This document shows, one piece after another, positions 1-64,000 of a DNA stretch of 64,000 nt. This DNA is from Minisyncoccota bacterium. Lineage in GTDB: Bacteria; Patescibacteriota; Microgenomatia; UBA1400; UBA12028. The notes under the pieces were generated by a model. The model worked only from the letters and a program-made list of their open reading frames with translations. It had not been told where the DNA came from and searched no databases. Numbering within the stretch: position 1 is the first letter of the stretch; the number at the start of each line of letters is the position of its first letter. The DNA is taken from contig JACRHV010000004.1 of assembly GCA_016211945.1 (NCBI GenBank), positions 263,472 through 327,471 on the forward strand. Direction: 5' to 3'. The position numbers and the translations under genes are program-made.

Positions 1-300
1 CGCCACCAAGGCTGTCATGAGTTTTGTGAGCGAGGCCGGATAGAGTTGGACATCGGGGTTTTTCTCATACAAAATCGCGCCGGATTCTACATCAATGACA
101 ATTGCCGCCTTTGCGGTAAGTGCTGATTTGCGTGAATTTTTTGGAACAGGAATTGTTGCTTCTGTTGGAATAGCAATGGGCGATTCTTGGTACTGCGGAA
201 CTCCGGGATGCAGTGTGTACTGCTGAATCGTGTTCCAACCCGGTTGAATCGCTAACAACAATGAAAAGAGCGCGAGTGTAACTTTTTGTTTCCGGTCCAT
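1..300 (-). CDS. D-alanyl-D-alanine carboxypeptidase (serine-type, PBP5/6-like). N-terminal portion; the gene continues beyond the window start
   Basis: Reverse-strand translation from the ATG at 298-300 gives MDRKQKVTLALFSLLLAIQPGW...AAIVIDVESGAILYEKNPDVQLYPASLTKLMTALVA. It has a signal-anchor followed by the SxxK active-site motif (SLTK) typical of DD-carboxypeptidases. It is co-directional with aspS immediately upstream. Confidence 0.55.
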   Translation of the reverse strand, partial: MDRKQKVTLALFSLLLAIQPGWNTIQQYTLHPGVPQYQESPIAIPTEATIPVPKNSRKSALTAKAAIVIDVESGAILYEKNPDVQLYPASLTKLMTALVA

Positions 301-304
301 GGGT

Positions 305-1714
305 CTATTTTTTCTCCACTTTCTTTATTTGAAGTGCTAACTCATCCAACTGTTCCTGAGTAACCGGTGCTGGTGCATCCATCACTGCGGTACGACCTGT
401 GGAGGTCATTGGAAATGCAATCGCTTCTCTTAATGAAGTTTCGCCGGCAAGAATCATAACGTGCCGATCAAGTCCGAGCGCAATACCACCATGTGGCGGT
501 GTTCCAACCTCAAAAGCCTCGAGCATATGCCCAATGCTCGCTTGAATCTCAGCATCAGAGTATCCCATGGTGCGCATGGTTGCTCGCAACACCTCGGGTT
601 CATGCGCCCGAATACTTCCGCCGCCAGCCTCGTATCCGTTGCACACTAAGTCATATTGCGTTGTTAAAATTTCCCCGGTATGCTCGCCTTTTAAATGCCA
701 TTCCACATGGTCATCAATCGGGCGACTGAATGGATTGTGCGTAAAGGTCCATCCACTCTTTCCATCACGAACTTCAGCAACATCTCCTTTATCAACTTGT
801 TTGAAAAATGGAAATTTTATAACCCAAGCAAAAGCTAGTGTTCCGTCTTTTTTTTCTTCCTCGGTACGCAGGTCAAATTTATCTGCGCCAAATTTTTTGA
901 CTGCATCAGCGTATTCAAATATCGGAAATGTCTCATCTTTAAGTTTTCCGCCAACTGTTTTTATCGCAGTTTTTACCACATCTTCCACGGTTTTCATCAC
1001 GTCTTCTTGCTTCACAAAACTCATTTCCAAATCAAGCTGGGTGAACTCAAATCCGCGGTCAGCGCGCAAGTCTTCATCGCGCATGCATCGTGCAATTTGA
1101 TAGTATCGCTCAACGCCGGCAGTCATAAGAAGTTGTTTGTATTGCTGTGGGCTTTGCGGAAGTGCGTAGAATTTTCCAGGTTGGAATCGCGATGGCACTA
1201 AGAAGTCACGCGCACCTTCTTTTGTAGCTTTTGTAAGGAGTGGTGTTTCCACCTCAACAAATTCTCTTTTATGGAGTTCTTCGCGAATTGCCTGGAAATA
1301 CTTGGAGCGAAGCCGCATGATCTTCTGCATACGCTCTCTGCGAAGATCGAGGTAGCGGTATCGCAGTCGTACTTCCTCGTTTACTTCAAGCCCATCACCC
1401 TCAACCTGTAATGGAAGTTCCTTCGCTTTGTTCAATACCGTGTATTCCTGAACATCAATCTCAACCATTCCTGTCGCGAGTTTCTCGTTGACCATGTTTG
1501 CAGGCCGCTCTTTGATGAGTCCAACAACTTCGAGAACAGACTCTACTGTCAACTCACCCATTTTTTGAAATCCAACGCACTGCACAAAACCTGATCGATC
1601 GCGTAGATCAATAAACGTCAATTTTCCATGGTCGCGTTTTGTTGCTACCCACCCCTGAAGTTTTACTGATTCACCCACGCGTTTTGGTGCCTCACCGATC
1701 ATTGTTCTTTCCAT
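305..1714 (-). CDS. aspS: aspartyl-tRNA synthetase
   Basis: The ORF 305..1747 carries class II aaRS motifs (FHNPFSRP, QSPQQYKQLLM, GLDRHVMILAGETSLREAIAFP). Start refined to the internal ATG at 1712-1714 (MERTMIGEAP...), which is preceded by AGGAGGAACT. Confidence 0.9.
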   Translation of the reverse strand: MERTMIGEAPKRVGESVKLQGWVATKRDHGKLTFIDLRDRSGFVQCVGFQKMGELTVESVLEVVGLIKERPANMVNEKLATGMVEIDVQEYTVLNKAKELPLQVEGDGLEVNEEVRLRYRYLDLRRERMQKIMRLRSKYFQAIREELHKREFVEVETPLLTKATKEGARDFLVPSRFQPGKFYALPQSPQQYKQLLMTAGVERYYQIARCMRDEDLRADRGFEFTQLDLEMSFVKQEDVMKTVEDVVKTAIKTVGGKLKDETFPIFEYADAVKKFGADKFDLRTEEEKKDGTLAFAWVIKFPFFKQVDKGDVAEVRDGKSGWTFTHNPFSRPIDDHVEWHLKGEHTGEILTTQYDLVCNGYEAGGGSIRAHEPEVLRATMRTMGYSDAEIQASIGHMLEAFEVGTPPHGGIALGLDRHVMILAGETSLREAIAFPMTSTGRTAVMDAPAPVTQEQLDELALQIKKVEKK

Positions 1715-1747
1715 AGTTCCTCCTGTTTTTCCTGCGTATTCGGGCAT

Positions 1748-2060
1748 AAAAAAAGCACGATGCCCTTTATCTGCGAAAGGGTCTTCGTGCCTGAAGACGG
1801 TGCCACCTACTCGTATCTTATTCCAGCTATTTCGGGCTTACCCGATGCGGCTCATCTGGTGTCAACAGCGTCCATACCGCATAACTTCTGAGGAAAGTGT
1901 ACCAAAAATTGGGAGCTTGACAAGACCCAGTTCCAAGGGGTATCCTTCACAAGATCATGAAAAACTGTTGGCATCTCATTACCAATCAATACATTTTTGT
2001 CCTTCGCGGACAGAGAGGTTTGGTGGCGTAGATGCAGTAGATTAGCAGCAGAAACGAAAT
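1748..2060 (-). promoter_or_regulatory. Putative T-box riboswitch leader controlling aspS
   Basis: On the minus strand immediately 5' of the aspS SD: T-box-like core AGUAGGUGGCACCGUC (GGTGG-N-ACCG; the + strand reads cggtgccacc at 1798-1807). It is followed by an intrinsic terminator GCACGAAGACCCUUUCG...AAAGGGCAUCGUGC plus a U7 run (+ coordinates 1748-1790). An alternative antiterminator pairing GUCUUC/GAAGAC overlaps the terminator 5' arm. The UGGC bulge would pair with the GCCA 3' end of tRNA-Asp (discriminator G). Stem I and the specifier were not resolved by eye. Confidence 0.5.
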
Positions 2061-2062
2061 AC

Positions 2063-2093
2063 CAAACCTCCGAAAAGAATCGGAGGTTTTTTT
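2063..2093. terminator. Stable hairpin with flanking A- and T-runs (bidirectional intrinsic-terminator-like)
   Basis: AAACCTCCGAAAAGAATCGGAGGTTTTTTTG has an 8-bp GC-containing stem and a T7 run on the + strand. It sits between the aspS leader region and the first small ORF at 2120. Confidence 0.4.
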
Positions 2094-2119
2094 GTTTCTA
2101 GGGAAAGGAGGAGAAAATA

Positions 2120-2290
2120 CATGGAGAAAAATAGCGGTCGAGTAGAAATGCCAATGCTTCCAGTGTCGCTCGAGGGTTGGCATGAAGAATCGAATACTAT
2201 AGGTACACAACATATGCAGAAGTATGTGAGTTCTGCATTGCGGATGCGTGCGAGTTTAGAGCGAAAAAATATACAAGAAAAAAGAAAATA
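2120..2290 (+). CDS. small hypothetical protein (56 aa)
   Basis: ATG preceded by GGAAAGGAGGAGAAAATAC. Translation MEKNSGRVEMPMLPVSLEGWHEESNTIGTQHMQKYVSSALRMRASLERKNIQEKRK. Below the 60-aa cut-off of the supplied ORF track. First of four consecutive SD-led small ORFs. Confidence 0.35.
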
Positions 2291-2300
2291 AGGAGGAAAG

Positions 2301-2474
2301 ATGAGTAATGAAAAAGACCCCGTACGAGAAGCAGCAATTCAAGCACTAACTTCTCGAGGTATTACACCAGAAGAAATGAGTTCTGACCAATATGAGGCAG
2401 CTGTAAAAAAACAAATGGAAGCAATTAGTATCACAAGTACAGCGGTGAGGTTATTGGCTGGAGCAACAAATTAA
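2301..2474 (+). CDS. small hypothetical protein (57 aa)
   Basis: ATG preceded by AAGGAGGAAAG. Translation MSNEKDPVREAAIQALTSRGITPEEMSSDQYEAAVKKQMEAISITSTAVRLLAGATN. Not in the ORF track (<60 aa). Confidence 0.4.
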   Translation: MSNEKDPVREAAIQALTSRGITPEEMSSDQYEAAVKKQMEAISITSTAVRLLAGATN

Positions 2475-2487
2475 ACAAAGGAGAACT

Positions 2488-2685
2488 ATGCCAAATTTTG
2501 ATACATTACAACCAGAAAAAGTGGCGGCTATTACAAAAGCGATTAAAAATAAAAATACTGCTTATCTAAATGATGGTGATGGTGATTTATTTATTGCCGT
2601 TTTACGTGGAGAAATAGAACTTCCAGATGTTTCTTCTGCGTTCATTACTACTGCGCGTGAGTGGTATCAATCATTGACTTCTTAG
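2488..2685 (+). CDS. small hypothetical protein (65 aa) with a DGDGD acidic motif
   Basis: ORF-track entry. ATG preceded by AAAGGAGAACT. Contains LNDGDGDLFIAVLRGEIELPD. Confidence 0.4.
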   Translation: MPNFDTLQPEKVAAITKAIKNKNTAYLNDGDGDLFIAVLRGEIELPDVSSAFITTAREWYQSLTS

Positions 2686-2696
2686 TCGGAACAAAT

Positions 2697-3053
2697 ATGA
2701 CAGATAAGTTACTCGTTGTTGTTGGCGGTATCCACAATACTGAGGTTCGTAAACTAGGAAATAGTGTATCCGGAAACGTGCTCGTTGACGGAAATTATCG
2801 AGATATTATTCCTAAAATACGAGAAAAAAGACCCCACACCGTTGTCGTTTGCGGTGCATTAATTGCAGTATGTATAGGAAGAATAGCAGAGGCTGCATTA
2901 GAATATGGGTCCAACGTTATTATCGACCTCAAGCACTGTCGTATAGATGAACATGATTCTGGAGATACAAGTAATCTTGACAAAAGACATGCTGAACTCA
3001 ATACCTATTGGCCACATGTTGTTGATGACCAAAATGTACAAATTATTTCCTAA
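2697..3053 (+). CDS. hypothetical protein (118 aa), possible small alpha/beta fold
   Basis: In-frame ATG inside track ORF 2661..3053. Translation MTDKLLVVVGGIHNTEVRKLGN...VVVCGALIAVCIGRIAEAALEYGSNVIIDLKH. Alternating hydrophobic beta-strand-like segments. No recognisable family. Confidence 0.35.
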   Translation: MTDKLLVVVGGIHNTEVRKLGNSVSGNVLVDGNYRDIIPKIREKRPHTVVVCGALIAVCIGRIAEAALEYGSNVIIDLKHCRIDEHDSGDTSNLDKRHAELNTYWPHVVDDQNVQIIS

Positions 3054-3056
3054 TTC

Positions 3057-4820
3057 TTACTCTATATCCTTCCCAATCATCTGAATTTCTGTCCTTCCAT
3101 TCCACACATTAATCTGCAACATCCCAACAATATCCATTGTCTGTCCAATTCGTAGATCCCGCATCATCCCTGCTTTTCCAAAAAATAGTATTGGGAACTG
3201 CATATCATCGCTCCCACGGACGACAACTTTCAGGTGTTGTTTCTCTTTTCCCATCACCTGCGCATCGAGCAACTTCAGACCGCGAACTGCAAAAAATGGA
3301 GTGGGATTTGCCGAACCAAACGGTTCAAATATTTCTAAAGATTTTACTGTTTCTGCTCGAACAAGCTTCACATCAATCTCGCACTCTACCGGCAGTGTTT
3401 TTACTAATAACTCTTTTCCGATAGTTTCCTTCGCCAACTTTCGCAGTTTTTCTGTAAATATTGCAATATTCTCGTTCAACAATGAGAATCCTGCGGCCAT
3501 TGGGTGACCACCAACGTCGATCAGCTCATCTCGTACTTTTCGCAGCAATTCGGTAATATGAATACCGGCAAGTGAGCGTGCGCTTCCCTTTGCAATTTTC
3601 TCTCTTCGAGAAATCACGATTGCAGGTTTTGCAAAATCCTCAACTAACTTTCCAGCAACCAACCCAATAACTCCTTCATGAAACTCAGTGCTTTCCACGA
3701 TAATAATGTGATCGTCCTGCCAACTTTCTTGATGTTTCCGTGCGAACTCGATCATCGAGGTGGTGAGTGTTTGTCGTTCGATATTCGTGTTCTGCACCTT
3801 GCTCGCGTACATGCGTGCAGTCTCGATCTTCTTGCTACAGAGCATCCGCAGTCCATCTTTTGGATCACCAATGCGTCCCATCGCATTGATGCGTGGCGCG
3901 ATCGCGTAATTAATGGCGTATGTATCAATCAATTCTTTTTGGAGTTGCGCAACCTCGATGAGCATGAGGAGGCCGGGGCGAGTTGTTTTCCGCAGCGCCT
4001 CAATACCAAACTTCGCAAAACTCCTGTTTGCACCCAGAAGGGGAACTTGATCCGCGATAGTAGCGATCGCACAGAGATCGAGCATTGACTCGGCTTTTTT
4101 TGGATTGAGTTCACGCGCGAGCATCCAGCCAACCGTGGTGCCGCAAAGATGCGTTGTGTGGATAATCACATCGGCAACCGGAAAAATAGGAGAAGAGGTC
4201 CGACCTCCTTTTTTTCTCTCTGGTTGGTGGTGATCAGTTAAGATCGTATGAACTCCCGCGGCTTTGAGCCGCGCAAATCCCTCGAGGGCAACGATGCCAT
4301 TATCAACGCTGATGAGGAGGTCCGACCTCTTCGGTGTTTTTTGAGAACCCTCGAGCACTTCATCGAGAGCCACCGGGGATAACCCATATCCATGTCGTTT
4401 TCTGTCTGGAATAAACGGCATCGCCTTTATTCCCATCTCGTACAATGTCTCCCATAACACCGAGGTTCCGCAAATTCCATCACAGTCATAGTCACCAAAA
4501 ACCACAACGTTCCAGTTTTCTCTTTTTGCCTGTTCAATCAGGGAAATTGCTTTCTTCATTTCCTTGGGATCGATACCAACGTCTTTGAGCGTGAGAGAAA
4601 GTGGCGAGGGGGGAGATCGGAACAAGGTCCGACCTCTTTCTTTCACAAGGCCGCGGTTTTCAAACAAAACAGCAGTGAGTTCATCCGCATTTTTCGGCAC
4701 AGTTGGAGACTGTATTTTCCATTGCATGGACAGCATCATACCAGATTTCGCCATGATATGATTGAGGTATGAGAGACATAAAATTCGCGCTTCCTCCAGC
4801 AGTGCAAAAAATTCTTTCAA
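3057..4820 (-). CDS. recJ: single-stranded-DNA-specific exonuclease RecJ
   Basis: DHH motif region VVVFGDYDCDGICGTSVL, DHHQP, DHH-associated domain and C-terminal OB-like region. The true start is probably one of the internal Met (around 4727-4754) because cca begins at 4769 on the opposite strand. Confidence 0.85.
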   Translation of the reverse strand: MKEFFALLEEARILCLSYLNHIMAKSGMMLSMQWKIQSPTVPKNADELTAVLFENRGLVKERGRTLFRSPPSPLSLTLKDVGIDPKEMKKAISLIEQAKRENWNVVVFGDYDCDGICGTSVLWETLYEMGIKAMPFIPDRKRHGYGLSPVALDEVLEGSQKTPKRSDLLISVDNGIVALEGFARLKAAGVHTILTDHHQPERKKGGRTSSPIFPVADVIIHTTHLCGTTVGWMLARELNPKKAESMLDLCAIATIADQVPLLGANRSFAKFGIEALRKTTRPGLLMLIEVAQLQKELIDTYAINYAIAPRINAMGRIGDPKDGLRMLCSKKIETARMYASKVQNTNIERQTLTTSMIEFARKHQESWQDDHIIIVESTEFHEGVIGLVAGKLVEDFAKPAIVISRREKIAKGSARSLAGIHITELLRKVRDELIDVGGHPMAAGFSLLNENIAIFTEKLRKLAKETIGKELLVKTLPVECEIDVKLVRAETVKSLEIFEPFGSANPTPFFAVRGLKLLDAQVMGKEKQHLKVVVRGSDDMQFPILFFGKAGMMRDLRIGQTMDIVGMLQINVWNGRTEIQMIGKDIE

Positions 4821-6118
4821 CGCTTCATACCGCGGGATTTGATGGATATATCGTTGGTGGCGCGGTGCGCGATGTTTTGTTGGACAAACCCGTAAAAGAC
4901 TGGGACTTTACGACCAACGCAACGCCGGAACAAATCCAAAAACTTTTCCCTGACAGTTTTTATGATAACCAGTTTGGTACTGTTGGTATCGCCGGCAAAC
5001 ATCTCAATGATAAAGAAAATCCGGAGGCGGTGTACGAAATTACCACCTACCGTAGTGAAGGTCTCTATACAGATCATCGCCGCCCCGACTCCGTAACTTG
5101 GGGAAAAACGGTGGAGGAGGATCTCCAACGCCGTGATTTTACGATCAATGCGATGGCTCTTGGTGAAAACAAAATTATTGACCCCTATCATGGTCAAGAT
5201 GATATTAAAAATCATGTGATTCGAGCGGTTGGCGATCCAAGCATGCGGTTTCAAGAGGATGCGCTTCGTATGATGCGCGCGGTTCGCATTGGCGCACAGT
5301 TGGGATTTGCGGTTGAACAACTCACTATAGCGGCGATCACACAGAATGCTCATCTCCTTGAACACATTAGCTGGGAACGTATTCGTGATGAGTTTTTGAA
5401 AATCCTCGTTTCTGATTATCCGGAAGAAGGAATTCAACTCCTCGCATCCACCAACCTGTTAAAGCATATTTTGCCGGAACTTTTGGAGTGCCGAGGAGTC
5501 CAACAAGCACACCATCATATTTACGATGTGTGGACACATACGCTCAAAGCGGTAAACACCTGTCCCTCAAAAGATCCTATTGTGAGACTTGCTGTTCTTT
5601 TGCATGACATTGCCAAACCACTGACTGCGGACACGAGTTCTGGTACTGTCACGTTTTATAATCACGAAGTTTTGGGTGCGCGCGTTGCGCGGAAAGTCGC
5701 GGAACGATTCCGACTGTCTAAAAAAGATATTCAGCGCGTATTTATGCTCGTGCGATGGCATATGTTCGTCTACGACCCAAAGGTCACTGACGCGTACATC
5801 CGTCGATTTATCCGGCGGGTGGGAGTCGAGTACATTTCGGACATGATTGCGTTACGCGTGGCGGATCGGGTTGGAAGTGGCGCTACGGCTACAAGTTGGC
5901 GGTTGGAGGAGATGCAAAAACGGATTGAGGGACAGCTCCAAAAAACGTTTTCTATGAATGATATGGCGATTGATGGCAATGACTTGATGAAAGAATTTGG
6001 TTTGAGACCGGGGCCAGAAGTTGGAAAACTATTGAAGATGTTGTTTAAGGATGTCGTGGAGCATCCGGAACATAATACAAAAGAATATTTAATGGAGAAG
6101 GCGAAGAAACTTCTATAG
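4769..6118 (+). CDS. cca: CCA-adding tRNA nucleotidyltransferase with HD domain
   Basis: GGAVRD polymerase-beta motif near the N-terminus; HD motif region (HDIAKP, VADRVGSG); length 449 aa. Confidence 0.85.
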   Translation: MRDIKFALPPAVQKILSTLHTAGFDGYIVGGAVRDVLLDKPVKDWDFTTNATPEQIQKLFPDSFYDNQFGTVGIAGKHLNDKENPEAVYEITTYRSEGLYTDHRRPDSVTWGKTVEEDLQRRDFTINAMALGENKIIDPYHGQDDIKNHVIRAVGDPSMRFQEDALRMMRAVRIGAQLGFAVEQLTIAAITQNAHLLEHISWERIRDEFLKILVSDYPEEGIQLLASTNLLKHILPELLECRGVQQAHHHIYDVWTHTLKAVNTCPSKDPIVRLAVLLHDIAKPLTADTSSGTVTFYNHEVLGARVARKVAERFRLSKKDIQRVFMLVRWHMFVYDPKVTDAYIRRFIRRVGVEYISDMIALRVADRVGSGATATSWRLEEMQKRIEGQLQKTFSMNDMAIDGNDLMKEFGLRPGPEVGKLLKMLFKDVVEHPEHNTKEYLMEKAKKLL

Positions 6119-6125
6119 TCCTCAA

Positions 6126-6443
6126 CTATTTCTTCATAAAATAATCTACAAATGCCTTATTAAAATAGCTGAGCATTGCAACCCCCAATTTTGGCAACCT
6201 CAATAGCACTTCATCTAACTCAGCCGCCACTTCAAGAATACTCATTTTGCTTTGAATAAAAATGTTTACCATGCGCAAAGCTGTTCCCGAATCAATTTTA
6301 AATTCTTCAATGAGTAAATTTCGAAATTGATCCCAAGTAAAGCTTTCTAACTTGACATTTACCCTTTGTCTTACTGCTTCAATTCTGTCTGTATGTGAAG
6401 AATATGTGTGTTCGCCCGCCATTTCAATTATCTTGTTTGTCAT
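6126..6443 (-). CDS. hypothetical protein (105 aa)
   Basis: ORF-track entry. Start preceded by TAAGGAGGCAT on the minus strand. 8 nt downstream of the preceding small ORF. No family recognised. Confidence 0.4.
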   Translation of the reverse strand: MTNKIIEMAGEHTYSSHTDRIEAVRQRVNVKLESFTWDQFRNLLIEEFKIDSGTALRMVNIFIQSKMSILEVAAELDEVLLRLPKLGVAMLSYFNKAFVDYFMKK

Positions 6444-6451
6444 ATGCCTCC

Positions 6452-6811
6452 TTAATTTGTCGTCTCTTTTGGATGTATTTTTTCATAATATGCATTGACA
6501 ACTCGAACAAGCGTATTTCTCAACGTTGCATCCCAAGCAACATCATCTTCATTCATTGCAAAGAGATCGACGAGTGAAAACGTTTGCATTTGCATAAACT
6601 GTACAACTGCTCGAATTTCATCATCTGTGAACGTACCATCTAATGTTTGTCTCAGCTCTGTAAAAGCAGTGCGAGCGTGTTTATCTGTAATTTCCGATAA
6701 ATACGCAGTTACTATTGGTTTTTTCGGATGTCCATTAAAAAGAACATAAATCTCCCCTGTATTTCCTGACTGATCTAACGGGAGACCTACCGCTTTTACA
6801 ATATCTTTCAT
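6452..6811 (-). CDS. hypothetical protein (about 119 aa)
   Basis: Track ORF 6452..6826 begins with TTG. An internal ATG (MKDIVKAVGL...) is preceded by GGAGGAGACTCAT, so the start is placed at 6811. Confidence 0.4.
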   Translation of the reverse strand: MKDIVKAVGLPLDQSGNTGEIYVLFNGHPKKPIVTAYLSEITDKHARTAFTELRQTLDGTFTDDEIRAVVQFMQMQTFSLVDLFAMNEDDVAWDATLRNTLVRVVNAYYEKIHPKETTN

Positions 6812-6900
6812 ATGAGTCTCCTCCAATACCGAAATCGAACAAATGCAACAGGAAAAAATGTTCTCACATCAATCCTTTCAGGACAGACAACCGCATTGTA

Positions 6901-7782
6901 TCACTTCCGTCTTTTCCGGACAAACGCATCCCACACGACTAACAACGGTGCCGCAGTAAAGGTTGAGGAGTACGTTCCTGTTACTGTTCCCACCAACAAC
7001 GCGAACACAAACCACTGAATTGTGTTTCCTCCAAACAACCACAGCACAAAAAGCATAAAAATAATGGTCATGGAGTTGTTAATGGATCGTGACATTGTTT
7101 CTGTCACCGCAGTATCAACCAAATCAATATACGGTTTCCCCGTGTTCCTGCGACGAAGTTCGCGGATACGATCGTAGACCACAATCGTATCGTGCACACT
7201 GAACGACAGAATCGTCAAAACTGCCGTGACAAACAAGACATCAACCTCAACATGCATAAAGTGCCCAAGCAAACTGAATACGCCAAACAACACAAGTGAG
7301 TCGTGGAACATTGCTAATACCGCGCACACCCCATACTTCAATTCACTAAAGCGGTAGGCGACATAGAGTGTGATACCGCTTGCAGACAGTAACATCGCGA
7401 TCAATGTTTTCACAAGAAGTTCTCGACCTAAAACTGGCCCCACCGTTTCAAATCTCGTTTCTTTCACCTCAGCGAATGATTGTCTCAATTTCTCCATTGC
7501 GGCATCTTTTTTTGTCGTATCAATGGGTTTTGCTTTCAATAAAATGCTTTTGTCAACAATTCGAATTTCTGAAATATCCAAACTCTCCCCAAAACCCTTT
7601 CGTATCTCATCTTCAGAAACCGCTTGTCCATCTTTTGGTTCTACAAGAACTTGCAACTCCGTTCCACCGGTAAAATCGATACTTGGCCGAAGACCATACA
7701 ACGTTAAAGAAATAAATCCCGGGATAATCACCAATCCAGAAATCAAAAAATAGAGCCATGTAAATCGCATAAATCGAATCAT
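6901..7782 (-). CDS. secF: protein translocase subunit SecF
   Basis: 293 aa, multi-TM, SecD/SecF family signature. Overlaps the secD stop (ATGA-type coupling at 7779-7782). Confidence 0.9.
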   Translation of the reverse strand: MIRFMRFTWLYFLISGLVIIPGFISLTLYGLRPSIDFTGGTELQVLVEPKDGQAVSEDEIRKGFGESLDISEIRIVDKSILLKAKPIDTTKKDAAMEKLRQSFAEVKETRFETVGPVLGRELLVKTLIAMLLSASGITLYVAYRFSELKYGVCAVLAMFHDSLVLFGVFSLLGHFMHVEVDVLFVTAVLTILSFSVHDTIVVYDRIRELRRRNTGKPYIDLVDTAVTETMSRSINNSMTIIFMLFVLWLFGGNTIQWFVFALLVGTVTGTYSSTFTAAPLLVVWDAFVRKRRK

Positions 7783-9167
7783 GTTTTCTCCGTTTGTGTA
7801 GGATCTTTCAAAAAGATACGAAGAAGCGTTCGCGTGACAACAATACCAGTAAATAATCCTACAAGAATTCCCAAGGCTAGGGTAAGTGCGAAACCCCGAA
7901 CCATACCGCTACGATTCAAAAACTCAAACTCAAACGGATTAAAAAGAATGAAACTTGTAAATAGTGTTGCAACGTTTGCGTCTTTAATACTGTCCCACGC
8001 TCGGCCAAATCCCAATCGCATTGCTAGATCGAACGGCTTGCCCAGTCGCAGTTCTTCCTTCATCCGTTCAAAGATTAAAATATTACTGTCCACCACCATC
8101 CCAATAGACAACAAAAGACCGGCAATACCGGGTAATGTTAAGGTAATTGGCATCAATTTATAGATCGCAATCGTGATGAGGGCGTACATCGCAAGTGCGA
8201 GATCGGCCAACATACCTTTCCAGCCGTACAACAGAATCATAAAAAGCGCGACCAACCCAACACCGATAAGTCCAGCACGAGCCGTCTTCTCAACAGCTTC
8301 TTTTCCTAAACTCGCGCCAACCGTTTCCTGCTGCACAACCTGAATTGGGACCGGCAAGGCGCCTGCATTTAACTGCACACTAAGTTGTTTTGCTGACTCA
8401 ACAGTAAACCCGCCACTAATTTCTGCGATCCCACTCAAAATCGCCTCGTTCACACTCGGAAGTGTCACCGGAAAATCATCCAAAAAGATACCCACGCGTT
8501 TTCCAACATTACGTGCGGTGATTTCACCAAACTTTTTCTTCCCTTCATCGCTAAACTCCAAGGTCACAATCGGCTGTGCATTTTTACTACTGAACTGCAC
8601 TCCCGATCGTTTTAAGTCTTTCCCTGTCAACCCCGTGGGGAGAAAGTTCGCAAACGGATCTTGCTGAACTTGTGCTTGAGTCTGAGGTTTTGCCGACTGT
8701 GTAGACTCTTCACGAAAATCAAGTTGCGCCGTCGTACCAATCAATGCAACTGCCTGCGACGCATCGGTTACTCCAGGCAATTCCACAATAATACGATAGG
8801 TATTACCTGAAAACGATGTCTTAATAGTAGACTCACTCACACCATACAAATCAACACGACGAGCAATAATTTCGCGCGCACTTTGAAATGCAGACTCTCT
8901 ATCTGTTTGCGCAATCTTGCTCATATCTGCTTCTAGCACCACACGCGTTCCGCCTTGAATATCCAAACCCATCTTTAACTCCAAATCGCGCTTAAACGGG
9001 ATGTTATACTTTGATAAATCGAGAGCAGGTCGATCAAACTGATTCGAAATATCGATATTTTTCCAATGCAACTCAATAGGTACTTTTGCGGGCAATGCAA
9101 TAACCAAACATACAGCAGCCAAAAGAATAAGAAACACCAGTGTTTTTAATGGCAGTTTGTTTTTCAT
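7779..9167 (-). CDS. secD: protein translocase subunit SecD
   Basis: 462 aa with a periplasmic domain plus a C-terminal 6-TM SecDF-type region (GIAGLLLSIGMVVDSNILIFERM). Confidence 0.9.
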   Translation of the reverse strand: MKNKLPLKTLVFLILLAAVCLVIALPAKVPIELHWKNIDISNQFDRPALDLSKYNIPFKRDLELKMGLDIQGGTRVVLEADMSKIAQTDRESAFQSAREIIARRVDLYGVSESTIKTSFSGNTYRIIVELPGVTDASQAVALIGTTAQLDFREESTQSAKPQTQAQVQQDPFANFLPTGLTGKDLKRSGVQFSSKNAQPIVTLEFSDEGKKKFGEITARNVGKRVGIFLDDFPVTLPSVNEAILSGIAEISGGFTVESAKQLSVQLNAGALPVPIQVVQQETVGASLGKEAVEKTARAGLIGVGLVALFMILLYGWKGMLADLALAMYALITIAIYKLMPITLTLPGIAGLLLSIGMVVDSNILIFERMKEELRLGKPFDLAMRLGFGRAWDSIKDANVATLFTSFILFNPFEFEFLNRSGMVRGFALTLALGILVGLFTGIVVTRTLLRIFLKDPTQTEKT

Positions 9168-9763
9168 GGGAGCGCTGGTTTTCTTGAAAGCATGTCCTCT
9201 TCGTCACCAATCACCATGACGCGTGGAAGTTCAAGGATGCCGATTAAAAACGGATCGCGACGTGTTTTGCGAAACTCAAGTTCTTCCTCGCTCATCACCG
9301 TGTAGTTTATTTCACGCCCACGAGTTTTTTCCTCTTCTCGTACGAGCGCCGCTAGCTCCGGTAAAACAATATCACCGACAACTAAAATATCCACCTCATC
9401 GTGCATACGCTGTTCGTGTTTGGCAAACTTTCCGGTAAACATCACATATTTCACTGTTCCTAATTTTTTCCGATTTTTTTTGATTTCATGTCCCAAACCA
9501 GTGGTTTTTGCAACCAAACGGGTGAGCTCTGAATAAAACTCGTATCCACGATTGAGTGTGTAGTATTTGCGATTTCCACGATCTTCACATCGCACCATGC
9601 CGGCTGTTGTCATACGATCAAGCTCGCGACGAACAGCATTAATCTCCTCGTCAATCTTTCGCGTCATCTCACGCACATACCACATTTCACTGGGATTCTC
9701 GAAGAAAAGTTGGAACAATTTTACGCGGACCTTGGACAAGATAAAATCTGATAACTCTGCCAT
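9164..9763 (-). CDS. winged-helix DNA-binding protein with a C-terminal nucleotidyltransferase-like region; putative regulator
   Basis: N-terminal wHTH-like segment (KVRVKLFQLFFENPSEMWYVREMTRKIDEEINAVRRELDRMTTAGMV). C-terminal D-x-D-containing segment (DEVDILVVGD). Its stop overlaps the secD start (ATGA at 9164-9167). Confidence 0.45.
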   Translation of the reverse strand: MAELSDFILSKVRVKLFQLFFENPSEMWYVREMTRKIDEEINAVRRELDRMTTAGMVRCEDRGNRKYYTLNRGYEFYSELTRLVAKTTGLGHEIKKNRKKLGTVKYVMFTGKFAKHEQRMHDEVDILVVGDIVLPELAALVREEEKTRGREINYTVMSEEELEFRKTRRDPFLIGILELPRVMVIGDEEDMLSRKPALP

Positions 9764-9836
9764 AGTTGGCCCTCACTATACACGATTTTTTTGAAAACGA
9801 AAAGTACTCAAAAACACAACTATTTCGCTCTATATC

Positions 9837-11048
9837 TCAATACGTCGGTTTTATTTCCATGTTCACAACAGAAATCCAGATTGGACCTCGAGCAAACTTC
9901 ACTGGTTTGCCTCCAGCCGAAAACGTCATACGTGATTCACGGTCTTTCTTTGACCATGTCGCTTCTATAGCATTACCGTTCTGGAATATCCATGCTTTCC
10001 CTGTGCCACCAGTCACAATGTAATTGTGTTTGTGCACATCGACCGACGGATATTCTTTGGTCTGAATCACCACCACATTTTTCATCTCAATTTGCGCGTT
10101 CGTATTGAGGTCTAGGTGTGGCTCTCCCCCCATCACGCGCTTGTACATGTTTGTTGCAAGGTTATAGTCCCACTCAACAGTAAAATCTTTATATCCTGTC
10201 CAGAATTCGTAGGCTACCTTGTTTACTGTCCCTCGCGAACCTGAAGCCGCCTCATCCTGGAATAGCCACTTGACGAACTTGTCACGCCAATCTGCTCCCG
10301 GGACTATTTTCCCTCGTACCTTCGTGTCCGGGCTCATGTTTGTGTATTTGCGTTTTTCACCGAGCGCCCACAGCCGTTCTGTGCTGGACTCCATGGTGTG
10401 TTCTGTCGCCAAGTCCTCTTTATCTGGCAAACGATTGTAGTTGCGGACAAATGTTGGATAGCCTATGGAGAACTGGTTGAGATCATTGCGCAGTGTCCAT
10501 CCGTAGTCACTCAAATGTTCCAGTGCGCGGACGCGCGGATCGGTATCATCACCATTTGATCCACCCACGTGCGCATACAACGGCATGTTGTACTCAGAAG
10601 CCATATCCAAGAAAAACTGGCGAGCAGAACGAACCGGTGCGATGATCGTGTCTTTTGCCTGCGCCTCACAGTAAAAGATCGGCATGAATCTGGTGATACC
10701 ACCCTCAACAACCGCTTCATACACAATGTCAGCTCTGCTCAAACCGGATTGAGGCCGCGCTTCCGTGTGATTTTCTATCATGACCGCGAGTGGACGACGA
10801 GTATCCCACGACTCCCGCTCGGTGACGGTGTACATTTTCCCGTTGAGCGGACATTCCTCTGTTTTTGGCGCTTCAGGGGCAACCGCTAATCGGTTGGATG
10901 GATCTGCTGTTGGAACTGCGGTTTGTTCAATTTGTGCTGGATTGATCAGACTTGAAGAAGAGTCCCCACTCACCATACTGAACACGGCAAACGTTCCAGC
11001 GGCTGAGATGAGATAGGCCAATAGTGCGGGAAGAATAACGCGTTTCAT
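9837..11048 (-). CDS. secreted DUF3048-family protein (YerB-like)
   Basis: Signal peptide MKRVILPALLAYLISAAGTFAVFS. Central segment ADIVYEAVVEGGITRFMPIFY resembles DUF3048 proteins of Firmicutes. Confidence 0.5.
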   Translation of the reverse strand: MKRVILPALLAYLISAAGTFAVFSMVSGDSSSSLINPAQIEQTAVPTADPSNRLAVAPEAPKTEECPLNGKMYTVTERESWDTRRPLAVMIENHTEARPQSGLSRADIVYEAVVEGGITRFMPIFYCEAQAKDTIIAPVRSARQFFLDMASEYNMPLYAHVGGSNGDDTDPRVRALEHLSDYGWTLRNDLNQFSIGYPTFVRNYNRLPDKEDLATEHTMESSTERLWALGEKRKYTNMSPDTKVRGKIVPGADWRDKFVKWLFQDEAASGSRGTVNKVAYEFWTGYKDFTVEWDYNLATNMYKRVMGGEPHLDLNTNAQIEMKNVVVIQTKEYPSVDVHKHNYIVTGGTGKAWIFQNGNAIEATWSKKDRESRMTFSAGGKPVKFARGPIWISVVNMEIKPTY

Positions 11049-11518
11049 GAATGTCCTTTCATAGCTTGAGTGATAGCCTCTTGCTCTTCTTTCGAAAAAT
11101 CTTGTTTCTTGCCATTTTTCTGACGGATTTCCTTTGCGTACACTCGCGTCAAATCACGGCTATGCAGTGATGTTAGCACATATCCATCGTTGTCTGCATT
11201 AAGCAAACTCATCGAAAAACTTTGATTTCCACCCGTATCATCGAATGGATTGAATCGAACCATTGCGTATTTTTGAATGTTCTTTTTTGAGAGATCCTGG
11301 TGTTTTTCCAGGTTAAGGCGGAGTGTTTTTATTTCTTCCTGTTGTTTATTGAGTTTACTATCGATCAACTCAAGGATTGTTTTGAGATCTTTTTTACTAA
11401 CACCAGTAGTAAGAAGTTTAAACACTTGTTGTTGTTTTACGTACAGCACAGTGAGAGCTAAATACCAAAATACACTTAATCCTACGACAACGAGAAGCAT
11501 TACTTGTATATCCATCAC
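11045..11518 (-). CDS. membrane-anchored DUF4446-like protein
   Basis: N-terminal TM, coiled-coil segment, C-terminal YAMVRFNPFDDTGGNQSFSMSLLNADNDGYVLTSLHSRDLTRVYAKEI resembling the DUF4446 family. Overlaps the upstream gene by 4 nt. Confidence 0.45.
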   Translation of the reverse strand: MMDIQVMLLVVVGLSVFWYLALTVLYVKQQQVFKLLTTGVSKKDLKTILELIDSKLNKQQEEIKTLRLNLEKHQDLSKKNIQKYAMVRFNPFDDTGGNQSFSMSLLNADNDGYVLTSLHSRDLTRVYAKEIRQKNGKKQDFSKEEQEAITQAMKGHS

Positions 11519-11861
11519 TCCATTGTATGAGTGATATGGTAGACTTGTCCATATGGGACAGCACAGGACGCGCGAGCAAAAAGAGAAGGCTGCGGCAAGG
11601 CGAATTCAGCAACCAACCGTTACCTATTCGTTGGCTGGTTTGACACCAATTGAGAGGCGGGGTGTTGTTTCAGCAAAACAACAGGCGGAACAGAAAGAGT
11701 TTGTGAACTATTTTCGACATGACATGGTAAAAACGTTGGTGGTGTGCTTGGTGATTGCCGGGATCATTGCAGGGTTGTGGTTGAAACTTCGATAGTGATG
11801 GATGTATCAATTTTTCTTTACTTGGTGGTGTACAATATTGGCATAAAGAAAATGGAGGTTT

Positions 11862-12221
11862 ATGCCACCAAGATTAGATAAGTTGACTCGCATAGACAGA
11901 TTGTATTTCGAGGTTGCAACATTGAATGCGGACGGATTCTTTCGAGGTTTTCTTAAAAAATATCCAGAAACCTTTAATTGTGAACATTACCATACTCCAG
12001 AAATGATCCAAAAAAGATTGGCTGAAGCAATCTTCTTATCATCCCTTTTACCAAGGCACTATACGATAACTTTTGTAAAAGCAGTCCCTCCTGTTGGCAA
12101 TGTTAGCCGATCAGAAGTTCATACATTGCGGACAGGAACCGTTACATGGAGTTTGTGGGCAGAATTTGCTGATCAACGGGGAGTGGCATGCTACTTTGCA
12201 AAAACTGAGGCTCAACAATAA
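11862..12221 (+). CDS. hypothetical protein (119 aa)
   Basis: ORF-track entry; ATG preceded by AAATGGAGG. No family recognised. Confidence 0.3.
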   Translation: MPPRLDKLTRIDRLYFEVATLNADGFFRGFLKKYPETFNCEHYHTPEMIQKRLAEAIFLSSLLPRHYTITFVKAVPPVGNVSRSEVHTLRTGTVTWSLWAEFADQRGVACYFAKTEAQQ

Positions 12222-12228
12222 GAAAAAA

Positions 12229-13299
12229 CTACACCACCAACTTCCCCTCTTTCAAAATCGTTTTCCCGTCAGCAATGACAACACTTCCTTTTGAGGTCAT
12301 GTCTTTAATGATGTCCATGTGAATCGCGGATTTGTTGTATCCTTTACACTCCTCATACGCTTCGCCCAACGCCATATGCACGGTTCCCTGCATCTTTTCA
12401 TCAAATAGCACGTTGTACATATAGTTTCGTATTCCAGGATTGGCGCCAACCGCAAACTCACCGAGCCTCCGTGCACCTTCATCCGTATCCAAAATCTTGA
12501 TGAGAAAATCCTGGTTTTCTGATGCTGTCGCCTTCACAACTTTTCCTTTTTCAAAAAAGAGATGAATATCTCGAATCATTTTTCCTTGGCGGAGAAGTGG
12601 GTAGTTAAAGTACACCTCACCTTCTACGGAATCATCGACTGGCGCAGTAAACGCTTCACCATCTGGCATGTTGTACTGTCCAGCGCATGGGATAAACAGA
12701 CGGCCTTTGGCTGAAAGTTTGAGGTTTGTCTTTTCGCCACGCACTTCAATAAGTTTTGCATTTGTCATCATGTCTGCGAGTTTTTTGAGGCGTGCGTATT
12801 CTTTTTTCCAATCTCTATTACAGGCGTTATAGAAAAAGTCACAAAAATCCTCGTATCCCATGTTGGCGTCTTGGGCCATCGCGGGGGTCGGGTAGTAGGT
12901 AAGCACCCACGGCTTTTTAATACTGATATCACGAATAGGTTTGAGAATCTTGGATCGAACAAGCATTTTTTTAGAGTCTGCTTGTGAGAGTTCACGTGTA
13001 TTTTGATCTGCCACAATCGTGATTGACTTGTCCGACCATTCTGCTAAGAATTTTGCAATCTCCGGCTTTGCGGTAAGTTGTTTTTCTTTTGCGTGGTCGA
13101 AGTAATATTTTGTTGTGTTTTCATCGCCGATATCAATGTATGGAAGCGAACCTACATCAATAAGCTTCTTAAACACTTCGCGAGCAAGTGGAAGGCCGAG
13201 AGGAGTTGTTACCTTTACCCATACTTTATCTAACGGCTTTGCCTTAATGGAATAGTTCACAAGAATATCTGCGAGTTTCGTGTTGCGTGAGTCGGACAT
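12229..13299 (-). CDS. aminopeptidase, M29 (AmpS/PepS) family
   Basis: C-terminal half (GEFAVGANPGI...FDEKMQGTVHMALGEAY...SAIHMDII) matches the thermophilic-aminopeptidase M29 signature. Confidence 0.65.
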   Translation of the reverse strand: MSDSRNTKLADILVNYSIKAKPLDKVWVKVTTPLGLPLAREVFKKLIDVGSLPYIDIGDENTTKYYFDHAKEKQLTAKPEIAKFLAEWSDKSITIVADQNTRELSQADSKKMLVRSKILKPIRDISIKKPWVLTYYPTPAMAQDANMGYEDFCDFFYNACNRDWKKEYARLKKLADMMTNAKLIEVRGEKTNLKLSAKGRLFIPCAGQYNMPDGEAFTAPVDDSVEGEVYFNYPLLRQGKMIRDIHLFFEKGKVVKATASENQDFLIKILDTDEGARRLGEFAVGANPGIRNYMYNVLFDEKMQGTVHMALGEAYEECKGYNKSAIHMDIIKDMTSKGSVVIADGKTILKEGKLVV

Positions 13300-13527
13300 G
13301 ATTCGGATATCATATCATACGAGAGTTGCAAAGCTGTTTTTGTTGTGATAGTATTTTCGTTGATGAGTCACGAAGAATTTCATACTGAACAAAATGAATT
13401 TTTCCTCCCTAAAGATTTACTTGGTTAGCACAGACCTCCACATCATCATTATGCGTATGCATACCCTGGGGAACAGCCTGAAGGCATTCGTTCAAGAATT
13501 CGCCAAGGAGTTGGAGGTCCAAAACAT

Positions 13528-13794
13528 TTGGAGATTGATGCAGAAATACATGGTCATATCCACAAAGCAAAAGAGAGTCCACTTCGTATAGGGGAGATTG
13601 TTACTATGACTTTTCTCTATGGTGGGAGAAAAGAAACATGGAAAGTTATAGTTGATACTATCCATCAACAAGGAACTGTTGTTAGGGGAAGTGGTGATAC
13701 TCCCATGATAATCCAAAACGATCCAGAAAATATTGGGTACGAAATTACCGGATTTTGCGTAGAGCTTATTTCAAGTGAAACCATTACTCATTAG
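13528..13794 (+). CDS. hypothetical protein (88 aa, TTG start)
   Basis: ORF-track entry starting at TTG, with GGAGG 11 nt upstream. Ends 4 nt into the rdgB gene on the opposite strand. Weak call. Confidence 0.25.
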   Translation: MEIDAEIHGHIHKAKESPLRIGEIVTMTFLYGGRKETWKVIVDTIHQQGTVVRGSGDTPMIIQNDPENIGYEITGFCVELISSETITH

Positions 13795-14375
13795 TTATAA
13801 TTTTGTAAATATTTCTTCATTTTCCCTAGCGCCTTCGCCCTATGTGAAATTGTATTTTTCACCTCATTCCCCAACTCACCAAATGTTTTCTCGTATCCAT
13901 TCGGAATAAAAATGGGGTCGTATCCAAACCCCCGGGACCCCCGCGGCTCTTCAGCAAGCTTTCCAACCACTTCACCAAAGAAACTGTTGTGCATCTGTGT
14001 AACTGGATCATATATAACAATGCATGACACAAACTTCGCTCCTCGCTTTGTTTGCCCTTCCATCGTCTTCAACAATTTTTGCACTCGCTCTTCATCACTT
14101 TTTGCGAATCGGGAAGAATATACTCCCAACTCCCCAGGAAGCGCCTCAACCTCGATACCAGAATCATCAGCTATCGTAAGAAGTCCAGAAATATCTCCCG
14201 CATGTTTTGCCTTGATCAGCGCATTCTCTTCATAGGTAGTTCCTGTTTCTTCCGGTTCGGGCACAGACAGGCTAATATCATCCAGAGTGAGAACCTCCCA
14301 CCCTATGGAACCGAGAACCTCCGAGATTTCTTTTTTCTTTCCCGCATTGTGCGTTGCAATCAATAATTTCTTCAT
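13791..14375 (-). CDS. rdgB: non-canonical purine NTP pyrophosphatase (RdgB/Ham1, dITP/XTP pyrophosphatase)
   Basis: LIATHNAGKKKEI N-terminus and FGYDPIFIP C-terminal motif; 194 aa. Confidence 0.85.
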   Translation of the reverse strand: MKKLLIATHNAGKKKEISEVLGSIGWEVLTLDDISLSVPEPEETGTTYEENALIKAKHAGDISGLLTIADDSGIEVEALPGELGVYSSRFAKSDEERVQKLLKTMEGQTKRGAKFVSCIVIYDPVTQMHNSFFGEVVGKLAEEPRGSRGFGYDPIFIPNGYEKTFGELGNEVKNTISHRAKALGKMKKYLQNYN

Positions 14376-15043
14376 GGTGTTATCATACGAGCAGTGCTAT
14401 GCAACCGCAATCTTCTCTTCGTCATACATTAGAAATCTTACAAAAAACATACATCTCCCACCCCATGCATGAGGCGTTTCACCACGATCCATTTCAGATG
14501 CTCGTGGCAGTGATTTTGTCCCAACGCGCCACCGATGCAATGACTATTTCCGTTGCCCAAAAATTGTTTGAAGTTACGCCGACACCACAGGCTATTACTG
14601 CCCTCAATATGCAAGTCTTAGAAAAGATTATTCGCCCTATCGGCTTCTTTCACACAAAGGCTCTTGCGTTACAAAAACTATCACGCGTACTCATCGAAAC
14701 ATTTGACGGCAAAGTTCCAACCACAGAATCTGAGTTACTTTCTCTCCCGCAAGTCGGCAGAAAAACCGCGAACATCATGCTGACCTTATTCTTTCACACT
14801 CCACAGATTGCGGTCGATGTCCATGTGCATCGCATCACAAACCGGCTTGGATGGGTCAACACAAAAACAGTTGAGGAAACCGAACTTTCGCTTACAAAAA
14901 TAATTCCAAAAGATTTGATTTATGATGTGAATCGAGTGTTTGTCCGCCATGGACAAGAAATATGTAGACCAATAAGTCCGAAATGTTCAATTTGTCCTGT
15001 GCAAAAATATTGCAAGAAAGTTGGGGTCACACAGTCAAGGTAA
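14354..15043 (+). CDS. nth: endonuclease III (HhH-GPD DNA glycosylase with 4Fe-4S cluster)
   Basis: HhH segment LPQVGRKTANIM and C-terminal CRPISPKCSICPVQKYC iron-sulfur motif. Confidence 0.85.
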   Translation: MQSIISSWCYHTSSAMQPQSSLRHTLEILQKTYISHPMHEAFHHDPFQMLVAVILSQRATDAMTISVAQKLFEVTPTPQAITALNMQVLEKIIRPIGFFHTKALALQKLSRVLIETFDGKVPTTESELLSLPQVGRKTANIMLTLFFHTPQIAVDVHVHRITNRLGWVNTKTVEETELSLTKIIPKDLIYDVNRVFVRHGQEICRPISPKCSICPVQKYCKKVGVTQSR

Positions 15044-15082
15044 AAAGCGGATATAAAGGTGTATACTGTAAAAAAGGAGGAG

Positions 15083-15339
15083 AAGTGGGAGGACTTAATG
15101 CGCTTAAGACTGGGGAAGTAGATGGATATCACGTGCGTTACGTTGCCCACAGTACAGATGGTCGAAGTGAGGAAGATGTTCATGCAGAATGTCGTGCTAT
15201 TTTAGAAAAGATTTCTCAATCAATGGCAACCGGGGAACTTATTCTTATGAGAAACGGAAATTCTTCTCAGGAACTTGTACACAAAAGTCATGTGGGCGAT
15301 CGTATCCAAAAAGGATGGGTTGTTGTTTCATTGAGGTAA
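15083..15339 (+). CDS. small hypothetical protein (about 85 aa, GTG start)
   Basis: AAGGAGGAGAA 3 nt upstream of the GTG at 15083 (an ATG at 15096 is also possible). In frame with track ORF 14983..15339. No family recognised. Confidence 0.3.
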
Positions 15340-15390
15340 ATCCACATCGTCACATTGCCCTCTTTCTCCCCCTTGGTATATAGTATCCCT

Positions 15391-16323
15391 ATGAACATTT
15401 CCTGTTCGTTCAAAGTTGCGATCGTTGGTCTTGGGAAGGTTGGGATGTCGGCGGCCTACGCAATGATGCTCGAAGGCACACCAACCGATATTATTCTCCT
15501 TGCACGTGATAAAGAGAAAGCGATTGGGGAAAAACTTGACCTCGAGCATGCACTTCCGTTTTTAGATTTTGTGAATATTATTGCAACAGATGATTATGCC
15601 GATCTCGCGGGTACCCATCTCGTGATTGTTACTGCGGGCGCCGCGCAAAAGCCTGGGGAAACTCGATTGGATTTGTGTGCAAATAACCGCGCCATCATGG
15701 CAGAGATCTTACCTAAAATTAACGCAGCTGCACCGGATGCAATTATCCTTATGATTGCAAATCCCGTCGATGTGTTGGTGCAGTTTGCCAACAGTATTTT
15801 GCCAAATGCAAAAGGTCGAATCTTTGGATCCGGCACCATGCTCGATACCGCTCGATTCCGTTTCCATCTTGCAGAAACGCTCCATGTGAATCCGAGAAGT
15901 GTCCATGCATACGTTTTGGGTGAACACGGCGACAGTTCTTTCCCCGTCTATGCAAATGCAACAGTTGGCGGACAAAAACTCATGGAGTTCCCCGGTATGA
16001 GCGCAGAAATTATTCAAGATGCGTACAAGAAAGCGCGCGAAGCCGCATATAACATTATCAAAGCAAAAGGTGCAACGTACTACGCGATCGGTGTGGTAGC
16101 AACCAAGATTATGGAGGCAGTGTTCTCTGATGCAAAAACTGTTCTCCCACTTTCTGTTCCACTGGATAATTACTATGGCCTTTCTGGAGTTTCATTGAGT
16201 GTTCCATGTATTTTGGGCGCGCGTGGCATTGAACAAGTGCTTCACCTTGATCTTTCACAAGAAGAGCAGGCAAATTTGAAAAAGTCAGCAGAAACACTTG
16301 CGCAATACAATAAAGAGTTATGA
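15391..16323 (+). CDS. ldh: L-lactate dehydrogenase
   Basis: KVAIVGLGKVGMSAAYAM Rossmann segment, AGAAQKPGETRLDL, IANPVDVL, GSGTMLDTARFRF, VLGEHGDS. Start placed at the ATG at 15391 rather than the upstream TTG. The stop overlaps the next gene (ATGA). Confidence 0.85.
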   Translation: MNISCSFKVAIVGLGKVGMSAAYAMMLEGTPTDIILLARDKEKAIGEKLDLEHALPFLDFVNIIATDDYADLAGTHLVIVTAGAAQKPGETRLDLCANNRAIMAEILPKINAAAPDAIILMIANPVDVLVQFANSILPNAKGRIFGSGTMLDTARFRFHLAETLHVNPRSVHAYVLGEHGDSSFPVYANATVGGQKLMEFPGMSAEIIQDAYKKAREAAYNIIKAKGATYYAIGVVATKIMEAVFSDAKTVLPLSVPLDNYYGLSGVSLSVPCILGARGIEQVLHLDLSQEEQANLKKSAETLAQYNKEL

Positions 16324-17168
16324 ACATTCTCAAAGCAAACGGACAACTCGAGCCTTTTGACGAACACAAGTTCCGCCGATCCTTACGACATGCACACATC
16401 TCAAAAGAGTTCCACGATCAAGTTGTTACATCAGTAACACAGTCACTCTATGAAGGTATTCCGACGCGTGAAATTTACAAACATGTGTATGACTTTTTAA
16501 ACGGAAATTTTCCCATGGGCTCTTGTACATATAATCTTAAGCAGGCGATTATGGAGCTTGGCCCCAGTGGGTATCCATTTGAACGATACGTTGGGAAGTT
16601 ACTGGAGCGGCAGGGATATCAAGTACGGGTTGGGCAGATGATTCGAGGAACATGTGTTGCACACGAGATTGACGTCCTCGCAGAAAAAGACCACGAGCAT
16701 TTTATGGTTGAGTGCAAGTTCCACAACGAACGTGGATTAAAATCTGATGTAAAGGTTGCGCTCTATGTATGGGCGCGATATCAAGATATTTTACAATCTT
16801 GGCTTGCCAAGGAGCCGGAGGAAGAAAAAGAAAAGTTGCACCAAGCTTGGCTGGTAACCAACACAAAGTTCAGCGAGGATGCGCTCCAGTACGGCCAATG
16901 CGTTGGGATGAAGATGGTGGGATGGAGCTATCCAGAAAAGGGAAATTTGCAGGAGTTGATTGAAAAGACCTGCCTTCATCCTATTACGAGTTTATCTTCT
17001 TTGGGTACTTCGCAAAAACAATATCTGTTGTCGCAAGACGTGGTGATTGCGACTGATCTGGAAACACGACAGGACGTTGTGGAAAATCTTCACTTGCCTT
17101 CTGAAACATTGACAGCATTACACAAAGAGCTTGAGATGTTAAAAACGTGTGTGTTGAGGGAAGAATAA
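16320..17168 (+). CDS. ATP-cone domain fused to an Mrr-like PD-(D/E)xK restriction-endonuclease-fold domain
   Basis: N-terminal ILKANGQLEPFDEHKFRRSL...TREIYKHVYDFL matches an ATP-cone. The following region has D...E.K catalytic-like residues (HEIDVLAEKD...FMVECKF). Translationally coupled to ldh. Confidence 0.55.
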   Translation: MNILKANGQLEPFDEHKFRRSLRHAHISKEFHDQVVTSVTQSLYEGIPTREIYKHVYDFLNGNFPMGSCTYNLKQAIMELGPSGYPFERYVGKLLERQGYQVRVGQMIRGTCVAHEIDVLAEKDHEHFMVECKFHNERGLKSDVKVALYVWARYQDILQSWLAKEPEEEKEKLHQAWLVTNTKFSEDALQYGQCVGMKMVGWSYPEKGNLQELIEKTCLHPITSLSSLGTSQKQYLLSQDVVIATDLETRQDVVENLHLPSETLTALHKELEMLKTCVLREE

Positions 17169-17195
17169 GAGAGGTAACTGCTTACCCTACCTCTG
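17166..17195. terminator. Inverted repeat between convergent genes (weak, factor-independent terminator candidate)
   Basis: GAGGTAACTGCTTACCCTACCTC (GAGGTA/TACCTC arms) lies between the stop at 17168 (+) and the stop at 17187 (-). No strong T-run follows. Confidence 0.3.
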
Positions 17196-17420
17196 TCCAC
17201 TCTCGGCGGCCGCTCTAGTTCTTTGTACTTCAGCCAACATTTCTGCAGCTTCTTTAGGATGTATGTCTGCATAAATAGCCCACGCTTCTCGTTTGGTTAT
17301 TGTCTTACCACTCGCAATGATAGGAAAAGCTACTGACTCTATAGCTTTTTGGAAGGAAGATTTTGGAAATTCAAGTTTTCCCCCGTTTCTTCTTGCTTCG
17401 TGAGTTGGACAAAGTGACAT
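17187..17420 (-). CDS. small hypothetical protein (77 aa)
   Basis: ORF-track entry; start preceded by GGGAGGAAAT. Last gene of a co-directional trio with the two genes upstream. Confidence 0.35.
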   Translation of the reverse strand: MSLCPTHEARRNGGKLEFPKSSFQKAIESVAFPIIASGKTITKREAWAIYADIHPKEAAEMLAEVQRTRAAAESGQR

Positions 17421-17432
17421 ATTTCCTCCCGG

Positions 17433-17660
17433 TTATTTTTTTTCTTGCTGATTCGATCGAATAAATACTTCATATGCTGCGGCAACCACAGAATTTTCTG
17501 CCTTGAATTTTTCATATGCTGCTTGTCGTGTAATTCCTTCTGCCGTTGCTTGTGTTTGTATTTGCTCCGTAAGACTCTGAAAAAAAGCATAGGTCATTGG
17601 ACCTTCTCCATTTATCAAATTTATGTGCGTTCCACCTGGTAGTATGTTCCCTGTCCCCAT
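17433..17660 (-). CDS. small hypothetical protein (75 aa)
   Basis: ORF-track entry, 12 nt upstream of the 77-aa ORF. No family recognised. Confidence 0.35.
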   Translation of the reverse strand: MGTGNILPGGTHINLINGEGPMTYAFFQSLTEQIQTQATAEGITRQAAYEKFKAENSVVAAAYEVFIRSNQQEKK

Positions 17661-17701
17661 ATATCCCTCCTTTTCGTATTATTATATACCCACCTTCAAT
17701 C

Positions 17702-18616
17702 CTATACCTTCATTTTTGCCGAATACACCAAGAAATCTTCTCCTCCTAAGTCGTATTTATACCGCTCATTCCCTTGTAAAAAGTTATACTCGCGAAATTC
17801 ATGTTCTATTGCATATTTAATACCTGAAGCCTTTGTGTAAAATCCCACATTTGGATATTTTGCAACATTAACTCCGGAATTGTAGAGGAGAACCGCATCG
17901 CCCACCTCAAAAGATAATGTTGCCGACACATGTTTTCCATCAATCACACAGAATAATAGTTGAACTTCTTTTGAAAAAACGTGTGCGAGTTTGGTAAAAA
18001 ACTTTCGCATGTCTTCGGTGAGAAACATGCGCTTCTTCTCATCCCCTTGCATGAGATGTAAAAACTCTGCTATATCATGCTCCGGCTTCTCGCTTCTTTC
18101 CAGATGGATTCCTGGATATTTTTCTTCGATATTACGCATCTTTCTTCGCAACTCGTGTCTTTTGTGTTTGTCCAGCGATTCGACGTATGCATCCCAACTT
18201 GTTGGTAATTGTACGATTGGTGTCGTGTCCTCTCGAACCATATCCTTCTGAAAAAAGTGGAAGGTTGGGGATGATGCTGGAACATTTCTTAACTCGATCC
18301 TATACCCATGCTGTGAACAAAACGTAAGAATTTCTTCCCACGCCTCATGCTTTTTTGCTGGATCGCCAATGATATCCATATAATCCGAAATCTCAACTCC
18401 GCCGGAAAACATCACGCTGTAACCTTTTTTCACAAATGGGGCAATAATGTTGCCATCAATATTCAAATACAACGGCTCATACTCTGCACCAAAGACCTCA
18501 AACCACGTGGTGTGCCAAACATGTGTACTGAACGGGGACCATAGATCATTTTTTGCAGAACACACCTCCCAAATTTCTTTTGTTTTTGTATCAGAGAGCG
18601 AACAGACAGAAATCAT
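17702..18616 (-). CDS. FemAB/CelD-like GNAT-fold acyltransferase
   Basis: About 300 aa with the alternating pattern typical of FemAB-like (Acetyltransf_6) proteins (…FLQGNERYKYDLGGEDFLVYSAKM). The start is uncertain (TTG at 18646 or ATG at 18616). Confidence 0.45.
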   Translation of the reverse strand: MISVCSLSDTKTKEIWEVCSAKNDLWSPFSTHVWHTTWFEVFGAEYEPLYLNIDGNIIAPFVKKGYSVMFSGGVEISDYMDIIGDPAKKHEAWEEILTFCSQHGYRIELRNVPASSPTFHFFQKDMVREDTTPIVQLPTSWDAYVESLDKHKRHELRRKMRNIEEKYPGIHLERSEKPEHDIAEFLHLMQGDEKKRMFLTEDMRKFFTKLAHVFSKEVQLLFCVIDGKHVSATLSFEVGDAVLLYNSGVNVAKYPNVGFYTKASGIKYAIEHEFREYNFLQGNERYKYDLGGEDFLVYSAKMKV

Positions 18617-18632
18617 GGTATAAGTATACTCG

Positions 18633-18971
18633 ATGACACCGCACAAAATTCACGTGTTATTTGTCTGTTCCAAAAATCAATGGAGAAGTCCAACGGCTGA
18701 ACGTATTTTTTCTCACCATCCAAAGCTACTCGTACGATCGGCCGGAACGCGTGCTTCTGCGAAGCACCAAGTTTCGCTCAAAGATATTGAGTGGGCAGAC
18801 ATTATTTTTTGTATGGAGAATACGCAGAAAGATATGATCAAACAACGCTTTTCAAACATAAAACTCTCACCCCTGCATGTTCTCGATATCGAGGACCATT
18901 ACCATTTTATGGATCCGGAACTTGTCCATCTTCTCCAAATTTCCCTAGAAAAATTTCTTCCTTCTTTATAG
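18633..18971 (+). CDS. low-molecular-weight phosphatase family protein (LMW-PTP/ArsC-like)
   Basis: N-terminal VLFVCSKNQWRSPTAE contains the C-X5-R-S P-loop of LMW phosphotyrosine phosphatases/arsenate reductases. At 112 aa it is shorter than canonical LMW-PTPs. Confidence 0.55.
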   Translation: MTPHKIHVLFVCSKNQWRSPTAERIFSHHPKLLVRSAGTRASAKHQVSLKDIEWADIIFCMENTQKDMIKQRFSNIKLSPLHVLDIEDHYHFMDPELVHLLQISLEKFLPSL

Positions 18972-19038
18972 CTCCTTGCTATTTTCAAGAGATTCATATA
19001 TATCTATGATAGATATTTGTCTATTGTAGGTAGTTTTT

Positions 19039-19722
19039 ATGATCGTCATACGAAAATTACTTGAGTTTTTTGCCACACTTCTCATACTGTGTTGCAGATT
19101 TGTCGGTTACGTATACACACAGGGGTGGTCATTTTTCCACGTGTCTTGGTACGATCATCGGTTTGATTTTTTGAGAGGACCGAGTAATTGGTACTGGACA
19201 GAACGGGGTGTGCTTGGAAATTATCATATCCCTTTTGATGGCGAGGTTCTCGATCTTTGTTGTGGTGATGGAACATTTTCTGGGTTGTTCTACAGTACAC
19301 GGGCAAAGCATGTTGATGCTCTCGACATTGATCCCGAGGCAATACAGACCGCAAAGTCCGTGTATGCAAAACCAAACGTTTCATACCAAGTTCAAGATGT
19401 TTTGCGCGGATCGTACCCCAAGAAATTCTACGACACCATTCTCCTCTTTGTTGCAATTGAACACTTCTCTGTTGAGCATGGGAGAGACTTGCTGAAAAAG
19501 ATAGGGGCTCATTTGCAAAATGATCAAAGCACATTTATTGGTTCAACTGTTCTTTTTGAAAAAAGAGGCGGACATAATTTTGAACACGACAACGAGTTTT
19601 TGTCTGAGAAACAAGTGAAAGATTTTCTTACACCATACTTCAAAGAAGTGAGGTTGTGGATTTCTTCATGGCCAAAAGGAAGACAGGAATGTTATTTTGT
19701 GTGTAGGGGAGCGAAAAAATAG
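19039..19722 (+). CDS. class I SAM-dependent methyltransferase
   Basis: Motif I-like VLDLCCGDGTFSG and an acidic motif II (HVDALDIDPEAI). Confidence 0.6.
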   Translation: MIVIRKLLEFFATLLILCCRFVGYVYTQGWSFFHVSWYDHRFDFLRGPSNWYWTERGVLGNYHIPFDGEVLDLCCGDGTFSGLFYSTRAKHVDALDIDPEAIQTAKSVYAKPNVSYQVQDVLRGSYPKKFYDTILLFVAIEHFSVEHGRDLLKKIGAHLQNDQSTFIGSTVLFEKRGGHNFEHDNEFLSEKQVKDFLTPYFKEVRLWISSWPKGRQECYFVCRGAKK

Positions 19723-19772
19723 TATCTTGGATCCAACTGATATGGATCTAAAAACCCGAGTATACTTTCCTT

Positions 19773-20798
19773 ATGGATAAAAATGAGATCGACAAAATGA
19801 ATCCTGGCGCTCCAGGAATACAAAAACTTCTGGCAATACTAAACAAAGAAATAGCGCTACCAAAGGGTAGAATTCTTACATTCCATGCAGGTGAAAATAT
19901 GGACGATCTTTCTGTTTACAATCCATCCCCCATTGAGGTTGATGGAGAAACATTTCTATTGGCTCGTGTCGAAAAGAAAAGCTCTGAAAATGGATCCATC
20001 GTTTTGCTTTTTGCGAAAAATGAATACGATGAGTGGTACGTTGTTGAAGATGTACCGGCTCTACATAACATACAAGATCCCTTTTACTGCGGAGTCATTG
20101 ATGGCCTTCATGTTATTGGTTGGGTACAAACACACGAAGAGGTTGGATTCTCTCATTTAGCCTACAGAACTGTTTTTTACCGATTCGAAAATTCTATTTC
20201 TGAACTCAATGATGAGGCTTCTCATTCAATACCTCCTTTTGTAGTCGGTCCGGAGAATATGAAAGGTATTAGGCTCATTCAAAGAGCAAATGGTCGAATT
20301 GGAGTATTCACTAGACCCCAAGGAACATTTGGTGGACGAGGAAAAGTTGGTTATTTTGAGATTGAGAATCTTGACCAATTAGAAAAAAGTCTCGTAGAGT
20401 ATGTCAAGATTGCAGATCCTCATACCCTCATCGCTAATCTATTTATGGAGCGGCCTAAAGGCGAAGATGAGTGGGGTGGCGTCAACGAACTACGAAATAG
20501 GCCTGATGGGAGAATTAATGTTTTGGGACATATCGCCGATTTTGAACCTTATGGTATTAAAAAAAGCTACTATCCCATCACATTTATTTTTGATCCGGAA
20601 ACTGGATCGATATGTGATTTAAAAATAATTACCACCGCAGGACAGTTTCCTCTGGTTGAAACAAAAAAACCTGACTTGGGAGAAGTTTTATATAGCGGTG
20701 GGTTGGTATATTTGGGTAATGGTAAGGTTCGCCTCTATGTAGGAATTGGAGACATAGAAACAGGTTCTATAGACATAGAAGATCCCTTTTTGAAATAA
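19773..20798 (+). CDS. hypothetical protein, predicted beta-propeller (DUF1861/GH43-GH130-like fold)
   Basis: 341 aa with repeated blade-like segments (YNPSPIEVDGETFLLARV, DPFYCGVIDGLHVIGWV, GRIGVFTRPQG, GRINVLGHIADF). Assignment by resemblance only. Confidence 0.3.
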   Translation: MDKNEIDKMNPGAPGIQKLLAILNKEIALPKGRILTFHAGENMDDLSVYNPSPIEVDGETFLLARVEKKSSENGSIVLLFAKNEYDEWYVVEDVPALHNIQDPFYCGVIDGLHVIGWVQTHEEVGFSHLAYRTVFYRFENSISELNDEASHSIPPFVVGPENMKGIRLIQRANGRIGVFTRPQGTFGGRGKVGYFEIENLDQLEKSLVEYVKIADPHTLIANLFMERPKGEDEWGGVNELRNRPDGRINVLGHIADFEPYGIKKSYYPITFIFDPETGSICDLKIITTAGQFPLVETKKPDLGEVLYSGGLVYLGNGKVRLYVGIGDIETGSIDIEDPFLK

Positions 20799-20904
20799 AG
20801 AGAAACATCTTCTTCTGTAGCGGATTGCATCAATCGTCTCATAATGAGATAATTGAACATATAAATGAGATGAAAGGAGGCCTTCCAAAGGTTGTAGATA
20901 TTTG

Positions 20905-21075
20905 AGCGTGTGGCCCAACATCTGTTGGGATACGAGGAATGGGTCTTTTACTCTGTAAAAGAAATCGGGCTTTTCTTTAATGAAAAGTATCTGCGGACAC
21001 CCATCGGTTGCTACAGTCGTAAGTTTTGTTTTAAATCTTTTCCGTAAGGAAAAGGACAGAGAACAGAAACACGTA
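20905..21075 (+). ncRNA. Putative glmS ribozyme (GlcN6P-responsive) in the glmS 5' UTR
   Basis: Begins AGCGUG. Conserved core ...GGGAUACGAGGAAUGGGUC (ACGAGGA as in UUGACGAGGA). GCGGACACCCAUCGG corresponds to GGCGGAUGCCUCCCGG, with AUGGGU/ACCCAU replacing GGAGG/CCUCC as a compensatory pair. ACAGUCGUAAG matches ACAGCCGUAAG. It lies 70 nt upstream of the glmS start. Confidence 0.6.
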
Positions 21076-21143
21076 GCCAAACCTTTATTCTTCATTTTTT
21101 TTCTTTTCTTTAACAGTGTTGAGCATTTTCACAAGGAGGTACT

Positions 21144-22910
21144 ATGTGTGGAGTTTTTGGATACATTGGTCATCGATCTAACGCAGCGTTATTGGTGTTT
21201 GAAGGATTAAAACGGTTGGAGTATCGCGGATATGATAGCTGGGGAGTTGTGGTTGTTGGTCGTGGAAAAATTTACGTGAAAAAGAAAACGGGGAAAATAG
21301 GTGGGGCAACAGTTGATGAGCTTCCACCTGGATCATTGGCAATCGGGCACACTCGATGGGCGACGCACGGCGGTGTGACGGAAAAAAACGCGCACCCACA
21401 CCTTGACTGTACACACACCATCGCAGTGATTCATAACGGCATTGTGGAAAATTACGAAAGCATACAAGCAGAATTGGTACACGCCGGACATCGTTTTGTG
21501 TCAGAAACTGATACCGAAATTATTGCTCATTTGTTGGAGTTTTATGCGCATAACATGTCATTTATTGAAGCGTTTGTGAAAACATTTCAGCGATTGGAGG
21601 GGCTCAATGCTATTGTAGCGATACATCATAAAGAAAGAGTTCTCGTCGCTGCAAAAAAGGGTTCTCCTCTTGTCATTGGTTTTGGAAAAAAAGAAAACTT
21701 TATTGCAAGTGATCCTTCCGCGCTTTTACCACATACAAAGGAAGTGTACTTTCTTGAGGATGGGCAGATGGCAGTTCTCCGTGATGCATCTGTTTCAGTG
21801 ATGGAGAGTGCGTCACAAAAGGTTGTGAAGTTTTCTACGCAAATTTTGGACTGGGATGTTTCTCAAACTCATAAAGGTGAGTTCCACCATTTCATGCTGA
21901 AAGAAATATATGAACAACCTCAAGTTGTTTTGGGTATTGCAGGAAGTGGAGGTGAGGAGGTTAAAAGGATTGTATCTTTGATACGGAAAACAAAAGATCT
22001 GTATTTTGTTGGATGCGGCTCAGCGTCTTACGCATGTTTAGCCGGAGCGTATCTTTTTTCAAAAATTGCTCAGAGGCGGGCGCATGCGATTGCTGGGAGT
22101 GAGTTTTTGTATCACCTGGATTTTATCAATACAAAAAGTGTTGTGGTGGCTTTATCCCAATCTGGAGAAACCATTGACACCTTAGAGTCTGTGTCTTATG
22201 CAAAAAGAAAGGGCGCGAAGATTGTGGCTTTGGTTAATGTCCTCGGATCCTCTCTGTATCGAGTAGCAGACGCGAAGATTTTGATAGGCGCTGGACCAGA
22301 AAAAGCGGTTGCATCAACAAAAGCTTTTATTGGCAAAATCGCGCATCTTATTTTGTTGGCGTACGCATTGGATAAACGAGTGAAGGAGGGGCAGGAATTG
22401 TTGCGTAAGTCCGCGGAGGTTATACGAGAGGTGTTGGCGGAAAAAAACAGCGATCGAATAAAGAAATTGGCGCATCGTATTTGCGGAGTGAACCACATTT
22501 TTATTCTTGGCAGAGGTCTTTCATATTCTGCAAGTTTAGAGTGTGCGATGAAGATCAAGGAAATCAGTTATATTCATGCCGAGGGTTTGGCGGCTGGAGA
22601 GCTGAAGCACGGCACCCTCGCCTTGGTTGAAAAGGGGACTCCGTGTATTGTCCTTCTCCCCAACGATGAGACGTATGCCGCAACATTGGCGGGAGCTATG
22701 GAGATCAAAGCGCGAGGCGGATATATCATTGGAATTTCACCAAAAAAAGAAGGTGTTTTTGATGAGTATTTGCCTATTGCCGATGTTGGAGATGCCAGCA
22801 TGATCCCCATGGTTGTTACCGGTCAACTCCTCGCATATTATTTGGCACTGGAACGAGGTCTTGACCCGGATATGCCGAGGAATTTGGCAAAGAGTGTGAC
22901 GGTGAGGTAG
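21144..22910 (+). CDS. glmS: glutamine--fructose-6-phosphate aminotransferase
   Basis: N-terminal MCGVFGYIG (Ntn Cys2), two SIS domains, 588 aa; preceded by AAGGAGGTACT. Confidence 0.9.
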   Translation: MCGVFGYIGHRSNAALLVFEGLKRLEYRGYDSWGVVVVGRGKIYVKKKTGKIGGATVDELPPGSLAIGHTRWATHGGVTEKNAHPHLDCTHTIAVIHNGIVENYESIQAELVHAGHRFVSETDTEIIAHLLEFYAHNMSFIEAFVKTFQRLEGLNAIVAIHHKERVLVAAKKGSPLVIGFGKKENFIASDPSALLPHTKEVYFLEDGQMAVLRDASVSVMESASQKVVKFSTQILDWDVSQTHKGEFHHFMLKEIYEQPQVVLGIAGSGGEEVKRIVSLIRKTKDLYFVGCGSASYACLAGAYLFSKIAQRRAHAIAGSEFLYHLDFINTKSVVVALSQSGETIDTLESVSYAKRKGAKIVALVNVLGSSLYRVADAKILIGAGPEKAVASTKAFIGKIAHLILLAYALDKRVKEGQELLRKSAEVIREVLAEKNSDRIKKLAHRICGVNHIFILGRGLSYSASLECAMKIKEISYIHAEGLAAGELKHGTLALVEKGTPCIVLLPNDETYAATLAGAMEIKARGGYIIGISPKKEGVFDEYLPIADVGDASMIPMVVTGQLLAYYLALERGLDPDMPRNLAKSVTVR

Positions 22911-22925
22911 AAAGAGTTAAAAATT

Positions 22926-23243
22926 TTAACCAATTATAATCATCTTTTCATCAACTGCTTTGTCCAATACATCTCGACCGAATTTTCGGGCAATGAGCAT
23001 TGCATCCCCAGTGAGTACTCTATTTGCTTGGGGGCTTTTTATAACAACACCTTGTTTTGCCTGTTCAAACGCCTCCGAAAAAAGCCTCCAACGATCATTA
23101 AAATTTTCCTTATTGATGGGTAGCACTGGCTCAATTACTCGAGTATCTATTGAATGTCTTATTCTAAGAGTTCCATTTCCAACTTGACCTAGCCCGACTC
23201 CATCAAGTTCGTGGCGTGTACCATCTGCTTCATTAGTTGACAT
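22926..23243 (-). CDS. hypothetical protein (about 105 aa)
   Basis: Track ORF 22926..23276. The internal ATG (MSTNEADG...) is preceded by AAGGAG and preferred. Convergent with glmS. Confidence 0.3.
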   Translation of the reverse strand: MSTNEADGTRHELDGVGLGQVGNGTLRIRHSIDTRVIEPVLPINKENFNDRWRLFSEAFEQAKQGVVIKSPQANRVLTGDAMLIARKFGRDVLDKAVDEKMIIIG

Positions 23244-23320
23244 AGTAAACTCCTTACTTTTTTTAGATGAAGACATTGTATCACCTAAGTGGAATTAAGT
23301 GTGATAAAAAGCGCTTTTTG

Positions 23321-23394
23321 TGACCCCATCCGGATTTGAACCGGAGATCTTCAGGATGAGAACCTGACGTCCTAGGCCGCTAGACGATGGGGCC
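23321..23394 (-). tRNA. tRNA-Glu (anticodon CUC)
   Basis: Hand-folded cloverleaf of 74 nt. Acceptor GGCCCCA/UGGGGUC, D-stem GUCU/GGAC, anticodon stem UCAGG/CCUGA with loop UUCUCAU, T-arm UCCGG-UUCAAAU-CCGGA, discriminator A. CCA not encoded. Confidence 0.85.
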
Positions 23395-23473
23395 AATACC
23401 AAACTTCTCTGGAATTATACACGAAATCTAGTTACTTTCCATCGCTCCACATCAGGAAAATCGCAGTTTGTTT

Positions 23474-23509
23474 TTTGTAAGCTAATTGTAAGATTCGGCT
23501 GATACAGTG
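23474..23509 (+). promoter_or_regulatory. Conserved 36-nt element, copy 1 (TTTGTAAGCTAATTGTAAGATTCG + GCTGATACAGTG)
   Basis: 24/24 nt identical and 8/12 of the next 12 identical to the sequence at 56166-56201. Contains the tandem heptamer TTGTAAG-N4-TTGTAAG and a TAAGAT -10-like hexamer. Ends 6 nt before the ATG at 23515. Lies about 80 nt from the 5' end of the divergent tRNA-Glu. Confidence 0.5.
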
Positions 23510-23514
23510 CTTCT

Positions 23515-24594
23515 ATGAAACTCCTCATTCTTCTTGTATTCTTTTTTGTTTTTCCATCCATAACGCACGCATACTTCACAACATTCGAAACACTACTCAA
23601 CAATACGGTCTCTGTTCTCGACTGGATCCCGCCACAAACATTTCTCTACATTCAATCTCCCACAAACGAACAAAAACACATTGAGGAGCTCATCATAAAC
23701 AACACATTTGATGCTGATCTCACTGGCTGGGAAACGAGTGGACATATTTTTATTCCGGAAAAGGGAGTTGTCCAGCTTGGATCAAAAGATGACACAACCG
23801 AAGGTGTACACACTTTACGTCAAACGATTCCATCTACAGCACAAGCACTCACGTTTTCATATCGCATAGGAACGCAGGAAACACTTGAGGGATTTGATGA
23901 TCCTGCATTTGTTGTAACACTAAACACTACACCAGTGTTTTCTGCATCATGGAAAGATGCATCTGAGAACTGGAGAACCGCCTCTATTAATCTTTCAGAA
24001 TTTTCTGATCCTATACTAATACTCCAATTTTCTGTTCAAAATACCGGAGATGCGCTTAACCCCACTTGGGTTCAACTAAAAAATATCACCACAAACATTG
24101 GACTCGTCAATACGACACAAAAACTTTCTTTTTCAACTTCTGATGCGCATCCAACACAGACCTATACACAAGAATCGTCAGACGCACTTCCACAACTTTA
24201 CCGCAATCCCTTTTCGTTCACACAAACTTTAGAGAAAAATATGCTGCATTTTTGGAGCATTGATCAAGAAAATAATAATGAAATACCACAAGAAAAATCC
24301 ATTTTCTTCAATCAGACCCCACCTCCTCCTTTCACCATCCTCTCTCTTGATCACCAACCGCACGATGAATATGTTTTCACAATAGCAAATGAACAAGGCA
24401 GACCAGGGAATCAAACCGCGTACACACTTCACCTGCCAAATCAAAACATTCATCCGTTTGCCCTGGATTATCCCGACGATCACACCGAGCGATTATTCTT
24501 TCGCTTCCCTCCAAATCACATCCCCACCCAAGCCTCACTTGAATACCGTGATTCATTTGGGAACACAGCACAAAAGGAAAACATTCTCTTATGA
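23515..24594 (+). CDS. secreted protein with an N-terminal CBM-like (jelly-roll) segment
   Basis: Signal peptide MKLLILLVFFFVFPSITHA. NNTFDADLTGWETSGHIF...VQLG resembles the start of CBM4/9/22-type carbohydrate-binding modules. N/T/Q-rich thereafter. The stop overlaps the next ATG (ATGA). Confidence 0.45.
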   Translation: MKLLILLVFFFVFPSITHAYFTTFETLLNNTVSVLDWIPPQTFLYIQSPTNEQKHIEELIINNTFDADLTGWETSGHIFIPEKGVVQLGSKDDTTEGVHTLRQTIPSTAQALTFSYRIGTQETLEGFDDPAFVVTLNTTPVFSASWKDASENWRTASINLSEFSDPILILQFSVQNTGDALNPTWVQLKNITTNIGLVNTTQKLSFSTSDAHPTQTYTQESSDALPQLYRNPFSFTQTLEKNMLHFWSIDQENNNEIPQEKSIFFNQTPPPPFTILSLDHQPHDEYVFTIANEQGRPGNQTAYTLHLPNQNIHPFALDYPDDHTERLFFRFPPNHIPTQASLEYRDSFGNTAQKENILL

Positions 24595-25241
24595 ATGAAA
24601 ACTCATCCCAAACCATCCGACTTAAACACGGTGAAACAAAAGATGTCGCGATTCGCATACATAACACTTTTCAACGAAAAGCAAACGCCGCGGTAGAACT
24701 CGTTTCATACAAAGAATCAACACCTTTTTTATCAAAAAATATTACAATTTCTATTCGCCAGTCGCCGGAATCAGAAGCTCTTATATATGGGCCTGCAACA
24801 TTCGCTGAGTTTGCAAGTCAGGGATATACAGTGTTGGAAACATTGGAACCAGGAGAAATTCGGCAATACATTCTACAAACTTCTCTTAACGCAAACACTC
24901 CAAACACTTTTCAAGATCATTCGCTCACTTACGACTTCCGTTTGGGGACAGAGGAACTTTTACCACCACCATCTCCAACATCTCAAATCGCATTTATTTC
25001 TCCTCCATTTTCATCTCCCATACTTTCGGCAACGGCAAAAATAATACGCCAATCTCCTTCTCCCTCACCAAATCCTGCTTTTTCCCTTCAGGTCCTCGGC
25101 GCCACATCACAATCTACAAGTCTCCGAGCGTCTCCTTATCAAAAACCGTCGTCGTTCCTTTTTATTTTCATTCTTTTTGTTGCTTCGCTTCTTTTCCTTC
25201 TCGTTCTGCGTGACTATGTCCGTCACCGTAAACAGCCGTGA
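24591..25241 (+). CDS. cell-surface protein: no signal peptide, S/P-rich linker, C-terminal TM plus basic tail
   Basis: Ends ...PSSFLFIFILFVASLLFLLVLRDYVRHRKQP (TM + RHRK). The N-terminal 120 aa show a beta-rich pattern with loose resemblance to TasA/camelysin-type domains (QDHSLTYDFRLG). Translationally coupled to the upstream secreted protein. Confidence 0.4.
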   Translation: MNENSSQTIRLKHGETKDVAIRIHNTFQRKANAAVELVSYKESTPFLSKNITISIRQSPESEALIYGPATFAEFASQGYTVLETLEPGEIRQYILQTSLNANTPNTFQDHSLTYDFRLGTEELLPPPSPTSQIAFISPPFSSPILSATAKIIRQSPSPSPNPAFSLQVLGATSQSTSLRASPYQKPSSFLFIFILFVASLLFLLVLRDYVRHRKQP

Positions 25242-25293
25242 TACGCTACAGTAAACCACTTGAGAATCTTTTTGGATCCGCTATCATGAATAC

Positions 25294-26145
25294 ATGATCT
25301 CTGTGCTTGCCCATCTTTTCACACCACAGCACTCCAATCATCAGCGACCCCGAATTCTTCATCCGGAGGGATTTGTCGTTCTCATCGCCATTGCACTCAG
25401 TGCGCAAGTTTTTATTACCAGACTCGTTCCAGTTACTCCTTTTGAAAAAATATTAGGATATTCATCAAGCATTACTGCTTCACAAGTCCTCGAAGAAACA
25501 AACAATAAACGAAAAAACGAAGGACTTCCACCTCTCACATTGAATGAGAAACTCTCAAACGCTGCAGTGGCAAAAGCAACGTACATGTTTGACCACCAAT
25601 ATTGGTCGCACACAGCACCGGATGGCACAACGCCATGGAACTTCATTCAAAAATCTGGGTATTTATACAATATCGCCGGTGAAAATCTTGCACGAGATTT
25701 CGGAGACACTACAAGCATGATTTCAGCATGGATGAACTCTCCAACGCACAGAGCAAACATTCTTCAAAAAAAATACAGTGATATCGGCATCGCCGTTCTT
25801 GACGGAAAACTCCAAGGAATAGAGACAACACTCGTTGTTCAAATGTTTGGCTCACCATCCATCGTTCAAGCAAAAACGAGTGATGAGGGGGCAACACACA
25901 CATTCAGCAATGCGTCTGTTCTCGCGGACGTGAGTACATCACTTCCTATGTATTCCCCGCATGATTTAACACGGGCAGTATCGTTCGCCATCGTTCTGCT
26001 CCTCGTGTACATTCTTGCGTATGATATGGTTGTTGCGCGTCGAAAAAATGTAGTTCGTGTTGTTGGAAAAAACCTCGCACATATTCTTCTTTTTAGCGTG
26101 ATCTTCGGCATTCTTCTCATATCACAGGGGGGGTCGTTGTTATGA
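25294..26145 (+). CDS. CAP/SCP-like extracellular domain protein (YkwD-like) with a C-terminal membrane anchor
   Basis: NKRKNEGLPPLTLNEKLSNAAVAKATYMFDHQYWSHTAPDG...ISAWMNSPTHRANILQKKYSDIGIAV matches a CAP domain. N-terminal TM and a C-terminal hydrophobic segment. Confidence 0.6.
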   Translation: MISVLAHLFTPQHSNHQRPRILHPEGFVVLIAIALSAQVFITRLVPVTPFEKILGYSSSITASQVLEETNNKRKNEGLPPLTLNEKLSNAAVAKATYMFDHQYWSHTAPDGTTPWNFIQKSGYLYNIAGENLARDFGDTTSMISAWMNSPTHRANILQKKYSDIGIAVLDGKLQGIETTLVVQMFGSPSIVQAKTSDEGATHTFSNASVLADVSTSLPMYSPHDLTRAVSFAIVLLLVYILAYDMVVARRKNVVRVVGKNLAHILLFSVIFGILLISQGGSLL

Positions 26146-26402
26146 TCCGTGAGTTCACAAAACATCCTGGAGATTATATTGCCCTATTGTCCGTCTTAGG
26201 TGGATTTGTTTTTGCATACTTTTGGTTAGAGCAAAGTCTCGTGATAAAACAAGGTTTATTTGCGGGATTGGGGTGCGCGTACTTTGCGTGGGGCCTGATG
26301 CATCACAAGCTTCATCACACACTCACGGCTCGTGTTGTGTTAGAATATTTTTTCGTCAGTCTGCTCGCAACAACACTCGTTATGCTTGTTACTGTGCGGT
26401 AG
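26142..26402 (+). CDS. small membrane protein (86 aa)
   Basis: ORF-track entry. Two or three predicted TM helices. ATGA overlap with the CAP gene. Confidence 0.35.
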   Translation: MIREFTKHPGDYIALLSVLGGFVFAYFWLEQSLVIKQGLFAGLGCAYFAWGLMHHKLHHTLTARVVLEYFFVSLLATTLVMLVTVR

Positions 26403-26417
26403 CACAAAGGGAGTTTT

Positions 26418-27137
26418 ATGAGAGGAATTATTCTCGCAGGAGGAGCAGGAACACGATTGTCACCGCTCACGAAGGTGACGAGTAAGCAACTTCTCCCTAT
26501 TTACAATAAACCGATGATTTACTTCCCATTGGAGACGTTGCTCCAGGCGGGTATTCGCGAAATTTTAGTTATTGTTGCACCGGATCATGCTGGAGATTTT
26601 GTGAAACTCCTTGGGAGTGGGAAAGAGTTTGGATGCAAAATCAGCTATGAGGTCCAAGACAAGCCCAACGGACTTGCGGAAGCGTTCATCATCGCAGAAA
26701 ACTTTTTAGACAAGGAAAATGTTGCGCTTATACTCGGTGATAATTTGTTCGAGGATGATTTCATTGAGCCAGTTCGACGATTTAAATCAGGTGCGCTGGT
26801 TTTTGCTTCACGCGTGCCCGACCCAGAGCGTTTTGGCGTCGTTGAGTTTGATCAAAATAAAAAAGTCATTTCCATTATTGAAAAACCAAAAGAGCCGAAA
26901 TCGGACTATGCCGTTACTGGACTCTATGTCTACGACAACGCCGTTGTCCAAAAGGCAAAATCATTGCAACCATCGTCACGTGGTGAACTAGAGATCACTG
27001 ACCTAAATACTCTTTATTTGAGCGAAGGAACGTTAGAGGTTGCATTTGTTCAAGGAAAATGGCTTGATACAGGAACATTTGAGGCGCTGTACCAAGCAAC
27101 AGAGTTTGTTCGAACAAAAGAACTTCAAGAAAAGTAA
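26418..27137 (+). CDS. sugar-1-phosphate nucleotidyltransferase (short RmlA/GlmU-N-like)
   Basis: MRGIILAGGAGTRLSPLT G-rich loop and ALILGDNLF motif. 239 aa. AAGGGAG SD. Confidence 0.7.
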   Translation: MRGIILAGGAGTRLSPLTKVTSKQLLPIYNKPMIYFPLETLLQAGIREILVIVAPDHAGDFVKLLGSGKEFGCKISYEVQDKPNGLAEAFIIAENFLDKENVALILGDNLFEDDFIEPVRRFKSGALVFASRVPDPERFGVVEFDQNKKVISIIEKPKEPKSDYAVTGLYVYDNAVVQKAKSLQPSSRGELEITDLNTLYLSEGTLEVAFVQGKWLDTGTFEALYQATEFVRTKELQEK

Positions 27138-27142
27138 GAGAC

Positions 27143-27949
27143 ATGAAAAAACGCTACATTATCTTTCTCATCATTCTCTTTTATAGTGCTGGATTTCTTC
27201 GTATAACACAGGCACAAACCGAACCGCCGATAGCACCGCCTCAACTCGAAATATCAAAACAGCAGTACATTCAGTCTTTGGATGTCTACAGAGAGAAAGA
27301 ACAAAAATTCCTCATTTCAAGAGAGCAGTATAATCAACTACAAACACTTGCTTCCTTAGAAGAGGTTGTTCGTACATCAAAAGATGTTCAACTTGCACGC
27401 ATGGATACACTCACAGCGTACTTTAATACATTGTTGCTATCAATCCAAAATCTCAAAGGTGCGGAAATAACGAAAAAGGCTAATCAAGGACAGTTACTTC
27501 AAACAGCTCTCGTTGAGATTGAACGACAGCGCAATACGATCCTCACAAGTAATGACAGGGTTACATTAGACAAAACTTCTGCGAATTACGACGATAAACA
27601 AGGCGCGTTTTCATCCATTGCGTATTCTTCACTCGCTTTAATAAAGATTTCAAATATTCAGTCTGCAACTGATCAGCTTGGTGTACTTACAGGAGAGGTG
27701 TACACCTCGATCCAAGAATCATCTCCTTCAGCAACAATTTTTGCGGAAAAACAACGCGGGTATGATGAGTTAGCGAGAACTATTGAAACAATAAAGATGT
27801 CGACAAAAAAAGCAACACAACAGTACGATAATATTTCTGGTAGAGATCTTTTTACACAGGGAGCATACGCCCAAATCGTGGAAACATTGGGGACTGGGTA
27901 TGCAAAATTAAAGCAAGGAGAGAGTTTCATTCAGGAGTTAGCTCAATGA
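27143..27949 (+). CDS. secreted coiled-coil protein
   Basis: Signal peptide MKKRYIIFLIILFYSAGFLRITQA. Q/L-rich heptad-like sequence throughout. Confidence 0.4.
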   Translation: MKKRYIIFLIILFYSAGFLRITQAQTEPPIAPPQLEISKQQYIQSLDVYREKEQKFLISREQYNQLQTLASLEEVVRTSKDVQLARMDTLTAYFNTLLLSIQNLKGAEITKKANQGQLLQTALVEIERQRNTILTSNDRVTLDKTSANYDDKQGAFSSIAYSSLALIKISNIQSATDQLGVLTGEVYTSIQESSPSATIFAEKQRGYDELARTIETIKMSTKKATQQYDNISGRDLFTQGAYAQIVETLGTGYAKLKQGESFIQELAQ

Positions 27950-28323
27950 ACGACAGCGAAAACCAAACACAATTTATCGAAGAACAACCGATGTTGCAGC
28001 AGGAAAAATCTGTTACTGCTATTCCTACTCCGCCAATTGACTCCCTTATTCCAGAAAAAAAACAGTTTCCGATAAAAAAAGTTTTTGTATTCGGCGGTGG
28101 AGTATGTTTGCTTCTTTTTATTCTGGTTCTCATGGTAATGGGCAAAGGGAAAAATAGTCTGAAGATTACCGAGCCATCTCCCTCACCAAAAACTACCCAA
28201 CAACTCAGTGACTTTCAAAAGTCTTTACAGCTTTTCCATACCGATGTGGAACGCGCAGACCCAACAGTGAATGATCTTCCCTATCCACCAGTGAATACCA
28301 ATCTCTATATTATTCAGCGCTAA
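27946..28323 (+). CDS. single-pass membrane protein (125 aa)
   Basis: Central TM (VFVFGGGVCLLLFILVLMVMG). ATGA coupling to the upstream ORF. Confidence 0.35.
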   Translation: MNDSENQTQFIEEQPMLQQEKSVTAIPTPPIDSLIPEKKQFPIKKVFVFGGGVCLLLFILVLMVMGKGKNSLKITEPSPSPKTTQQLSDFQKSLQLFHTDVERADPTVNDLPYPPVNTNLYIIQR

Positions 28324-29363
28324 GACTCAATTTCACCCGGAAGCAAGGGTTCTTTTTCTCGCTCAATACCGATTAATGTTGTTGTTTCTAACTTGTTTCC
28401 GAGTTGTTGTACCGCACCAGTAACATTTGCCATGCTACTATACGCGTGTGTAATGTGCTTGTTCAATGTCCCCAGTTGTTCATTCACCCTTTTGTAGTCT
28501 TGCTGTATTGCGCGAAGCATGCGAAAAACTTCTCTGCTTTTTGTCGCAATTTTCTTACCCTCATGCGAGAGTAAAATAGTTTGCAAATGCATGTATAGTG
28601 TTGTTGGAGATACGATATATACTCTCCTCGTTTTTGCGTAGTCCACCAAAGAAACATCGTTCACGATTTCATAAAATACTGATTCCGAAGGAACATACAT
28701 TAAAGCAAAGTCCATTGTTCCTTCTTCAGGTAAAATATATTTTGTTGAGATTGCATCAATGTGCTTTTTCACATCTCGCACAAAATCTTTTCTCGCAATG
28801 TCCCGATCTTTTTCCTGTTCCAATTTCATCATGCGCTGGAAATTCTCCATCGGGAACTTAGAATCTATAGGCAGAAGACCTGCATCAGTTTGAAGCGCAG
28901 CATCAACGGTATTTCCTGATCTAAACTTGTATTGAATGTGCAAACTTTGTTTTGGGAACATTTGACCAATGAGATCTTTTAAAACCTGTTCACCAATATT
29001 TCCACGTAATTTTGGTGAGCGCAGGAACTCTTGGAGATCTTTCATAGACCGTCCCACTTCGCTAAATGCACCAGCCTCACGCTTCAATTCACCAATAACT
29101 TCCGCCGCTTTTGTCAGTCGCTCATGAATTTCCTTTGTGTGTTGCTGCAATGTTGTGCTAATTCTTTGATCTGATCTGATTGCAGTATCACTGAGGGTTT
29201 GACGGAGTTCCTTTAAATCATGTTGCGTTGATTTCACCCACACCATTAACGAGGTATCTTCTTTCTTGGCCTGCATGGCATCCATCATTGATTTGAGGGA
29301 GAGGAAAAGAACACCTCCCAAGACAAGGAGTAAGACCAATAAGACGACGATCAGAGTCAACAT
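28320..29363 (-). CDS. rmuC: DNA recombination protein RmuC
   Basis: N-terminal TM, long coiled coil, C-terminal RmuC region (DFALMYVPSESVFYEIV...). Start placed at the internal Met (MLTLIVVLL...). Confidence 0.7.
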   Translation of the reverse strand: MLTLIVVLLVLLLVLGGVLFLSLKSMMDAMQAKKEDTSLMVWVKSTQHDLKELRQTLSDTAIRSDQRISTTLQQHTKEIHERLTKAAEVIGELKREAGAFSEVGRSMKDLQEFLRSPKLRGNIGEQVLKDLIGQMFPKQSLHIQYKFRSGNTVDAALQTDAGLLPIDSKFPMENFQRMMKLEQEKDRDIARKDFVRDVKKHIDAISTKYILPEEGTMDFALMYVPSESVFYEIVNDVSLVDYAKTRRVYIVSPTTLYMHLQTILLSHEGKKIATKSREVFRMLRAIQQDYKRVNEQLGTLNKHITHAYSSMANVTGAVQQLGNKLETTTLIGIEREKEPLLPGEIES

Positions 29364-29471
29364 AGAATAATAGTACCAAATATTGGACGAACATGGGGAA
29401 GAAATTCGCCTCCTTCTTTCCCTTGACGAAAAACATCCTGCCTGGTAATGTACGCGTGTCACCCAATCATT

Positions 29472-29840
29472 ATGGCTAAACGATCATCACAATCAGTTGC
29501 ACCGGAGTTAGAGCGTGAGTTATATGCGGCCTTTTTTCAAATGCTCGCTGATATGCGAAACGCGAAAGAGGTTGAGACCTTCTTGAAATATTTTCTTAGC
29601 GAATCTGAATTATCTATTTATACAAAACGATTTGCCGTCGCGGTTATGCTTGAACAGGGGAAGAGTTACGAATACATTCGGGATTCGTTGAAAGTATCGT
29701 CCGCAACAATCTCATCTATAGCGGAACACCTCCGCTCTGACGGTATTTCACTCGCACTTCATAAATTGAAAGTGGAACGATGGGCCGATGTAATGAGTGA
29801 TAAACTTATGCAAATGTTCGGTGGAAATCCAAAAAGATAA
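29472..29840 (+). CDS. TrpR-like YerC/YecD family DNA-binding protein
   Basis: ELSIYTKRFAVAVMLEQGKSYEYIRDSLKVSSATISSIA matches the YerC/YecD Trp-repressor-like helix-turn-helix. Confidence 0.55.
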   Translation: MAKRSSQSVAPELERELYAAFFQMLADMRNAKEVETFLKYFLSESELSIYTKRFAVAVMLEQGKSYEYIRDSLKVSSATISSIAEHLRSDGISLALHKLKVERWADVMSDKLMQMFGGNPKR

Positions 29841-29891
29841 AGGGTGATCGCTACCCTTTTTTTCTCAAGCAAATCAGATTACAATACACAT

Positions 29892-31313
29892 ATGAAATAC
29901 TTTATTACCGCAGCCATTCCGTATGTCAATGCCAAACCGCATATTGGCCACGCTTTGGAGTTTGTTCAAGGAGATGTTATTGCTCGATATCATCGAATAC
30001 TTGGACATGACACGCTCTATTTGTGCGGAGCAGATGAGAATGCATTGAAAATTGTTCAAGCCGCTGAGAAGGCTGGCATGGAGGTTCTTCCTTTTTGTGA
30101 TGCCAACGCAAACCTCTTCCAATCACTCATGAAAAAACTTGATGTTCAACTCGATATATTCGAACGTGCAAGTTCAGAATCGCATCACATTTCAAGTAAA
30201 AAACTTTGGGAGTTATGCGAAAAAAATGGCGACATTTACAAAAAAGCATACCAGGGGTTGTACTGTGTGGGTTGTGAAGCGTTTTACACACAAGAAGAAT
30301 TAAACGAAAATGGTGAATGTTTCGAACATCCTGGAAAGAAACTTGATGTTGTAACCGAGGAAAACTATTTTTTCCGTCTATCACGGTATAAAAACCAGAT
30401 TCTTAAGCTTATTGAGTCAGATGGGGTTCACGTTGTGTCTGAAATACGGAAAAATGAGATGATTGGTTTCCTCAACGGCGATGTTCAAGACATTAGTATT
30501 TCACGGTCAAGAGAGCGCGCAAGAAACTGGGGAGTGGAGGTTCCAAAAGATCCGTCTCAAATGATGTACGTCTGGTTTGATGCGCTCAACGTGTATCAAA
30601 GTGGAGTTGGATTCGGTACAGATGAGAAGCAATACAATACATGGTGGCCGGCAGATGCCCACCTGATTGGAAAAGGAATACTCCGATTTCACGCGGTGTA
30701 CTGGATTGCAATGCTGCTTTCTGCGGGGCTATCGCTTCCGAAAGAAATTTTTGTTCACGGATATATCACAATTGGCGGGCAAAAGATGAGTAAAACACTC
30801 GGAAATGTCATTGATCCTCTCGATCTTATTCAAACATTTGATATTGATCCATTGCGATATTATTTCTTGCGCGAGATGTCCAGTATAGACGACGCGGATT
30901 TTACCATTGAACGAATGAGTGAGGTTTATCAAGCTCATTTAGCAAACGAGCTAGGAAACCTCGTTTCACGCTTGGCGAAACTTTGCGAATCACTTCCACT
31001 TCAAATATTTGAAGTGCCCACGAGTTTTACAAAACAGGTAGCGCAGTACATCGTACAGTTTGCATTGAAAAATGGTATTGATCATATTTGGGATCGCATC
31101 GTATTAATAAACAAAACACTTACCGACACCAAACCGTGGGAAAAAGATGAAAAAGAGAAAATAACACTTCTTGCCCCACTTGTTCAGGAGCTCATTCAAG
31201 TTGGATATGATCTTCAACCATTTCTGCCAAACACCGCTGAAAAAATCATGCGACGATTCGCCGGATCACGTATCACTGCATCCGAACCGTTGTTTCCGAA
31301 ACGAACATCGTAA
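29892..31313 (+). CDS. metG: methionyl-tRNA synthetase (short form)
   Basis: HIGH motif PHIGHALEF; KMSKS motif KMSKTLGNVIDP; zinc-knuckle-like CVGCEAF...C. Confidence 0.9.
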   Translation: MKYFITAAIPYVNAKPHIGHALEFVQGDVIARYHRILGHDTLYLCGADENALKIVQAAEKAGMEVLPFCDANANLFQSLMKKLDVQLDIFERASSESHHISSKKLWELCEKNGDIYKKAYQGLYCVGCEAFYTQEELNENGECFEHPGKKLDVVTEENYFFRLSRYKNQILKLIESDGVHVVSEIRKNEMIGFLNGDVQDISISRSRERARNWGVEVPKDPSQMMYVWFDALNVYQSGVGFGTDEKQYNTWWPADAHLIGKGILRFHAVYWIAMLLSAGLSLPKEIFVHGYITIGGQKMSKTLGNVIDPLDLIQTFDIDPLRYYFLREMSSIDDADFTIERMSEVYQAHLANELGNLVSRLAKLCESLPLQIFEVPTSFTKQVAQYIVQFALKNGIDHIWDRIVLINKTLTDTKPWEKDEKEKITLLAPLVQELIQVGYDLQPFLPNTAEKIMRRFAGSRITASEPLFPKRTS

Positions 31314-31320
31314 TACATTT

Positions 31321-32109
31321 ATGATTATTGACACACATGTTCACTATAACCTTGAACCTCTTTTTCCTGACTGGAAAATACATTGGGAAGAAGCGCAAAA
31401 ACATGACATCAAAAAATCGGTGATTATTGGCACAGACGAAGAAACAAATGCACGTGCAATCGCGATCGCAGAGAGTCAAGAACACCTTTATGCCGCTCTC
31501 GGAATCCACCCCACTGAGCAATTTTCGGAATCAGAGTGTCTGTCTTCTTTCTCAAAATTAGAAAGGCAAATACGTCAATCAAAAAAAATTGTCGCGATTG
31601 GGGAGTGTGGACTCGATTTCTTTCGATTACCGGTGGACAAGAAACAAAAAGAGGAAGAGAAAAAGAGACAGTGTGAGCTTTTTCAAAAACACATAGAGCT
31701 CGCGCATCAACACAAGCTTCCCCTCGTCATTCATTGCAGAGATGCACACCAGGAGCTTATTGAAACACTTTCATCATTTGAAGTGCAGAAATTCGTTTTG
31801 CATTGCATGTCAGGAACTCTCGAATATCTTCAGCAGGCAATTGCACTAGGCGGGTATATCAGTTTTGCAGGAAATATTACATATAAAAATGGCGACCATC
31901 TTCGCGAACTTGTAAAGATAACGCCAAAAAATCGTTTACTTGTTGAAACCGATGCTCCGTATCTCCCTCCGTCGCAATGGAGAGGTCAAATAAATATTCC
32001 CAAATACATTACGGAAACCGTCAATACGCTTACTGCCATACTTGGCATCTCTGTTGATGAATGCAGAACAATCACAACACAAAATGCGGAGCACTTCTTT
32101 CACATATGA
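31321..32109 (+). CDS. tatD: TatD-family metal-dependent DNase/hydrolase
   Basis: MIIDTHVHYN N-terminus, GECGLDF, HCR/HCM histidine motifs. The stop overlaps the next ATG. Confidence 0.85.
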   Translation: MIIDTHVHYNLEPLFPDWKIHWEEAQKHDIKKSVIIGTDEETNARAIAIAESQEHLYAALGIHPTEQFSESECLSSFSKLERQIRQSKKIVAIGECGLDFFRLPVDKKQKEEEKKRQCELFQKHIELAHQHKLPLVIHCRDAHQELIETLSSFEVQKFVLHCMSGTLEYLQQAIALGGYISFAGNITYKNGDHLRELVKITPKNRLLVETDAPYLPPSQWRGQINIPKYITETVNTLTAILGISVDECRTITTQNAEHFFHI

Positions 32110-33596
32110 TAAAACGATGGGTTCGTCGACATCCGGTAAAAACACAACGATTCCTCGAGATACTTCCGGGGGCTAGTTCGTGGTTTCTCATTCTCTTCCC
32201 AGTATGGGGGTCTCTCATCATTCCAGAAATAGTGGCCTATTACATCATTGCGTTTGATGTGTACTGGCTTTATCGTTCGATTACTTTGGCCATTTTGTCT
32301 ATTGTTGCACACCTCAAGATTCAAGCCTCATCGCGATATGATTGGATGAAAGACGTAAAAAAAATATCGGATTGGGAAAAGGTTCACCACATCGTGATCA
32401 TTCCCACATATCGAGAGCCACTCTCAACATTAGAAAGAACGCTCGATACTTTGTCAAAACAAAGTTTTCCACTTTCAAGAATATCTATTATGCTTTCGTT
32501 TGAAGAACGCGAGGGAGATGAAGCAAAAGATAAAGCAAAAAAATTGCTCAACGCCTATGGAAAAACGTTTAAAAATCTCTGGACAACATTCCACCCAGAC
32601 ATAGAGGGAGAGGTAAAAGGAAAATCATCAAATACTGCATGGGGCGCAAAAATTGCGAAACAAAAACTTGTTGACGAACAACACGTTGATATGCAGTACA
32701 TCACAATCACAAGTGAGGACGCTGACGCGCTTTTTCACCCCGAATATTTTGGCGCACTGACCTATCATTTTTTACGCGCCGGACAGAAAAGATATCACAC
32801 TATTTGGCAACCAGCCATCATGTTTTATAACAACATATGGAAAGTGAGAGCCCCTGTGCGCGTTCTTGCTTCCGTCTTTTCTGTCAATCAAATGTTCATC
32901 CTCATGCGTCGAGATAGGCTTGTGAATTTTTCAACCTATTCAATTTCACTTCACCTTGTACATACCATTGGATATTGGGACACCAACGTCATTCCAGAAG
33001 ATTACCGCATGTTCTTCAAGGCATATTTCGCGATGAAAGGAAATCTCGAGGTCGCCCCACTCTTTATCCCTGTGTATGCAGACGCGGCAGAGTCCAATGG
33101 GTTCTGGTCGAGCATGCATAATCAGTACGAGCAAATTAAGCGGTGGGCTTGGGGAGTAAGTGACGATGCGTACATTATTAAACAGTGGATTCTCGCGGAA
33201 AACGTCCCGTTTTGGGATAAGACAATCCGTGTGATCAAGACGATCGAGGATCATTTCCTTTGGCCGGTGAACTGGTTTGCCATTACGTTAGGGGCAATGT
33301 TCCCACCATTATTGAACAAGGAATTTAACAGAACAATCCTTGGAAAAACATTGCCACAGGTTTCTTCTACCATTCTCACAATCTCACTTATCTCCCTTTT
33401 TATCATGTTTATCATTGATGCGCGATCGCGCCCACCTCGACCAAAAACATCACTACTCTCAAGAATACTCCAACCGCTTGAGTTTACGATGTTGCCGTTT
33501 ATAGGATTTTTCTTTTCCGCACTTCCTGGAATCGACGCACACACCAGACTCATGCTTGGGAAATATATTGAGTACAGGGTGACGGAAAAAGTGTAA
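32106..33596 (+). CDS. membrane-embedded family-2-like glycosyltransferase
   Basis: N-terminal TM helices, GT-A-like core (VIIPTYREPLSTLERTLDTLSKQ, ITSEDAD DxD-like), C-terminal TM bundle. Confidence 0.45.
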   Translation: MIKRWVRRHPVKTQRFLEILPGASSWFLILFPVWGSLIIPEIVAYYIIAFDVYWLYRSITLAILSIVAHLKIQASSRYDWMKDVKKISDWEKVHHIVIIPTYREPLSTLERTLDTLSKQSFPLSRISIMLSFEEREGDEAKDKAKKLLNAYGKTFKNLWTTFHPDIEGEVKGKSSNTAWGAKIAKQKLVDEQHVDMQYITITSEDADALFHPEYFGALTYHFLRAGQKRYHTIWQPAIMFYNNIWKVRAPVRVLASVFSVNQMFILMRRDRLVNFSTYSISLHLVHTIGYWDTNVIPEDYRMFFKAYFAMKGNLEVAPLFIPVYADAAESNGFWSSMHNQYEQIKRWAWGVSDDAYIIKQWILAENVPFWDKTIRVIKTIEDHFLWPVNWFAITLGAMFPPLLNKEFNRTILGKTLPQVSSTILTISLISLFIMFIIDARSRPPRPKTSLLSRILQPLEFTMLPFIGFFFSALPGIDAHTRLMLGKYIEYRVTEKV

Positions 33597-33605
33597 TATA
33601 CACGT

Positions 33606-35123
33606 ATGAGAAACATCGTTCATTTCATCCAAAAACACGAGGGAATCGTGTTCATCTTGATTGCAATGTTTCTCCTCCGAGTCCCCAATCTTTATGAACC
33701 ATACTGGTATGGTGATGAGGGTATCTATCTCACGCTCGGGACCGCACTTCGACACGGACTTATTCTCTATCGAGATATCATCGATCATAAGACACCGCTT
33801 ATTTATGTATTTGCGATGTTACCCTCGCAATTTTGGTTTAAGTTTTTCTTTATGGTATGGATGGCGGGAGCCACAACGCTTTTTTACGTTCTCGCCCAAC
33901 GCATATTCAAATCGAGGTGGAGGGCAATCGTAACATCCACCGTTTTTATGTTGCTTACAACATTGCCTGCGTTTGAGGGAAACATTGCGAATGGAGAGTT
34001 GTTCGTTGTGGGGTTTGTTCTCGCAGGTATGGTTATGTTCTCCAACTCATCACTTTTTATGGCATTTCTCCAAAAGAAAACGACCTATCATCATGAATAC
34101 GTTCTTATGATTTTCTCCGGCATATGTTTTTCGCTTGGCACACTTACAAAAGTACCTGCAGTATTTGACATTGCTGGGGTTGTGGCTATCTTCGGCTTTC
34201 TCATGTGTTACACATTTTCCTGGAAAAACATGAGAACATTGCTTCTTTCTGGTATCGCCCTTTGCATTGGTTTTGCCATCCCTATCTTGATAAGTGTTGC
34301 ATACTTTGCATTCCACCAAGCACTATCCGATTATGCGCAGTTCGGACTACTATATAACTTCCGCTACAGTACCTCGTTTCGCGTTCCTGTGTCGCAGGAC
34401 TGGCTCGCTTTTCTCTATACTATGCCTGGAAAGGCGCTCGTTGTTGCTTTTCTAGGTGGAACTACACTTCTTCTCAAGAAATACCTTCGTCCGGTTTTTC
34501 AATTCTCTTTTGCATGGTACGTCTTTACTCTTTTTTCATCGCTGCTTTCTTCTCGACCATATCCACACTATTTTCTTCAACTCTTCGCTCCATTCTCACT
34601 TCTTCTTGGATGCATATTGTACAAAGGCAGAGTAATAGAAAAAATTTTGTTTGGTATTGGTGTTTTTCTTTGCATATTCACCATGATTGTTCTCAACGCC
34701 GGACTATATCCAACACTTTCGTATTATCAAACATTTGGACAGTATGTAACCGGTTCTCTATCAAAAGATACATACCGGAATCAATTCAATCCATTGATGG
34801 CGGATACTTATCTTGTGGCACAGTACATTCAAACAACCACAACTTCCGATGATCGCATGTTTATTTGGGGAACAAACCCCATGCTGTATGCATTAGCCAA
34901 ACGAGTCCCGTCTGGAAGGTTCACCGTTTCATTTCACATTAAAGATTTTCAGGCGAATCCGGAAACTTTTGAGGCTATCCAAAAAACAAAGCCTCCCATT
35001 ATTGTTGTGATGAATGATGAAGACGGATCTTTTCCAGAATTTTATGCATATCTCCAACAGTATTACATTCCGGTACAGTCACACCTCACAATGAAGGTGT
35101 TTAGAAGAGTGATGCTTCCATGA
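33606..35123 (+). CDS. GT-C fold membrane glycosyltransferase (ArnT/PMT-like, GT39/GT83-type)
   Basis: First loop YEPYWYGDEGIYLTLGTALRHG carries the DE acidic motif typical of polyprenyl-phosphate-sugar-dependent GT-C enzymes. 11+ TM helices. Confidence 0.55.
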   Translation: MRNIVHFIQKHEGIVFILIAMFLLRVPNLYEPYWYGDEGIYLTLGTALRHGLILYRDIIDHKTPLIYVFAMLPSQFWFKFFFMVWMAGATTLFYVLAQRIFKSRWRAIVTSTVFMLLTTLPAFEGNIANGELFVVGFVLAGMVMFSNSSLFMAFLQKKTTYHHEYVLMIFSGICFSLGTLTKVPAVFDIAGVVAIFGFLMCYTFSWKNMRTLLLSGIALCIGFAIPILISVAYFAFHQALSDYAQFGLLYNFRYSTSFRVPVSQDWLAFLYTMPGKALVVAFLGGTTLLLKKYLRPVFQFSFAWYVFTLFSSLLSSRPYPHYFLQLFAPFSLLLGCILYKGRVIEKILFGIGVFLCIFTMIVLNAGLYPTLSYYQTFGQYVTGSLSKDTYRNQFNPLMADTYLVAQYIQTTTTSDDRMFIWGTNPMLYALAKRVPSGRFTVSFHIKDFQANPETFEAIQKTKPPIIVVMNDEDGSFPEFYAYLQQYYIPVQSHLTMKVFRRVMLP

Positions 35124-35446
35124 AATTAATACAAACTATTCATACAGTATCCTTCCTTCTCTGCATAACGTCACTTCTTGTTGCGGGATTGGGATTTTTT
35201 TTCTTTCTTCAGCCGGAAATTCCGCTGTGGTACTCACTGTATAGAGCAGAAGATCAAATGACTTCTAAAGCATTCATTTTCACTATACCTGCACTTATGT
35301 TTGGGATATACGGAACATCAAATATCTTCCGTACACTACTAAAAGATGATCATGAATCAGTCCGGCATCTCATCGCCTTTGGATCGTTCTGTTGTATTCT
35401 CATGTTCTTTATTACACTTATTCGCATCATGGTGATCGCGGGATAA
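35120..35446 (+). CDS. small polytopic membrane protein (108 aa), possibly GtrA-like
   Basis: 3-4 predicted TM helices. ATGA coupling to the upstream GT-C gene. Confidence 0.3.
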   Translation: MKLIQTIHTVSFLLCITSLLVAGLGFFFFLQPEIPLWYSLYRAEDQMTSKAFIFTIPALMFGIYGTSNIFRTLLKDDHESVRHLIAFGSFCCILMFFITLIRIMVIAG

Positions 35447-35448
35447 AT

Positions 35449-36534
35449 ATGAATAACGTCATTGTCCCTTTTATTACAAGTTTTGTTATAGCAGTTTGTA
35501 GTGCGCCACTTGTCATCAAGGCATACAAACACATGGGCTGGATCGATGATCCAAAAAAAAATGCACATCCTAAGGTTGTACATAAAAAAGCTATACCACG
35601 TGGTGGTGGTGCGGTTATTTTTATCGCTGTTCTATTTGCCAGTCTTTTTTTCCTTCGTTTTGATAAGCACGTGATTGGTATCTTGCTCTCCGCCTTCTGC
35701 ATTACGCTTCTTGGGGTTTTTGATGATGTGAAGGACCTTAGTCCATATCTGCGACTCCCTCTCCTTTTTCTTGCTGCCGCGGTTGTTGTTGGCTCAGGGG
35801 TGGGTATTGCCTATCTCAGCAATCCTTTTGGTAGTGGAGTGCTATGGCTGAATCAGCCACAACTTGTCTTTGATTTTCTCGGAAGAACGAGGCATCTCTG
35901 GATTCTCGCAGATATTTTTGGTCTCCTGTGGATTGTGTGGAACATGACTATTGTGAACTGGTCAAAAGGGTTGGATGGACAAATGCCTGGATTTGTGGGG
36001 ATCGCATCGTTTGTCATTGCGCTCCTCTCACTTCGATTTAGTGCCGATCCGGCGCAGTGGAACGTGACGCTACTCGCGCTTATTGTTTCCGGCGCTTTCT
36101 TTGGATTTTTGGTGTGGAATATCTATCCACAACGCATGATGGCAGGATACGGAGCCGGATCTTTGGCTGGATTTTTTCTTGCAGTGCTTTCTATTCTCTC
36201 TGGTGCAAAGGTTGCAACGGCACTGCTTGTCCTCGCAATTCCAACAATAGATGCATGTTATGTTATTCTCCGCCGCCTGTTTAAAGGAAAATCGCCGCTC
36301 TGGGGAGACCGAGGGCATCTTCATCACAGACTTATGGATATTGGGTGGGGGAAAAGAAGAATTGCATATTTCTACTGGATCACCACTGCCGTTCTCGGCT
36401 TCATCTCGCTCCAATTGAACAGTCAACAGAAGTTCTATACAATACTAGGTATCGCATTGCTCTTTGGAGGATTTCTCGTATGGATCACACTCTTTTTCTC
36501 ATCCTCAAAACAGCTCGTCCGAGACAATGGATAA
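35449..36534 (+). CDS. polyprenyl-phosphate sugar-1-phosphate transferase (WecA/TagO/MraY superfamily)
   Basis: HKKAIPRGGG matches the (V/I)PRxGG motif of WecA/TagO-type GPTs. 10-11 TM helices. Confidence 0.7.
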   Translation: MNNVIVPFITSFVIAVCSAPLVIKAYKHMGWIDDPKKNAHPKVVHKKAIPRGGGAVIFIAVLFASLFFLRFDKHVIGILLSAFCITLLGVFDDVKDLSPYLRLPLLFLAAAVVVGSGVGIAYLSNPFGSGVLWLNQPQLVFDFLGRTRHLWILADIFGLLWIVWNMTIVNWSKGLDGQMPGFVGIASFVIALLSLRFSADPAQWNVTLLALIVSGAFFGFLVWNIYPQRMMAGYGAGSLAGFFLAVLSILSGAKVATALLVLAIPTIDACYVILRRLFKGKSPLWGDRGHLHHRLMDIGWGKRRIAYFYWITTAVLGFISLQLNSQQKFYTILGIALLFGGFLVWITLFFSSSKQLVRDNG

Positions 36535-37406
36535 AAAATCTTTCTTTGTATGCGGCACTCATGTTTTCCGGGTTTTTGTTTTATCAGTTCCCCTCATATC
36601 TATTGAGTGTTACTCAAGCATTTGTTCTTTTTTCGATCCTGTCCTCGTGCGTTTACATCGTGAATGATGTTATTGATCTCCCACAGGATAAACTTCATCC
36701 ATTCAAAAAATACCGACCTATCGCTTCCGGAGCCTTGCCAATTCCCATTGCACTTTTCGCGGCTGTTGTTGGATTTCTTACTGTCTTTTTCTTTTCATTG
36801 ACATTCTCGCCATTTTTTCTTCTCCTCGCTATGATGTATGCCGCTCTCCATATTCTGTACTCGGTGAAATTGAAGCATGTACCTATCCTTGACGTTATTG
36901 CCATCGCTACGGGATTTGTGATCCGTGTGTATGCGGGAGCAGTTGTCGTAAATCTTCACATGAGTGTGTGGTTTTTGCTTACCGTTATTTCAGCCTCACT
37001 TTTCCTTGCAGTTGGAAAGCGACAAAGCGAACGAACACTCATGCAGGGAAAGGTTGAAACGAGGAAAATTCTCGAACATTACTCACAACGTCTTCTTGAT
37101 ATTTACACTGGTATGTTTGCGAATACGACATGGCTGACCTATGCACTGTACGCCTTCCAGCAAGACGACTTTATCCCACAGGGAACGATGTTGAAACTTT
37201 TCACAGCTCTTCCTCGAACGTTTATAACACAAAAGTGGATGATGATTACTGTTCCTGTTGTTATTTACGGAGTTATGAGATATCTCCAACTCGTGTATGA
37301 AAAAAATAATGGTGAGTCACCGGATAAAGTGTTATTAGAAGATAAGCCGCTCCTTGCTTCTGTGATGTTATGGGGAGTGATGGTGATTGCGATTTTATAT
37401 CTGTAA
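36480..37406 (+). CDS. UbiA-family prenyl-phosphate phosphoribosyltransferase (decaprenyl-phosphate phosphoribosyltransferase-like)
   Basis: ARPRQWIKN...NDVIDLPQDKLHPFKKYRPIASGALP resembles DPPR synthase (mycobacterial UbiA, Rv3806c-like). Start placed at the internal ATG (MDHTLF...). Overlaps the upstream gene end. Confidence 0.6.
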   Translation: MDHTLFLILKTARPRQWIKNLSLYAALMFSGFLFYQFPSYLLSVTQAFVLFSILSSCVYIVNDVIDLPQDKLHPFKKYRPIASGALPIPIALFAAVVGFLTVFFFSLTFSPFFLLLAMMYAALHILYSVKLKHVPILDVIAIATGFVIRVYAGAVVVNLHMSVWFLLTVISASLFLAVGKRQSERTLMQGKVETRKILEHYSQRLLDIYTGMFANTTWLTYALYAFQQDDFIPQGTMLKLFTALPRTFITQKWMMITVPVVIYGVMRYLQLVYEKNNGESPDKVLLEDKPLLASVMLWGVMVIAILYL

Positions 37407-37481
37407 TATTGCGATATGGCGCCACGTTTTCACTTTGTGATATAGTGATGTGCAATATCTTTTCCTTGCCCAAAGAGGAGG

Positions 37482-37739
37482 ATGTTGGTCACAGTCGGAG
37501 AGTGTGTGCGTGGAGTTGTTGTAAAAACGAACAAAACTGATGGGTACTTTGTCGTCTTAACAGCAGATTCTGCAATACTTCAAGTCTTATGTCTCCATCC
37601 CTTGTACTATCCAGGTGGCATATCTTTTTCATATGTCGACTCAAAACCTCAAGAACTTGCCATTTGTGATGTTGAATCTGTCTTTGGACTTCTCGAAAAA
37701 ATAGCCCCAGCGTTAGTCAAAAGCCTGTCTCATCCCTAA
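37482..37739 (+). CDS. hypothetical protein (85 aa, TTG start)
   Basis: GAGGAGGATG precedes the TTG. No family recognised. Confidence 0.25.
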   Translation: MLVTVGECVRGVVVKTNKTDGYFVVLTADSAILQVLCLHPLYYPGGISFSYVDSKPQELAICDVESVFGLLEKIAPALVKSLSHP

Positions 37740-37746
37740 ACGATTT

Positions 37747-38685
37747 TCACTCTTTGTGCACTACTGCATATTGTCCAGAAACCCATCCTTGTTTCCCTGT
37801 TTGATACTCGATTTTTAGCCATCCATTTGTCGCTTGATTAAGGTATGGAACGAGGGAGCCGACATCAAGCTTTGCAAGCTCCTCTGATGTACCATTGGCA
37901 TCCGCCCGAACACGCAACCACCCTGTACCCGTTTCCTTTACCTCAACATAGGGGAGTGGGGGTTTTGTTGTTGTCTTTATTGAACTTGAGCCACTTGCAG
38001 TAGGTGGGGCTATGGGTTTTTGCGTTGGCTTCACCGATGCTTTAGGACTCGGTGAGGGAGTAAGCGCGGGAGTAGGTTCTGGGGTTGCTTCTTCAACACC
38101 TTGTTTCATTACCTCACGCGCAAGTTTTGTAGTTACGGTAAGCCGGTATCCTTTTACTAGTTTTGGATTTGTTGTTCGCTCAATAAACCCAGGAGCAGTC
38201 ATGGTAAGACTGTGTGATCCTTCTACAAGATCATCAAGAACGAGCGGACTAAATCCTTTTGACTGTCCATCAACCTTGACAATGATGTTGTCCGGATTCG
38301 TGACGATGGAAAGTTCACTCTTGTTTCGATTTGACCCTTTTGACAGCTCAAAAATCTCTCCTCCACTTTCCTCAAGTGTTTTTCCAAATGTCCAGTTCAC
38401 AACAGAAATATTTCCTCCTGTTAAGGATACTGTTGTTTCGTATGATGCCTTTGAGGTGTCTTCGGGCACAAGTTTGATCGTTCTCGATCCGGGCTTGAGA
38501 TCCTCTGACTTCAACGGTGTTTGACCCACACTAATGCCATCAACAAAAACGCTTGCTTTTTCTCCAGTCGAGGTGCTAACCTGCAAACCAGCTTTTTTAG
38601 TGGCAAATCCCGGAAAGGTACATCCGGAGAGTAAAACTGCGGCTAACACAAGAACAATGACTTTTTTCATCATGCGACTCATCAT
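37747..38685 (-). CDS. lipoprotein with PEGA-like repeats and a C-terminal SH3b-like domain
   Basis: Lipobox LLSGC; repeated V.VDG..G.TPL segments; P/T/S linker; C-terminal GWLRVRADANGTSEELAKLDVGSLV...GWVSGQYAV. Confidence 0.5.
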   Translation of the reverse strand: MMSRMMKKVIVLVLAAVLLSGCTFPGFATKKAGLQVSTSTGEKASVFVDGISVGQTPLKSEDLKPGSRTIKLVPEDTSKASYETTVSLTGGNISVVNWTFGKTLEESGGEIFELSKGSNRNKSELSIVTNPDNIIVKVDGQSKGFSPLVLDDLVEGSHSLTMTAPGFIERTTNPKLVKGYRLTVTTKLAREVMKQGVEEATPEPTPALTPSPSPKASVKPTQKPIAPPTASGSSSIKTTTKPPLPYVEVKETGTGWLRVRADANGTSEELAKLDVGSLVPYLNQATNGWLKIEYQTGKQGWVSGQYAVVHKE

Positions 38686-38753
38686 ACTATTCGATCACTC
38701 GATTGACAACGCTTCGTTTTTCCCCAAGAACTTGGTACAATAGCCTCGCCTGT

Positions 38754-38828
38754 AAGGCATCGTGGCGCCGTACCAGAGCGGTCTAATGGCGAGGTCTGCA
38801 AAACCTTCGATCCGCCGGTTCAAATCCG
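38754..38828 (+). tRNA. tRNA-Cys (anticodon GCA)
   Basis: 75-nt cloverleaf. Acceptor GGCGCCG/CGGCGCC, anticodon stem GAGGU/ACCUU with loop CUGCAAA, T-arm GCCGG-UUCAAAU-CCGGC, discriminator U73 as expected for tRNA-Cys. Confidence 0.8.
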
Positions 38829-38840
38829 GCCGGCGCCTCA

Positions 38841-40169
38841 ATGAAAAGAGATCATAACACTTCCGAAACTCTGAAAATTGAGTCTGGAGGCCCCTTAAAA
38901 CGAATTTTGCGAAGAGATTTTTTAGCAACTCCCTTTTCATTTCTTCGCGCCACCTCAGCAGAAAAAATGTTAAGCGAGAAAAAAGATCTTGCCTTCATCA
39001 CTGCACTAGAGCTTTACAAAATTCCAAAAAGGCAATTTCTTGCGCTTGCCACTTTAATTTCGGGCGTATTAGGTATGGGTGCTGTGGGAGTTGATCAATT
39101 GGTGTTTGATGGTGCTTTCCAAGACCTTATGCTACAGGCACTTGCTAAACCCGAGTTAAGAGAAAAATTACTAGAAATTGTCGTTGAAGGAAAAGCTCCA
39201 CAAAAATTGCGCGAGGAATTCTATGAAAAAATGACTCCTTATATCCCTGATTATAAGTTGGGAGGGAAAGAAAATCTTGATGAACCAAATTTGGATAAAG
39301 GTTTCTCTTCTTACGAAATTAGGCATGTCGTAAGTGCTGGTAAGGAAAATCCTCAACTCTTACTCATCGCCACGTTAAAGAAAAACGGAGCTGTTGTTGT
39401 AACAGAAAAAACAGAGGATGATCGCTTAAATCTTACAGAAACTCAAAATAAATTTGGGCCATTCTTCGCCATTCCAAGTTCACAACTTTCAAAAAAAGAG
39501 GGTGTAATAGAAATTTCCACATACTCATCCTACATGACAGAGTCCGGAAAATTAATAACATATGGTATGGAGAACAAAAAAATAAGTAGTGGTGCATTAG
39601 TCTTACTTAATGATGGAGAGATTCTTGTTATAGATAAAAGTGAGATTGATCAATATGTCACTGGGAAAAATTGTAAAGCAATTCAAACATTTGTTCTAGC
39701 TATTCAAAGCACAACACTTAGTCATGATATGGCAAGTATTGATTCCGCAATGTTTAGAAGAACCAGTGTGAGTGGCATAGCGGCTGTCCCGTATGAATGT
39801 TTTGTCGCGACATTTTACAAATCAGGTGGAATAAAAGAAACAAAAATAATTTCTGTCTATGAACCACTCATCTCCTCCCCTTCTTCAAACTCGTCTTCGA
39901 CCAATCGTCTGTGGTATGTAGGAATATCGATTGAACAATGTGTGAGTGTATGCAAACAACTTCAAGATGAAGGAGGATTTGATCGATTTACATTTATCGT
40001 CCCAGATCCACATTATATCCACTCAAAGTTAATAGGTCCTTTCGAAGATTCTGAGAAAAAATCACTTCGTGTTTTTGGAAAGGATATGCCAGGTACATAT
40101 ATTGAAAAAGAAAATCGTGGACTTAAGTATTATCCACCAGTATTTTTAGCATTGAAATTGAAGCCTTGA
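38841..40169 (+). CDS. hypothetical protein (up to 442 aa); AT-rich
   Basis: Track ORF begins 10 nt after tRNA-Cys; the start may be the Met at about 38967. No recognisable domain. Visibly lower GC than its neighbours. Confidence 0.35.
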   Translation: MKRDHNTSETLKIESGGPLKRILRRDFLATPFSFLRATSAEKMLSEKKDLAFITALELYKIPKRQFLALATLISGVLGMGAVGVDQLVFDGAFQDLMLQALAKPELREKLLEIVVEGKAPQKLREEFYEKMTPYIPDYKLGGKENLDEPNLDKGFSSYEIRHVVSAGKENPQLLLIATLKKNGAVVVTEKTEDDRLNLTETQNKFGPFFAIPSSQLSKKEGVIEISTYSSYMTESGKLITYGMENKKISSGALVLLNDGEILVIDKSEIDQYVTGKNCKAIQTFVLAIQSTTLSHDMASIDSAMFRRTSVSGIAAVPYECFVATFYKSGGIKETKIISVYEPLISSPSSNSSSTNRLWYVGISIEQCVSVCKQLQDEGGFDRFTFIVPDPHYIHSKLIGPFEDSEKKSLRVFGKDMPGTYIEKENRGLKYYPPVFLALKLKP

Positions 40170-40170
40170 C

Positions 40171-41202
40171 CTACTTTATCGCTTGCTCCACCAACCTATT
40201 ACAATATCCCCACTCATTGTCATACCAAGCGACTACCTTGACCATGTCGCCATCAACAACCTGCGTAAGTGCTAGATCAACAATAGACGATTCGCTCCGT
40301 CCAATAATGTCAGAAGAAACAATAGGATCATGGGTAATCGCTAAAATCCCCTTCCATTTTGCCTGCTGTGATGCCTGCTCCAAAATCTGTTTTACCTCCT
40401 CAACCGAGGTCTTCTTCTCCACAATAAACACTATCTCAGCAATTGAGCCTGTAGATGTTGGAACACGATATGAAATCCCGTCAAACAACCCTTTCAATTC
40501 TGGGATTGTTTCTGCCACAGATTGAGCTGCGCCGGTCGTGGTGGGAACAATATTTTTTGCAGCACTTCGGGCACGGCGAAGATCTTTATGCGAGTTGTCC
40601 TGCAAATTCTGATCATCGGTATAACTGTGAATCGTGCACATCATCGCTTTTTTGACGTGGAGTGCGCCGTGGATAACCGCAGTTACGGGTGCTACACAGT
40701 TCGTTGTGCATGAAGCATTCGACTCAACACCCGCGCCAACCGCCTCATTGACCCCAACCACAAACGTTCCAATCCCATCGCCTTTCGGTGGGGCAGAGAT
40801 GACTACGCGTTTTGCACCCGCAGTCAAATGAGCGGATGTCTTTTCCTTCGTGGTAAACACGCCGGTGGACTCAATGACGGTATCAATTCCTAATCGCAAC
40901 CATGGCAATTTGGACGGATCCTTCTGTGCAAAAACCGCGATTCTTTTACTCCCAATCAAGAGATATCCCAACAAAGGGTCTTGATCAGAAATTTGGTCTT
41001 TTCTCTGATACATTTCAACGGCAATATTGGTCGTCCACACTCCATAGTTGCTGTCGTACTTGAGGAGATATGCCCATCCATCTAGGTCCATTGATCCGGA
41101 AGTATTCACCGCCAAAAGATCGGCTTTGTCTTGATGTTTATCAAACCACACGCGGAAGGAGGTTCGGCCAATTCGACCAAAACCATTAATGGCAAGCTTC
41201 AT
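40171..41202 (-). CDS. gap: glyceraldehyde-3-phosphate dehydrogenase
   Basis: NGFGRIGR NAD-binding motif; SCTTNC active site; WYDNEWGY C-terminus. Confidence 0.9.
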   Translation of the reverse strand: MKLAINGFGRIGRTSFRVWFDKHQDKADLLAVNTSGSMDLDGWAYLLKYDSNYGVWTTNIAVEMYQRKDQISDQDPLLGYLLIGSKRIAVFAQKDPSKLPWLRLGIDTVIESTGVFTTKEKTSAHLTAGAKRVVISAPPKGDGIGTFVVGVNEAVGAGVESNASCTTNCVAPVTAVIHGALHVKKAMMCTIHSYTDDQNLQDNSHKDLRRARSAAKNIVPTTTGAAQSVAETIPELKGLFDGISYRVPTSTGSIAEIVFIVEKKTSVEEVKQILEQASQQAKWKGILAITHDPIVSSDIIGRSESSIVDLALTQVVDGDMVKVVAWYDNEWGYCNRLVEQAIK

Positions 41203-41353
41203 AGAAAACAGTATAGCGCAAAAAATTAGAGAATGAACACACTATGGAACAAGTACGCCATTATCTCGCAATTCTTTGGCAAGGTCTGCCTCAATGATTG
41301 AGTCATCTTTGTAAATAAGTGCAACATTCAATTTTTATTGCTTTAATTCCTGT

Positions 41354-41734
41354 CTAAACAGCTGCCGAAAGTAAGCCTAAACCAGCAAGCTCTTGCAATA
41401 TAGATCGCTGAATTGTACGCATATCTTTTTTAACTAGTTGTAAAGCATACTCAGATACTTCTGCTTTAAATGATGGATCTGTACTGCCCGATACAACTGT
41501 TAAAAATATTCTTGGTACTGATTCCTTTGCTTTATTTGCGAGTGTTCTCAGCTCCTCCTGTGCAATATCAATAAAAACAGCGTATATTGCTGACCCCATA
41601 GACACCTCTGCCTCTTGAAGAGAGGCTGCTTCAACAACATCCAAACCTTGAGATTTACAAATTCCTGCAACAATTGATCTCCATTGTGGATCAGCATCCG
41701 CCACAAGTATTTTCCGTCCTTCTCCGTTAGTCAT
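41354..41734 (-). CDS. stand-alone receiver-domain (CheY-like) response regulator
   Basis: KILVADADPQ..., AVFIDIAQ (phospho-acceptor Asp), TVVSGS, LVKK. Start ATG at 41732-41734 preceded by GGAAAGGAGAAGT. Overlaps the pgk stop by 8 nt. Confidence 0.6.
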   Translation of the reverse strand: MTNGEGRKILVADADPQWRSIVAGICKSQGLDVVEAASLQEAEVSMGSAIYAVFIDIAQEELRTLANKAKESVPRIFLTVVSGSTDPSFKAEVSEYALQLVKKDMRTIQRSILQELAGLGLLSAAV

Positions 41735-42725
41735 ACTTCTCCTTTCCTTGTACCGCCTCAATTCCCGGTAACGTTCCATATGCAACATAATCCAACATCG
41801 CTCCACCACCAGATGAAATAAATGATATTCCTTTTCGCACTTTCAATATTGAAAGTGCCGCTTCCGTGTCGCCACCACCAACCACCGTGTATCCCTTTGT
41901 TCCAGCAAGTAAATTTCCTATTGCACGCGTTCCGGATCGGGAAGCTGCATCCTCGAACTTACCCATAGGACCGTTCCACATAATGGTCTGACCCATTGAG
42001 ATAAATCGGGCGAATTGTTCTACAGTTAACTTAGAAATATCTTTTCCGTCCTTCGTTAACACTCCGACAATCAATTTTCTATTCTCAATGGGATGCTTTA
42101 TTAACTCAACAGCCAACTTTCCACCAACTAAGATGACATCGGCCTTATCCTGCAGTGCCTTAATAATCGGCAATTTTGTTTCGATTTTTGCACCACCAAG
42201 TATCGCAATAAATGGGCGTTTTTGATTCGTAATTAATGGTGCCAACCCTTTCAGTTCCTTCTCGAACTGCAGACCAAAATACGTGGGAAGAATCTGCGGA
42301 ATAAAGGTAATTGAGGTGTGTTTCCTATGTGAAGAGGCGAATGCGTCGTTCACATACATGTCGTGCCCTTTCGCTAATTCCTTTGCGTAGGGAAGTGAGC
42401 CGGACTCTTCTCGTTTATCATATCGAAGATTTTCTAACACACGGAACTCAATTGTTTTTGGAATCTTCACTGTTTTCAGTAATAACTTTTCAACTGGCTT
42501 TAAAGATAGCTTGGAAACTTTTTTTCCTTCTGGGCGCCCACGGTGACCGATCACGGTAATCTTTTTCGCGTCATGATCAATGAGGTACTGAAGTGTTTGT
42601 GCGCCATCGGAAAGGCGTGTTGTATCAAACTTTCCTTTTTCCAACGGGAGATCGAGGTCTAAGCGGACCAAGACGGACTTTCCACGAATATCCACACTAT
42701 GAAGAAAATGGCCCATGGCGGGCAT
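41727..42725 (-). CDS. pgk: phosphoglycerate kinase
   Basis: N-terminal KSVLVRLDLDLPL, hinge and C-terminal GGGDTEAAL region. Short (332 aa) but full-fold. Confidence 0.85.
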   Translation of the reverse strand: MPAMGHFLHSVDIRGKSVLVRLDLDLPLEKGKFDTTRLSDGAQTLQYLIDHDAKKITVIGHRGRPEGKKVSKLSLKPVEKLLLKTVKIPKTIEFRVLENLRYDKREESGSLPYAKELAKGHDMYVNDAFASSHRKHTSITFIPQILPTYFGLQFEKELKGLAPLITNQKRPFIAILGGAKIETKLPIIKALQDKADVILVGGKLAVELIKHPIENRKLIVGVLTKDGKDISKLTVEQFARFISMGQTIMWNGPMGKFEDAASRSGTRAIGNLLAGTKGYTVVGGGDTEAALSILKVRKGISFISSGGGAMLDYVAYGTLPGIEAVQGKEKYD

Positions 42726-42729
42726 TATA

Positions 42730-43767
42730 TCATGTCTTGAGGAATTTTGCCCTGAATCTCAAGAGTTTCCACCGCAATTCCTCGAGGAAACGGTAAATCT
42801 TGTAGTATTGTGGCATAACGAGAAGGTCGTAGGTTCCCATAAACTCGGTTAAAACCCCTCCGTAGCCCTCCTTAAACTTGTGAAAACCGTACCATGGATT
42901 GGTTGGATCAGCATCTGGGCCCAAAGATCCCCACATGTCAAAACTCGTACACCCTTGCTGTTTCCCAAACTGGATGACCTTCCACATCATCATGTTGCTC
43001 GCCATAACCTCACGATTTTCGTTTGAACTTGCGCCGTAGGGATAATAGAGGACATTGTTATGCACAAATACAATCCATGCCACTAACGTTTTCCCCTCAA
43101 GAACTGCGCGAAAAATATGTATCATGCCCGTAGGTTTGAGTGTTTGCCACATGGTGCGAAAATATTCGGGTCCATGTGCGTAAAATTGCTGGCGATTGGT
43201 GGTTTCATGAAGGATGCGAAGATACTCTTCTATTGCCTCATCTGAGTCGTCTTGGACCACCTGCACTCCCCGGCGTTCCGCCAAATGAAGGTTGTATCGT
43301 GTTTTCGGTTTCATATGTTCGAGCAATACTTCTTCTGTGGGCTTCAGATCGAGAACAAAGGTATACTTGGTAAATAAGGGGCGACCAGGAACCGCTCCAT
43401 TCTGTTGAAGAAAGTTTTGGAGTGTTTCATGTGCTTGCGGCTTATCTACGGCCGAGGCGACATTTGGCTCAAGTTTAATAAATAGCGCATTTTTGCGTCG
43501 CCCAAGATCAAATAACGCGTGAAGTTGTTCCTCATCCGGCATCTGTCCTTTTGGAAAATATCCAACAGTGTACGGCGTATGCGGAATAGGATGAAAGGTA
43601 ACCTGCATTCCACCAACCATCATTTGGCCATCAAAAAGGCCAAATCGCTCAACCTCAACACCAGTTTTTCTGCGAAAATCGCCCCATTCCCACGTTTGAA
43701 GTGGATGTTTTACTACGTTGTTATACGCAGTTTTTTCCTTGATATCTAATGGGCGGATGATGATCAT
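42730..43767 (-). CDS. FemAB-family aminoacyl-tRNA-dependent peptidyltransferase-like protein
   Basis: 345 aa. N-terminal HPLQTWEWGDFRRKTG and a FemAB-like twin GNAT-fold pattern. Confidence 0.55.
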   Translation of the reverse strand: MIIIRPLDIKEKTAYNNVVKHPLQTWEWGDFRRKTGVEVERFGLFDGQMMVGGMQVTFHPIPHTPYTVGYFPKGQMPDEEQLHALFDLGRRKNALFIKLEPNVASAVDKPQAHETLQNFLQQNGAVPGRPLFTKYTFVLDLKPTEEVLLEHMKPKTRYNLHLAERRGVQVVQDDSDEAIEEYLRILHETTNRQQFYAHGPEYFRTMWQTLKPTGMIHIFRAVLEGKTLVAWIVFVHNNVLYYPYGASSNENREVMASNMMMWKVIQFGKQQGCTSFDMWGSLGPDADPTNPWYGFHKFKEGYGGVLTEFMGTYDLLVMPQYYKIYRFLEELRWKLLRFRAKFLKT

Positions 43768-43821
43768 GCGGACATGATAACACGCCTAATTAGACTTGTC
43801 GCGGAATAAGAAATGAGTCTA

Positions 43822-45726
43822 CTAGCCGAGCAACGCGTCGACATCAATCTCACCAGTGAGGAACTGTTCGAATGCCTCGTCATTGGGGATAAAGGTTCGG
43901 CCTTTTGGTGTTGGGGTAGGATGTGAAAGAAACGCGCCGCCACGCTTGTCTAACACATGTGATGGAATCTCTGCAATAAATCTGCTCACAATGGATCCCG
44001 TAATGTTTCCATAGAGTAATCGTTTCCGCGTGTAGGTCAGAAATAATTTCTCTTTTGCCCGCGTAATCCCAACGTAACAGAGCCGCCGCTCCTCCTCGAG
44101 TTGATGTTTGTCTAAAAGCGAACGACTGTGGGGGAATAGGCCTTCCTCCATTCCAATCATGAACACAACACCAAACTCTAGTCCTTTTGCCGCATGCATA
44201 CTCATGAGCGTCACCGCGGATTGGTTTGGGTTTTTCGCATTCGCTTTTTCCGAGGCCGCATCGTTTTCTACCAATGCCACCTGTTCCAAAAATTCTGTGA
44301 GTGTAGAAAACTCACTGGCAACAGACCGTAGCTCTTGAATGTTCTCTAAGCGCGACTGATCTTCCTCGATTTTTTCATCATAGAGATCTTTGTACTGCGA
44401 AACCTCGATTACTTTATCTAAAATGTCGAGCGGTGCCGTGGGAAGATGTTTTTCTGTGTTGAGCCAACGGATATACGCATCGAACTTTCTCTTTCCTAAT
44501 TTTTCTAGCCGTCCCACCGCAATTTCGTCTTTGTGATTTGAAAACACGCGGAGATAGGCGAGGACATCCTTAATTTCTTTGCGTGCATAAAAGCGAACAC
44601 CACCAACCAATCGATATGGAATCCCACTACGAATGCAAATGTCTTCAATCACACGGCTTTGCGCGTTTGTTCTGTACAACACCGCAATTTCGGAAAGATT
44701 GTGTGTGCGCATCGCCTCCTGGATATTCTGCGCCACAAACAGCGTTTCTTCTTGATCGCTTTCCGCCTCAAACAGCACGATTTTTTCTTCTGACTGCCGC
44801 TCTGTCCACAACGTAAGAACAGGGTGAGTGGTGTTGTTTAAGATCACCCCCGTTGCGGCATCCAAAATATTCTGAGAGGATCGATAGTTTCTTTCCAGTT
44901 TGTATTCTGCAATTGCGGGGAAATCTTTTTTCAAGAGGAGCATATTGCGATAATCCGCACCGCGAAATGCATAGATGCTCTGGCTAAAGTCCCCAACAAC
45001 CATGAGATGATTTTCTGGTTCTGCAAGCATCTTGCTTAAGAGATACTGCGCCTTGTTGACATCTTGATACTCGTCCACTAATACGTGATCGAACTGATTT
45101 TGATATTTCTCCAACACCTTACGGTATTTTTGGAACAACTCCACTGTTTTGTTGAGCAGATTGTCAAAGTCCACTGCGTGTTGCTCGGTCAATTTCTTCT
45201 CATAGATTTGGTAAACCTTTGCGGTCAATTCCTGATATTTTCCTCGAGCAACATCCCAATACTCGCTTGGCGTAATCATCTCTGTTTTTGCATTTGAGAT
45301 CATGCTCAACACGATGCGAGGATTTGCTTCTTTTGGCGGAATTTTGAGTTGTTTTAAAATCGCTTTTATGAGATCAAGTTGATCATCACCATCAAAAATA
45401 AGAAAGTTTGACGGAATACCGATCCAATGTCCATCCGCCCTGAGAATCTTTGCGCAGAGTTTGTGAAAGGTTCCGGAAAATTGGAGTGTGTGACCAGTCA
45501 TTTTACGCACACGTTCCGTCATTTCATGTGCCGCTTTATTTGTAAAGGTTACCAGTAAAATTGCTGAGGGGGAGATGTGCTTCTCAGCCGTGAGGTATGC
45601 CACGCGTGTGGTAAGTACGCGCGTTTTGCCAGATCCAGCACCAGCCAATACCATGGCTGGACCATCGCCATGCAAAACAGCGGCTTTTTGCTCATCGTTG
45701 AGGCCGAGAAGGAGATCGGAGAACAT
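43822..45726 (-). CDS. pcrA: ATP-dependent DNA helicase, UvrD/PcrA family
   Basis: Walker A AGAGSGKTRVLT, DEYQD, helicase motifs through VI (VGITRAKEKLFLTY). Confidence 0.85.
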   Translation of the reverse strand: MFSDLLLGLNDEQKAAVLHGDGPAMVLAGAGSGKTRVLTTRVAYLTAEKHISPSAILLVTFTNKAAHEMTERVRKMTGHTLQFSGTFHKLCAKILRADGHWIGIPSNFLIFDGDDQLDLIKAILKQLKIPPKEANPRIVLSMISNAKTEMITPSEYWDVARGKYQELTAKVYQIYEKKLTEQHAVDFDNLLNKTVELFQKYRKVLEKYQNQFDHVLVDEYQDVNKAQYLLSKMLAEPENHLMVVGDFSQSIYAFRGADYRNMLLLKKDFPAIAEYKLERNYRSSQNILDAATGVILNNTTHPVLTLWTERQSEEKIVLFEAESDQEETLFVAQNIQEAMRTHNLSEIAVLYRTNAQSRVIEDICIRSGIPYRLVGGVRFYARKEIKDVLAYLRVFSNHKDEIAVGRLEKLGKRKFDAYIRWLNTEKHLPTAPLDILDKVIEVSQYKDLYDEKIEEDQSRLENIQELRSVASEFSTLTEFLEQVALVENDAASEKANAKNPNQSAVTLMSMHAAKGLEFGVVFMIGMEEGLFPHSRSLLDKHQLEEERRLCYVGITRAKEKLFLTYTRKRLLYGNITGSIVSRFIAEIPSHVLDKRGGAFLSHPTPTPKGRTFIPNDEAFEQFLTGEIDVDALLG

Positions 45727-45750
45727 CGCGCTTCATGCTATCATACTTTC

Positions 45751-46449
45751 ATGCAAAACACTGTATTAGACACACAAAAGTTTGTTCTCGCGAATTGGAA
45801 ATCGCACAAAACATTAGAGGAGGCGGTTGGGTGGCTCGCGGAGGTTGGGCCACTCGGGACAAACTCTCCATATGAGGTTATTGTTTGTCCGCCGTTTCCG
45901 TTTTTGTATCCACTTTCTCAAGAAATTCGGGCAAAAAAATATCGTATTTCATTGGGCATACAGGATGTAAGTCCCTTTCCTGCCGGAGCATATACGGGTG
46001 CGGTGTGCGTACGGAATCTCAAAGGCCTTGGGGTAAAGTATGCGCTTGTGGGGCACAGTGAACGCAGAAATTATTTTCATGAAACTGTGCAGGAAATTGC
46101 AAATAAAGTGACACAACTTATTGAGGAAAATATCACACCAATTGTCTGTATTGATCGAGAACATACTATTGCACAGGCCAATGCATTGGAAGGGGGAGAA
46201 AGAAAACGCTGTCTGGTTTTGTATGAAACGGTTGGGCATATTGGAACAGGAGAGGTAGAGGACCTGCCAAGTGTTTTACGATCAGTGGATGAAATTCATC
46301 ACGCGTTTGGATTTCCTATCCCAGTGATCTATGGTGGCAGTGTAAGTGATACATCGCGCGATTTTTTTATGAAACATGAAAAACTCGCTGGGGTTGTCGT
46401 GGGAACAAAGAGTCTAGACCCAAAAGAATTCGCAAAAATTATTCAATGA
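45751..46449 (+). CDS. tpiA: triosephosphate isomerase
   Basis: ANWKSHKT (NWK), GHSERR, IVCIDRE..., GGSV. Start at the internal ATG at 45751. Confidence 0.85.
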   Translation: MQNTVLDTQKFVLANWKSHKTLEEAVGWLAEVGPLGTNSPYEVIVCPPFPFLYPLSQEIRAKKYRISLGIQDVSPFPAGAYTGAVCVRNLKGLGVKYALVGHSERRNYFHETVQEIANKVTQLIEENITPIVCIDREHTIAQANALEGGERKRCLVLYETVGHIGTGEVEDLPSVLRSVDEIHHAFGFPIPVIYGGSVSDTSRDFFMKHEKLAGVVVGTKSLDPKEFAKIIQ

Positions 46450-47542
46450 GTTTTTGTAAAAAATCCTTCACATGTCCTTCCGCCGAACTCACATATTTCT
46501 TTTTTTCTCTTTGGATTTGCGGAAGTAACTTCACCCAAGCTTTATTTTGAAATATCTCATACATTTGCTCAACCGCCTTCTTTGGATCAAGCTCTACCCA
46601 ACCAATGTTTTTCTCTTGAACATATGTCACATTCCCCTCCTCTTGACCGGGGATAAAACTCGTCGCCATGATGGCTTTTTCTAATGCAAGTGATTCAAAA
46701 AGAAAGTTTGGTCCTAACTTTCCACCAACAAAACATGCCCCTCGCATATATTCATCAATCGCATCTGTACTCGGCAAAACCAAAAGATGTTGTGTCTTTT
46801 TCTTTTCTGCATATGCCCGAATTGATTGTTCAAGTGAAACATTACTCCCCGTGTTCACTACACATCCGTACGACTGAAGAAAAGATGGGTGATCGATCAT
46901 TGCTTTCATGAGCTCAAATGTATTTCCAGCTCCTTGTCCTCCACTACCGATAAAGACGTATGGATATCCTGGTTCATATCTGATGTTCTGAGTCAGATCT
47001 AAAAATTGAGGGCGTAAAAACCACCCCACAACTTCACATGATGTTGGCGGAATGCCGTATGTTATCGCAACTTCTTTCGTCTCATCTGTGGGGAGAAGAA
47101 ACATATCTGAATCTGGCGATGAAAACCAAACAGCATGCGGGGTAAATGGGTCAGCAACATGGACGACTACTTTTGTGTGTGGACATGATGCTTTTCGTAA
47201 TACATTACGAAGATCTGCACAAAGCAATGGATGATTTGTAATGACCACATCCGGTTTCATATCGCGAAATGTTTTTTCTAGCAAAGGATATATCATCATT
47301 TTTGTTGGTAACGATGCGAAGAATCGCGTGTATTTTGAGTTCGTCATGTGGAAAAACACGCCATACAGGACTCGAAGTGGTCCACCAAATACTCCATATA
47401 TGTTCTCCATCCAACGAGAAAAATGATTGAATGGTAGAACCTCAATGTTTGAATACTTATTGAGATATTTTGTAAGCGCAAGTGCGAGACTTCGATGTCC
47501 ACCACCGGTCTCTGAGTACAGAATCATAATACGTGTTTTCAT
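46439..47542 (-). CDS. GT28-family glycosyltransferase (MGDG synthase/UgtP/MurG-like)
   Basis: N-terminal ILYSETGGGHRS glycine loop typical of GT28 diacylglycerol glycosyltransferases. Confidence 0.55.
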   Translation of the reverse strand: MKTRIMILYSETGGGHRSLALALTKYLNKYSNIEVLPFNHFSRWMENIYGVFGGPLRVLYGVFFHMTNSKYTRFFASLPTKMMIYPLLEKTFRDMKPDVVITNHPLLCADLRNVLRKASCPHTKVVVHVADPFTPHAVWFSSPDSDMFLLPTDETKEVAITYGIPPTSCEVVGWFLRPQFLDLTQNIRYEPGYPYVFIGSGGQGAGNTFELMKAMIDHPSFLQSYGCVVNTGSNVSLEQSIRAYAEKKKTQHLLVLPSTDAIDEYMRGACFVGGKLGPNFLFESLALEKAIMATSFIPGQEEGNVTYVQEKNIGWVELDPKKAVEQMYEIFQNKAWVKLLPQIQREKKKYVSSAEGHVKDFLQKLIE

Positions 47543-47546
47543 ATGT

Positions 47547-49217
47547 TTATTCTATTTTATAAATCGAGTATCGATTGCTTTCTATGATTTTTTTGTATCG
47601 TTTTTCGTAATACTCCTCATTCCCACCATATTCACCACGCACCTTGTCATCAAACACAACATATGAAACGTGATATTGCTTCAACAAAGCCTCCGTTTCT
47701 ATACTTCCCTTGAACATGGTCATAACATCTTGCTCAATAGGATAATAATCGAATCCGTAGGTCCATAGCCATCCACGAAACCCCATCACCACTTGTCTTC
47801 CGGACAAATTCATCACAGGATTGTTATGTGAATCAGAAGTAAGAAATATGGCATCCCTTGGAGTATATTTTCTGAGATACTCCACCATCACCAAATCGTC
47901 TTTTCCATACATACTCCAGTTATGCTTATTTTTGTCTACTGCACCATATGCATCAAGCATTCCTGAAAATATTGCCGTGATAAATAACAATATACCCAAT
48001 ACTTTTATGCTTCTTTGTTTTTTCATAAGAAGGGCATAGATTACCTGACCCGCTAACCCAGAAATTCCAAGAGATGCCCATACCAGTAATTTTGTATTAT
48101 CCCAAACGTATGGCTGAAAAAGGAAAAGGTTTAAAAGAACAAAAATAAACAAAAAAGGCGCTGTTATGTATTGAATTCTTTTTTGTGATCGCAACCATCC
48201 AATAATGCTAAGCGGGAGCGTTACTCCCCAGTTTACAATCCAAAACACAAACCAACTCATGTCTTTATGTTCTGCGTATCTATTAACAAACCAACCAGGA
48301 TACCACTGGATAAAACTCCCCTGAACTGTTTTGTTCACTGTTGGAATGTACCACACTACAATAACTGGACTTGCTATGAACAGCGTTGCCACTCCAAATA
48401 ACGCCCAACAAAACAGCGCATGAACTCTCGATTCATCATCTTCTTTCCTCATCACTGACCACGTCATCCACCATAACAATACAATGGCCATCATCATAAA
48501 CGAATGCATATGAATGAGAGGCATAAATCCAGCTAAAACTCCCATCACAAAAAATATTCTACTGTTCCACATCTTTCTTTTTTTCTGAATCTGCCTATAT
48601 ATTCCAATAAACACAAGTAGCGCTATTGGAAAACCAAACGTAAACGATCGTTGGGGAACAATCATGCTCGTTATAACACTGATCCATTCGATACCATACT
48701 GTGAGAGATGTGTATACTCTTTTGTAAAACCAAAAAATGTCTGCATGTTTGGGTTGTTCACGACATCTCGGAAATACCAAAGAAATCCAAGTCCTCCATT
48801 GAGAAGAAAAATCATTGAGGACAATATCGCAATACCTCTTGATCTAAACACGATTTTATAGAGAAAGAAAAGAGCAACAACAAAGATTAAACTGTATACA
48901 TAGCTTGGTAGTACGAATGCTGAAAAAAACTCCATACCGTATCGAATGAATACACCGCTGATCCAGTTCACAAGAAATGGATATGAGAACGTTGCACCAT
49001 ACAAAAGCGGGTGATGCGTCAACCACAGTGATCGATATGCAAACGAACTCCCTTGTGTAAAATGCATTGCCCAGTCGCCCCAAACATTTATCCCCCCAAC
49101 ACGAAGATCTTGACCGTCAAAAGCAATCATGTTCCACCATAAAAATGAAAAATACAAAAACCAACCGATGAAGAACAATAAAACAAAAAATCTATTGAGA
49201 TGCGAACGAGAAAACAT
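47547..49217 (-). CDS. large polytopic membrane protein, putative GT-C-type glycosyltransferase with a C-terminal soluble domain
   Basis: 556 aa, about 13 TM helices, then a 130-aa hydrophilic C-terminal domain. No precise family assigned. Confidence 0.35.
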   Translation of the reverse strand: MFSRSHLNRFFVLLFFIGWFLYFSFLWWNMIAFDGQDLRVGGINVWGDWAMHFTQGSSFAYRSLWLTHHPLLYGATFSYPFLVNWISGVFIRYGMEFFSAFVLPSYVYSLIFVVALFFLYKIVFRSRGIAILSSMIFLLNGGLGFLWYFRDVVNNPNMQTFFGFTKEYTHLSQYGIEWISVITSMIVPQRSFTFGFPIALLVFIGIYRQIQKKRKMWNSRIFFVMGVLAGFMPLIHMHSFMMMAIVLLWWMTWSVMRKEDDESRVHALFCWALFGVATLFIASPVIVVWYIPTVNKTVQGSFIQWYPGWFVNRYAEHKDMSWFVFWIVNWGVTLPLSIIGWLRSQKRIQYITAPFLFIFVLLNLFLFQPYVWDNTKLLVWASLGISGLAGQVIYALLMKKQRSIKVLGILLFITAIFSGMLDAYGAVDKNKHNWSMYGKDDLVMVEYLRKYTPRDAIFLTSDSHNNPVMNLSGRQVVMGFRGWLWTYGFDYYPIEQDVMTMFKGSIETEALLKQYHVSYVVFDDKVRGEYGGNEEYYEKRYKKIIESNRYSIYKIE

Positions 49218-49219
49218 AC

Positions 49220-50485
49220 GTGTATTATTTAAGCATGAAATACCTGATCCTTATACTTGTCTTTGCTTTTGCAGTACGCATGTATCATCTGACAACGCCC
49301 CCCACTTACTATTTTGATGAGGTATATCATGCCGTAACCGCGAAACTGTATGCACGCAACGATCCTGCGGGGTATGAGTGGTGGCATCCCGCACCCGAGC
49401 CAGACACTGCTATTGAATGGCTTCATCCTCCCCTCGCAAAACTCACACAGGCAGTTGGAATTGTTTTGTTTGGGGAGAACGCGATGGGATGGAGAATCTC
49501 ATCAGTTGTATTTGGTTTGGGAGTGATCGTACTGACATATGTATTGGCACTTCAAATATTCAAAGTGGAACGTATTGCCCTGCTGTCAGCATTACTTGTA
49601 AGTATTGATGGTCTACTCTTCACACAATCGCGTATCGCAATGAATGATATTCATGTTGTTTTCTTTATCCTTCTTTCACTTATTACGTATCTCAATTGGA
49701 AAGAACAGAAGATTTCACAAAAGAAACTCTTATTGTTGTCAGGTATTGCTGCGGGACTTGCTATCTCAACAAAGTGGAGCGGTATTTTCGTTCTTGGAAT
49801 TTATGGTGTCGATCAACTTCTTACATGGATAAAGGCATGGAAACTCCCAAATTTTCGAGTTATGTTCCACTATACATTCGCTTGGATCATTATTCCATTT
49901 ATTGTCTACATCATTTCGTATACCCAATTTTGGCTACAAGGACACACAATTGATCAGTTTATTGAACTTCATAAACAAACTTGGTATTACCAGACGCATC
50001 TCACGGCAACTCATACATATCAGTCTACACCCCTGCAATGGGTATTTGATCTCAGACCTGTGTGGTTCCACGTACAGTATGAATCTGGGAAAATCGCAAA
50101 TATTTATGATCTCGGCAACCCATTACTGTTATATGGTGGGTTTGTCGCTCTTCTGTATCTTTTTGCACAGAGTATTCACAAGTTTGAGTGGAGAAAATGG
50201 TTTCTTGTTCTCTCGTATTTCGGAGTATGGTTTGTGTGGATGTGGTCACCACGCATCATGTTTTTTTATCATTATGCGCCTGCTATTCCCCTCCTCAGCA
50301 TTGCGTTCGGATGGTGTATACATGATCTCACAAAAAAGAAAACCATTCTTCTTACGACGTTTGGATACCTCCTTATTTCACTGAGCATTGTATGGTTTAT
50401 CGTGTTTTATCCAAACATGGTCGGGCTTTTTGTTCCCATTGAGTTTGCTGAAAAAGTTTATTTTGCAATACCCGGGTGGAGATAA
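49220..50485 (+). CDS. PMT-family (GT39) polyprenyl-phosphate-mannose-dependent protein O-mannosyltransferase-like protein
   Basis: Loop 1 YYFDEVYHAVTAKLYARNDPAGYEWWHPAPE...HPPLAKL with the DE motif characteristic of PMT/GT39. Confidence 0.65.
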   Translation: MYYLSMKYLILILVFAFAVRMYHLTTPPTYYFDEVYHAVTAKLYARNDPAGYEWWHPAPEPDTAIEWLHPPLAKLTQAVGIVLFGENAMGWRISSVVFGLGVIVLTYVLALQIFKVERIALLSALLVSIDGLLFTQSRIAMNDIHVVFFILLSLITYLNWKEQKISQKKLLLLSGIAAGLAISTKWSGIFVLGIYGVDQLLTWIKAWKLPNFRVMFHYTFAWIIIPFIVYIISYTQFWLQGHTIDQFIELHKQTWYYQTHLTATHTYQSTPLQWVFDLRPVWFHVQYESGKIANIYDLGNPLLLYGGFVALLYLFAQSIHKFEWRKWFLVLSYFGVWFVWMWSPRIMFFYHYAPAIPLLSIAFGWCIHDLTKKKTILLTTFGYLLISLSIVWFIVFYPNMVGLFVPIEFAEKVYFAIPGWR

Positions 50486-53400
50486 CTACAATAATTTCAT
50501 TTGCTCAACGACCTGTTGTGGAATACCGTTTGGCCAACAATGGTGATGAAATTCACACTGTTTACATAACGCATAATTATCTGTCTTAGGAAAATGTAAT
50601 GCACGAATTTCTTTCATCACATCTTTAATAATGGTACGGAGTTCATCAACTTCTTCTTTGTTTAATGAAAATTCCTCTCGTCGAAACTTCTTTGTCTGCT
50701 TATCTTGCTCAACAAAATCAAAAATTCCTCGTTCAACCTTCAATGCAAATGTCTGATCCAAGTCTGCGAGGAGTTTGTAAAAAAGAAGCTGGCGTTTGTA
50801 GTCTCCTGTGCTATTCGCAGTTTTCCCTTCAATTTCATTTCTTGTTTTTGGCTGGCCGGTTTTGTAATCCACAACAGCGACCGACTTTTTCTTTGGATCA
50901 ATCCATTCAATTTTATCTATTCTCCCGCCGATGCGAACATCATCAACATAGACACGAGACCAACCATATCCCAAAAATTTCTCCAAAAATACGGGTTTCC
51001 CCAATTGATCTTTATACTCATCATAGTATGCCGATAACACTTTTCTTCCTTGATGAAGACGCGTAAGTTCTTCTTCTGGTGTAAGCACTTCTTTTTTTAG
51101 AGCAGTTTCAAATTGATTGACCATGTATTCTTTTTGAGGAACGTCACCTGTTTCAATAATTTTGCGATACACCATTTCCAATGCTTTATGCACCGCGGTT
51201 CCAAACGCAAGATAGTCTTGTTTTGCCCGAGGAACTTTGACCAGGACATTTAATTTAAACTTATATGCGCACGCTAAATACGTATTCATTGCTGTCGGTG
51301 TCAAGGTAAAGTCTTCAAGGAGTCCACGAAGCCAATCATCTTCCTCAATTCTTGGAACTTTATGTTCCGGTGTTTTCATGAGACGTTGGAGAGAGGCAAC
51401 TGTTTGCGACTCAAGTGGCTTATTCTCAATATCCTGTCGCAAGTTTTCTGGAATTTCTTCTATAAACATCGTTCGCGTATTTTCTTTTGATTTGTTTCCC
51501 ACGATTGTTGTCTGCGCATAGGACACGACAACCTGTTTTTTCGCGCGCGTGAGCGCAACATAGAAGAGACGGCGTTCATCCTCGTTTTCTTCTTTCTTCT
51601 CAAGTTTTGTAAACTTTATCATGCCTTCGGGAAGGGTAATGAGGTCTTTTGTTCGAACATTTCCCCATTTCCCGTCGAGCGCTCGAATAATGAACACATA
51701 CTCCCACTCCATTCCTTTTGCGCTGTGTGCCGTACTCAACTTCACCGCATTGGTACGAATATGAATATCTTCTTCTGTAATTGCAATGTGATGCTCCCGC
51801 ATTGTTTTAATGGTGTCTAAAAATGATTGTAGATTGAGCGCATGATGATGTTTTGCAACATTTTTTACTTCACTGAATAACGATTGCACTGCATTCATTG
51901 CATCCACAACGCTTTCATTATGTAAAGTCCAAGATAAGAATCCACTTTCATTCATCACTGTTTCAAACCATTGCGGAAATGTTGTTTGCGCATCCAGTTG
52001 CGACCATCGAACAATGTTTTCTATGAAAGAAACAATTTTTTTGCCATCCTCCAGTTCTATCCCGCCAAAATGGTCTTGATGAAGAATAGAAAACATTGAC
52101 GTTTTCTTGAGTGCGGCCTGACGTGCTATTTTGAGAATGTCTAGCGCATTGAGGTTTACCCATTCGTAGTTCAGCAGGGTGAAAAGATCAAGATCCTCGT
52201 GATTAGTCCGCACATCACAAATAACCTGAAACAGCACGAGGAGTTGGTGAACAATAGGGGAGTCGAGAATATCGGCCCCGCCACCAACCTCATACGGAAT
52301 TCCCCATTTTGTAAAGGCATCCTCTAGCGCAAGGCTATCTGCATTATTTTTATAGAGAACAGCAATTTCACTTGGCTCCACTCCCTTTTTAATGAGCTTT
52401 TGTACTTCTTCCGCCACGTATATTGTTTCGAGTGGATCAGAGGAACACGACACCACATGGATAGGCGTGTTTGCATGTTTGGTCTGCGTACGCAATGGCG
52501 AAGGATTTATTTTTAGCTTTTTTGATGATGAAGCCAGCGTTGTGTTTGTAAGCCCATTTTTTCGAATCAAATGGTGCGCTGCATCAAGAATGGATTGCGC
52601 TGATCGATAACTGTTTTCCAGCGTTATATATGTGGCGTTTGGATTTTTTTTCATAAATGCAAGACTGTTTTCTATAGAGGCGCCTTGGAATCGGTACAAA
52701 CTTTGATCGCTATCTCCAACAACAAAAATATTTGCCTCATCGCCCCAGTATGAGGTGAGTGCATGTAACACGTTGAGTTGCGCATTGTTCGTGTCCTGAA
52801 ACTCATCAACAAGCACATATTGAAAACGTTCCTGATAGGACTGCAGAAGAACTGGATCATGCGTAAACGCCTCAACCGTAGACGAGATCATGTCCTCAAA
52901 GTCGTATCGATTCATTTCTTTTAATTTTTGTTGATAGAGGATATAGACTTGAAGTAATTCAAGTTGTTTTGCATAGACGCGCTCATGTTTTTTCTTTTCG
53001 GTTTCTTTGAGATCCTCGTTCTGAGACCGCTGCCGATCTTTTTCAATCAATATTCTGAGTGCGTCCTCATTCACACCTTCCCGCTTCATATTTTGGATAG
53101 ACCACAAACAATCTTTCACATAAAAAAGGGGACTGTTTATTGGTTTTATCGCTTCAAATGATTGAGACCGCAAAATGTCTTCTATAATTGTAAATCTTTC
53201 GAGATCAGAGAGCGGTTCAGCATCACGGGAAAAAGGAAAATATTCTGGATTCGACTGAATAATGTCTGAACAAAACGCGTGGAATGTTGAGATATTCACG
53301 TAGTACGCGTCTGCACCAATAATCGAGAGAAGACGATCACGCATTGCCTTGACTGCGGACTCAGTGAAGGTGAGTGCGAGAATGTTGCGTGGAACAGTAT

Positions 53401-53602
53401 CCGTTTTTTTGAGAATTTGTGCGATACGAAGAGCCAATACCTGCGTCTTCCCTGTTCCAGGCCCAGCAATAACCATGACCGGGCCTTCAATGGTGTCCAC
53501 CGCACGCTTTTGTTCCAAGTTGAGTTTGGTGTACTCTTTATCAAAAATCGTCTGAGGTTTTTTGGTTGGAGTTGGGGGGAGATTTTCGTTCTTCCTTGGC
53601 AT
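50486..53602 (-). CDS. UvrD-type helicase fused to a C-terminal RecB-like PD-(D/E)xK nuclease with a Cys cluster (AddA/AddB-like single polypeptide)
   Basis: Walker A AGPGTGKTQVLA, DEFQDTN, helicase motifs. C-terminal VAVVDYKTGQPK (RecB nuclease motif) and CKQCEFHHHCWP cysteine cluster. 1038 aa. Confidence 0.75.
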   Translation of the reverse strand: MPRKNENLPPTPTKKPQTIFDKEYTKLNLEQKRAVDTIEGPVMVIAGPGTGKTQVLALRIAQILKKTDTVPRNILALTFTESAVKAMRDRLLSIIGADAYYVNISTFHAFCSDIIQSNPEYFPFSRDAEPLSDLERFTIIEDILRSQSFEAIKPINSPLFYVKDCLWSIQNMKREGVNEDALRILIEKDRQRSQNEDLKETEKKKHERVYAKQLELLQVYILYQQKLKEMNRYDFEDMISSTVEAFTHDPVLLQSYQERFQYVLVDEFQDTNNAQLNVLHALTSYWGDEANIFVVGDSDQSLYRFQGASIENSLAFMKKNPNATYITLENSYRSAQSILDAAHHLIRKNGLTNTTLASSSKKLKINPSPLRTQTKHANTPIHVVSCSSDPLETIYVAEEVQKLIKKGVEPSEIAVLYKNNADSLALEDAFTKWGIPYEVGGGADILDSPIVHQLLVLFQVICDVRTNHEDLDLFTLLNYEWVNLNALDILKIARQAALKKTSMFSILHQDHFGGIELEDGKKIVSFIENIVRWSQLDAQTTFPQWFETVMNESGFLSWTLHNESVVDAMNAVQSLFSEVKNVAKHHHALNLQSFLDTIKTMREHHIAITEEDIHIRTNAVKLSTAHSAKGMEWEYVFIIRALDGKWGNVRTKDLITLPEGMIKFTKLEKKEENEDERRLFYVALTRAKKQVVVSYAQTTIVGNKSKENTRTMFIEEIPENLRQDIENKPLESQTVASLQRLMKTPEHKVPRIEEDDWLRGLLEDFTLTPTAMNTYLACAYKFKLNVLVKVPRAKQDYLAFGTAVHKALEMVYRKIIETGDVPQKEYMVNQFETALKKEVLTPEEELTRLHQGRKVLSAYYDEYKDQLGKPVFLEKFLGYGWSRVYVDDVRIGGRIDKIEWIDPKKKSVAVVDYKTGQPKTRNEIEGKTANSTGDYKRQLLFYKLLADLDQTFALKVERGIFDFVEQDKQTKKFRREEFSLNKEEVDELRTIIKDVMKEIRALHFPKTDNYALCKQCEFHHHCWPNGIPQQVVEQMKLL

Positions 53603-53672
53603 GAGACTGTTGTACCGTATAAGAAACCGAAAAACAAGCGAAGGAGGAGTATCTGCCGAAGCAAATGAGAAA

Positions 53673-53978
53673 TCAAGATTCTGTGGTATCTTGTTGTTCT
53701 TCCTTCTCTGTCACATCGATCGTATACTGAACCTTCATATCATCAAGCATGAGATAAAAAGCTTTCGTGTACGTTGATGGCCCTTTTAGCGTTAATGTGG
53801 GATTGTCTGATGAATTATCAAAAGACACACTCACTTGTCCCTGTATACCTTGCTGTTTAGCCAAATTAAGCGCAGCGCGGGCCACATCAAACCCTTTCAT
53901 TCCTTCATCATAAGAGGCAAATACTAAACGTATCTCGTCAGGAAAAATAAAAATGATGTTTTTTTCTAAATCAGACAT
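53673..53978 (-). CDS. hypothetical protein (about 101 aa)
   Basis: The track ORF starts at TTG 54020, overlapping the upstream gene. The ATG at 53978 lies 4 nt after the upstream stop. No family recognised. Confidence 0.3.
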   Translation of the reverse strand: MSDLEKNIIFIFPDEIRLVFASYDEGMKGFDVARAALNLAKQQGIQGQVSVSFDNSSDNPTLTLKGPSTYTKAFYLMLDDMKVQYTIDVTEKEEQQDTTES

Positions 53979-53982
53979 ATGT

Positions 53983-55038
53983 TTAAGCCAACTTGTTTTG
54001 TGTTGTATATGCCTCAACAATTTTCATCCATTCAGCTTGAAACTCCATATGTTTCTTCATAGAGTCTCCGCCTGTTGGGTGCTGTAACTCCATACCAACG
54101 GATCCTTTTTTAACCTTCACTTTAAAATCAGCAGATCCGGGGGATGCCTCTTCACCTTCAATTGCAATCACACGCGCCTCCCACAAATAATGTTTCACCA
54201 ATCGCCGAAAATCCTTCTGCAAAGCACTGGGAATAATAAGGGTGTACGGATACATAGGTCCACGTTCTTCATGACCAACGACTTGATCGTACATTGCTTG
54301 TTTATCCTCTTTGTTCCACTTCAAGCCCCCTTCGGTACGTAGCCGCCTCCAAATCCCAACAATCTCCGGACTCGCCTTATCTTGAGCATTTTCAAGATAT
54401 ATAACATCACCCAATGGGGTGATTAAACAATCTTTGTGTGCAATCAAATCTTGGATTTGAGGATCATTGTCATTTGCAAACAGAGATACAAACAAACGAT
54501 TGAGGAAATGGTTGATAACAAAATGAACCATCGCTTCGGTTTGTAATCCTTTTGTGTGTCCCCAAATTGCGTGATCTGCCTTTTCTGAAACACCATCATG
54601 AATTGTTTCATTAGCTTCTGCTAATTCATGTCCCTCTGTCATACGAGTTGTTAGATCTATAATAGCGCGCTGAAATGTTTCAGAGGCAATATCTGAGACT
54701 TTTATGATATTCATCAAAAGTGTTTGTAGTCTCTCTGGACCAAGGGTATCAACAAAAACTTCAGCACCACCTCGAGAAACCTGTTTGGTACTATCGCCTG
54801 CAGTCTCTTGATTTACCCGCTCAATAACAGTGCGTTCTTCGGGTGAAAGCAAAGCGAGATGTCGGATGATCTTGAGGTAATCTATGTACATTCTTACAAT
54901 ATAGCGAAGCGGCTCTTCTCCAAGCTCATCGTTGTAGTTTGTACGAAGAACATCAATTGCATGTTGAAGTTCCGGTAATTTTGATAGTCTCTGGACAACT
55001 TCTTCTATTATTTTTCTTGACTGTTCATGGTAGTTCAT
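53983..55038 (-). CDS. hypothetical protein (351 aa)
   Basis: ORF-track entry. Mostly alpha-helical-looking. No recognisable motifs. Confidence 0.35.
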   Translation of the reverse strand: MNYHEQSRKIIEEVVQRLSKLPELQHAIDVLRTNYNDELGEEPLRYIVRMYIDYLKIIRHLALLSPEERTVIERVNQETAGDSTKQVSRGGAEVFVDTLGPERLQTLLMNIIKVSDIASETFQRAIIDLTTRMTEGHELAEANETIHDGVSEKADHAIWGHTKGLQTEAMVHFVINHFLNRLFVSLFANDNDPQIQDLIAHKDCLITPLGDVIYLENAQDKASPEIVGIWRRLRTEGGLKWNKEDKQAMYDQVVGHEERGPMYPYTLIIPSALQKDFRRLVKHYLWEARVIAIEGEEASPGSADFKVKVKKGSVGMELQHPTGGDSMKKHMEFQAEWMKIVEAYTTQNKLA

Positions 55039-55164
55039 GAGGGAATTATACTACTCGATATTTTCTTGGGGGGAAATTAGCGGAAAAATCGTTATATTGA
55101 AAAATGAAGTTTAGGAAAACGAACCTTCCAGCAATTGGATTATGGTTGCAGAAAAATAATTCTT

Positions 55165-55974
55165 TTACTGCTTTGCACGAATAATATCTTGCAATTTCGC
55201 ATGAATACCGGGGGCACCCATACAAATCGTGAAGTTCTCCTGTGCTCTCTCTAATGGACGTGAATAATTCATTGGTTTGCCCCAAAAATCTGTTACAACC
55301 CCACCGGCTTCCTCAATAATAGGCTGAACTGCAACGTTGTCCCATATCTTCGTTGTTTGATTGAGAAACGCACCATATTTTCCATCGGCGACGTGCGCCA
55401 TATCATATGCACTATTCGTTGTTCTTAAGTTTCGAATACCCAGAATAATCTTTCCCAATATCTCGACTTCCTTTACTGTTCTTTGTGGATCTTCTTGATG
55501 TCCATCGATGCCATATGCGACTAATATAGAAAGTGGATCTGTTTTTTCGGTAACCCGAATTTTCACACCATTACACGTAGTTCCAAAACTCTTTTCTGCA
55601 ATAAACAGTTGAGAAAAGGCTGGAAGAGCAATGCCACCTGCTATGGGGATATCACCATCAAGTAAACCAACCATAATGCCATATGTGGGCAATCCTGCGA
55701 CAAAATTGCTTGTTCCATCAATTGGATCTACTACCCAAGTAAATCGACTTTCACGATCTATAACACCCGCTTCTTCATCAATAATATTGTAGTCAGGAAA
55801 AACTTTTTGAATGCGCTGAATAATTTCTTTCCCTACAGCAAGATCTGTCTCTGTTAATACTTGATTGTTGTCACCTTGTTTTACTGTCTCCGCAACCTTT
55901 CCCCAATTGTCATGTGCAATTCGGGAAACTGCATCTAAAGTTTGAGAGATAAAGTTAAGGTACTTTGGTGACAT
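55165..55974 (-). CDS. suhB: inositol monophosphatase family protein (SuhB/IMPase/FBPase class IV-like)
   Basis: WVVDPIDGTSNF, EEAGG motif. Confidence 0.8.
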   Translation of the reverse strand: MSPKYLNFISQTLDAVSRIAHDNWGKVAETVKQGDNNQVLTETDLAVGKEIIQRIQKVFPDYNIIDEEAGVIDRESRFTWVVDPIDGTSNFVAGLPTYGIMVGLLDGDIPIAGGIALPAFSQLFIAEKSFGTTCNGVKIRVTEKTDPLSILVAYGIDGHQEDPQRTVKEVEILGKIILGIRNLRTTNSAYDMAHVADGKYGAFLNQTTKIWDNVAVQPIIEEAGGVVTDFWGKPMNYSRPLERAQENFTICMGAPGIHAKLQDIIRAKQ

Positions 55975-56017
55975 ACATCAAGATTATCCTAAGTGGGTCG
56001 ATTTATCAATCCTTTTG

Positions 56018-56090
56018 TCGGGGTGGTGAGACTCGAACTCACGACCTCCGCACCCCCAGCGCGGCGCTCTACCAACTAAGCCACACCCCG
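56018..56090 (-). tRNA. tRNA-Pro (anticodon GGG)
   Basis: 73-nt cloverleaf. Acceptor CGGGGUG/CACCCCG (C1:G72 as typical for tRNA-Pro), anticodon stem CCGCG/UGCGG with loop CUGGGGG, T-arm GUGAG-UUCGAGU-CUCAC, discriminator A. Confidence 0.8.
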
Positions 56091-56165
56091 AACTTTTGAC
56101 ATTCTACCACGCCCCTAAATTTTCTGATTATTACGTAGTCTCACTCAAGAAAAACCACTTTCCCT

Positions 56166-56201
56166 TTTGTAAGCTAATTGTAAGATTCGCGTGATATTGT
56201 A
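56166..56201 (+). promoter_or_regulatory. Conserved 36-nt element, copy 2 (TTTGTAAGCTAATTGTAAGATTCG + CGTGATATTGTA)
   Basis: Near-identical to 23474-23509. Ends 8 nt before the ATG at 56210. About 75 nt from the 5' end of the divergent tRNA-Pro. Confidence 0.5.
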
Positions 56202-56209
56202 TCTGCAGA

Positions 56210-56425
56210 ATGAAAATATATTCTGACCATATTCCTCATACTATATTTCAGCCGACGCGAGGAATGACGTTGTATTTTTACGACATAAGTAAACTTTTCT
56301 TCGGTGGATTTTTTCTTACGGGTATTCTTCAGGGGTATTTTTTCTATGCTATGATGGGAATAATCTTATCGATTCTCGTCTTTGTTGTAGCAAAATATTT
56401 GGAGGTTTTATGTGGGAATCCGTGA
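56210..56425 (+). CDS. small membrane protein (71 aa)
   Basis: ORF-track entry. Two hydrophobic helices (LFFGGFFLTGILQGYFFYAMMGIILSILVFVVA). Confidence 0.3.
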   Translation: MKIYSDHIPHTIFQPTRGMTLYFYDISKLFFGGFFLTGILQGYFFYAMMGIILSILVFVVAKYLEVLCGNP

Positions 56426-56544
56426 TAAAAGATTTAACAAGTGTTCCCGTTGTTATGGCATTGGGAATGACGTTTTTCCTCATGGTTTTTGCAAGCATGA
56501 CTACATACGTCGCACACAAGGACCGTGAAAAACTAAAGAAATAA
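56410..56544 (+). CDS. small membrane protein (44 aa)
   Basis: ATG preceded by TTGGAGGTTTT. Translation MWESVIKDLTSVPVVMALGMTFFLMVFASMTTYVAHKDREKLKK. Not in the ORF track. Overlaps the end of the 71-aa ORF by 16 nt. Confidence 0.3.
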   Translation: MWESVIKDLTSVPVVMALGMTFFLMVFASMTTYVAHKDREKLKK

Positions 56545-56574
56545 ACATATCTATTCTGCCCAAGAAGGAGATGT

Positions 56575-57660
56575 ATGCCGCCAACAAAAACAGTAACGCA
56601 AGTAAAACATGACGATTCACCTCAAGTATCGTTGAAGAATCAACGACTCCAGGCTGTTGCTATTGCAATGCAACAGATCGATAAAACGTACGGCAAGGGA
56701 TCAATCATGAAGTTGGGCGAGCGTATGCAAAATCAAGAAGTTATCCCAACAATCTCCACAGGATCTATTGCACTTGACGTTGCGCTCGGCGTTGGAGGTC
56801 TTCCTCGAGGGAGAATTGTTGAGATCTATGGACCGGAGGCCTCGGGAAAAACAACGGTTTGTCTTCATGTTATTGCAGAAGCACAAAAGCATGGTGGCAC
56901 TGTCGCGTTTATCGATGCTGAACATGCGCTCGACCCACAACGTGCGGAAGAAATCGGCGTGAATCTCGATGAACTCCTCATTTCTCAGCCAGACAATGGG
57001 GAACAGGCACTTGAGATCACCGAAACACTTATTCGTTCCGGTGGAGTAGATGTCATTGTTGTGGACTCGGTGGCGGCACTCGTTCCAAAAGCAGAACTTG
57101 AGGGAGATATGGGCGATGCTGTCATGGGCATGCAAGCACGCCTGATGTCCCAAGCACTGCGCAAACTGACCGCCGCCATCAGTAAGTCAAAAACACTGCT
57201 CATCTTCACAAATCAACTCCGCATGAAAATTGGTGTGATGTTTGGCAACCCAGAAACAACAACTGGTGGACAAGCGTTAAAGTTTTACTGCTCTGTTCGC
57301 ATAGATATGAGAAAAATTGGGAATATTCAAGAGGGTGACGTTATTGTGGGAGGGCGGCACAGAGCAAAAATTGTAAAGAATAAAGTAGCTCCTCCATTCC
57401 GCACCGCAGAGTTTGACATCATGAATAAAGGAGGAATATCAAAATCTGGAAGCGTTGTTGATGTTGCCGCAGAGCTTGGGATTCTCGAGAAAGCGGGAAG
57501 TTTCTTCAAATATAAAGGTAATGTGCTCGCTCAGGGTCGTGAAGCACTCAAGCTAGAACTCGAGAAAAACTCAAAACTACTTCTTGAATTAGAAAGCACT
57601 ATTCGTGAAAAAATTAAGCTCGGAAATATGCCTCGAGATGTTAAAGAAAAGATTGATTAA
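56575..57660 (+). CDS. recA: recombinase RecA
   Basis: GPEASGKTT Walker [24 protein letters not shown] loop L2 region, 361 aa. Confidence 0.95.
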
Positions 57661-57677
57661 TAAATCTTTTATATAGA

Positions 57678-57706
57678 TTGACGATGGCCCCTGCGTACAG
57701 TACAAT
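57678..57706 (+). promoter_or_regulatory. sigma-70-like promoter upstream of rny
   Basis: TTGACG-17 nt-TACAAT about 160 nt upstream of the rny start. Confidence 0.45.
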
Positions 57707-57867
57707 GCAGGAGCTTTGAACATAAAGGAATTTGGGTATTATTCGCTTATGATGACGCAAGTAATAGCTTCACCAGCACATAATAAATAAGCGTCCTCGC
57801 CGTATAGTCGGCGTTTTTCCGCATTGTTCCAAGCGCCAAGGAAACGAATATAAAGAAGAGGAGTACT

Positions 57868-59457
57868 ATGTCATTTTTTGGAACAATTTCCGGTTTATTT
57901 GCGCAAAAACAACAAACGGGAGGACAAAAGCAGCAGGTGCAAAAACAACCTGTAAGAAAAATTCCTCAGCCGCAACCACTAAAACCAGTACAGCAAAAAC
58001 CACCGCAACAGCCACAACGTCCTCAACCAATCAAACCGATGGTTATGGATGACACACAAATTCGTGAAGCTCAAGCACGTGCACGTGAGATTATTGTTGA
58101 AGCAAAAGACGAGGCACTCGCAATTCGTGAAAAGGCTGAACGTGATGCACGAGTAATTAGACAGGAAATCAGTGATAAAGAACGGTCGCTCGATCAAAAA
58201 ATAGCAACGCTTGATGCACGATTGAAGGTGCTTGATGAACGCGACGAAGAAACTCAAAAGAGAAAAGCGCAGGTCGATAAGACACAGCTAGAGCTTGAAG
58301 ATCTTCGTCAACAACTACTCAAGAAACTCGAACATGTCGCAGGACTCACTCAGGTACAAGCAAAACAACAAGTCCTTGAGGGAGTTGAGCGAAATCTATC
58401 AAAAGATGTTGCTCAACTCATCCAGGCCGCAGAAAGCAAGGCAAAAGAAGAGGCGGACGACAAAGCCCGTGAAATTATTATTGACGCGATGAAACATGGA
58501 GCAACGGATTACGTTGCCGAGTACACCGTTTCTGTGGTCAAAATTCCAGACGACGAGGTAAAAGGAAAGATCATTGGAAAAGATGGTCGAAACATTCGGT
58601 CGTTTGAACTTGAAACTGGTGTTGATGTTGATCTCGACGATCAACCGGGTCAAGTACGTATCTCATCATTCGATCCAATTCGACGTGAGATTGCACGCAT
58701 TTCGCTTGAAAGACTCGTTAAAGACGGACGTATCCAGCCTACGCGCATTGAAGAAACTGTAAAGAAAGTCGCTTCCGAGATTGAAAAGATTACGTACGAG
58801 GAAGGGAAGAAACTCTGTCATGCGGTTGGCGTATACAATCTGCCCGCAGACCTCATGCAGATTCTCGGCCGCTTTAAGTATCGATTCTCCTACGGGCAAA
58901 ATCTGATTGCACATACGTTAGAAGAAACCAAGATTGGTATTGCGCTGGCACAGGAAGTTGGAGCCAATGTTGAGGTAGTAAAACTTGGATGTCTCCTCCA
59001 TGACATTGGAAAAGTTGTCACGGAAGAAGAGGGAAGTCATGTTGAGGTTGGCGTAAATCTTCTGAAGAAATATCGTATTCCACAGGTTGTTATTGATTGT
59101 GTGGAACAACATCATGAGGACGTCCCCTTTACCTCGAATGAGGCGGTCCTTGTTTATGTTGCGGACGCAATTTCCGGTGCAAGACCAGGAGCGCGATATG
59201 AAAATTATGAGGAATATGTGAAACGTCTTACAAACTTGGAGACTATCGCGAAAAGTTATGATGCGGTAAAAGAGGCCTATGCTATTCAAGCAGGAAGGGA
59301 AGTTCGCGTTATCTTGAATCCACAACATTCAACAGATGATGACACGATCGTACTCTCCCATAAAATTAAGGAGCGCGTTCAAAAGGAAATGACGTACCCG
59401 GGAACTGTAACCGTTACTGTCATTCGAGAAACACGTGGAATCGACATCGCAAAATAA
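57868..59457 (+). CDS. rny: ribonuclease Y
   Basis: KH domain (KGKIIGKDGRNIRSFE) and HD domain (LLHDIGK..., HHED). N-terminal hydrophobic start followed by a Q/P-rich low-complexity stretch and coiled coil. Confidence 0.85.
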   Translation: MSFFGTISGLFAQKQQTGGQKQQVQKQPVRKIPQPQPLKPVQQKPPQQPQRPQPIKPMVMDDTQIREAQARAREIIVEAKDEALAIREKAERDARVIRQEISDKERSLDQKIATLDARLKVLDERDEETQKRKAQVDKTQLELEDLRQQLLKKLEHVAGLTQVQAKQQVLEGVERNLSKDVAQLIQAAESKAKEEADDKAREIIIDAMKHGATDYVAEYTVSVVKIPDDEVKGKIIGKDGRNIRSFELETGVDVDLDDQPGQVRISSFDPIRREIARISLERLVKDGRIQPTRIEETVKKVASEIEKITYEEGKKLCHAVGVYNLPADLMQILGRFKYRFSYGQNLIAHTLEETKIGIALAQEVGANVEVVKLGCLLHDIGKVVTEEEGSHVEVGVNLLKKYRIPQVVIDCVEQHHEDVPFTSNEAVLVYVADAISGARPGARYENYEEYVKRLTNLETIAKSYDAVKEAYAIQAGREVRVILNPQHSTDDDTIVLSHKIKERVQKEMTYPGTVTVTVIRETRGIDIAK

Positions 59458-59526
59458 ATCAAGATAAACAAAGAGCTTGATTTATGCGACAAAAATCGCT
59501 AAGCTGAATAGAGAAGGAGTAATACT

Positions 59527-59802
59527 ATGACAAAATCTGATCTTGTCGATATCGTTGCAAAGAAAGCACATCTCACAAAGAAAGCTGCCACAGATTCTGT
59601 GGAAAGTTTCCTTGAAGAAGTTATGCGTGCATTAAAAAAAGGTGAAAAGGTTGTACTTTCAGGATTTGGCACATTTTACCTTGGCAAAGTAAAGGACAAA
59701 CAAGTTGTCCCATTTGGAAAAGAAGACAAGCGACAAACTATTAAAGGTCATCGCGTTGTAAATTTCCGTGTTGGAAAACCACTGAAAAAGAATGTGTGGT
59801 GA
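59527..59802 (+). CDS. hup: DNA-binding protein HU
   Basis: MTKSDLVDIVAKKAHLTKKAATDSVESFLEEV..., GFGTF, RNPKT-like arm region. 91 aa. GAAGGAG SD. Confidence 0.9.
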   Translation: MTKSDLVDIVAKKAHLTKKAATDSVESFLEEVMRALKKGEKVVLSGFGTFYLGKVKDKQVVPFGKEDKRQTIKGHRVVNFRVGKPLKKNVW

Positions 59803-59827
59803 TCTCACGATCATTGTGAAATATGTG

Positions 59828-59854
59828 AAAACCCTGGGAAACCAGGGTTTTTTG
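59828..59854 (+). terminator. intrinsic terminator after hup
   Basis: AAACCCTGGGAAACCAGGGTTTTTTG has a 6-bp GC stem, GAAA loop and T6 run. Confidence 0.6.
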
Positions 59855-59869
59855 TGATTAAATGACCTC

Positions 59870-60673
59870 ATGAAAAAGTGGATTGCGTTGTTTCGAATAA
59901 CGCTTGTTCAGTCACTTGAATACCGAGCAGAAACATTTTTGTGGATTCTTTTGGATATTTTCCCAACCGTTATCCTCACAATATTATGGACAACTTTATT
60001 CAAAAACACTTCGGTTATTGGAGGACATTCGCTTTCACAATTATTGGTGTATTACATGTCTATTCTTGTCATCATTAATATAGCTGAGGTTCATTTTGAG
60101 GAACGATGGGTTGAGTCAATACGACGTGGAAAAATAGATTTTAATTTTCTTAAACCTCTTTCACTTCCCACACAAATTTTTGTAGAAACACTTGCAAAAA
60201 AAGTAATATCTTTCCTTCTTTTTCTTTTCCCTTTTTCGCTTTTTCTACTCGTTCTTCATTCTGTAGGAGTTATCACTACTCTTGAATTTTCTGGAGAAAA
60301 AACACTTCTCTTTTTTGTTTTTCTCATCTTAGCTTTTTTCTTTAACACTCTTTTAAGTTTTTTTGTTGTACTTGCAGCATTTTGGATGGATGAGGCTGGA
60401 AGTATTGGTCATTTCAAATGGATGATGACAGGAATTTTTGGCGGAACTATGGCTCCGTTACAGTTTTATCCAGAATCTATCCAACGTATAGCGGCGGTGC
60501 TTCCATTTCGTCGAGCCCTATCAACCCCCGCCTCACTCTTTTCTACTCCAACAGTTACACCATATTTTGTCCACGAAGTAGTTATTTTCTTCTTGTATGT
60601 GTGTGCTCTTTTTGTGATTGCGCGATGGGTATGGAAAAAGGCGGTATACACCTATACATCGACAGGCGGCTAA
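59870..60673 (+). CDS. ABC-2 family transporter permease
   Basis: 267 aa, 6 TM helices. The stop overlaps the next ATG (TAATG). Confidence 0.55.
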   Translation: MKKWIALFRITLVQSLEYRAETFLWILLDIFPTVILTILWTTLFKNTSVIGGHSLSQLLVYYMSILVIINIAEVHFEERWVESIRRGKIDFNFLKPLSLPTQIFVETLAKKVISFLLFLFPFSLFLLVLHSVGVITTLEFSGEKTLLFFVFLILAFFFNTLLSFFVVLAAFWMDEAGSIGHFKWMMTGIFGGTMAPLQFYPESIQRIAAVLPFRRALSTPASLFSTPTVTPYFVHEVVIFFLYVCALFVIARWVWKKAVYTYTSTGG

Positions 60674-61452
60674 TGAAAAAATATATTCAAGTACTCTCAC
60701 AATTTTTCCGATTTTCACTGCAACAATTGCTTGAATACCGCGCAGACCTTTTCCTGTGGGGACTCGTGTCTACAGGTTGGACACTTTTTTCTCTTCTCTT
60801 CTACGAAATTTTATTTTTGCAAACAACGAATGTTGCGGGCTGGTCAAAGGAACATATGTATGTTTTCCTTGGAATTTTTATGATTATCGATACCGCAACA
60901 TGGTCATTTTTTTGGAGAAACATGCAGATGTACGCTCGATCAATTTTTGATGGATCACTCGATTTTCTTCTCTTGCAACCCATAGATGTGCAGTTTCGCC
61001 TCTCATTTCGTCACCTTAGCTTCACGAATATGCCAAGACTTTTTATTGGCATGTTTCTTGTGATGACACATCTACGCCCATTTCCAGATTTGTTACATGC
61101 ACTTCTTTTCATTTGCTTACTGACATTCAGCATTTTTCTGATCTATCTCCTCTTCTTTTTTGTGACAACATGCACGTTTTGGGTAGACAAACTCGACAAT
61201 ATCGTAGAGATTGTTCCCGCACTTCGACGCATTTGGTCTATTCCATCTGATATTTATTCAGGTCCTATTTCTGCGTTGCTCACCATAGTCATTCCTCTGG
61301 GACTTATCACAACAGTTCCCACACGCCTCCTTTTGAACACTGATCGCTGGGACCAAACAATAGTACTAATGATTTTTTGTATCATCTTCTTTCTTTTGAC
61401 TCGAGCATTTTTTCATTTTTCTATAAAAAAATATTCTAGTGTTGGATCATAG
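60673..61452 (+). CDS. ABC-2 family transporter permease
   Basis: In-frame ATG within track ORF 60418..61452 (MKKYIQVLSQFF...). 6 TM helices. Confidence 0.55.
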   Translation: MKKYIQVLSQFFRFSLQQLLEYRADLFLWGLVSTGWTLFSLLFYEILFLQTTNVAGWSKEHMYVFLGIFMIIDTATWSFFWRNMQMYARSIFDGSLDFLLLQPIDVQFRLSFRHLSFTNMPRLFIGMFLVMTHLRPFPDLLHALLFICLLTFSIFLIYLLFFFVTTCTFWVDKLDNIVEIVPALRRIWSIPSDIYSGPISALLTIVIPLGLITTVPTRLLLNTDRWDQTIVLMIFCIIFFLLTRAFFHFSIKKYSSVGS

Positions 61453-61480
61453 CGTAGAATACAATAATGCGGGGAGTGCA

Positions 61481-62461
61481 ATGAGCGACATCATACAGAT
61501 CAACAATCTCACGAAGTATTATAAGGTTTATAAAAAAGAACCTGGAGTTTTAGGTTCTTTACGGGCGTTATTTTCCCGGTCATATGAAACTGTGCGCGCC
61601 GTGGAGGACATAAGTTTTTCTATACAACAAGGAGAACTTATCGGATTTATTGGTCCGAATGGTGCAGGAAAAACAACAACTCTGAAAGTCTTATCCGGCC
61701 TTCTCTATCCAACTTCCGGAAAAGTGTCAGTGTTGGGATTTAATCCTTGGGATAGAAAAGAGGCATTTCAGAAACAATTTTCGCTTGTTATGGGACAGAA
61801 AAACCAACTCTGGTGGGACCTTCCCGCTATGGAAAGTTTCTTGTTAAATAAAGCAATCTATGAAATTCCAGATGCACAGTTTCACAAAACGTTGGACACG
61901 CTCGTTGAGCTGCTTGACATAAAAGACGTGTTAAAGATCCAAGTGCGAAAACTTTCTCTTGGTCAGCGCATGAAATGTGAACTTATCGCGGCATTGCTTC
62001 ACAGTCCAAAAGTCCTCTTCTTGGATGAGCCAACGATTGGTCTGGATGTTGTGATGCAGAAAGTCATGCGCGATTTTATCCGAGATTACAATAAAGAATT
62101 TGGCGCAACGATTATCTTGACAAGTCACTACATGGAAGATGTAAAGGAACTGTGCAAACGAGTGATTATTATCGATCATGGGAAAAAATTATTCGACGGT
62201 GAACTCAAAAGTATTATTGATGCGTATGCTGTTAATAAAATTCTTTCTGTCGTTCTTTTCGAAGAAGTGAGTAGAGAAAAGTTGGAGAAGATTGGAAAGA
62301 TTCGATCATATAATCATCCACAAATAACGCTTCTCGTCCCCCGGAAAGAAGCCACAAAACGTGCAGCTACTTTACTTCAAAATTTTCCTGTTGCAGACAT
62401 TACTATCGAGGAACCCCCTATCGAGGCGATTATTCGAGATGTATTTCAGCATGGGAAGTAA
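61481..62461 (+). CDS. ABC transporter ATP-binding protein
   Basis: Walker A GPNGAGKTTTLK, signature LSLGQRMKC, Walker B VLFLDEPTIGLD. Start at the ATG preceded by GGGGAG. Confidence 0.8.
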   Translation: MSDIIQINNLTKYYKVYKKEPGVLGSLRALFSRSYETVRAVEDISFSIQQGELIGFIGPNGAGKTTTLKVLSGLLYPTSGKVSVLGFNPWDRKEAFQKQFSLVMGQKNQLWWDLPAMESFLLNKAIYEIPDAQFHKTLDTLVELLDIKDVLKIQVRKLSLGQRMKCELIAALLHSPKVLFLDEPTIGLDVVMQKVMRDFIRDYNKEFGATIILTSHYMEDVKELCKRVIIIDHGKKLFDGELKSIIDAYAVNKILSVVLFEEVSREKLEKIGKIRSYNHPQITLLVPRKEATKRAATLLQNFPVADITIEEPPIEAIIRDVFQHGK

Positions 62462-63257
62462 CCTAAAAAAATATTGGACTGTTCTTCGTATAAGTTGGAT
62501 GAACGGTTTTGCGTACCCGATAAGCTTCTGGATGTGGCGACTACGACAGATGATAAGTATCGTGATTGCCATCTCCATGTGGGAGGCTATCTTTTCTTCA
62601 ACAGAGCGTATTGCAAGTTACGACAAAGCACAGATGTTGTCATATATTTTTGTGTCTAGTATTGTCAGTTTTATTGTTCTGTCTTCAAGGACAATTGAGG
62701 TGCAAAACGTGATTCATTCTGGTGATTTATCGCTTTACCTTATGAAGCCATTGAACTTTTTCTTTTATTGGTTTACTCGAGATATTGCGGACAAATTTCA
62801 AAATATTGTGTTTGCAATAGGAGAACTTGCTTTTCTTTTTGTTGTTTTTCAACCAAACCTCATCATTCCACAACATTGGATGACTGTTCTTTTTTCTCTT
62901 ACTGCGGTATTTGGAGGATTGTTGCTCTATTTCTTCATTAATCTCATTTTTAGTTTTTTTGTGTTCTGGATTCCAGATGCTTGGGCCCCGCGATTTTTGT
63001 TTTTTATCATTGTGTTTTTTACCGCCGGCAGTAGTTTCCCTTTAGACATTTTTCCAAAACCACTTACTGACTTTTTTATGCAAACACCGTTCCCGTTTTT
63101 ACTATATTTCCAGACAAAATTGTGGTTAGGTCAACTGAATCTTGTTGAAATGTGGTCCGGATTTTTCATGCTTAGCTTCTGGATTTGCATGACTGCGGGA
63201 ATCGCGTATGCGTTATGGAAAAAGGGAGTCTATGGGTATGGTTCTGAGGGGAGATAA
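62451..63257 (+). CDS. ABC-2 family transporter permease
   Basis: In-frame ATG (MGSNLKKYW...) overlapping the ATPase stop. 6 TM helices. Confidence 0.5.
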   Translation: MGSNLKKYWTVLRISWMNGFAYPISFWMWRLRQMISIVIAISMWEAIFSSTERIASYDKAQMLSYIFVSSIVSFIVLSSRTIEVQNVIHSGDLSLYLMKPLNFFFYWFTRDIADKFQNIVFAIGELAFLFVVFQPNLIIPQHWMTVLFSLTAVFGGLLLYFFINLIFSFFVFWIPDAWAPRFLFFIIVFFTAGSSFPLDIFPKPLTDFFMQTPFPFLLYFQTKLWLGQLNLVEMWSGFFMLSFWICMTAGIAYALWKKGVYGYGSEGR

Positions 63258-63260
63258 TTT

Positions 63261-64000
63261 GATCACGAGATATATAAAATTTTGGTTTCTTTTCGCAAAA
63301 TACGAAGTGCTGAAGCAATTTTCTTCGATGTTCTCTGTTGTGTTTTTTTTCTTTGGAAAGAGTGTTCGTTTTTTCTCATTCCTTCTTCTTCTCATTGTCC
63401 TACAACAACACACAAAAGCTATGGCTGGATTTACACTTGAACAAGTGATCATCTTTTTCTTTACATTCAATTACATCGACCTCATTTCACAAATATTCCT
63501 ACGGGGAGTCTACATGTTAAGTGGTAAGGTGCGAAGCGGTGAGTTTGACTTTTATCTGACGCAACCAATGAATCTTCTTTTTCGCACAATGGCGGGAAAT
63601 CCTGATTTTAACGACCTGCTTCTATTTATTCCGCTTGTTCTTTTTTCATTGTGGTACACCTTCACCTTTATCCCAACGATAACGCTGTGGAGTTTTATTC
63701 TCTATCTGATTTTTCTCATACATGGACTTCTCATTTCGTTGAGCTTCCATATCTTTGTTGTCTGTCTTGGTATTGTCACAACGGAGATCGACAACACCAT
63801 TATGGTGTACCGTGATATTTCGCAAATGGGAAGATTCCCACTTGAAATATATCGAGAGCCACTCCGAGGTTTCATGACGTTTGTACTACCCGTTGGGATC
63901 ATGATAAGCGTTCCGTCAAAAGCGTTGATGGGTTTGGCTTCACCAATGTTGCTTCTTTTCTCACTCTTTATTACTTGGTTATTTTTCTTTTTTGCGTTGC
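63261..64000 (+). CDS. ABC-2 family transporter permease (TTG start; 3' end beyond the window)
   Basis: Open frame from the TTG at 63261 (GAGGGGAG 5 nt upstream) to the window end. Translation LITRYIKFWFLFAKYEVLKQ...GKVRSGEFDFYLTQPMNLLF... Multi-TM. Absent from the ORF track because there is no ATG start. Confidence 0.45.

Follow-up and report, generated by a model that had tools for sequence, protein, structure and literature searches.

Known polyprenyl-phospho-pentose systems

In mycobacteria the decaprenyl-phospho-arabinose pathway comprises the UbiA enzyme Rv3806c, Rv3807c, DprE1/DprE2, Rv3789, AftA-D and EmbA-C; the actinobacterial UbiA enzyme leads to the decaprenyl-phospho-ribose/arabinose donors used by GT-C arabinosyltransferases. 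Mycobacterial arabinogalactan is itself primed by WecA. We know of no mycolate or arabinogalactan wall in CPR cells.

Outside Actinobacteria, Kelly et al. 2024 biochemically characterised in Citrobacter "three-component" systems for extracytoplasmic pentofuranose glycosylation, made of a UbiA-type polyprenyl-phosphoribose synthase, a flippase and a GT-C enzyme (PMC11127046). In Citrobacter youngae O1/O2 these are ORF15 (PPPRS-PRP), ORF14 (MATE flippase) and ORF12 (GT-C/GT136), and in the framework drawn from these systems the loci without epimerase correspond to Ribf, those with DprE1/E2-like genes to Araf (PMC11127046). An orthologue was also proposed as the source for D-Araf glycosylation of the pilin of Pseudomonas aeruginosa (PMC11127046). 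Our tblastn searches found DPPRS-like genes, which are spread over many phyla, on plasmids from Lactococcus, Bacteroidota, cyanobacteria, haloarchaea and rhizobia. On Lactococcus cremoris plasmid pF27D, for example, a Wzx/Wzy polysaccharide cluster contains genes for a 462-aa hypothetical membrane protein, a DPPRS, a HAD-IB phosphatase and GtrA. The preliminary description of the locus studied here had proposed a pathway not described outside Actinobacteria, a claim which does not hold against these systems: the type of pathway is already known, and it is the CPR version that is undescribed.

Layout and conservation of the CPR locus

Five ORFs follow each other on the + strand between positions 32106 and 37406 of the window (the whole 64-kb stretch of DNA that was analysed): g1 (32106-33596, 496 aa, "glycosyltransferase family 2 protein" for PGAP), which resembles membrane-embedded processive GT2 polysaccharide synthases; g2 (33606-35123, 505 aa, "hypothetical protein" for PGAP), with a predicted GT-C glycosyltransferase fold; g3 (35120-35446, 108 aa), a small membrane protein distantly like DUF1648; g4 (35449-36534, 361 aa), of the PNPT (MraY/WecA) superfamily with an altered metal site; and g5 (36480-37406, 308 aa), assigned to the DPPRS/PPPRS family of UbiA-superfamily polyprenyl-phosphate 5-phosphoribosyltransferases. 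With the chosen starts, the five products have exact public counterparts in the PGAP annotation of a Candidatus Pacebacteria MAG (locus tags HZA34_024xx). The junctions—-4 nt between TatD and g1, then +9 (g1/g2), -4 (g2/g3), +2 (g3/g4) and -55 nt (g4/g5)—agree with the consecutive and mostly overlapping genes described previously, and the start-stop overlaps of g2/g3 and g4/g5 suggest translational coupling.

Synteny was compared in 80 related Patescibacteria genomes, taken from at least 591 matches, with flanks of 10 kb. g4 adjoins g5 in 80/80 loci, g2 is present in 72, and a small ORF homologous to g3 stands between g2 and g4 in 75-76. g1 was found in 63 of the 80; in the loci without it, the contig end is often too near g5 for g1 to be captured. 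The order g1-g2-g3-g4-g5 repeats across the related genomes, and at the same loci g1 (60-72% identity over the 63 loci) and g5 (56-83%) are both more conserved than MetRS (36-58%). By these counts the cluster is very strongly conserved in Microgenomates-type Patescibacteria. Its site, in the core genome by metG-tatD, differs from that of the Citrobacter system, which lies in a variable O-antigen locus, and from that of the pF27D genes, which are plasmid-borne, strain-variable, Wzx/Wzy-dependent and not associated with a synthase.

The syntenic block extends to MetRS, TatD, a Trp-repressor-like gene and RmuC, so gene order by itself is no proof that the five genes serve one pathway. It is possible, though somewhat unlikely, that gene order was kept rather than one pathway: g5 and the GT-Cs would form a donor/transferase pair, g1 would be an independent exopolysaccharide synthase and g4 the primer enzyme for another wall polymer, each in a separate envelope process, and all would travel together only since reduced CPR genomes retain ancestral synteny. 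The presence of these functionally unrelated neighbours fits such a history, and synthase-type GT2s such as BcsA and HAS normally work without a lipid-linked primer or a GT-C partner. On the other hand each of the five products is a membrane protein of glycan assembly, and both the two overlaps and the unbroken adjacency of g4 and g5 speak for a functional link. We thus lean towards a conserved envelope-glycan assembly operon, built around a lipid-linked pentofuranose donor.

The putative phosphoribosyltransferase g5

The three NCBIfam models of DPPRS give g5 157-218 bits: it passes NF008978 (213.6 bits for a cut-off of 207) and stays under the cut-off of NF008977 (218 for 234). The HAD-UbiA fusion family follows at 143 bits, and all remaining prenyltransferase models, UbiA, MenA, GGGP and chlorophyll synthase included, reach at most 41. 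Against the solved structure of Rv3806c (PDB 8j8j) g5 aligns at E=1.1e-40, 36% of 225 residues being identical, and it shares the NDxxDxxxD and KR..E motifs of the Citrobacter system; the DPPRS of pF27D, from a monoderm host, is 34% identical to it.

The residues of Rv3806c contacting PRPP, Mg and phosphoribose have been defined, and those binding phosphoribose are not conserved by other UbiA enzymes (PMC10994848). Nine of the 11 substrate-binding residues are identical in g5 and invariant in 81 CPR sequences: R22, K28, Y70, N73, D77, K87, R90, Y138 and K143 (Rv3806c numbering). As for the two others, Y157 is F in g5, a change also found in mycobacteria, and Q135 is H in g5, yet Q in 62 of the 81 CPR sequences. 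Family membership and conserved substrate residues together suggest that g5 is a polyprenyl-phosphate phosphoribosyltransferase.

The generic Pfam UbiA model also matches g5, and some JGI records label its homologues "4-hydroxybenzoate polyprenyltransferase". Such a match and such a name would suit an ordinary aromatic or quinone prenyltransferase of the UbiA/MenA type, its glycan context being coincidental. However, the models of UbiA, MenA, GGGP and chlorophyll synthase remain at 41 bits or less, against 214-218 for DPPRS, and g5 keeps the phosphoribose-binding residues that other UbiA enzymes do not conserve (PMC10994848). As far as sequence can tell, this explanation is effectively refuted, and the membership of g5 in the DPPRS/PPPRS clade, outside the MenA/UbiA quinone clades, is supported as previously proposed.

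The synthase-like GT2 g1 and the GT-C enzymes

The AF2 model of g1 (pLDDT 85) has as top Foldseek matches hyaluronan synthases and the cellulose synthase BcsA (E=4e-9 to 5e-6). The motifs D165, D205xD207, E298-D299 and Q343xxR346W347, invariant in 28-36 orthologues, together make up the complete set (D, DxD, ED, QxxRW) that marks processive GT2 synthases of the membrane. PF13632 has precomputed matches on many orthologues; g1 of the window itself misses the Pfam GT2 cut-off, at E=0.006. By predicted fold and motifs g1 is a hyaluronan/cellulose-synthase-like processive GT2, which refines its earlier description as a membrane GT2-like enzyme. Its identity with class I HAS and BcsA is however only 10-14%, and the PilZ domain and BcsB-like partner of BcsA have no counterpart at g1. 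The main-chain enzyme of the CPR block would be a membrane synthase, where mycobacteria use a soluble GlfT-type GT2.

For g2, high-confidence models support a GT-C fold with a soluble C-terminal domain. Its first extracytoplasmic loop carries D37-E38, the DE motif already noticed in the preliminary description, which is invariant. We found no detectable profile similarity between g2 and the putative GT-C neighbours of Lactococcus or Rhizobium DPPRS genes. A GT-C gene beside the synthase is a feature shared with Citrobacter.

Two further GT-C/PMT genes and a GT28 gene had been proposed at 46439-50485. One is retained: the protein of 49220-50485 (+ strand, start codon uncertain) matches Pfam PMT (E=9e-29), PMT_4TMC and PMT_2. 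No GT-C assignment was obtained for 47547-49217 (556 aa), and the GT28-like call corresponds to a match to the MGDG_synth N-domain (E=1.4e-10). The orthologue of 49220-50485 lies directly downstream of g5 in 35-39 of the 80 related loci and is followed by an AddA-like gene, which adjoins it in the window as well; the distance from g5 is about 11.8 kb in the window and in the closest relative, L001. This gene is probably a displaced member of the same system as g1-g5. More than one GT-C enzyme would then be associated with g5, as in the mycobacterial pathway.

The PMT-like character of g2 and this partner, with the PMT-type DE motif, would suit protein acceptors. Ribofuranose could be put on proteins (pilins, S-layer or lipoproteins), in the manner of actinobacterial PMT O-mannosylation or of the D-Araf of P. 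aeruginosa pilin, where TfpW, a GT-C enzyme, is proposed to use a DPPRS-derived donor (PMC11127046). We consider this unlikely: the block has no conserved gene for a pilin or another evident acceptor, and the polysaccharide synthase and the PNPT of the cluster rather point to a glycan acceptor.

The small protein g3 and the atypical PNPT g4

Hydropathy and the alignment of orthologues give g3 three hydrophobic segments, the first being followed by the motif QPxIPLFYSLxxPxQQLxxK, and four of 38 orthologues match PF07853 DUF1648 (best E=2.7e-4). This departs from the 4-TM, possibly GtrA-like protein first described; hhalign against a Lactococcus GtrA-family protein gave a probability of 0.4%.

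g4 belongs to the PNPT superfamily (PF00953, Glycos_transf_4, E=5e-19), and its family profile matches the MraY and DPAGT1 structures. It scores far under the cut-offs of NCBIfam WecA (70 bits for 326) and MraY (47 for 192). DD (92-93), D176 and H290xH292H293 are invariant. At the position of the Mg-binding Asp of MraY (Aa-D265/Bs-D231; role from PMC5039524), all 28 orthologues have Y, F or W, and the equivalent of Bs-D174 is K in 24 and T in four. From these alignments g4 is an atypical member of the superfamily without the Mg-binding Asp: the superfamily part of the WecA/TagO-type assignment made earlier stands, an ordinary WecA/TagO does not. A WecA-like PNPT in the CPR set echoes the primer-plus-lipid-donor logic of arabinogalactan, but the metal-binding Asp is missing, unlike in the mycobacterial pathway, and since the canonical catalytic Asp is absent a priming role for g4 is doubtful. 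With g1 and the DUF1648-like g3, it is an addition of the CPR block over the Citrobacter system.

Missing partners and a proposed pathway

The ORFs of at least 150 aa in the window that are clear of called genes included nothing like DprE1 or DprE2, as previously noticed, and no epimerase was seen elsewhere in the window or is conserved within 10 kb of g5 in the 80 related loci. The window likewise has neither a 5'-phosphatase (HAD-PRP or PAP2) nor a GtrA, SMR or MATE flippase, and none recurs in the 10-kb surroundings of these loci, whereas phosphatase and flippase genes both adjoin the synthase in the comparator systems. The CPR block thus differs from Citrobacter by the lack of a HAD-type phosphoribose phosphatase domain or gene and of a MATE or GtrA flippase, from pF27D by that of phosphatase and GtrA, and from mycobacteria by that of the DprE1/DprE2 pair, the PAP2 phosphatase and a GtrA-type Rv3789 homologue in the window.

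With no epimerase nearby, ribofuranose is the simplest predicted sugar, rather than arabinose or xylose; the Citrobacter framework leads to the same prediction, as it does for pF27D, which has no adjacent epimerase either. Alternatively, DprE1/E2-like or ORF13-like enzymes encoded elsewhere might convert the donor to arabinofuranose or xylofuranose, for an arabinan- or xylan-like decoration. Our view covered 64 kb of genome and the 10-kb flanks of related loci, and in mycobacteria WecA and some pathway genes are likewise unlinked. We nevertheless find this quite improbable: in the comparator loci examined, epimerase genes stand directly beside the synthase, and none is conserved near g5 in the 80 CPR loci. 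A polyprenyl-phospho-ribose donor for GT-C enzymes, as first suggested, is well supported by inference from the clade of g5, its kept PRPP/Mg residues, the GT-C gene beside it and the lack of a nearby epimerase.

In the pathway we propose, g5 would transfer ribose-5-phosphate from PRPP to polyprenyl phosphate on the cytoplasmic face, as its family and substrate residues suggest, giving polyprenyl-P-ribofuranose-5-P. The 5-phosphate might next be removed and the lipid-linked sugar flipped outwards by proteins with no recognisable gene nearby, g3 being the sole conserved candidate, a tentative one, for an accessory role in this step. Outside the membrane g2, with its modelled fold, would add ribofuranose from polyprenyl-P-Ribf to an acceptor, and in most relatives the second, PMT-type GT-C adjoining g5 probably does the same. 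The acceptor would most likely be an envelope glycan from the same operon: the polymer extruded by g1, a glycan that g4 would start on polyprenyl phosphate, or both. Most likely, then, the cluster would build or decorate a cell-surface glycan in CPR (Pacebacteria).

Results

Five genes follow one another on the + strand at 32106-37406, as in the preliminary description, and all five ORFs are present: g1 (32106-33596, 496 aa), named "glycosyltransferase family 2 protein" by PGAP; g2 (33606-35123, 505 aa) and g3 (35120-35446, 108 aa), both "hypothetical protein"; g4 (35449-36534, 361 aa), [quoted passage not shown]; and g5 (36480-37406, 308 aa), "decaprenyl-phosphate phosphoribosyltransferase". 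With these starts, each product is identical to a protein that PGAP annotates in a Candidatus Pacebacteria MAG, under locus tags HZA34_024xx. MetRS and TatD lie directly upstream of g1, TatD starting very probably at 31321, and the junctions tatD/g1, g1/g2, g2/g3, g3/g4 and g4/g5 measure -4, +9, -4, +2 and -55 nt respectively. The scan for promoters and terminators was uninformative as to the operon boundaries, but for a hairpin 5' of MetRS (29839-29859).

The window, of about 42% G+C, otherwise carries scattered housekeeping genes and two genes of the FemAB family (peptidoglycan interpeptide bridge), at 17702-18646 and 42730-43767, both on the - strand; such a content is what one expects of a Patescibacteria/CPR genome. 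The FemAB pair suggests a branched, Gram-positive-like peptidoglycan in the source CPR organism. A glmS ribozyme (RF00234, 56.9 bits; 20894-21080, +) is found directly 5' of glmS (21144-22910).

Of the NCBIfam DPPRS models, g5 passes the threshold of the equivalog NF008978 (213.6 bits for 207), comes slightly under that of NF008977 (218 bits for 234) and scores 157 bits on the third; the HAD-UbiA fusion family gives 143 bits, and every other prenyltransferase model at most 41 bits. It aligns with the sequence of the Rv3806c structure (8j8j), the mycobacterial DPPRS, at E=1.1e-40 and 36% identity. The residues of Rv3806c contacting Mg2+, pyrophosphate and phosphoribose are known, and other UbiA enzymes do not share those that contact phosphoribose (PMC10994848). 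We compared the Mg/pyrophosphate set (the N73/D77 motif and the K/R cluster R22, K87, R90, K143) and the phosphoribose contacts (K28, Y70, Q135, Y138, Y157): g5 has the identical residue at nine of these 11 positions (R22, K28, Y70, N73, D77, K87, R90, Y138 and K143), none of which varies across 81 CPR sequences. As for the two others, the position of Y157 is a Phe, a substitution also reported in mycobacteria, and that of Q135 is a His in g5 and a Gln in 62 of the 81 CPR sequences. The HMM scores and the substrate residues agree in placing the UbiA homolog with DPPRS; together they rule out a quinone or aromatic prenyltransferase, so that g5 does not belong among the MenA/UbiA quinone enzymes. 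By its sequence g5 is an enzyme of the DPPRS/PPPRS family, with a predicted activity.

g4 belongs to the PNPT superfamily: it matches Pfam PF00953 (Glycos_transf_4, E=5e-19) and displays, besides this domain, the DD, HxHH and (K/R)xxHxxxxPRxGG motifs; D92, D93, P50-R51-G52-G53-G54, H290, H292 and H293 are invariant in its orthologues. It was first described as a WecA/TagO-type transferase, of which the superfamily holds but not the ordinary type, since its scores are far under the equivalog cut-offs (70 vs 326 bits for WecA, 47 vs 192 bits for MraY) and the metal site is altered. In MraY, Aa-D265 (Bs-D231) of the (F/M)GD motif is the Mg-binding catalytic Asp (PMC5039524). The aligned position is Y, F or W in all 28 g4 orthologues, and the aligned (F/M)GD motif (residues 230-241 of the window g4) contains no acidic residue. 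When g4 is aligned to MraY structures, the second Asp of DGxDG is kept and the first, equivalent to Bs-D174, is K (24 orthologues) or T (4). With both the catalytic Asp and the Bs-D174 equivalent replaced, g4 should not be filed as an ordinary WecA/TagO, nor as a bona fide MraY. These replacements may reflect a substitute metal site or a changed substrate.

g3, the only small membrane protein of the block, recurs at the same place, between g2 and g4, in about 75 of the 80 related loci. Its sequence shows three hydrophobic segments, a QPxIPLFYSL...QL..K motif and weak matches to DUF1648. The initial view of a four-TM, possibly GtrA-like protein had to be abandoned: the GtrA family has four TM helices, Pfam GtrA finds no match among 38 g3 orthologues at E up to 1, and hhalign gives a probability of 0.4% against a GtrA protein.

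Sequence and profile searches of the PDB with g1 and g2 returned nothing meaningful, so that their fold assignment required AF2 models. The closest structural counterparts of the g1 model (pLDDT 85) are hyaluronan synthases and BcsA; g1 has the GT-A domain between transmembrane helices that characterizes processive synthases (BcsA/HAS/chitin synthase type), with a complete and invariant D, DxD, ED, QxxRW signature. The window g1 has no significant Pfam match of its own, Pfam GT2 remaining below cut-off, and PF13632 is present in many of its orthologues. The proposal of a membrane GT2-like enzyme thus finds support in both fold and motifs.

GT-C enzymes use polyprenyl-phosphate-linked donors outside the membrane. 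High-confidence models support such a fold for g2, as had been proposed, and for the product of a PMT-type gene at 49220-50485; both are thus predicted GT-C enzymes. CAZy family GT136 is defined by relatedness to C. youngae ORF12 and by residues D31, E34, H106, R349 and Y350. As proxies for this family we took the GT-C-like neighbours of DPPRS genes in Lactococcus and Rhizobium, to which g2 shows no similarity; none was found either with the Flammeovirgaceae neighbour, which is not a membrane GT and has weak PD40 and OmpA matches.

Two further GT-C/PMT genes had been announced in the window, and we retain the PMT-type one. The other, at 47547-49217 (-), is divergent from the PMT-type gene and adjoins a GT28/MGDG-synthase-like gene at 46439-47542 (-); its 556-aa product spans the membrane several times and ends in a soluble domain. 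Neither Pfam, the PDB nor profile comparison with hhalign gives this protein a match or supports its assignment to GT-C; the resemblance of its C-terminal domain to that of g2 is weak and non-significant.

GTDB species representatives, scanned once with CPR-type g5 peptide patterns, gave a minimum of 591 confirmed loci, and we compared the 80 best with the window. Judged from names or from content, every one of these 80 belongs to the Patescibacteria (Pacebacteria, Woesebacteria, Chisholmbacteria, Cerribacteria and Microgenomates among the names). Many GTDB-representative MAGs whose gene content and synteny are clearly those of CPR bacteria, L001 (the closest relative of the window), L003 and L006 among them, are titled "uncultured Pseudomonadales bacterium" and one g5 homologue, on a 1.4-Mb contig, is titled Vitreimonas sp.; these titles look like taxonomic mislabels. 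g4 and g5 are adjacent in all 80 loci; g2 is present in 72 and g1 in 63, g5 often lying too near the contig end where g1 is absent. MetRS-TatD is found upstream in about 48 loci, a PMT-type GT-C gene directly 3' of g5 in 35-39, and an AddA-like gene on the opposite strand in 28. Within the same loci, identity reaches 60-72% for g1 and 56-83% for g5, vs 36-58% for MetRS, which speaks for a strong constraint on the two former genes.

The PMT-type and AddA-like helicase-nuclease genes come straight after g5 in most relatives; in the window and L001 they are still paired, at a distance from g5. The block of about 11.8 kb separating g5 from the PMT-type gene (37407-49219 in the window) is a lineage-specific rearrangement; it contains a PEGA/SH3 lipoprotein, tRNA-Cys, a 442-aa unknown, GAPDH, PGK, FemAB, UvrD, TIM, the GT28-like gene and the 556-aa membrane protein. 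The phosphoglycerate kinase ORF (41727-42725, -) has 332 aa, its best Pfam stretch covering profile positions 2-222 of 379, which truncation, frameshift or divergence of the C-terminus might explain; a 151-aa ORF overlapping the pgk end (41354-41809) was ruled out as a PGK fragment. In 16 of the 80 loci (e.g. L055:10977-11873) a sugar-1-phosphate nucleotidylyltransferase gene (NTP_transferase) lies directly 3' of g5, a related gene being found in the window at 26418-27137; its product might supply nucleotide-sugars to g1 or g4.

Comparator DPPRS systems have a phosphatase. At the CPR loci, we found no HAD or PAP2 protein that could act as 5'-phosphatase: the 64-kb window encodes none, and no such family recurs within 10 kb across the 80 loci; g5 itself, with 308 aa, carries no extra domain, hence no fused HAD-PRP phosphatase. 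Likewise no dedicated flippase (MATE, SMR/GtrA) was found in the window, nor conserved within 10 kb of g5 in the 80 loci. As noticed earlier from the window, a DprE1/DprE2 pair is also missing: there is no FAD_binding_4 or SDR protein in the window and none conserved within 10 kb of g5 in the 80 loci.

Discussion

The preliminary description presented this polyprenyl-phospho-pentose pathway as one not described outside Actinobacteria. In Citrobacter youngae, however, the addition of ribofuranose or xylofuranose side chains was demonstrated biochemically: a UbiA-type polyprenyl-phosphoribose synthase with a fused HAD phosphatase is completed by a MATE flippase and a GT-C (GT136), the final sugar being decided by an epimerase, and the authors related this scheme to mycobacterial DPA synthesis and Pseudomonas pilin arabinosylation (PMC11127046). 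Besides, tblastn with g5 finds genes 30-37% identical, mostly annotated DPPRS already, on plasmids of Lactococcus, Bacteroidota, a cyanobacterium, haloarchaea, actinomycetes and rhizobia. Their surroundings vary: membrane protein, DPPRS, HAD phosphatase and GtrA in Lactococcus; DPPRS, FAD oxidoreductase and SDR in Flammeovirgaceae; HAD-UbiA, GtrA, FAD oxidoreductase, SDR and membrane protein in Rhizobium. The claim of a pathway confined to Actinobacteria is therefore incorrect, and the enzyme families and general logic of the block are already known and automatically annotated. In the literature searched, we found no paper linking CPR, Patescibacteria or Microgenomates with DPPRS, decaprenyl, UbiA or this cluster.

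With the three-component systems of the Citrobacter kind, the CPR block shares the UbiA-type synthase and a GT-C transferase encoded with a synthase, here g2; it differs from described systems by having neither phosphatase nor flippase, by the altered active site of g4 and by the added g3. It is best classed as a core-genome version of the polyprenyl-phospho-pentofuranose/GT-C system, associated with a synthase and a PNPT and devoid of phosphatase, flippase and epimerase. Such a block is characteristic of Microgenomates-type CPR bacteria.

Apart from its novelty, the earlier idea of a polyprenyl-phospho-ribose donor for GT-C enzymes is supported, as a prediction, by the family of g5, the GT-C in the array and the missing epimerase. 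Judging from its family and conserved residues, g5 would make polyprenyl-P-ribose-5-P from PRPP; by precedent this product would be dephosphorylated, then flipped. Because of the operon association and since no epimerase is found, the donor would be polyprenyl-P-ribofuranose; the acceptor could perhaps be a glycan that g1 makes, that g4 primes, or both. A bolder scenario, which we regard as improbable in its entirety, is that Microgenomates-type CPR bacteria build by an arabinogalactan-like logic a lineage-defining, probably essential wall glycopolymer from ribofuranose, or from ribose-5-phosphate in view of the missing phosphatase. In this scenario, translation of the phosphoribosyltransferase would be coupled to that of a PNPT whose active site is remodelled and might work without metal; at least two GT-Cs would act extracellularly, to polymerise the pentofuranose or to attach it, and the DUF1648-like mini-protein would replace the flippase or be a GT-C subunit.

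CPR/Patescibacteria are mostly uncultured and, to our knowledge, the chemistry of their cell envelope is essentially unknown. From the operon one may predict a surface glycan containing ribofuranose, made from PRPP via a polyprenyl-phosphate donor. The "three-component" pentofuranose paradigm would thereby reach a deep lineage of bacteria, without its known phosphatase and flippase modules, and g4 draws attention to a PNPT subfamily, so far unstudied, in which the canonical Mg-binding Asp is lacking. Over 80 species-level genomes or more, the operon is better conserved than methionyl-tRNA synthetase, and there are hundreds of further matches; so extreme a conservation, in a lineage whose envelope is uncharacterised, offers a direct experimental handle.

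Follow-up and report, generated by a model that had tools for sequence, protein, structure and literature searches.

Three co-directional genes in the window, by which we mean the whole 64-kb stretch of DNA that was analysed, taken from a metagenome-assembled genome of Candidatus Pacebacteria, raise the question of whether a large helicase-nuclease acts on its own, with a partner subunit, or together with the two genes that precede it. The open reading frames (ORFs) that a sequence-only reading of this DNA had called were all present, on the minus strand:

50486..53602, minus strand: helicase-nuclease gene encoding 1038 amino acids (aa), an ORF with Pfam and NCBIfam matches and with homologues that are full-length at approximately 1000 aa
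53673..53978, minus strand: 101-aa ORF that starts 4 nt past the stop of the 351-aa gene; dN/dS of 0.10; no family
53983..55038, minus strand: 351-aa ORF; dN/dS of 0.14; family of 130 cluster representatives

The 1038-aa protein comprises a PcrA/UvrD-like SF1A motor joined, through a linker of approximately 50 residues, to a PD-(D/E)xK nuclease of the Cas4/AddB/AdnA Fe-S type. Its parts are as follows:

52646..53524, minus strand: UvrD-helicase N-terminal domain, residues 27-319 (PF00580, E 6e-66), with motifs invariant in the alignment
53444..53464, minus strand: Walker A motif GPGTGKT, inside the UvrD-helicase N-terminal domain together with DEFQD and motif III
51512..52627, minus strand: UvrD_C domain, residues 326-697, with motifs IV-VI (PF13361, E 8e-36)
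50537..51307, minus strand: PD-(D/E)xK nuclease domain, residues 766-1022 (PF12705, PDDEXK_1, E 1e-30)
50855..50869, minus strand: DYKTG motif of the nuclease domain, residues 912-916
51269..51271, minus strand: Cys778, a putative Fe-S ligand and the first of four, at the N-terminal boundary of the nuclease domain
50537..50566, minus strand: C1013-x2-C1016-x5-C1022, the three C-terminal putative Fe-S ligands

Conservation of motifs was scored in an alignment of 32 homologues. All SF1 helicase motifs were invariant, including Walker A (G47-T53), DExQD (D266-D270) and motif III (G296/D297/Q300/F305/G307) as well as Y332-R333, T624/K629/G630/E632 and Y681/T685/R686 in UvrD_C. The catalytic residues of the nuclease are D896, D912-Y-K914 and Q938xxxY942, with D896, D912, K914, Q938 and Y942 invariant in the same alignment, and Pfam also gave a match to Cas_Cas4 (PF01930) over residues 838-1024 (E 9e-8). 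These domains and motifs bear out the earlier description of a complete UvrD-type helicase with a C-terminal PD-(D/E)xK nuclease; judged by its sequence, the protein is an intact one-chain enzyme for unwinding and cutting DNA.

AdnA, AddB, ACE1, Exo5, Cas4 and Dna2 are Fe-S nucleases. The AF2 model of the nuclease domain (pLDDT of 90) found its closest folds among these proteins, led by AdnA (7sjr_A, TMq of 0.62, E 6e-8), and AddA ranked far below them. The AddB-like CxxCx5C cluster noted previously corresponds to C1013, C1016 and C1022, to which our analysis added a fourth cysteine, C778. The four cysteines appear to be gained and lost jointly, with all four present in 27 of the 32 homologues and none in the other 5, and we regard them as a putative Fe-S site. 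Of 83 related loci, 76 encode at least four cysteines in the C-terminal 300 residues, and many of them show Cx5CxxC as a variant of the spacing. That the chain unites features of AddA and AddB, as had been suggested, also held, with the motor matching PcrA best and the modelled nuclease resembling AdnA and AddB most closely and AddA far less.

The motor indeed scored highest against models for PcrA, UvrD and Rep, with PcrA and UvrD as best matches (TIGR01073, 376 bits; 1pjr, E 2e-83). The sequence matches to PcrA/UvrD/Rep span residues 26-737, all of the helicase motifs are present, and homologues are annotated 'ATP-dependent DNA helicase PcrA' in their sources. The protein might on these grounds be the organism's PcrA/UvrD, serving nucleotide excision repair, mismatch repair, RecA-filament removal or the clearing of replication forks, with a nuclease of minor or regulatory importance. 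We consider this quite improbable, given that a separate gene lies 4.8 kb away:

43822..45726, minus strand: plain PcrA/UvrD-like helicase of 634 aa without a nuclease (TIGR01073, 688 bits; synteny)

On the PcrA model this gene scored 688 bits, compared with 376 bits for the fusion gene, and it is the likelier PcrA orthologue of the two. The fusion protein falls below every equivalog cut-off of this group (376 versus 911 bits) and, unlike PcrA, UvrD and Rep, carries an extra nuclease domain of 300 aa. The plain helicase is 27% identical to the motor of the fusion protein, and its synteny is kept in three related loci (L004, L006 and L007); this joint conservation indicates that the two genes are long-standing paralogues. 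The invariance of the catalytic residues across the family is a further argument that the fusion protein needs its nuclease activity in order to function.

The bacterial end-resection enzymes of this domain content that have been characterised (AddAB, AdnAB and RecBCD) are all hetero-oligomers. The window protein could by analogy be half of an AddAB- or AdnAB-like machine, its partner being encoded elsewhere, or it could function only as a homodimer, with a leading protomer and a second one that provides the fork-splitting Fe-S nuclease. AdnAB offers the closest precedent: AdnA and AdnB are paralogues that share a motor-plus-nuclease layout (PMC8789073), each being a chain of approximately 1000-1100 aa that begins with a UvrD-like motor and ends with a RecB-family nuclease, and AdnB was among the sequence matches (6ppu_B, E 2e-28). 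AdnAB is, however, an obligate heterodimer encoded by adjacent paralogous genes, in which AdnB supplies the active motor and the other chain, AdnA, the Fe-S nuclease that splits the fork, whereas the window protein carries an active-looking motor and an Fe-S-type nuclease on one chain and has no adjacent paralogue. The two genes of addAB, and likewise those of adnAB, usually lie side by side, but no second paralogue of approximately 1000 aa and no AddB-like gene was found beside the helicase-nuclease gene in 84 related loci. The 64-kb window likewise contains no second large helicase or nuclease subunit, its other ORFs encoding 634 aa or less, so that the absence of a nearby partner noted earlier extends from the window to these loci. 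A two-subunit machine thus appears unlikely to us.

Comparison with AddAB and RecB gave a similar picture of shared parts. AddAB of the Bacillus and Bacteroides type also combines an SF1A motor with PD-(D/E)xK nucleases; AddB has the identical one-plus-three cysteine 'iron staple' (C...CxxCx5C) and was among the top folds for the window nuclease (4cei_B and 3u44_B, E about 2e-7). In AddAB, however, the Fe-S nuclease resides on AddB, whose helicase domain is inactive, and AddA consists of a motor and a nuclease that lacks Fe-S. The window protein scored far under the cut-offs of both models (118 versus 708 bits for addA, 27 versus 487 bits for addB). RecB shares the order of SF1A motor, linker and C-terminal PD-(D/E)xK nuclease on one chain, but its nuclease lacks an Fe-S cluster and it requires RecC and RecD; its similarity to the window protein was weak (139 versus 696 bits; E 7.5e-10 over 120 residues).

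The distribution of the family fits a core gene. The best 120 homologues all measure 959-1068 aa, contain PF12705 and belong to Patescibacteria, and with increasing distance between classes, as far as Chitinophagales, identity among homologues declines gradually from 78% to 33%. The 84 neighbourhoods yielded no conserved neighbour of the gene. Its context consists of housekeeping and recombination genes (recA, recJ, recR and dnaG-rpoD): recA lies 3 kb away in the window, recJ is directly upstream in L007, and recR is two genes downstream in approximately 28 Chitinophagaceae loci. The backbone that is kept reads RNase Y-recA-tRNA-Pro-[slot]-HEL-PMT-556 aa-TIM-UvrD, where HEL is the helicase-nuclease gene and the slot before it is variable, with the following upstream anchor:

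56017..56090, minus strand: tRNA-Pro(GGG), also found in L001, L004 and L006

The helicase-nuclease gene is therefore a vertically inherited, stand-alone and widespread housekeeping gene of Patescibacteria that also occurs in Chitinophagales.

The two ORFs in the slot are real genes to judge from their low dN/dS relative to the closest relative, which reflects purifying selection. Searches of Pfam, NCBIfam, PADLOC and PHROGs returned no meaningful match for either protein, in agreement with the earlier statement that they have no recognisable domains, and a fold search with the 351-aa protein gave no significant match. This protein consists of an uncharacterised helical domain family in its N-terminal approximately 257 residues and an alpha/beta extension in its C-terminal approximately 90 residues; most members of its family are 235-280 aa. 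For the 101-aa ORF, only two homologues were found among 5.8 billion proteins, each within the same gene triad. Reading this ORF at its longest, from a TTG at 54020, would give 115 aa, but the ATG start is favoured because the longer version runs into the 351-aa gene and because the homologues measure 99 and 90 aa.

These genes could in principle form one functional module with the helicase-nuclease, either an anti-phage system or an enzyme with two dedicated accessory subunits. They are co-directional, the gaps are 4 nt (between the 351-aa and 101-aa genes) and 70 nt (between the 101-aa and helicase genes) with no predicted terminator in between, and L001 and L092 carry the same triad. The set is nevertheless confined to the window and these two close lineages, which share 75% identity in the 351-aa protein. 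Where helicase identity is 54-61%, a HAD hydrolase or recJ occupies the slot instead, and the 351-aa family occurs without the helicase at unrelated sites, flanked by dnaX and ybaB in L002 and in other settings in L003 and L088-L091. This pattern, together with the scarcity of homologues of the 101-aa ORF, makes a common module highly improbable. The two genes represent a lineage-specific insertion of recent date that separates tRNA-Pro from the helicase gene; they are not partners of the enzyme, and would form a separate two-gene unit outside the helicase-nuclease machine.

Candidate promoters point in the same direction:

53603..53643, minus strand: promoter-like element of the helicase gene, with TTGTTT (53632..53637), a 17-nt spacer, TACAAC (53609..53614) and 6 nt before the ATG
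55045..55050, minus strand: leaderless-type promoter of the 351-aa gene, a TATAAT at -12 relative to the ATG, kept in L001 and L092

The 41-nt element of the helicase gene shows 100% identity among the window, L001 and L092, against just 78% for coding DNA, and its core CTTGTTTTT...GTACAAC is retained in L004, L006 and L007 despite different upstream genes. Placement of the -10 box at -12, a position enriched genome-wide, is a geometry found in 16 of 56 genes of the window. The TATAAT of the 351-aa gene persists in L001 and L092, where tRNA-Pro replaces the IMPase-like gene upstream. The helicase gene is thus probably transcribed from its own promoter, as a leaderless mRNA, with read-through also possible given that no terminator was predicted after the 101-aa ORF. 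The operon suggested in the sequence-only reading is, as a functional unit, not supported. Of the findings that it had named as speaking against an operon, separate promoter-like elements and the lack of conservation of the upstream genes were observed, whereas terminators were not.

The anti-phage architecture raised in the same reading fared no better. Strong PADLOC matches were obtained to GajB and DRT (RTasHel) helicase models (E down to 1e-81), but these are generic UvrD-helicase models that reflect a common core and stop short of residues 740-1038, and the upstream proteins matched no PADLOC model. GajB lacks a nuclease domain and has GajA as partner, and no GajA-like gene is present at the window locus. 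By domain architecture, the protein resembles the UvrD-Cas4-like fusions of pfam12705, a UvrD-like SF1 helicase with a Cas4-like nuclease. These form the largest branch of pfam12705, are sometimes stand-alone and have a predicted role analogous to RecB/AddB nucleases (Hudaiberdiev et al. 2017, PMC5704561). Their conserved contexts are type III restriction-modification (R-M) and Dcm/Vsr loci, which document a defence-related ancillary role for the architecture in general, and most of the genomes also have RecB (PMC5704561). The window gene, unlike these fusions, belongs to Patescibacteria and is surrounded by genes for housekeeping and recombination; neither R-M genes nor defence genes of any other type recurred in the 84 neighbourhoods, and the distribution is not that of a patchy island. 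The enzyme is of a kind already known, a helicase-nuclease fusion, and nothing points to an anti-phage system.

We therefore favour the other alternative of the earlier reading, a minimal end-resection machine, and propose with moderate confidence that the 1038-aa protein works alone, as a one-chain helicase-nuclease in the recombinational repair of Patescibacteria, most likely readying broken DNA for RecA. The ATP-driven SF1A motor would load on a DNA end or gap and translocate 3'->5' along one strand, while the tethered Fe-S-stapled nuclease of AdnA/AddB type, a type that cleaves the displaced 5' strand at the fork, would degrade the unwound DNA and leave a 3' single strand for RecA. In AdnAB, the Fe-S subdomain of AdnA occupies the Y-junction, and the strand cleaved by AdnA is the 5' strand (PMC8789073). 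For the window protein, the enzymatic activities, the polarity of strand cutting, Fe-S binding and the RecA-dependent role are all predictions.

Published transposon sequencing (Tn-seq) of the Saccharibacterium Southlakia epibionticum is consistent with this proposal. SEML1_0364, a protein of 1093 aa with PF00580, PF13361 and PF12705 that is flagged as a core family (PMC10633639 Table S1/S2), is a probable orthologue, to judge from its identical Pfam architecture and from Saccharibacteria-labelled members of the family. It is the only PF12705 protein in the consulted portion of these tables, in which no RecB, AddB or RecQ is annotated, a further point against a two-subunit enzyme. Its Tn-seq calls were NE/NE/GD, with reads falling from 8081 to 1516 to 361, a profile that mirrors, as a correlation, those of recA (reads of 790, 264 and 43) and recF (NE/NE/GD). 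The plain UvrD, SEML1_0668, was NE/NE/NE in the same tables, and this difference in fitness profile argues against the fusion gene serving as PcrA/UvrD.

The 1038-aa protein proved to be what the sequence-only reading had taken it for, a UvrD-type helicase joined to a PD-(D/E)xK nuclease with a cysteine cluster, as borne out by Pfam matches, invariant motifs and fold comparison. Features of the window that bear on this gene and on its surroundings are as follows.

20894..21080, plus strand: glmS ribozyme/riboswitch (Rfam RF00234, 56.9 bits)
43822..45726: separate plain PcrA-like helicase (PcrA model score)
49220..50485, plus strand: protein-O-mannosyltransferase-like (PMT) gene, convergent with the helicase gene
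50486..53602, minus strand: helicase-nuclease ORF, 1038 aa (ORF call)
53673..53978, minus strand: small ORF, 101 aa counted from the ATG (ORF call)
53983..55038, minus strand: 351-aa ORF (ORF call)
55165..55974, minus strand: inositol-monophosphatase/HisN-like gene, upstream of the 351-aa ORF
56017..56090, minus strand: tRNA-Pro(GGG), upstream
56575..57660, plus strand: recA
57868..59457, plus strand: RNase Y

Pfam assigned UvrD-helicase (PF00580) to residues 27–319 of the protein and UvrD_C (PF13361) to residues 326–697. In an alignment of 32 homologues spanning 44–78% identity, SF1 motifs I, Ia, II (DExQD), III, IV, V and VI were all invariant, and these motifs, together with a two-RecA-domain core, characterize the motor as an SF1A helicase of the UvrD/PcrA-like type. 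A sequence search against solved structures matched the motor to PDB entry 1pjr (E 2e-83), with PcrA and UvrD as the best matches and AdnB, AddA and RecB next. Among NCBIfam models, the motor was nearest those for PcrA, UvrD and Rep yet well under their equivalog cut-offs; scores of 376 bits for pcrA (cut-off 911) and 282 bits for uvrD (cut-off 1144) are too low for an orthologue of either, and the RecB, AddA and AddB models scored far below all three. The plain helicase at 43822..45726 fits the PcrA model better than does the fusion (688 versus 376 bits) and shares just 27% identity with the motor of the fusion.

The nuclease domain was recognized by PDDEXK_1 (PF12705; residues 766–1022, E 1e-30, above its cut-off) and by Cas_Cas4 (residues 838–1024). 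Catalytic D896 and D912-Y-K914 as well as Q938xxxY942 were invariant across the 32 homologues, and the D...D/E-x-K and QxxxY motifs and the fold are those of a RecB-family PD-(D/E)xK nuclease. Searches of the PDB by sequence with this domain alone, either as a single sequence or as a 16-member profile, gave nothing significant. An AlphaFold model of the domain was confident (pLDDT 90), and its best match in a fold search was the AdnA nuclease (TMq 0.62), followed by AddB, ACE1 (Cas4-family), Exo5, Cas4 and Dna2, with AddA much lower. AdnA, AddB, ACE1, Exo5, Cas4 and Dna2 are Fe-S "iron-staple" nucleases, the hallmark of which is four cysteines that ligate a 4Fe-4S cluster, one on the NH2-terminal and three on the COOH-terminal side of the core. 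The corresponding residues C778, C1013, C1016 and C1022 were all present in 27 of the 32 homologues and all absent in the other five, and the nuclease region contained at least four cysteines in 76 of 83 related loci, many distant family members showing the spacing Cx5CxxC in place of CxxCx5C. Given that the cysteines co-vary in an all-or-none manner and that every top fold match is an Fe-S nuclease, the protein possesses the four-cysteine signature of Cas4/AddB/AdnA/Exo5/Dna2-type nucleases, with putative Fe-S binding. One subclade (loci L011, L013, L014, L015 and L018 and proteins P0073, P0088, P0090, P0093 and P0104), which includes Roizmanbacteria-labelled genomes, lacks all four cysteines and the COOH-terminal ~30 residues and retains the catalytic residues; its members constitute a natural variant predicted to be free of Fe-S.

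AddAB is encoded by two adjacent genes, with AddA contributing an active motor and a nuclease and AddB an inactive motor and an Fe-S nuclease, whereas AdnAB is a heterodimer encoded by two adjacent paralogous motor-nuclease genes. The present enzyme differs from both in being encoded by a single gene: neither an AddB-like gene nor a second ~1000-aa paralogue adjoined it in any of 84 loci, its scores with the NCBIfam addA and addB models were far under their cut-offs, and its likeness to AdnAB was limited to fold and layout. The claim that AddA and AddB features are combined in one chain was thus upheld, in the form of an active-looking AddA/AdnB-class motor and an AddB/AdnA-class nuclease, as was the claim that no partner subunit is encoded nearby, none having been found in the window or adjacent to the gene in the 84 loci. 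RecBCD could likewise be set aside: the RecB score was 139 bits, the cut-off being 696, and the window contains neither recC nor recD. To our knowledge, in every characterised bacterial resection enzyme the lead motor is carried by one subunit and the fork-splitting Fe-S nuclease by another. In AdnAB, the Fe-S subdomain of AdnA is located at the fork junction, AdnA cuts the 5' strand, and AdnB is the active motor (PMC8789073). A closer precedent for the architecture, UvrD-like helicase plus pfam12705, is the UvrD-Cas4-like fusion of Hudaiberdiev et al. (2017), which in their comparative genomics formed the largest pfam12705 branch, was in some cases associated with type III R-M or Dcm/Vsr genes and otherwise stood alone, and was predicted to have a RecB/AddB-like role (PMC5704561). 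R-M or Dcm/Vsr genes did not recur in the 84 neighbourhoods of our family, and a literature search found no biochemical study of any of its members. The gene is an uncharacterised SF1A helicase/RecB-family nuclease repair machine with the UvrD-Cas4-like fusion architecture.

The best 120 homologues listed were all 959–1068 aa long and carried PF12705, and those that were named all belonged to Patescibacteria. We scanned species-representative genomes for the helicase-nuclease and examined the best 80 loci, all with full-length coverage; they fell into two groups, one spanning many classes of Patescibacteria (WWE3, Peregrinibacteria, Roizmanbacteria, Paceibacteria, Saccharibacteria-labelled genomes, Nomurabacteria and Kaiserbacteria) and the other, at 32–35% identity, being the order Chitinophagales of Bacteroidota. 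The Chitinophagales copies (L032–L087; Chitinophagaceae/Saprospiraceae) are full-length, have recR two genes downstream and show the Cx5CxxC spacing. The sharing of one family by Patescibacteria and Chitinophagales implies either ancient sharing or transfer between them. Close Patescibacteria-type copies were also present in metagenome-assembled genomes titled "uncultured Pseudomonadales," "Gammaproteobacteria" or "Bifidobacteriaceae" (L009, L011, L013, L016, L028, L038, L068 and L085), which are probably mislabelled bins. ORFs were called in 88 loci and the 1063 resulting proteins clustered, and no gene family was found to accompany the helicase-nuclease throughout. Its recurrent neighbours were clade-specific and of a housekeeping nature: in Paceibacteria-type genomes, dnaG-rpoD lies upstream and genes for a DsbA-like protein and an RNase H-like exonuclease lie downstream; about 28–30 Chitinophagaceae loci have an Ig-like lipoprotein gene, recR and metH on the downstream side.

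The two co-directional ORFs upstream of the helicase gene had been described as without recognisable domains, and neither gave a match in any library searched. Both are real genes, with dN/dS values relative to the closest relative of 0.14 (351-aa) and 0.10 (101-aa) and a native base composition. The 351-aa protein has only three word-indexed homologues; an exhaustive profile search retrieved 130 cluster representatives, mostly of 235–280 aa, and most family members (proteins P0125–P0252; loci L002, L003 and L088–L091) cover just the first ~257 residues. A few are fused to RimL-like GNAT acetyltransferases. Near-invariant positions are D148, G160/H161, H177, R181, K202-D203, W230 and W241, and given the conservation of the polar residues D148, H161, H177, R181 and K202-D203, the family probably represents an uncharacterised enzyme. 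It had no match in Pfam, NCBIfam, PHROGs or PADLOC or in a PDB profile search, and the structure model of the 351-aa protein was mediocre (pLDDT 68) and had no significant structural neighbour. The 101-aa protein has two homologues in all.

The proposal that these two genes form an operon with the helicase gene was not sustained by comparison with relatives. The tRNA-Pro gene, the 351-aa gene, the small ORF and the helicase gene followed one another in this order only in the window, in locus L001 (78% identity for the helicase, 75% for the 351-aa protein and 72% for the small ORF) and in the short contig L092. In relatives whose helicase is 54–61% identical (L004–L007), the position between the tRNA and helicase genes is occupied instead by a HAD hydrolase gene (L004–L006) or by recJ (L007), within a backbone of RNase Y, recA, tRNA-Pro, this variable slot, helicase-nuclease, convergent PMT, a 556-aa protein, TIM, plain UvrD and FemAB. 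A protein 59% identical to the 351-aa one is encoded between dnaX and ybaB (L002 3933..4976), and homologues at ≤47% identity occur in unrelated settings without the helicase (L003, L088–L091). Given that the slot contents are replaced in relatives and that 351-aa homologues are found elsewhere, the ORF pair is a recent insertion into a variable slot beside a tRNA gene and not a conserved partner set. A search of 49000..57000 for flanking repeats or att-like sites gave chance-level matches only, and no integrase was found around the inserted pair. The dnaX-ybaB(-recR) arrangement is otherwise highly conserved; in L002, it is split by the 351-aa homologue.

Scans for consensus promoters and terminators performed no better than shuffled controls; informative signals were those from comparative alignment of upstream regions and from a –12 box statistic. 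Of the 56 ORFs in the window, 16 have a TAnnnT hexamer that begins precisely at position –12 relative to the ATG, compared with 0–5 at other offsets, and this enrichment suggests that leaderless-type transcription is widespread in the genome. Examples of the box are at 55045..55050, 53609..53614, 15391, 19773, 29892 and 33606. Genes without it (recA, rny, glmS and others) tend toward GGAGG-type ribosome-binding sites. For the 351-aa gene, the box at –12 is a perfect TATAAT and is kept in L001 and L092 despite a different upstream gene. The 101-aa ORF has neither a –12 box nor a ribosome-binding site, and its start is 4 nt past the preceding stop; coupling of this ORF to the 351-aa gene is therefore probable.

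The 41-nt stretch that precedes the helicase ATG (53603..53643, minus strand) is 100% identical in the window, L001 and L092, compared with ~78% for coding DNA. A core of TTGTTT-17 nt-TACAAC-6 nt-ATG is kept in L004, L006 and L007 even though their upstream genes differ, and in the form CTTGTTTTT ... GTACAAC ... CTC-ATG it persists at 54–61% protein identity. We read this element as a putative promoter, the alternative being a regulatory operator. Two further candidates were considered: an RNA hairpin, which was weak (–2.6 kcal/mol) and to which the promoter was preferred, and an SOS/LexA box, for which inspection revealed no convincing palindrome. In other Patescibacteria, a TATAAT/TATACT box is common at –12 or –13 of the helicase-nuclease gene, and in Chitinophagaceae the ATG of this gene is immediately preceded by a TAnnTTTG element of the Bacteroidota type. 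Given such promoter-like elements across the family, the helicase gene appears to be transcribed as a unit of its own in all of its members, with read-through from upstream possible. Promoter-like elements directly precede both the 351-aa and helicase genes in the window, and no terminator was detected between them by the scan.

The suggestion of an anti-phage defence system fared no better than did that of an operon. PADLOC analysis of the three genes and their neighbours returned generic UvrD core matches only, and the co-located components that define its systems (GajA with GajB in Gabija, a reverse transcriptase with a helicase in DRT, and others) were lacking. The accessory-gene defence claim does not hold, and the locus should not go forward as a defence candidate.

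To gain insight into function, we consulted Tn-seq data for the Saccharibacterium Southlakia epibionticum over three passages (PMC10633639, Tables S1 and S2). SEML1_0364 (1093 aa) combines PF00580, PF13361 and PF12705, has AddB domains according to ECOD, is marked as belonging to a core family and is the sole PF12705 protein in the table; no RecB, AddB or RecQ is annotated in this genome (PMC10633639). We infer from the shared architecture and the Saccharibacteria-labelled family members that it is orthologous to the window protein. SEML1_0364 was called non-essential, non-essential and growth-defective in successive passages, with reads falling from 8081 to 1516 to 361; recA showed the same pattern (790, 264 and 43 reads), as did the calls for recF, whereas the plain UvrD SEML1_0668 and recJ stayed non-essential (PMC10633639). 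Gene identifiers cited with Table S1 are SEML1_0364, SEML1_0767, SEML1_0003 and SEML1_0668 (PMC10633639). The likeness of SEML1_0364 to recA and recF was not discussed by the authors of that study. Our literature search yielded no relevant work on how Patescibacteria process double-strand breaks, and a paper on a Cas4-like protein and JCVI-syn3.0 had no bearing on the question.

The Tn-seq profile and the recA, recJ and recR neighbourhoods together favour a role for the helicase-nuclease as a RecA-pathway end-processing enzyme. By analogy with AdnAB and AddAB, its motor would run 3'→5' and its Fe-S nuclease would cut the unwound DNA, leaving a 3' tail. If so, Patescibacteria, with their reduced genomes, would process broken DNA with a single chain of ~1000 residues and not with a two- or three-subunit AddAB, AdnAB or RecBCD, which would provide a compact model of the coupling between unwinding and strand cutting and a candidate explanation of where RecA obtains its substrate in one quarter of the diversity of bacteria. 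Experiments on this question are feasible, given that a recA-like profile of the Saccharibacteria counterpart is already hinted at by the Tn-seq data. We propose only tentatively, as something rather less than probable, that the protein is the sole enzyme of the AddAB/RecBCD/AdnAB class in Patescibacteria, a one-chain resection machine in which the lead motor and the fork-splitting Fe-S nuclease are united. Such a machine would represent end resection in bacteria in its ancestral or most reduced form. The proposal is directly testable in genetically tractable, cultivated Saccharibacteria and, if true, would be moderately interesting for research on DNA repair.

Two further observations concern other parts of the window. 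The 556-aa protein (47547..49217, minus strand) has no Pfam, NCBIfam or PADLOC match; it adjoins the PMT-like glycosyltransferase in L004–L007 too (synteny; 33–62% identity) and may be its partner. The glmS ribozyme/riboswitch is located directly 5' of a 588-aa ORF (21144..22910).
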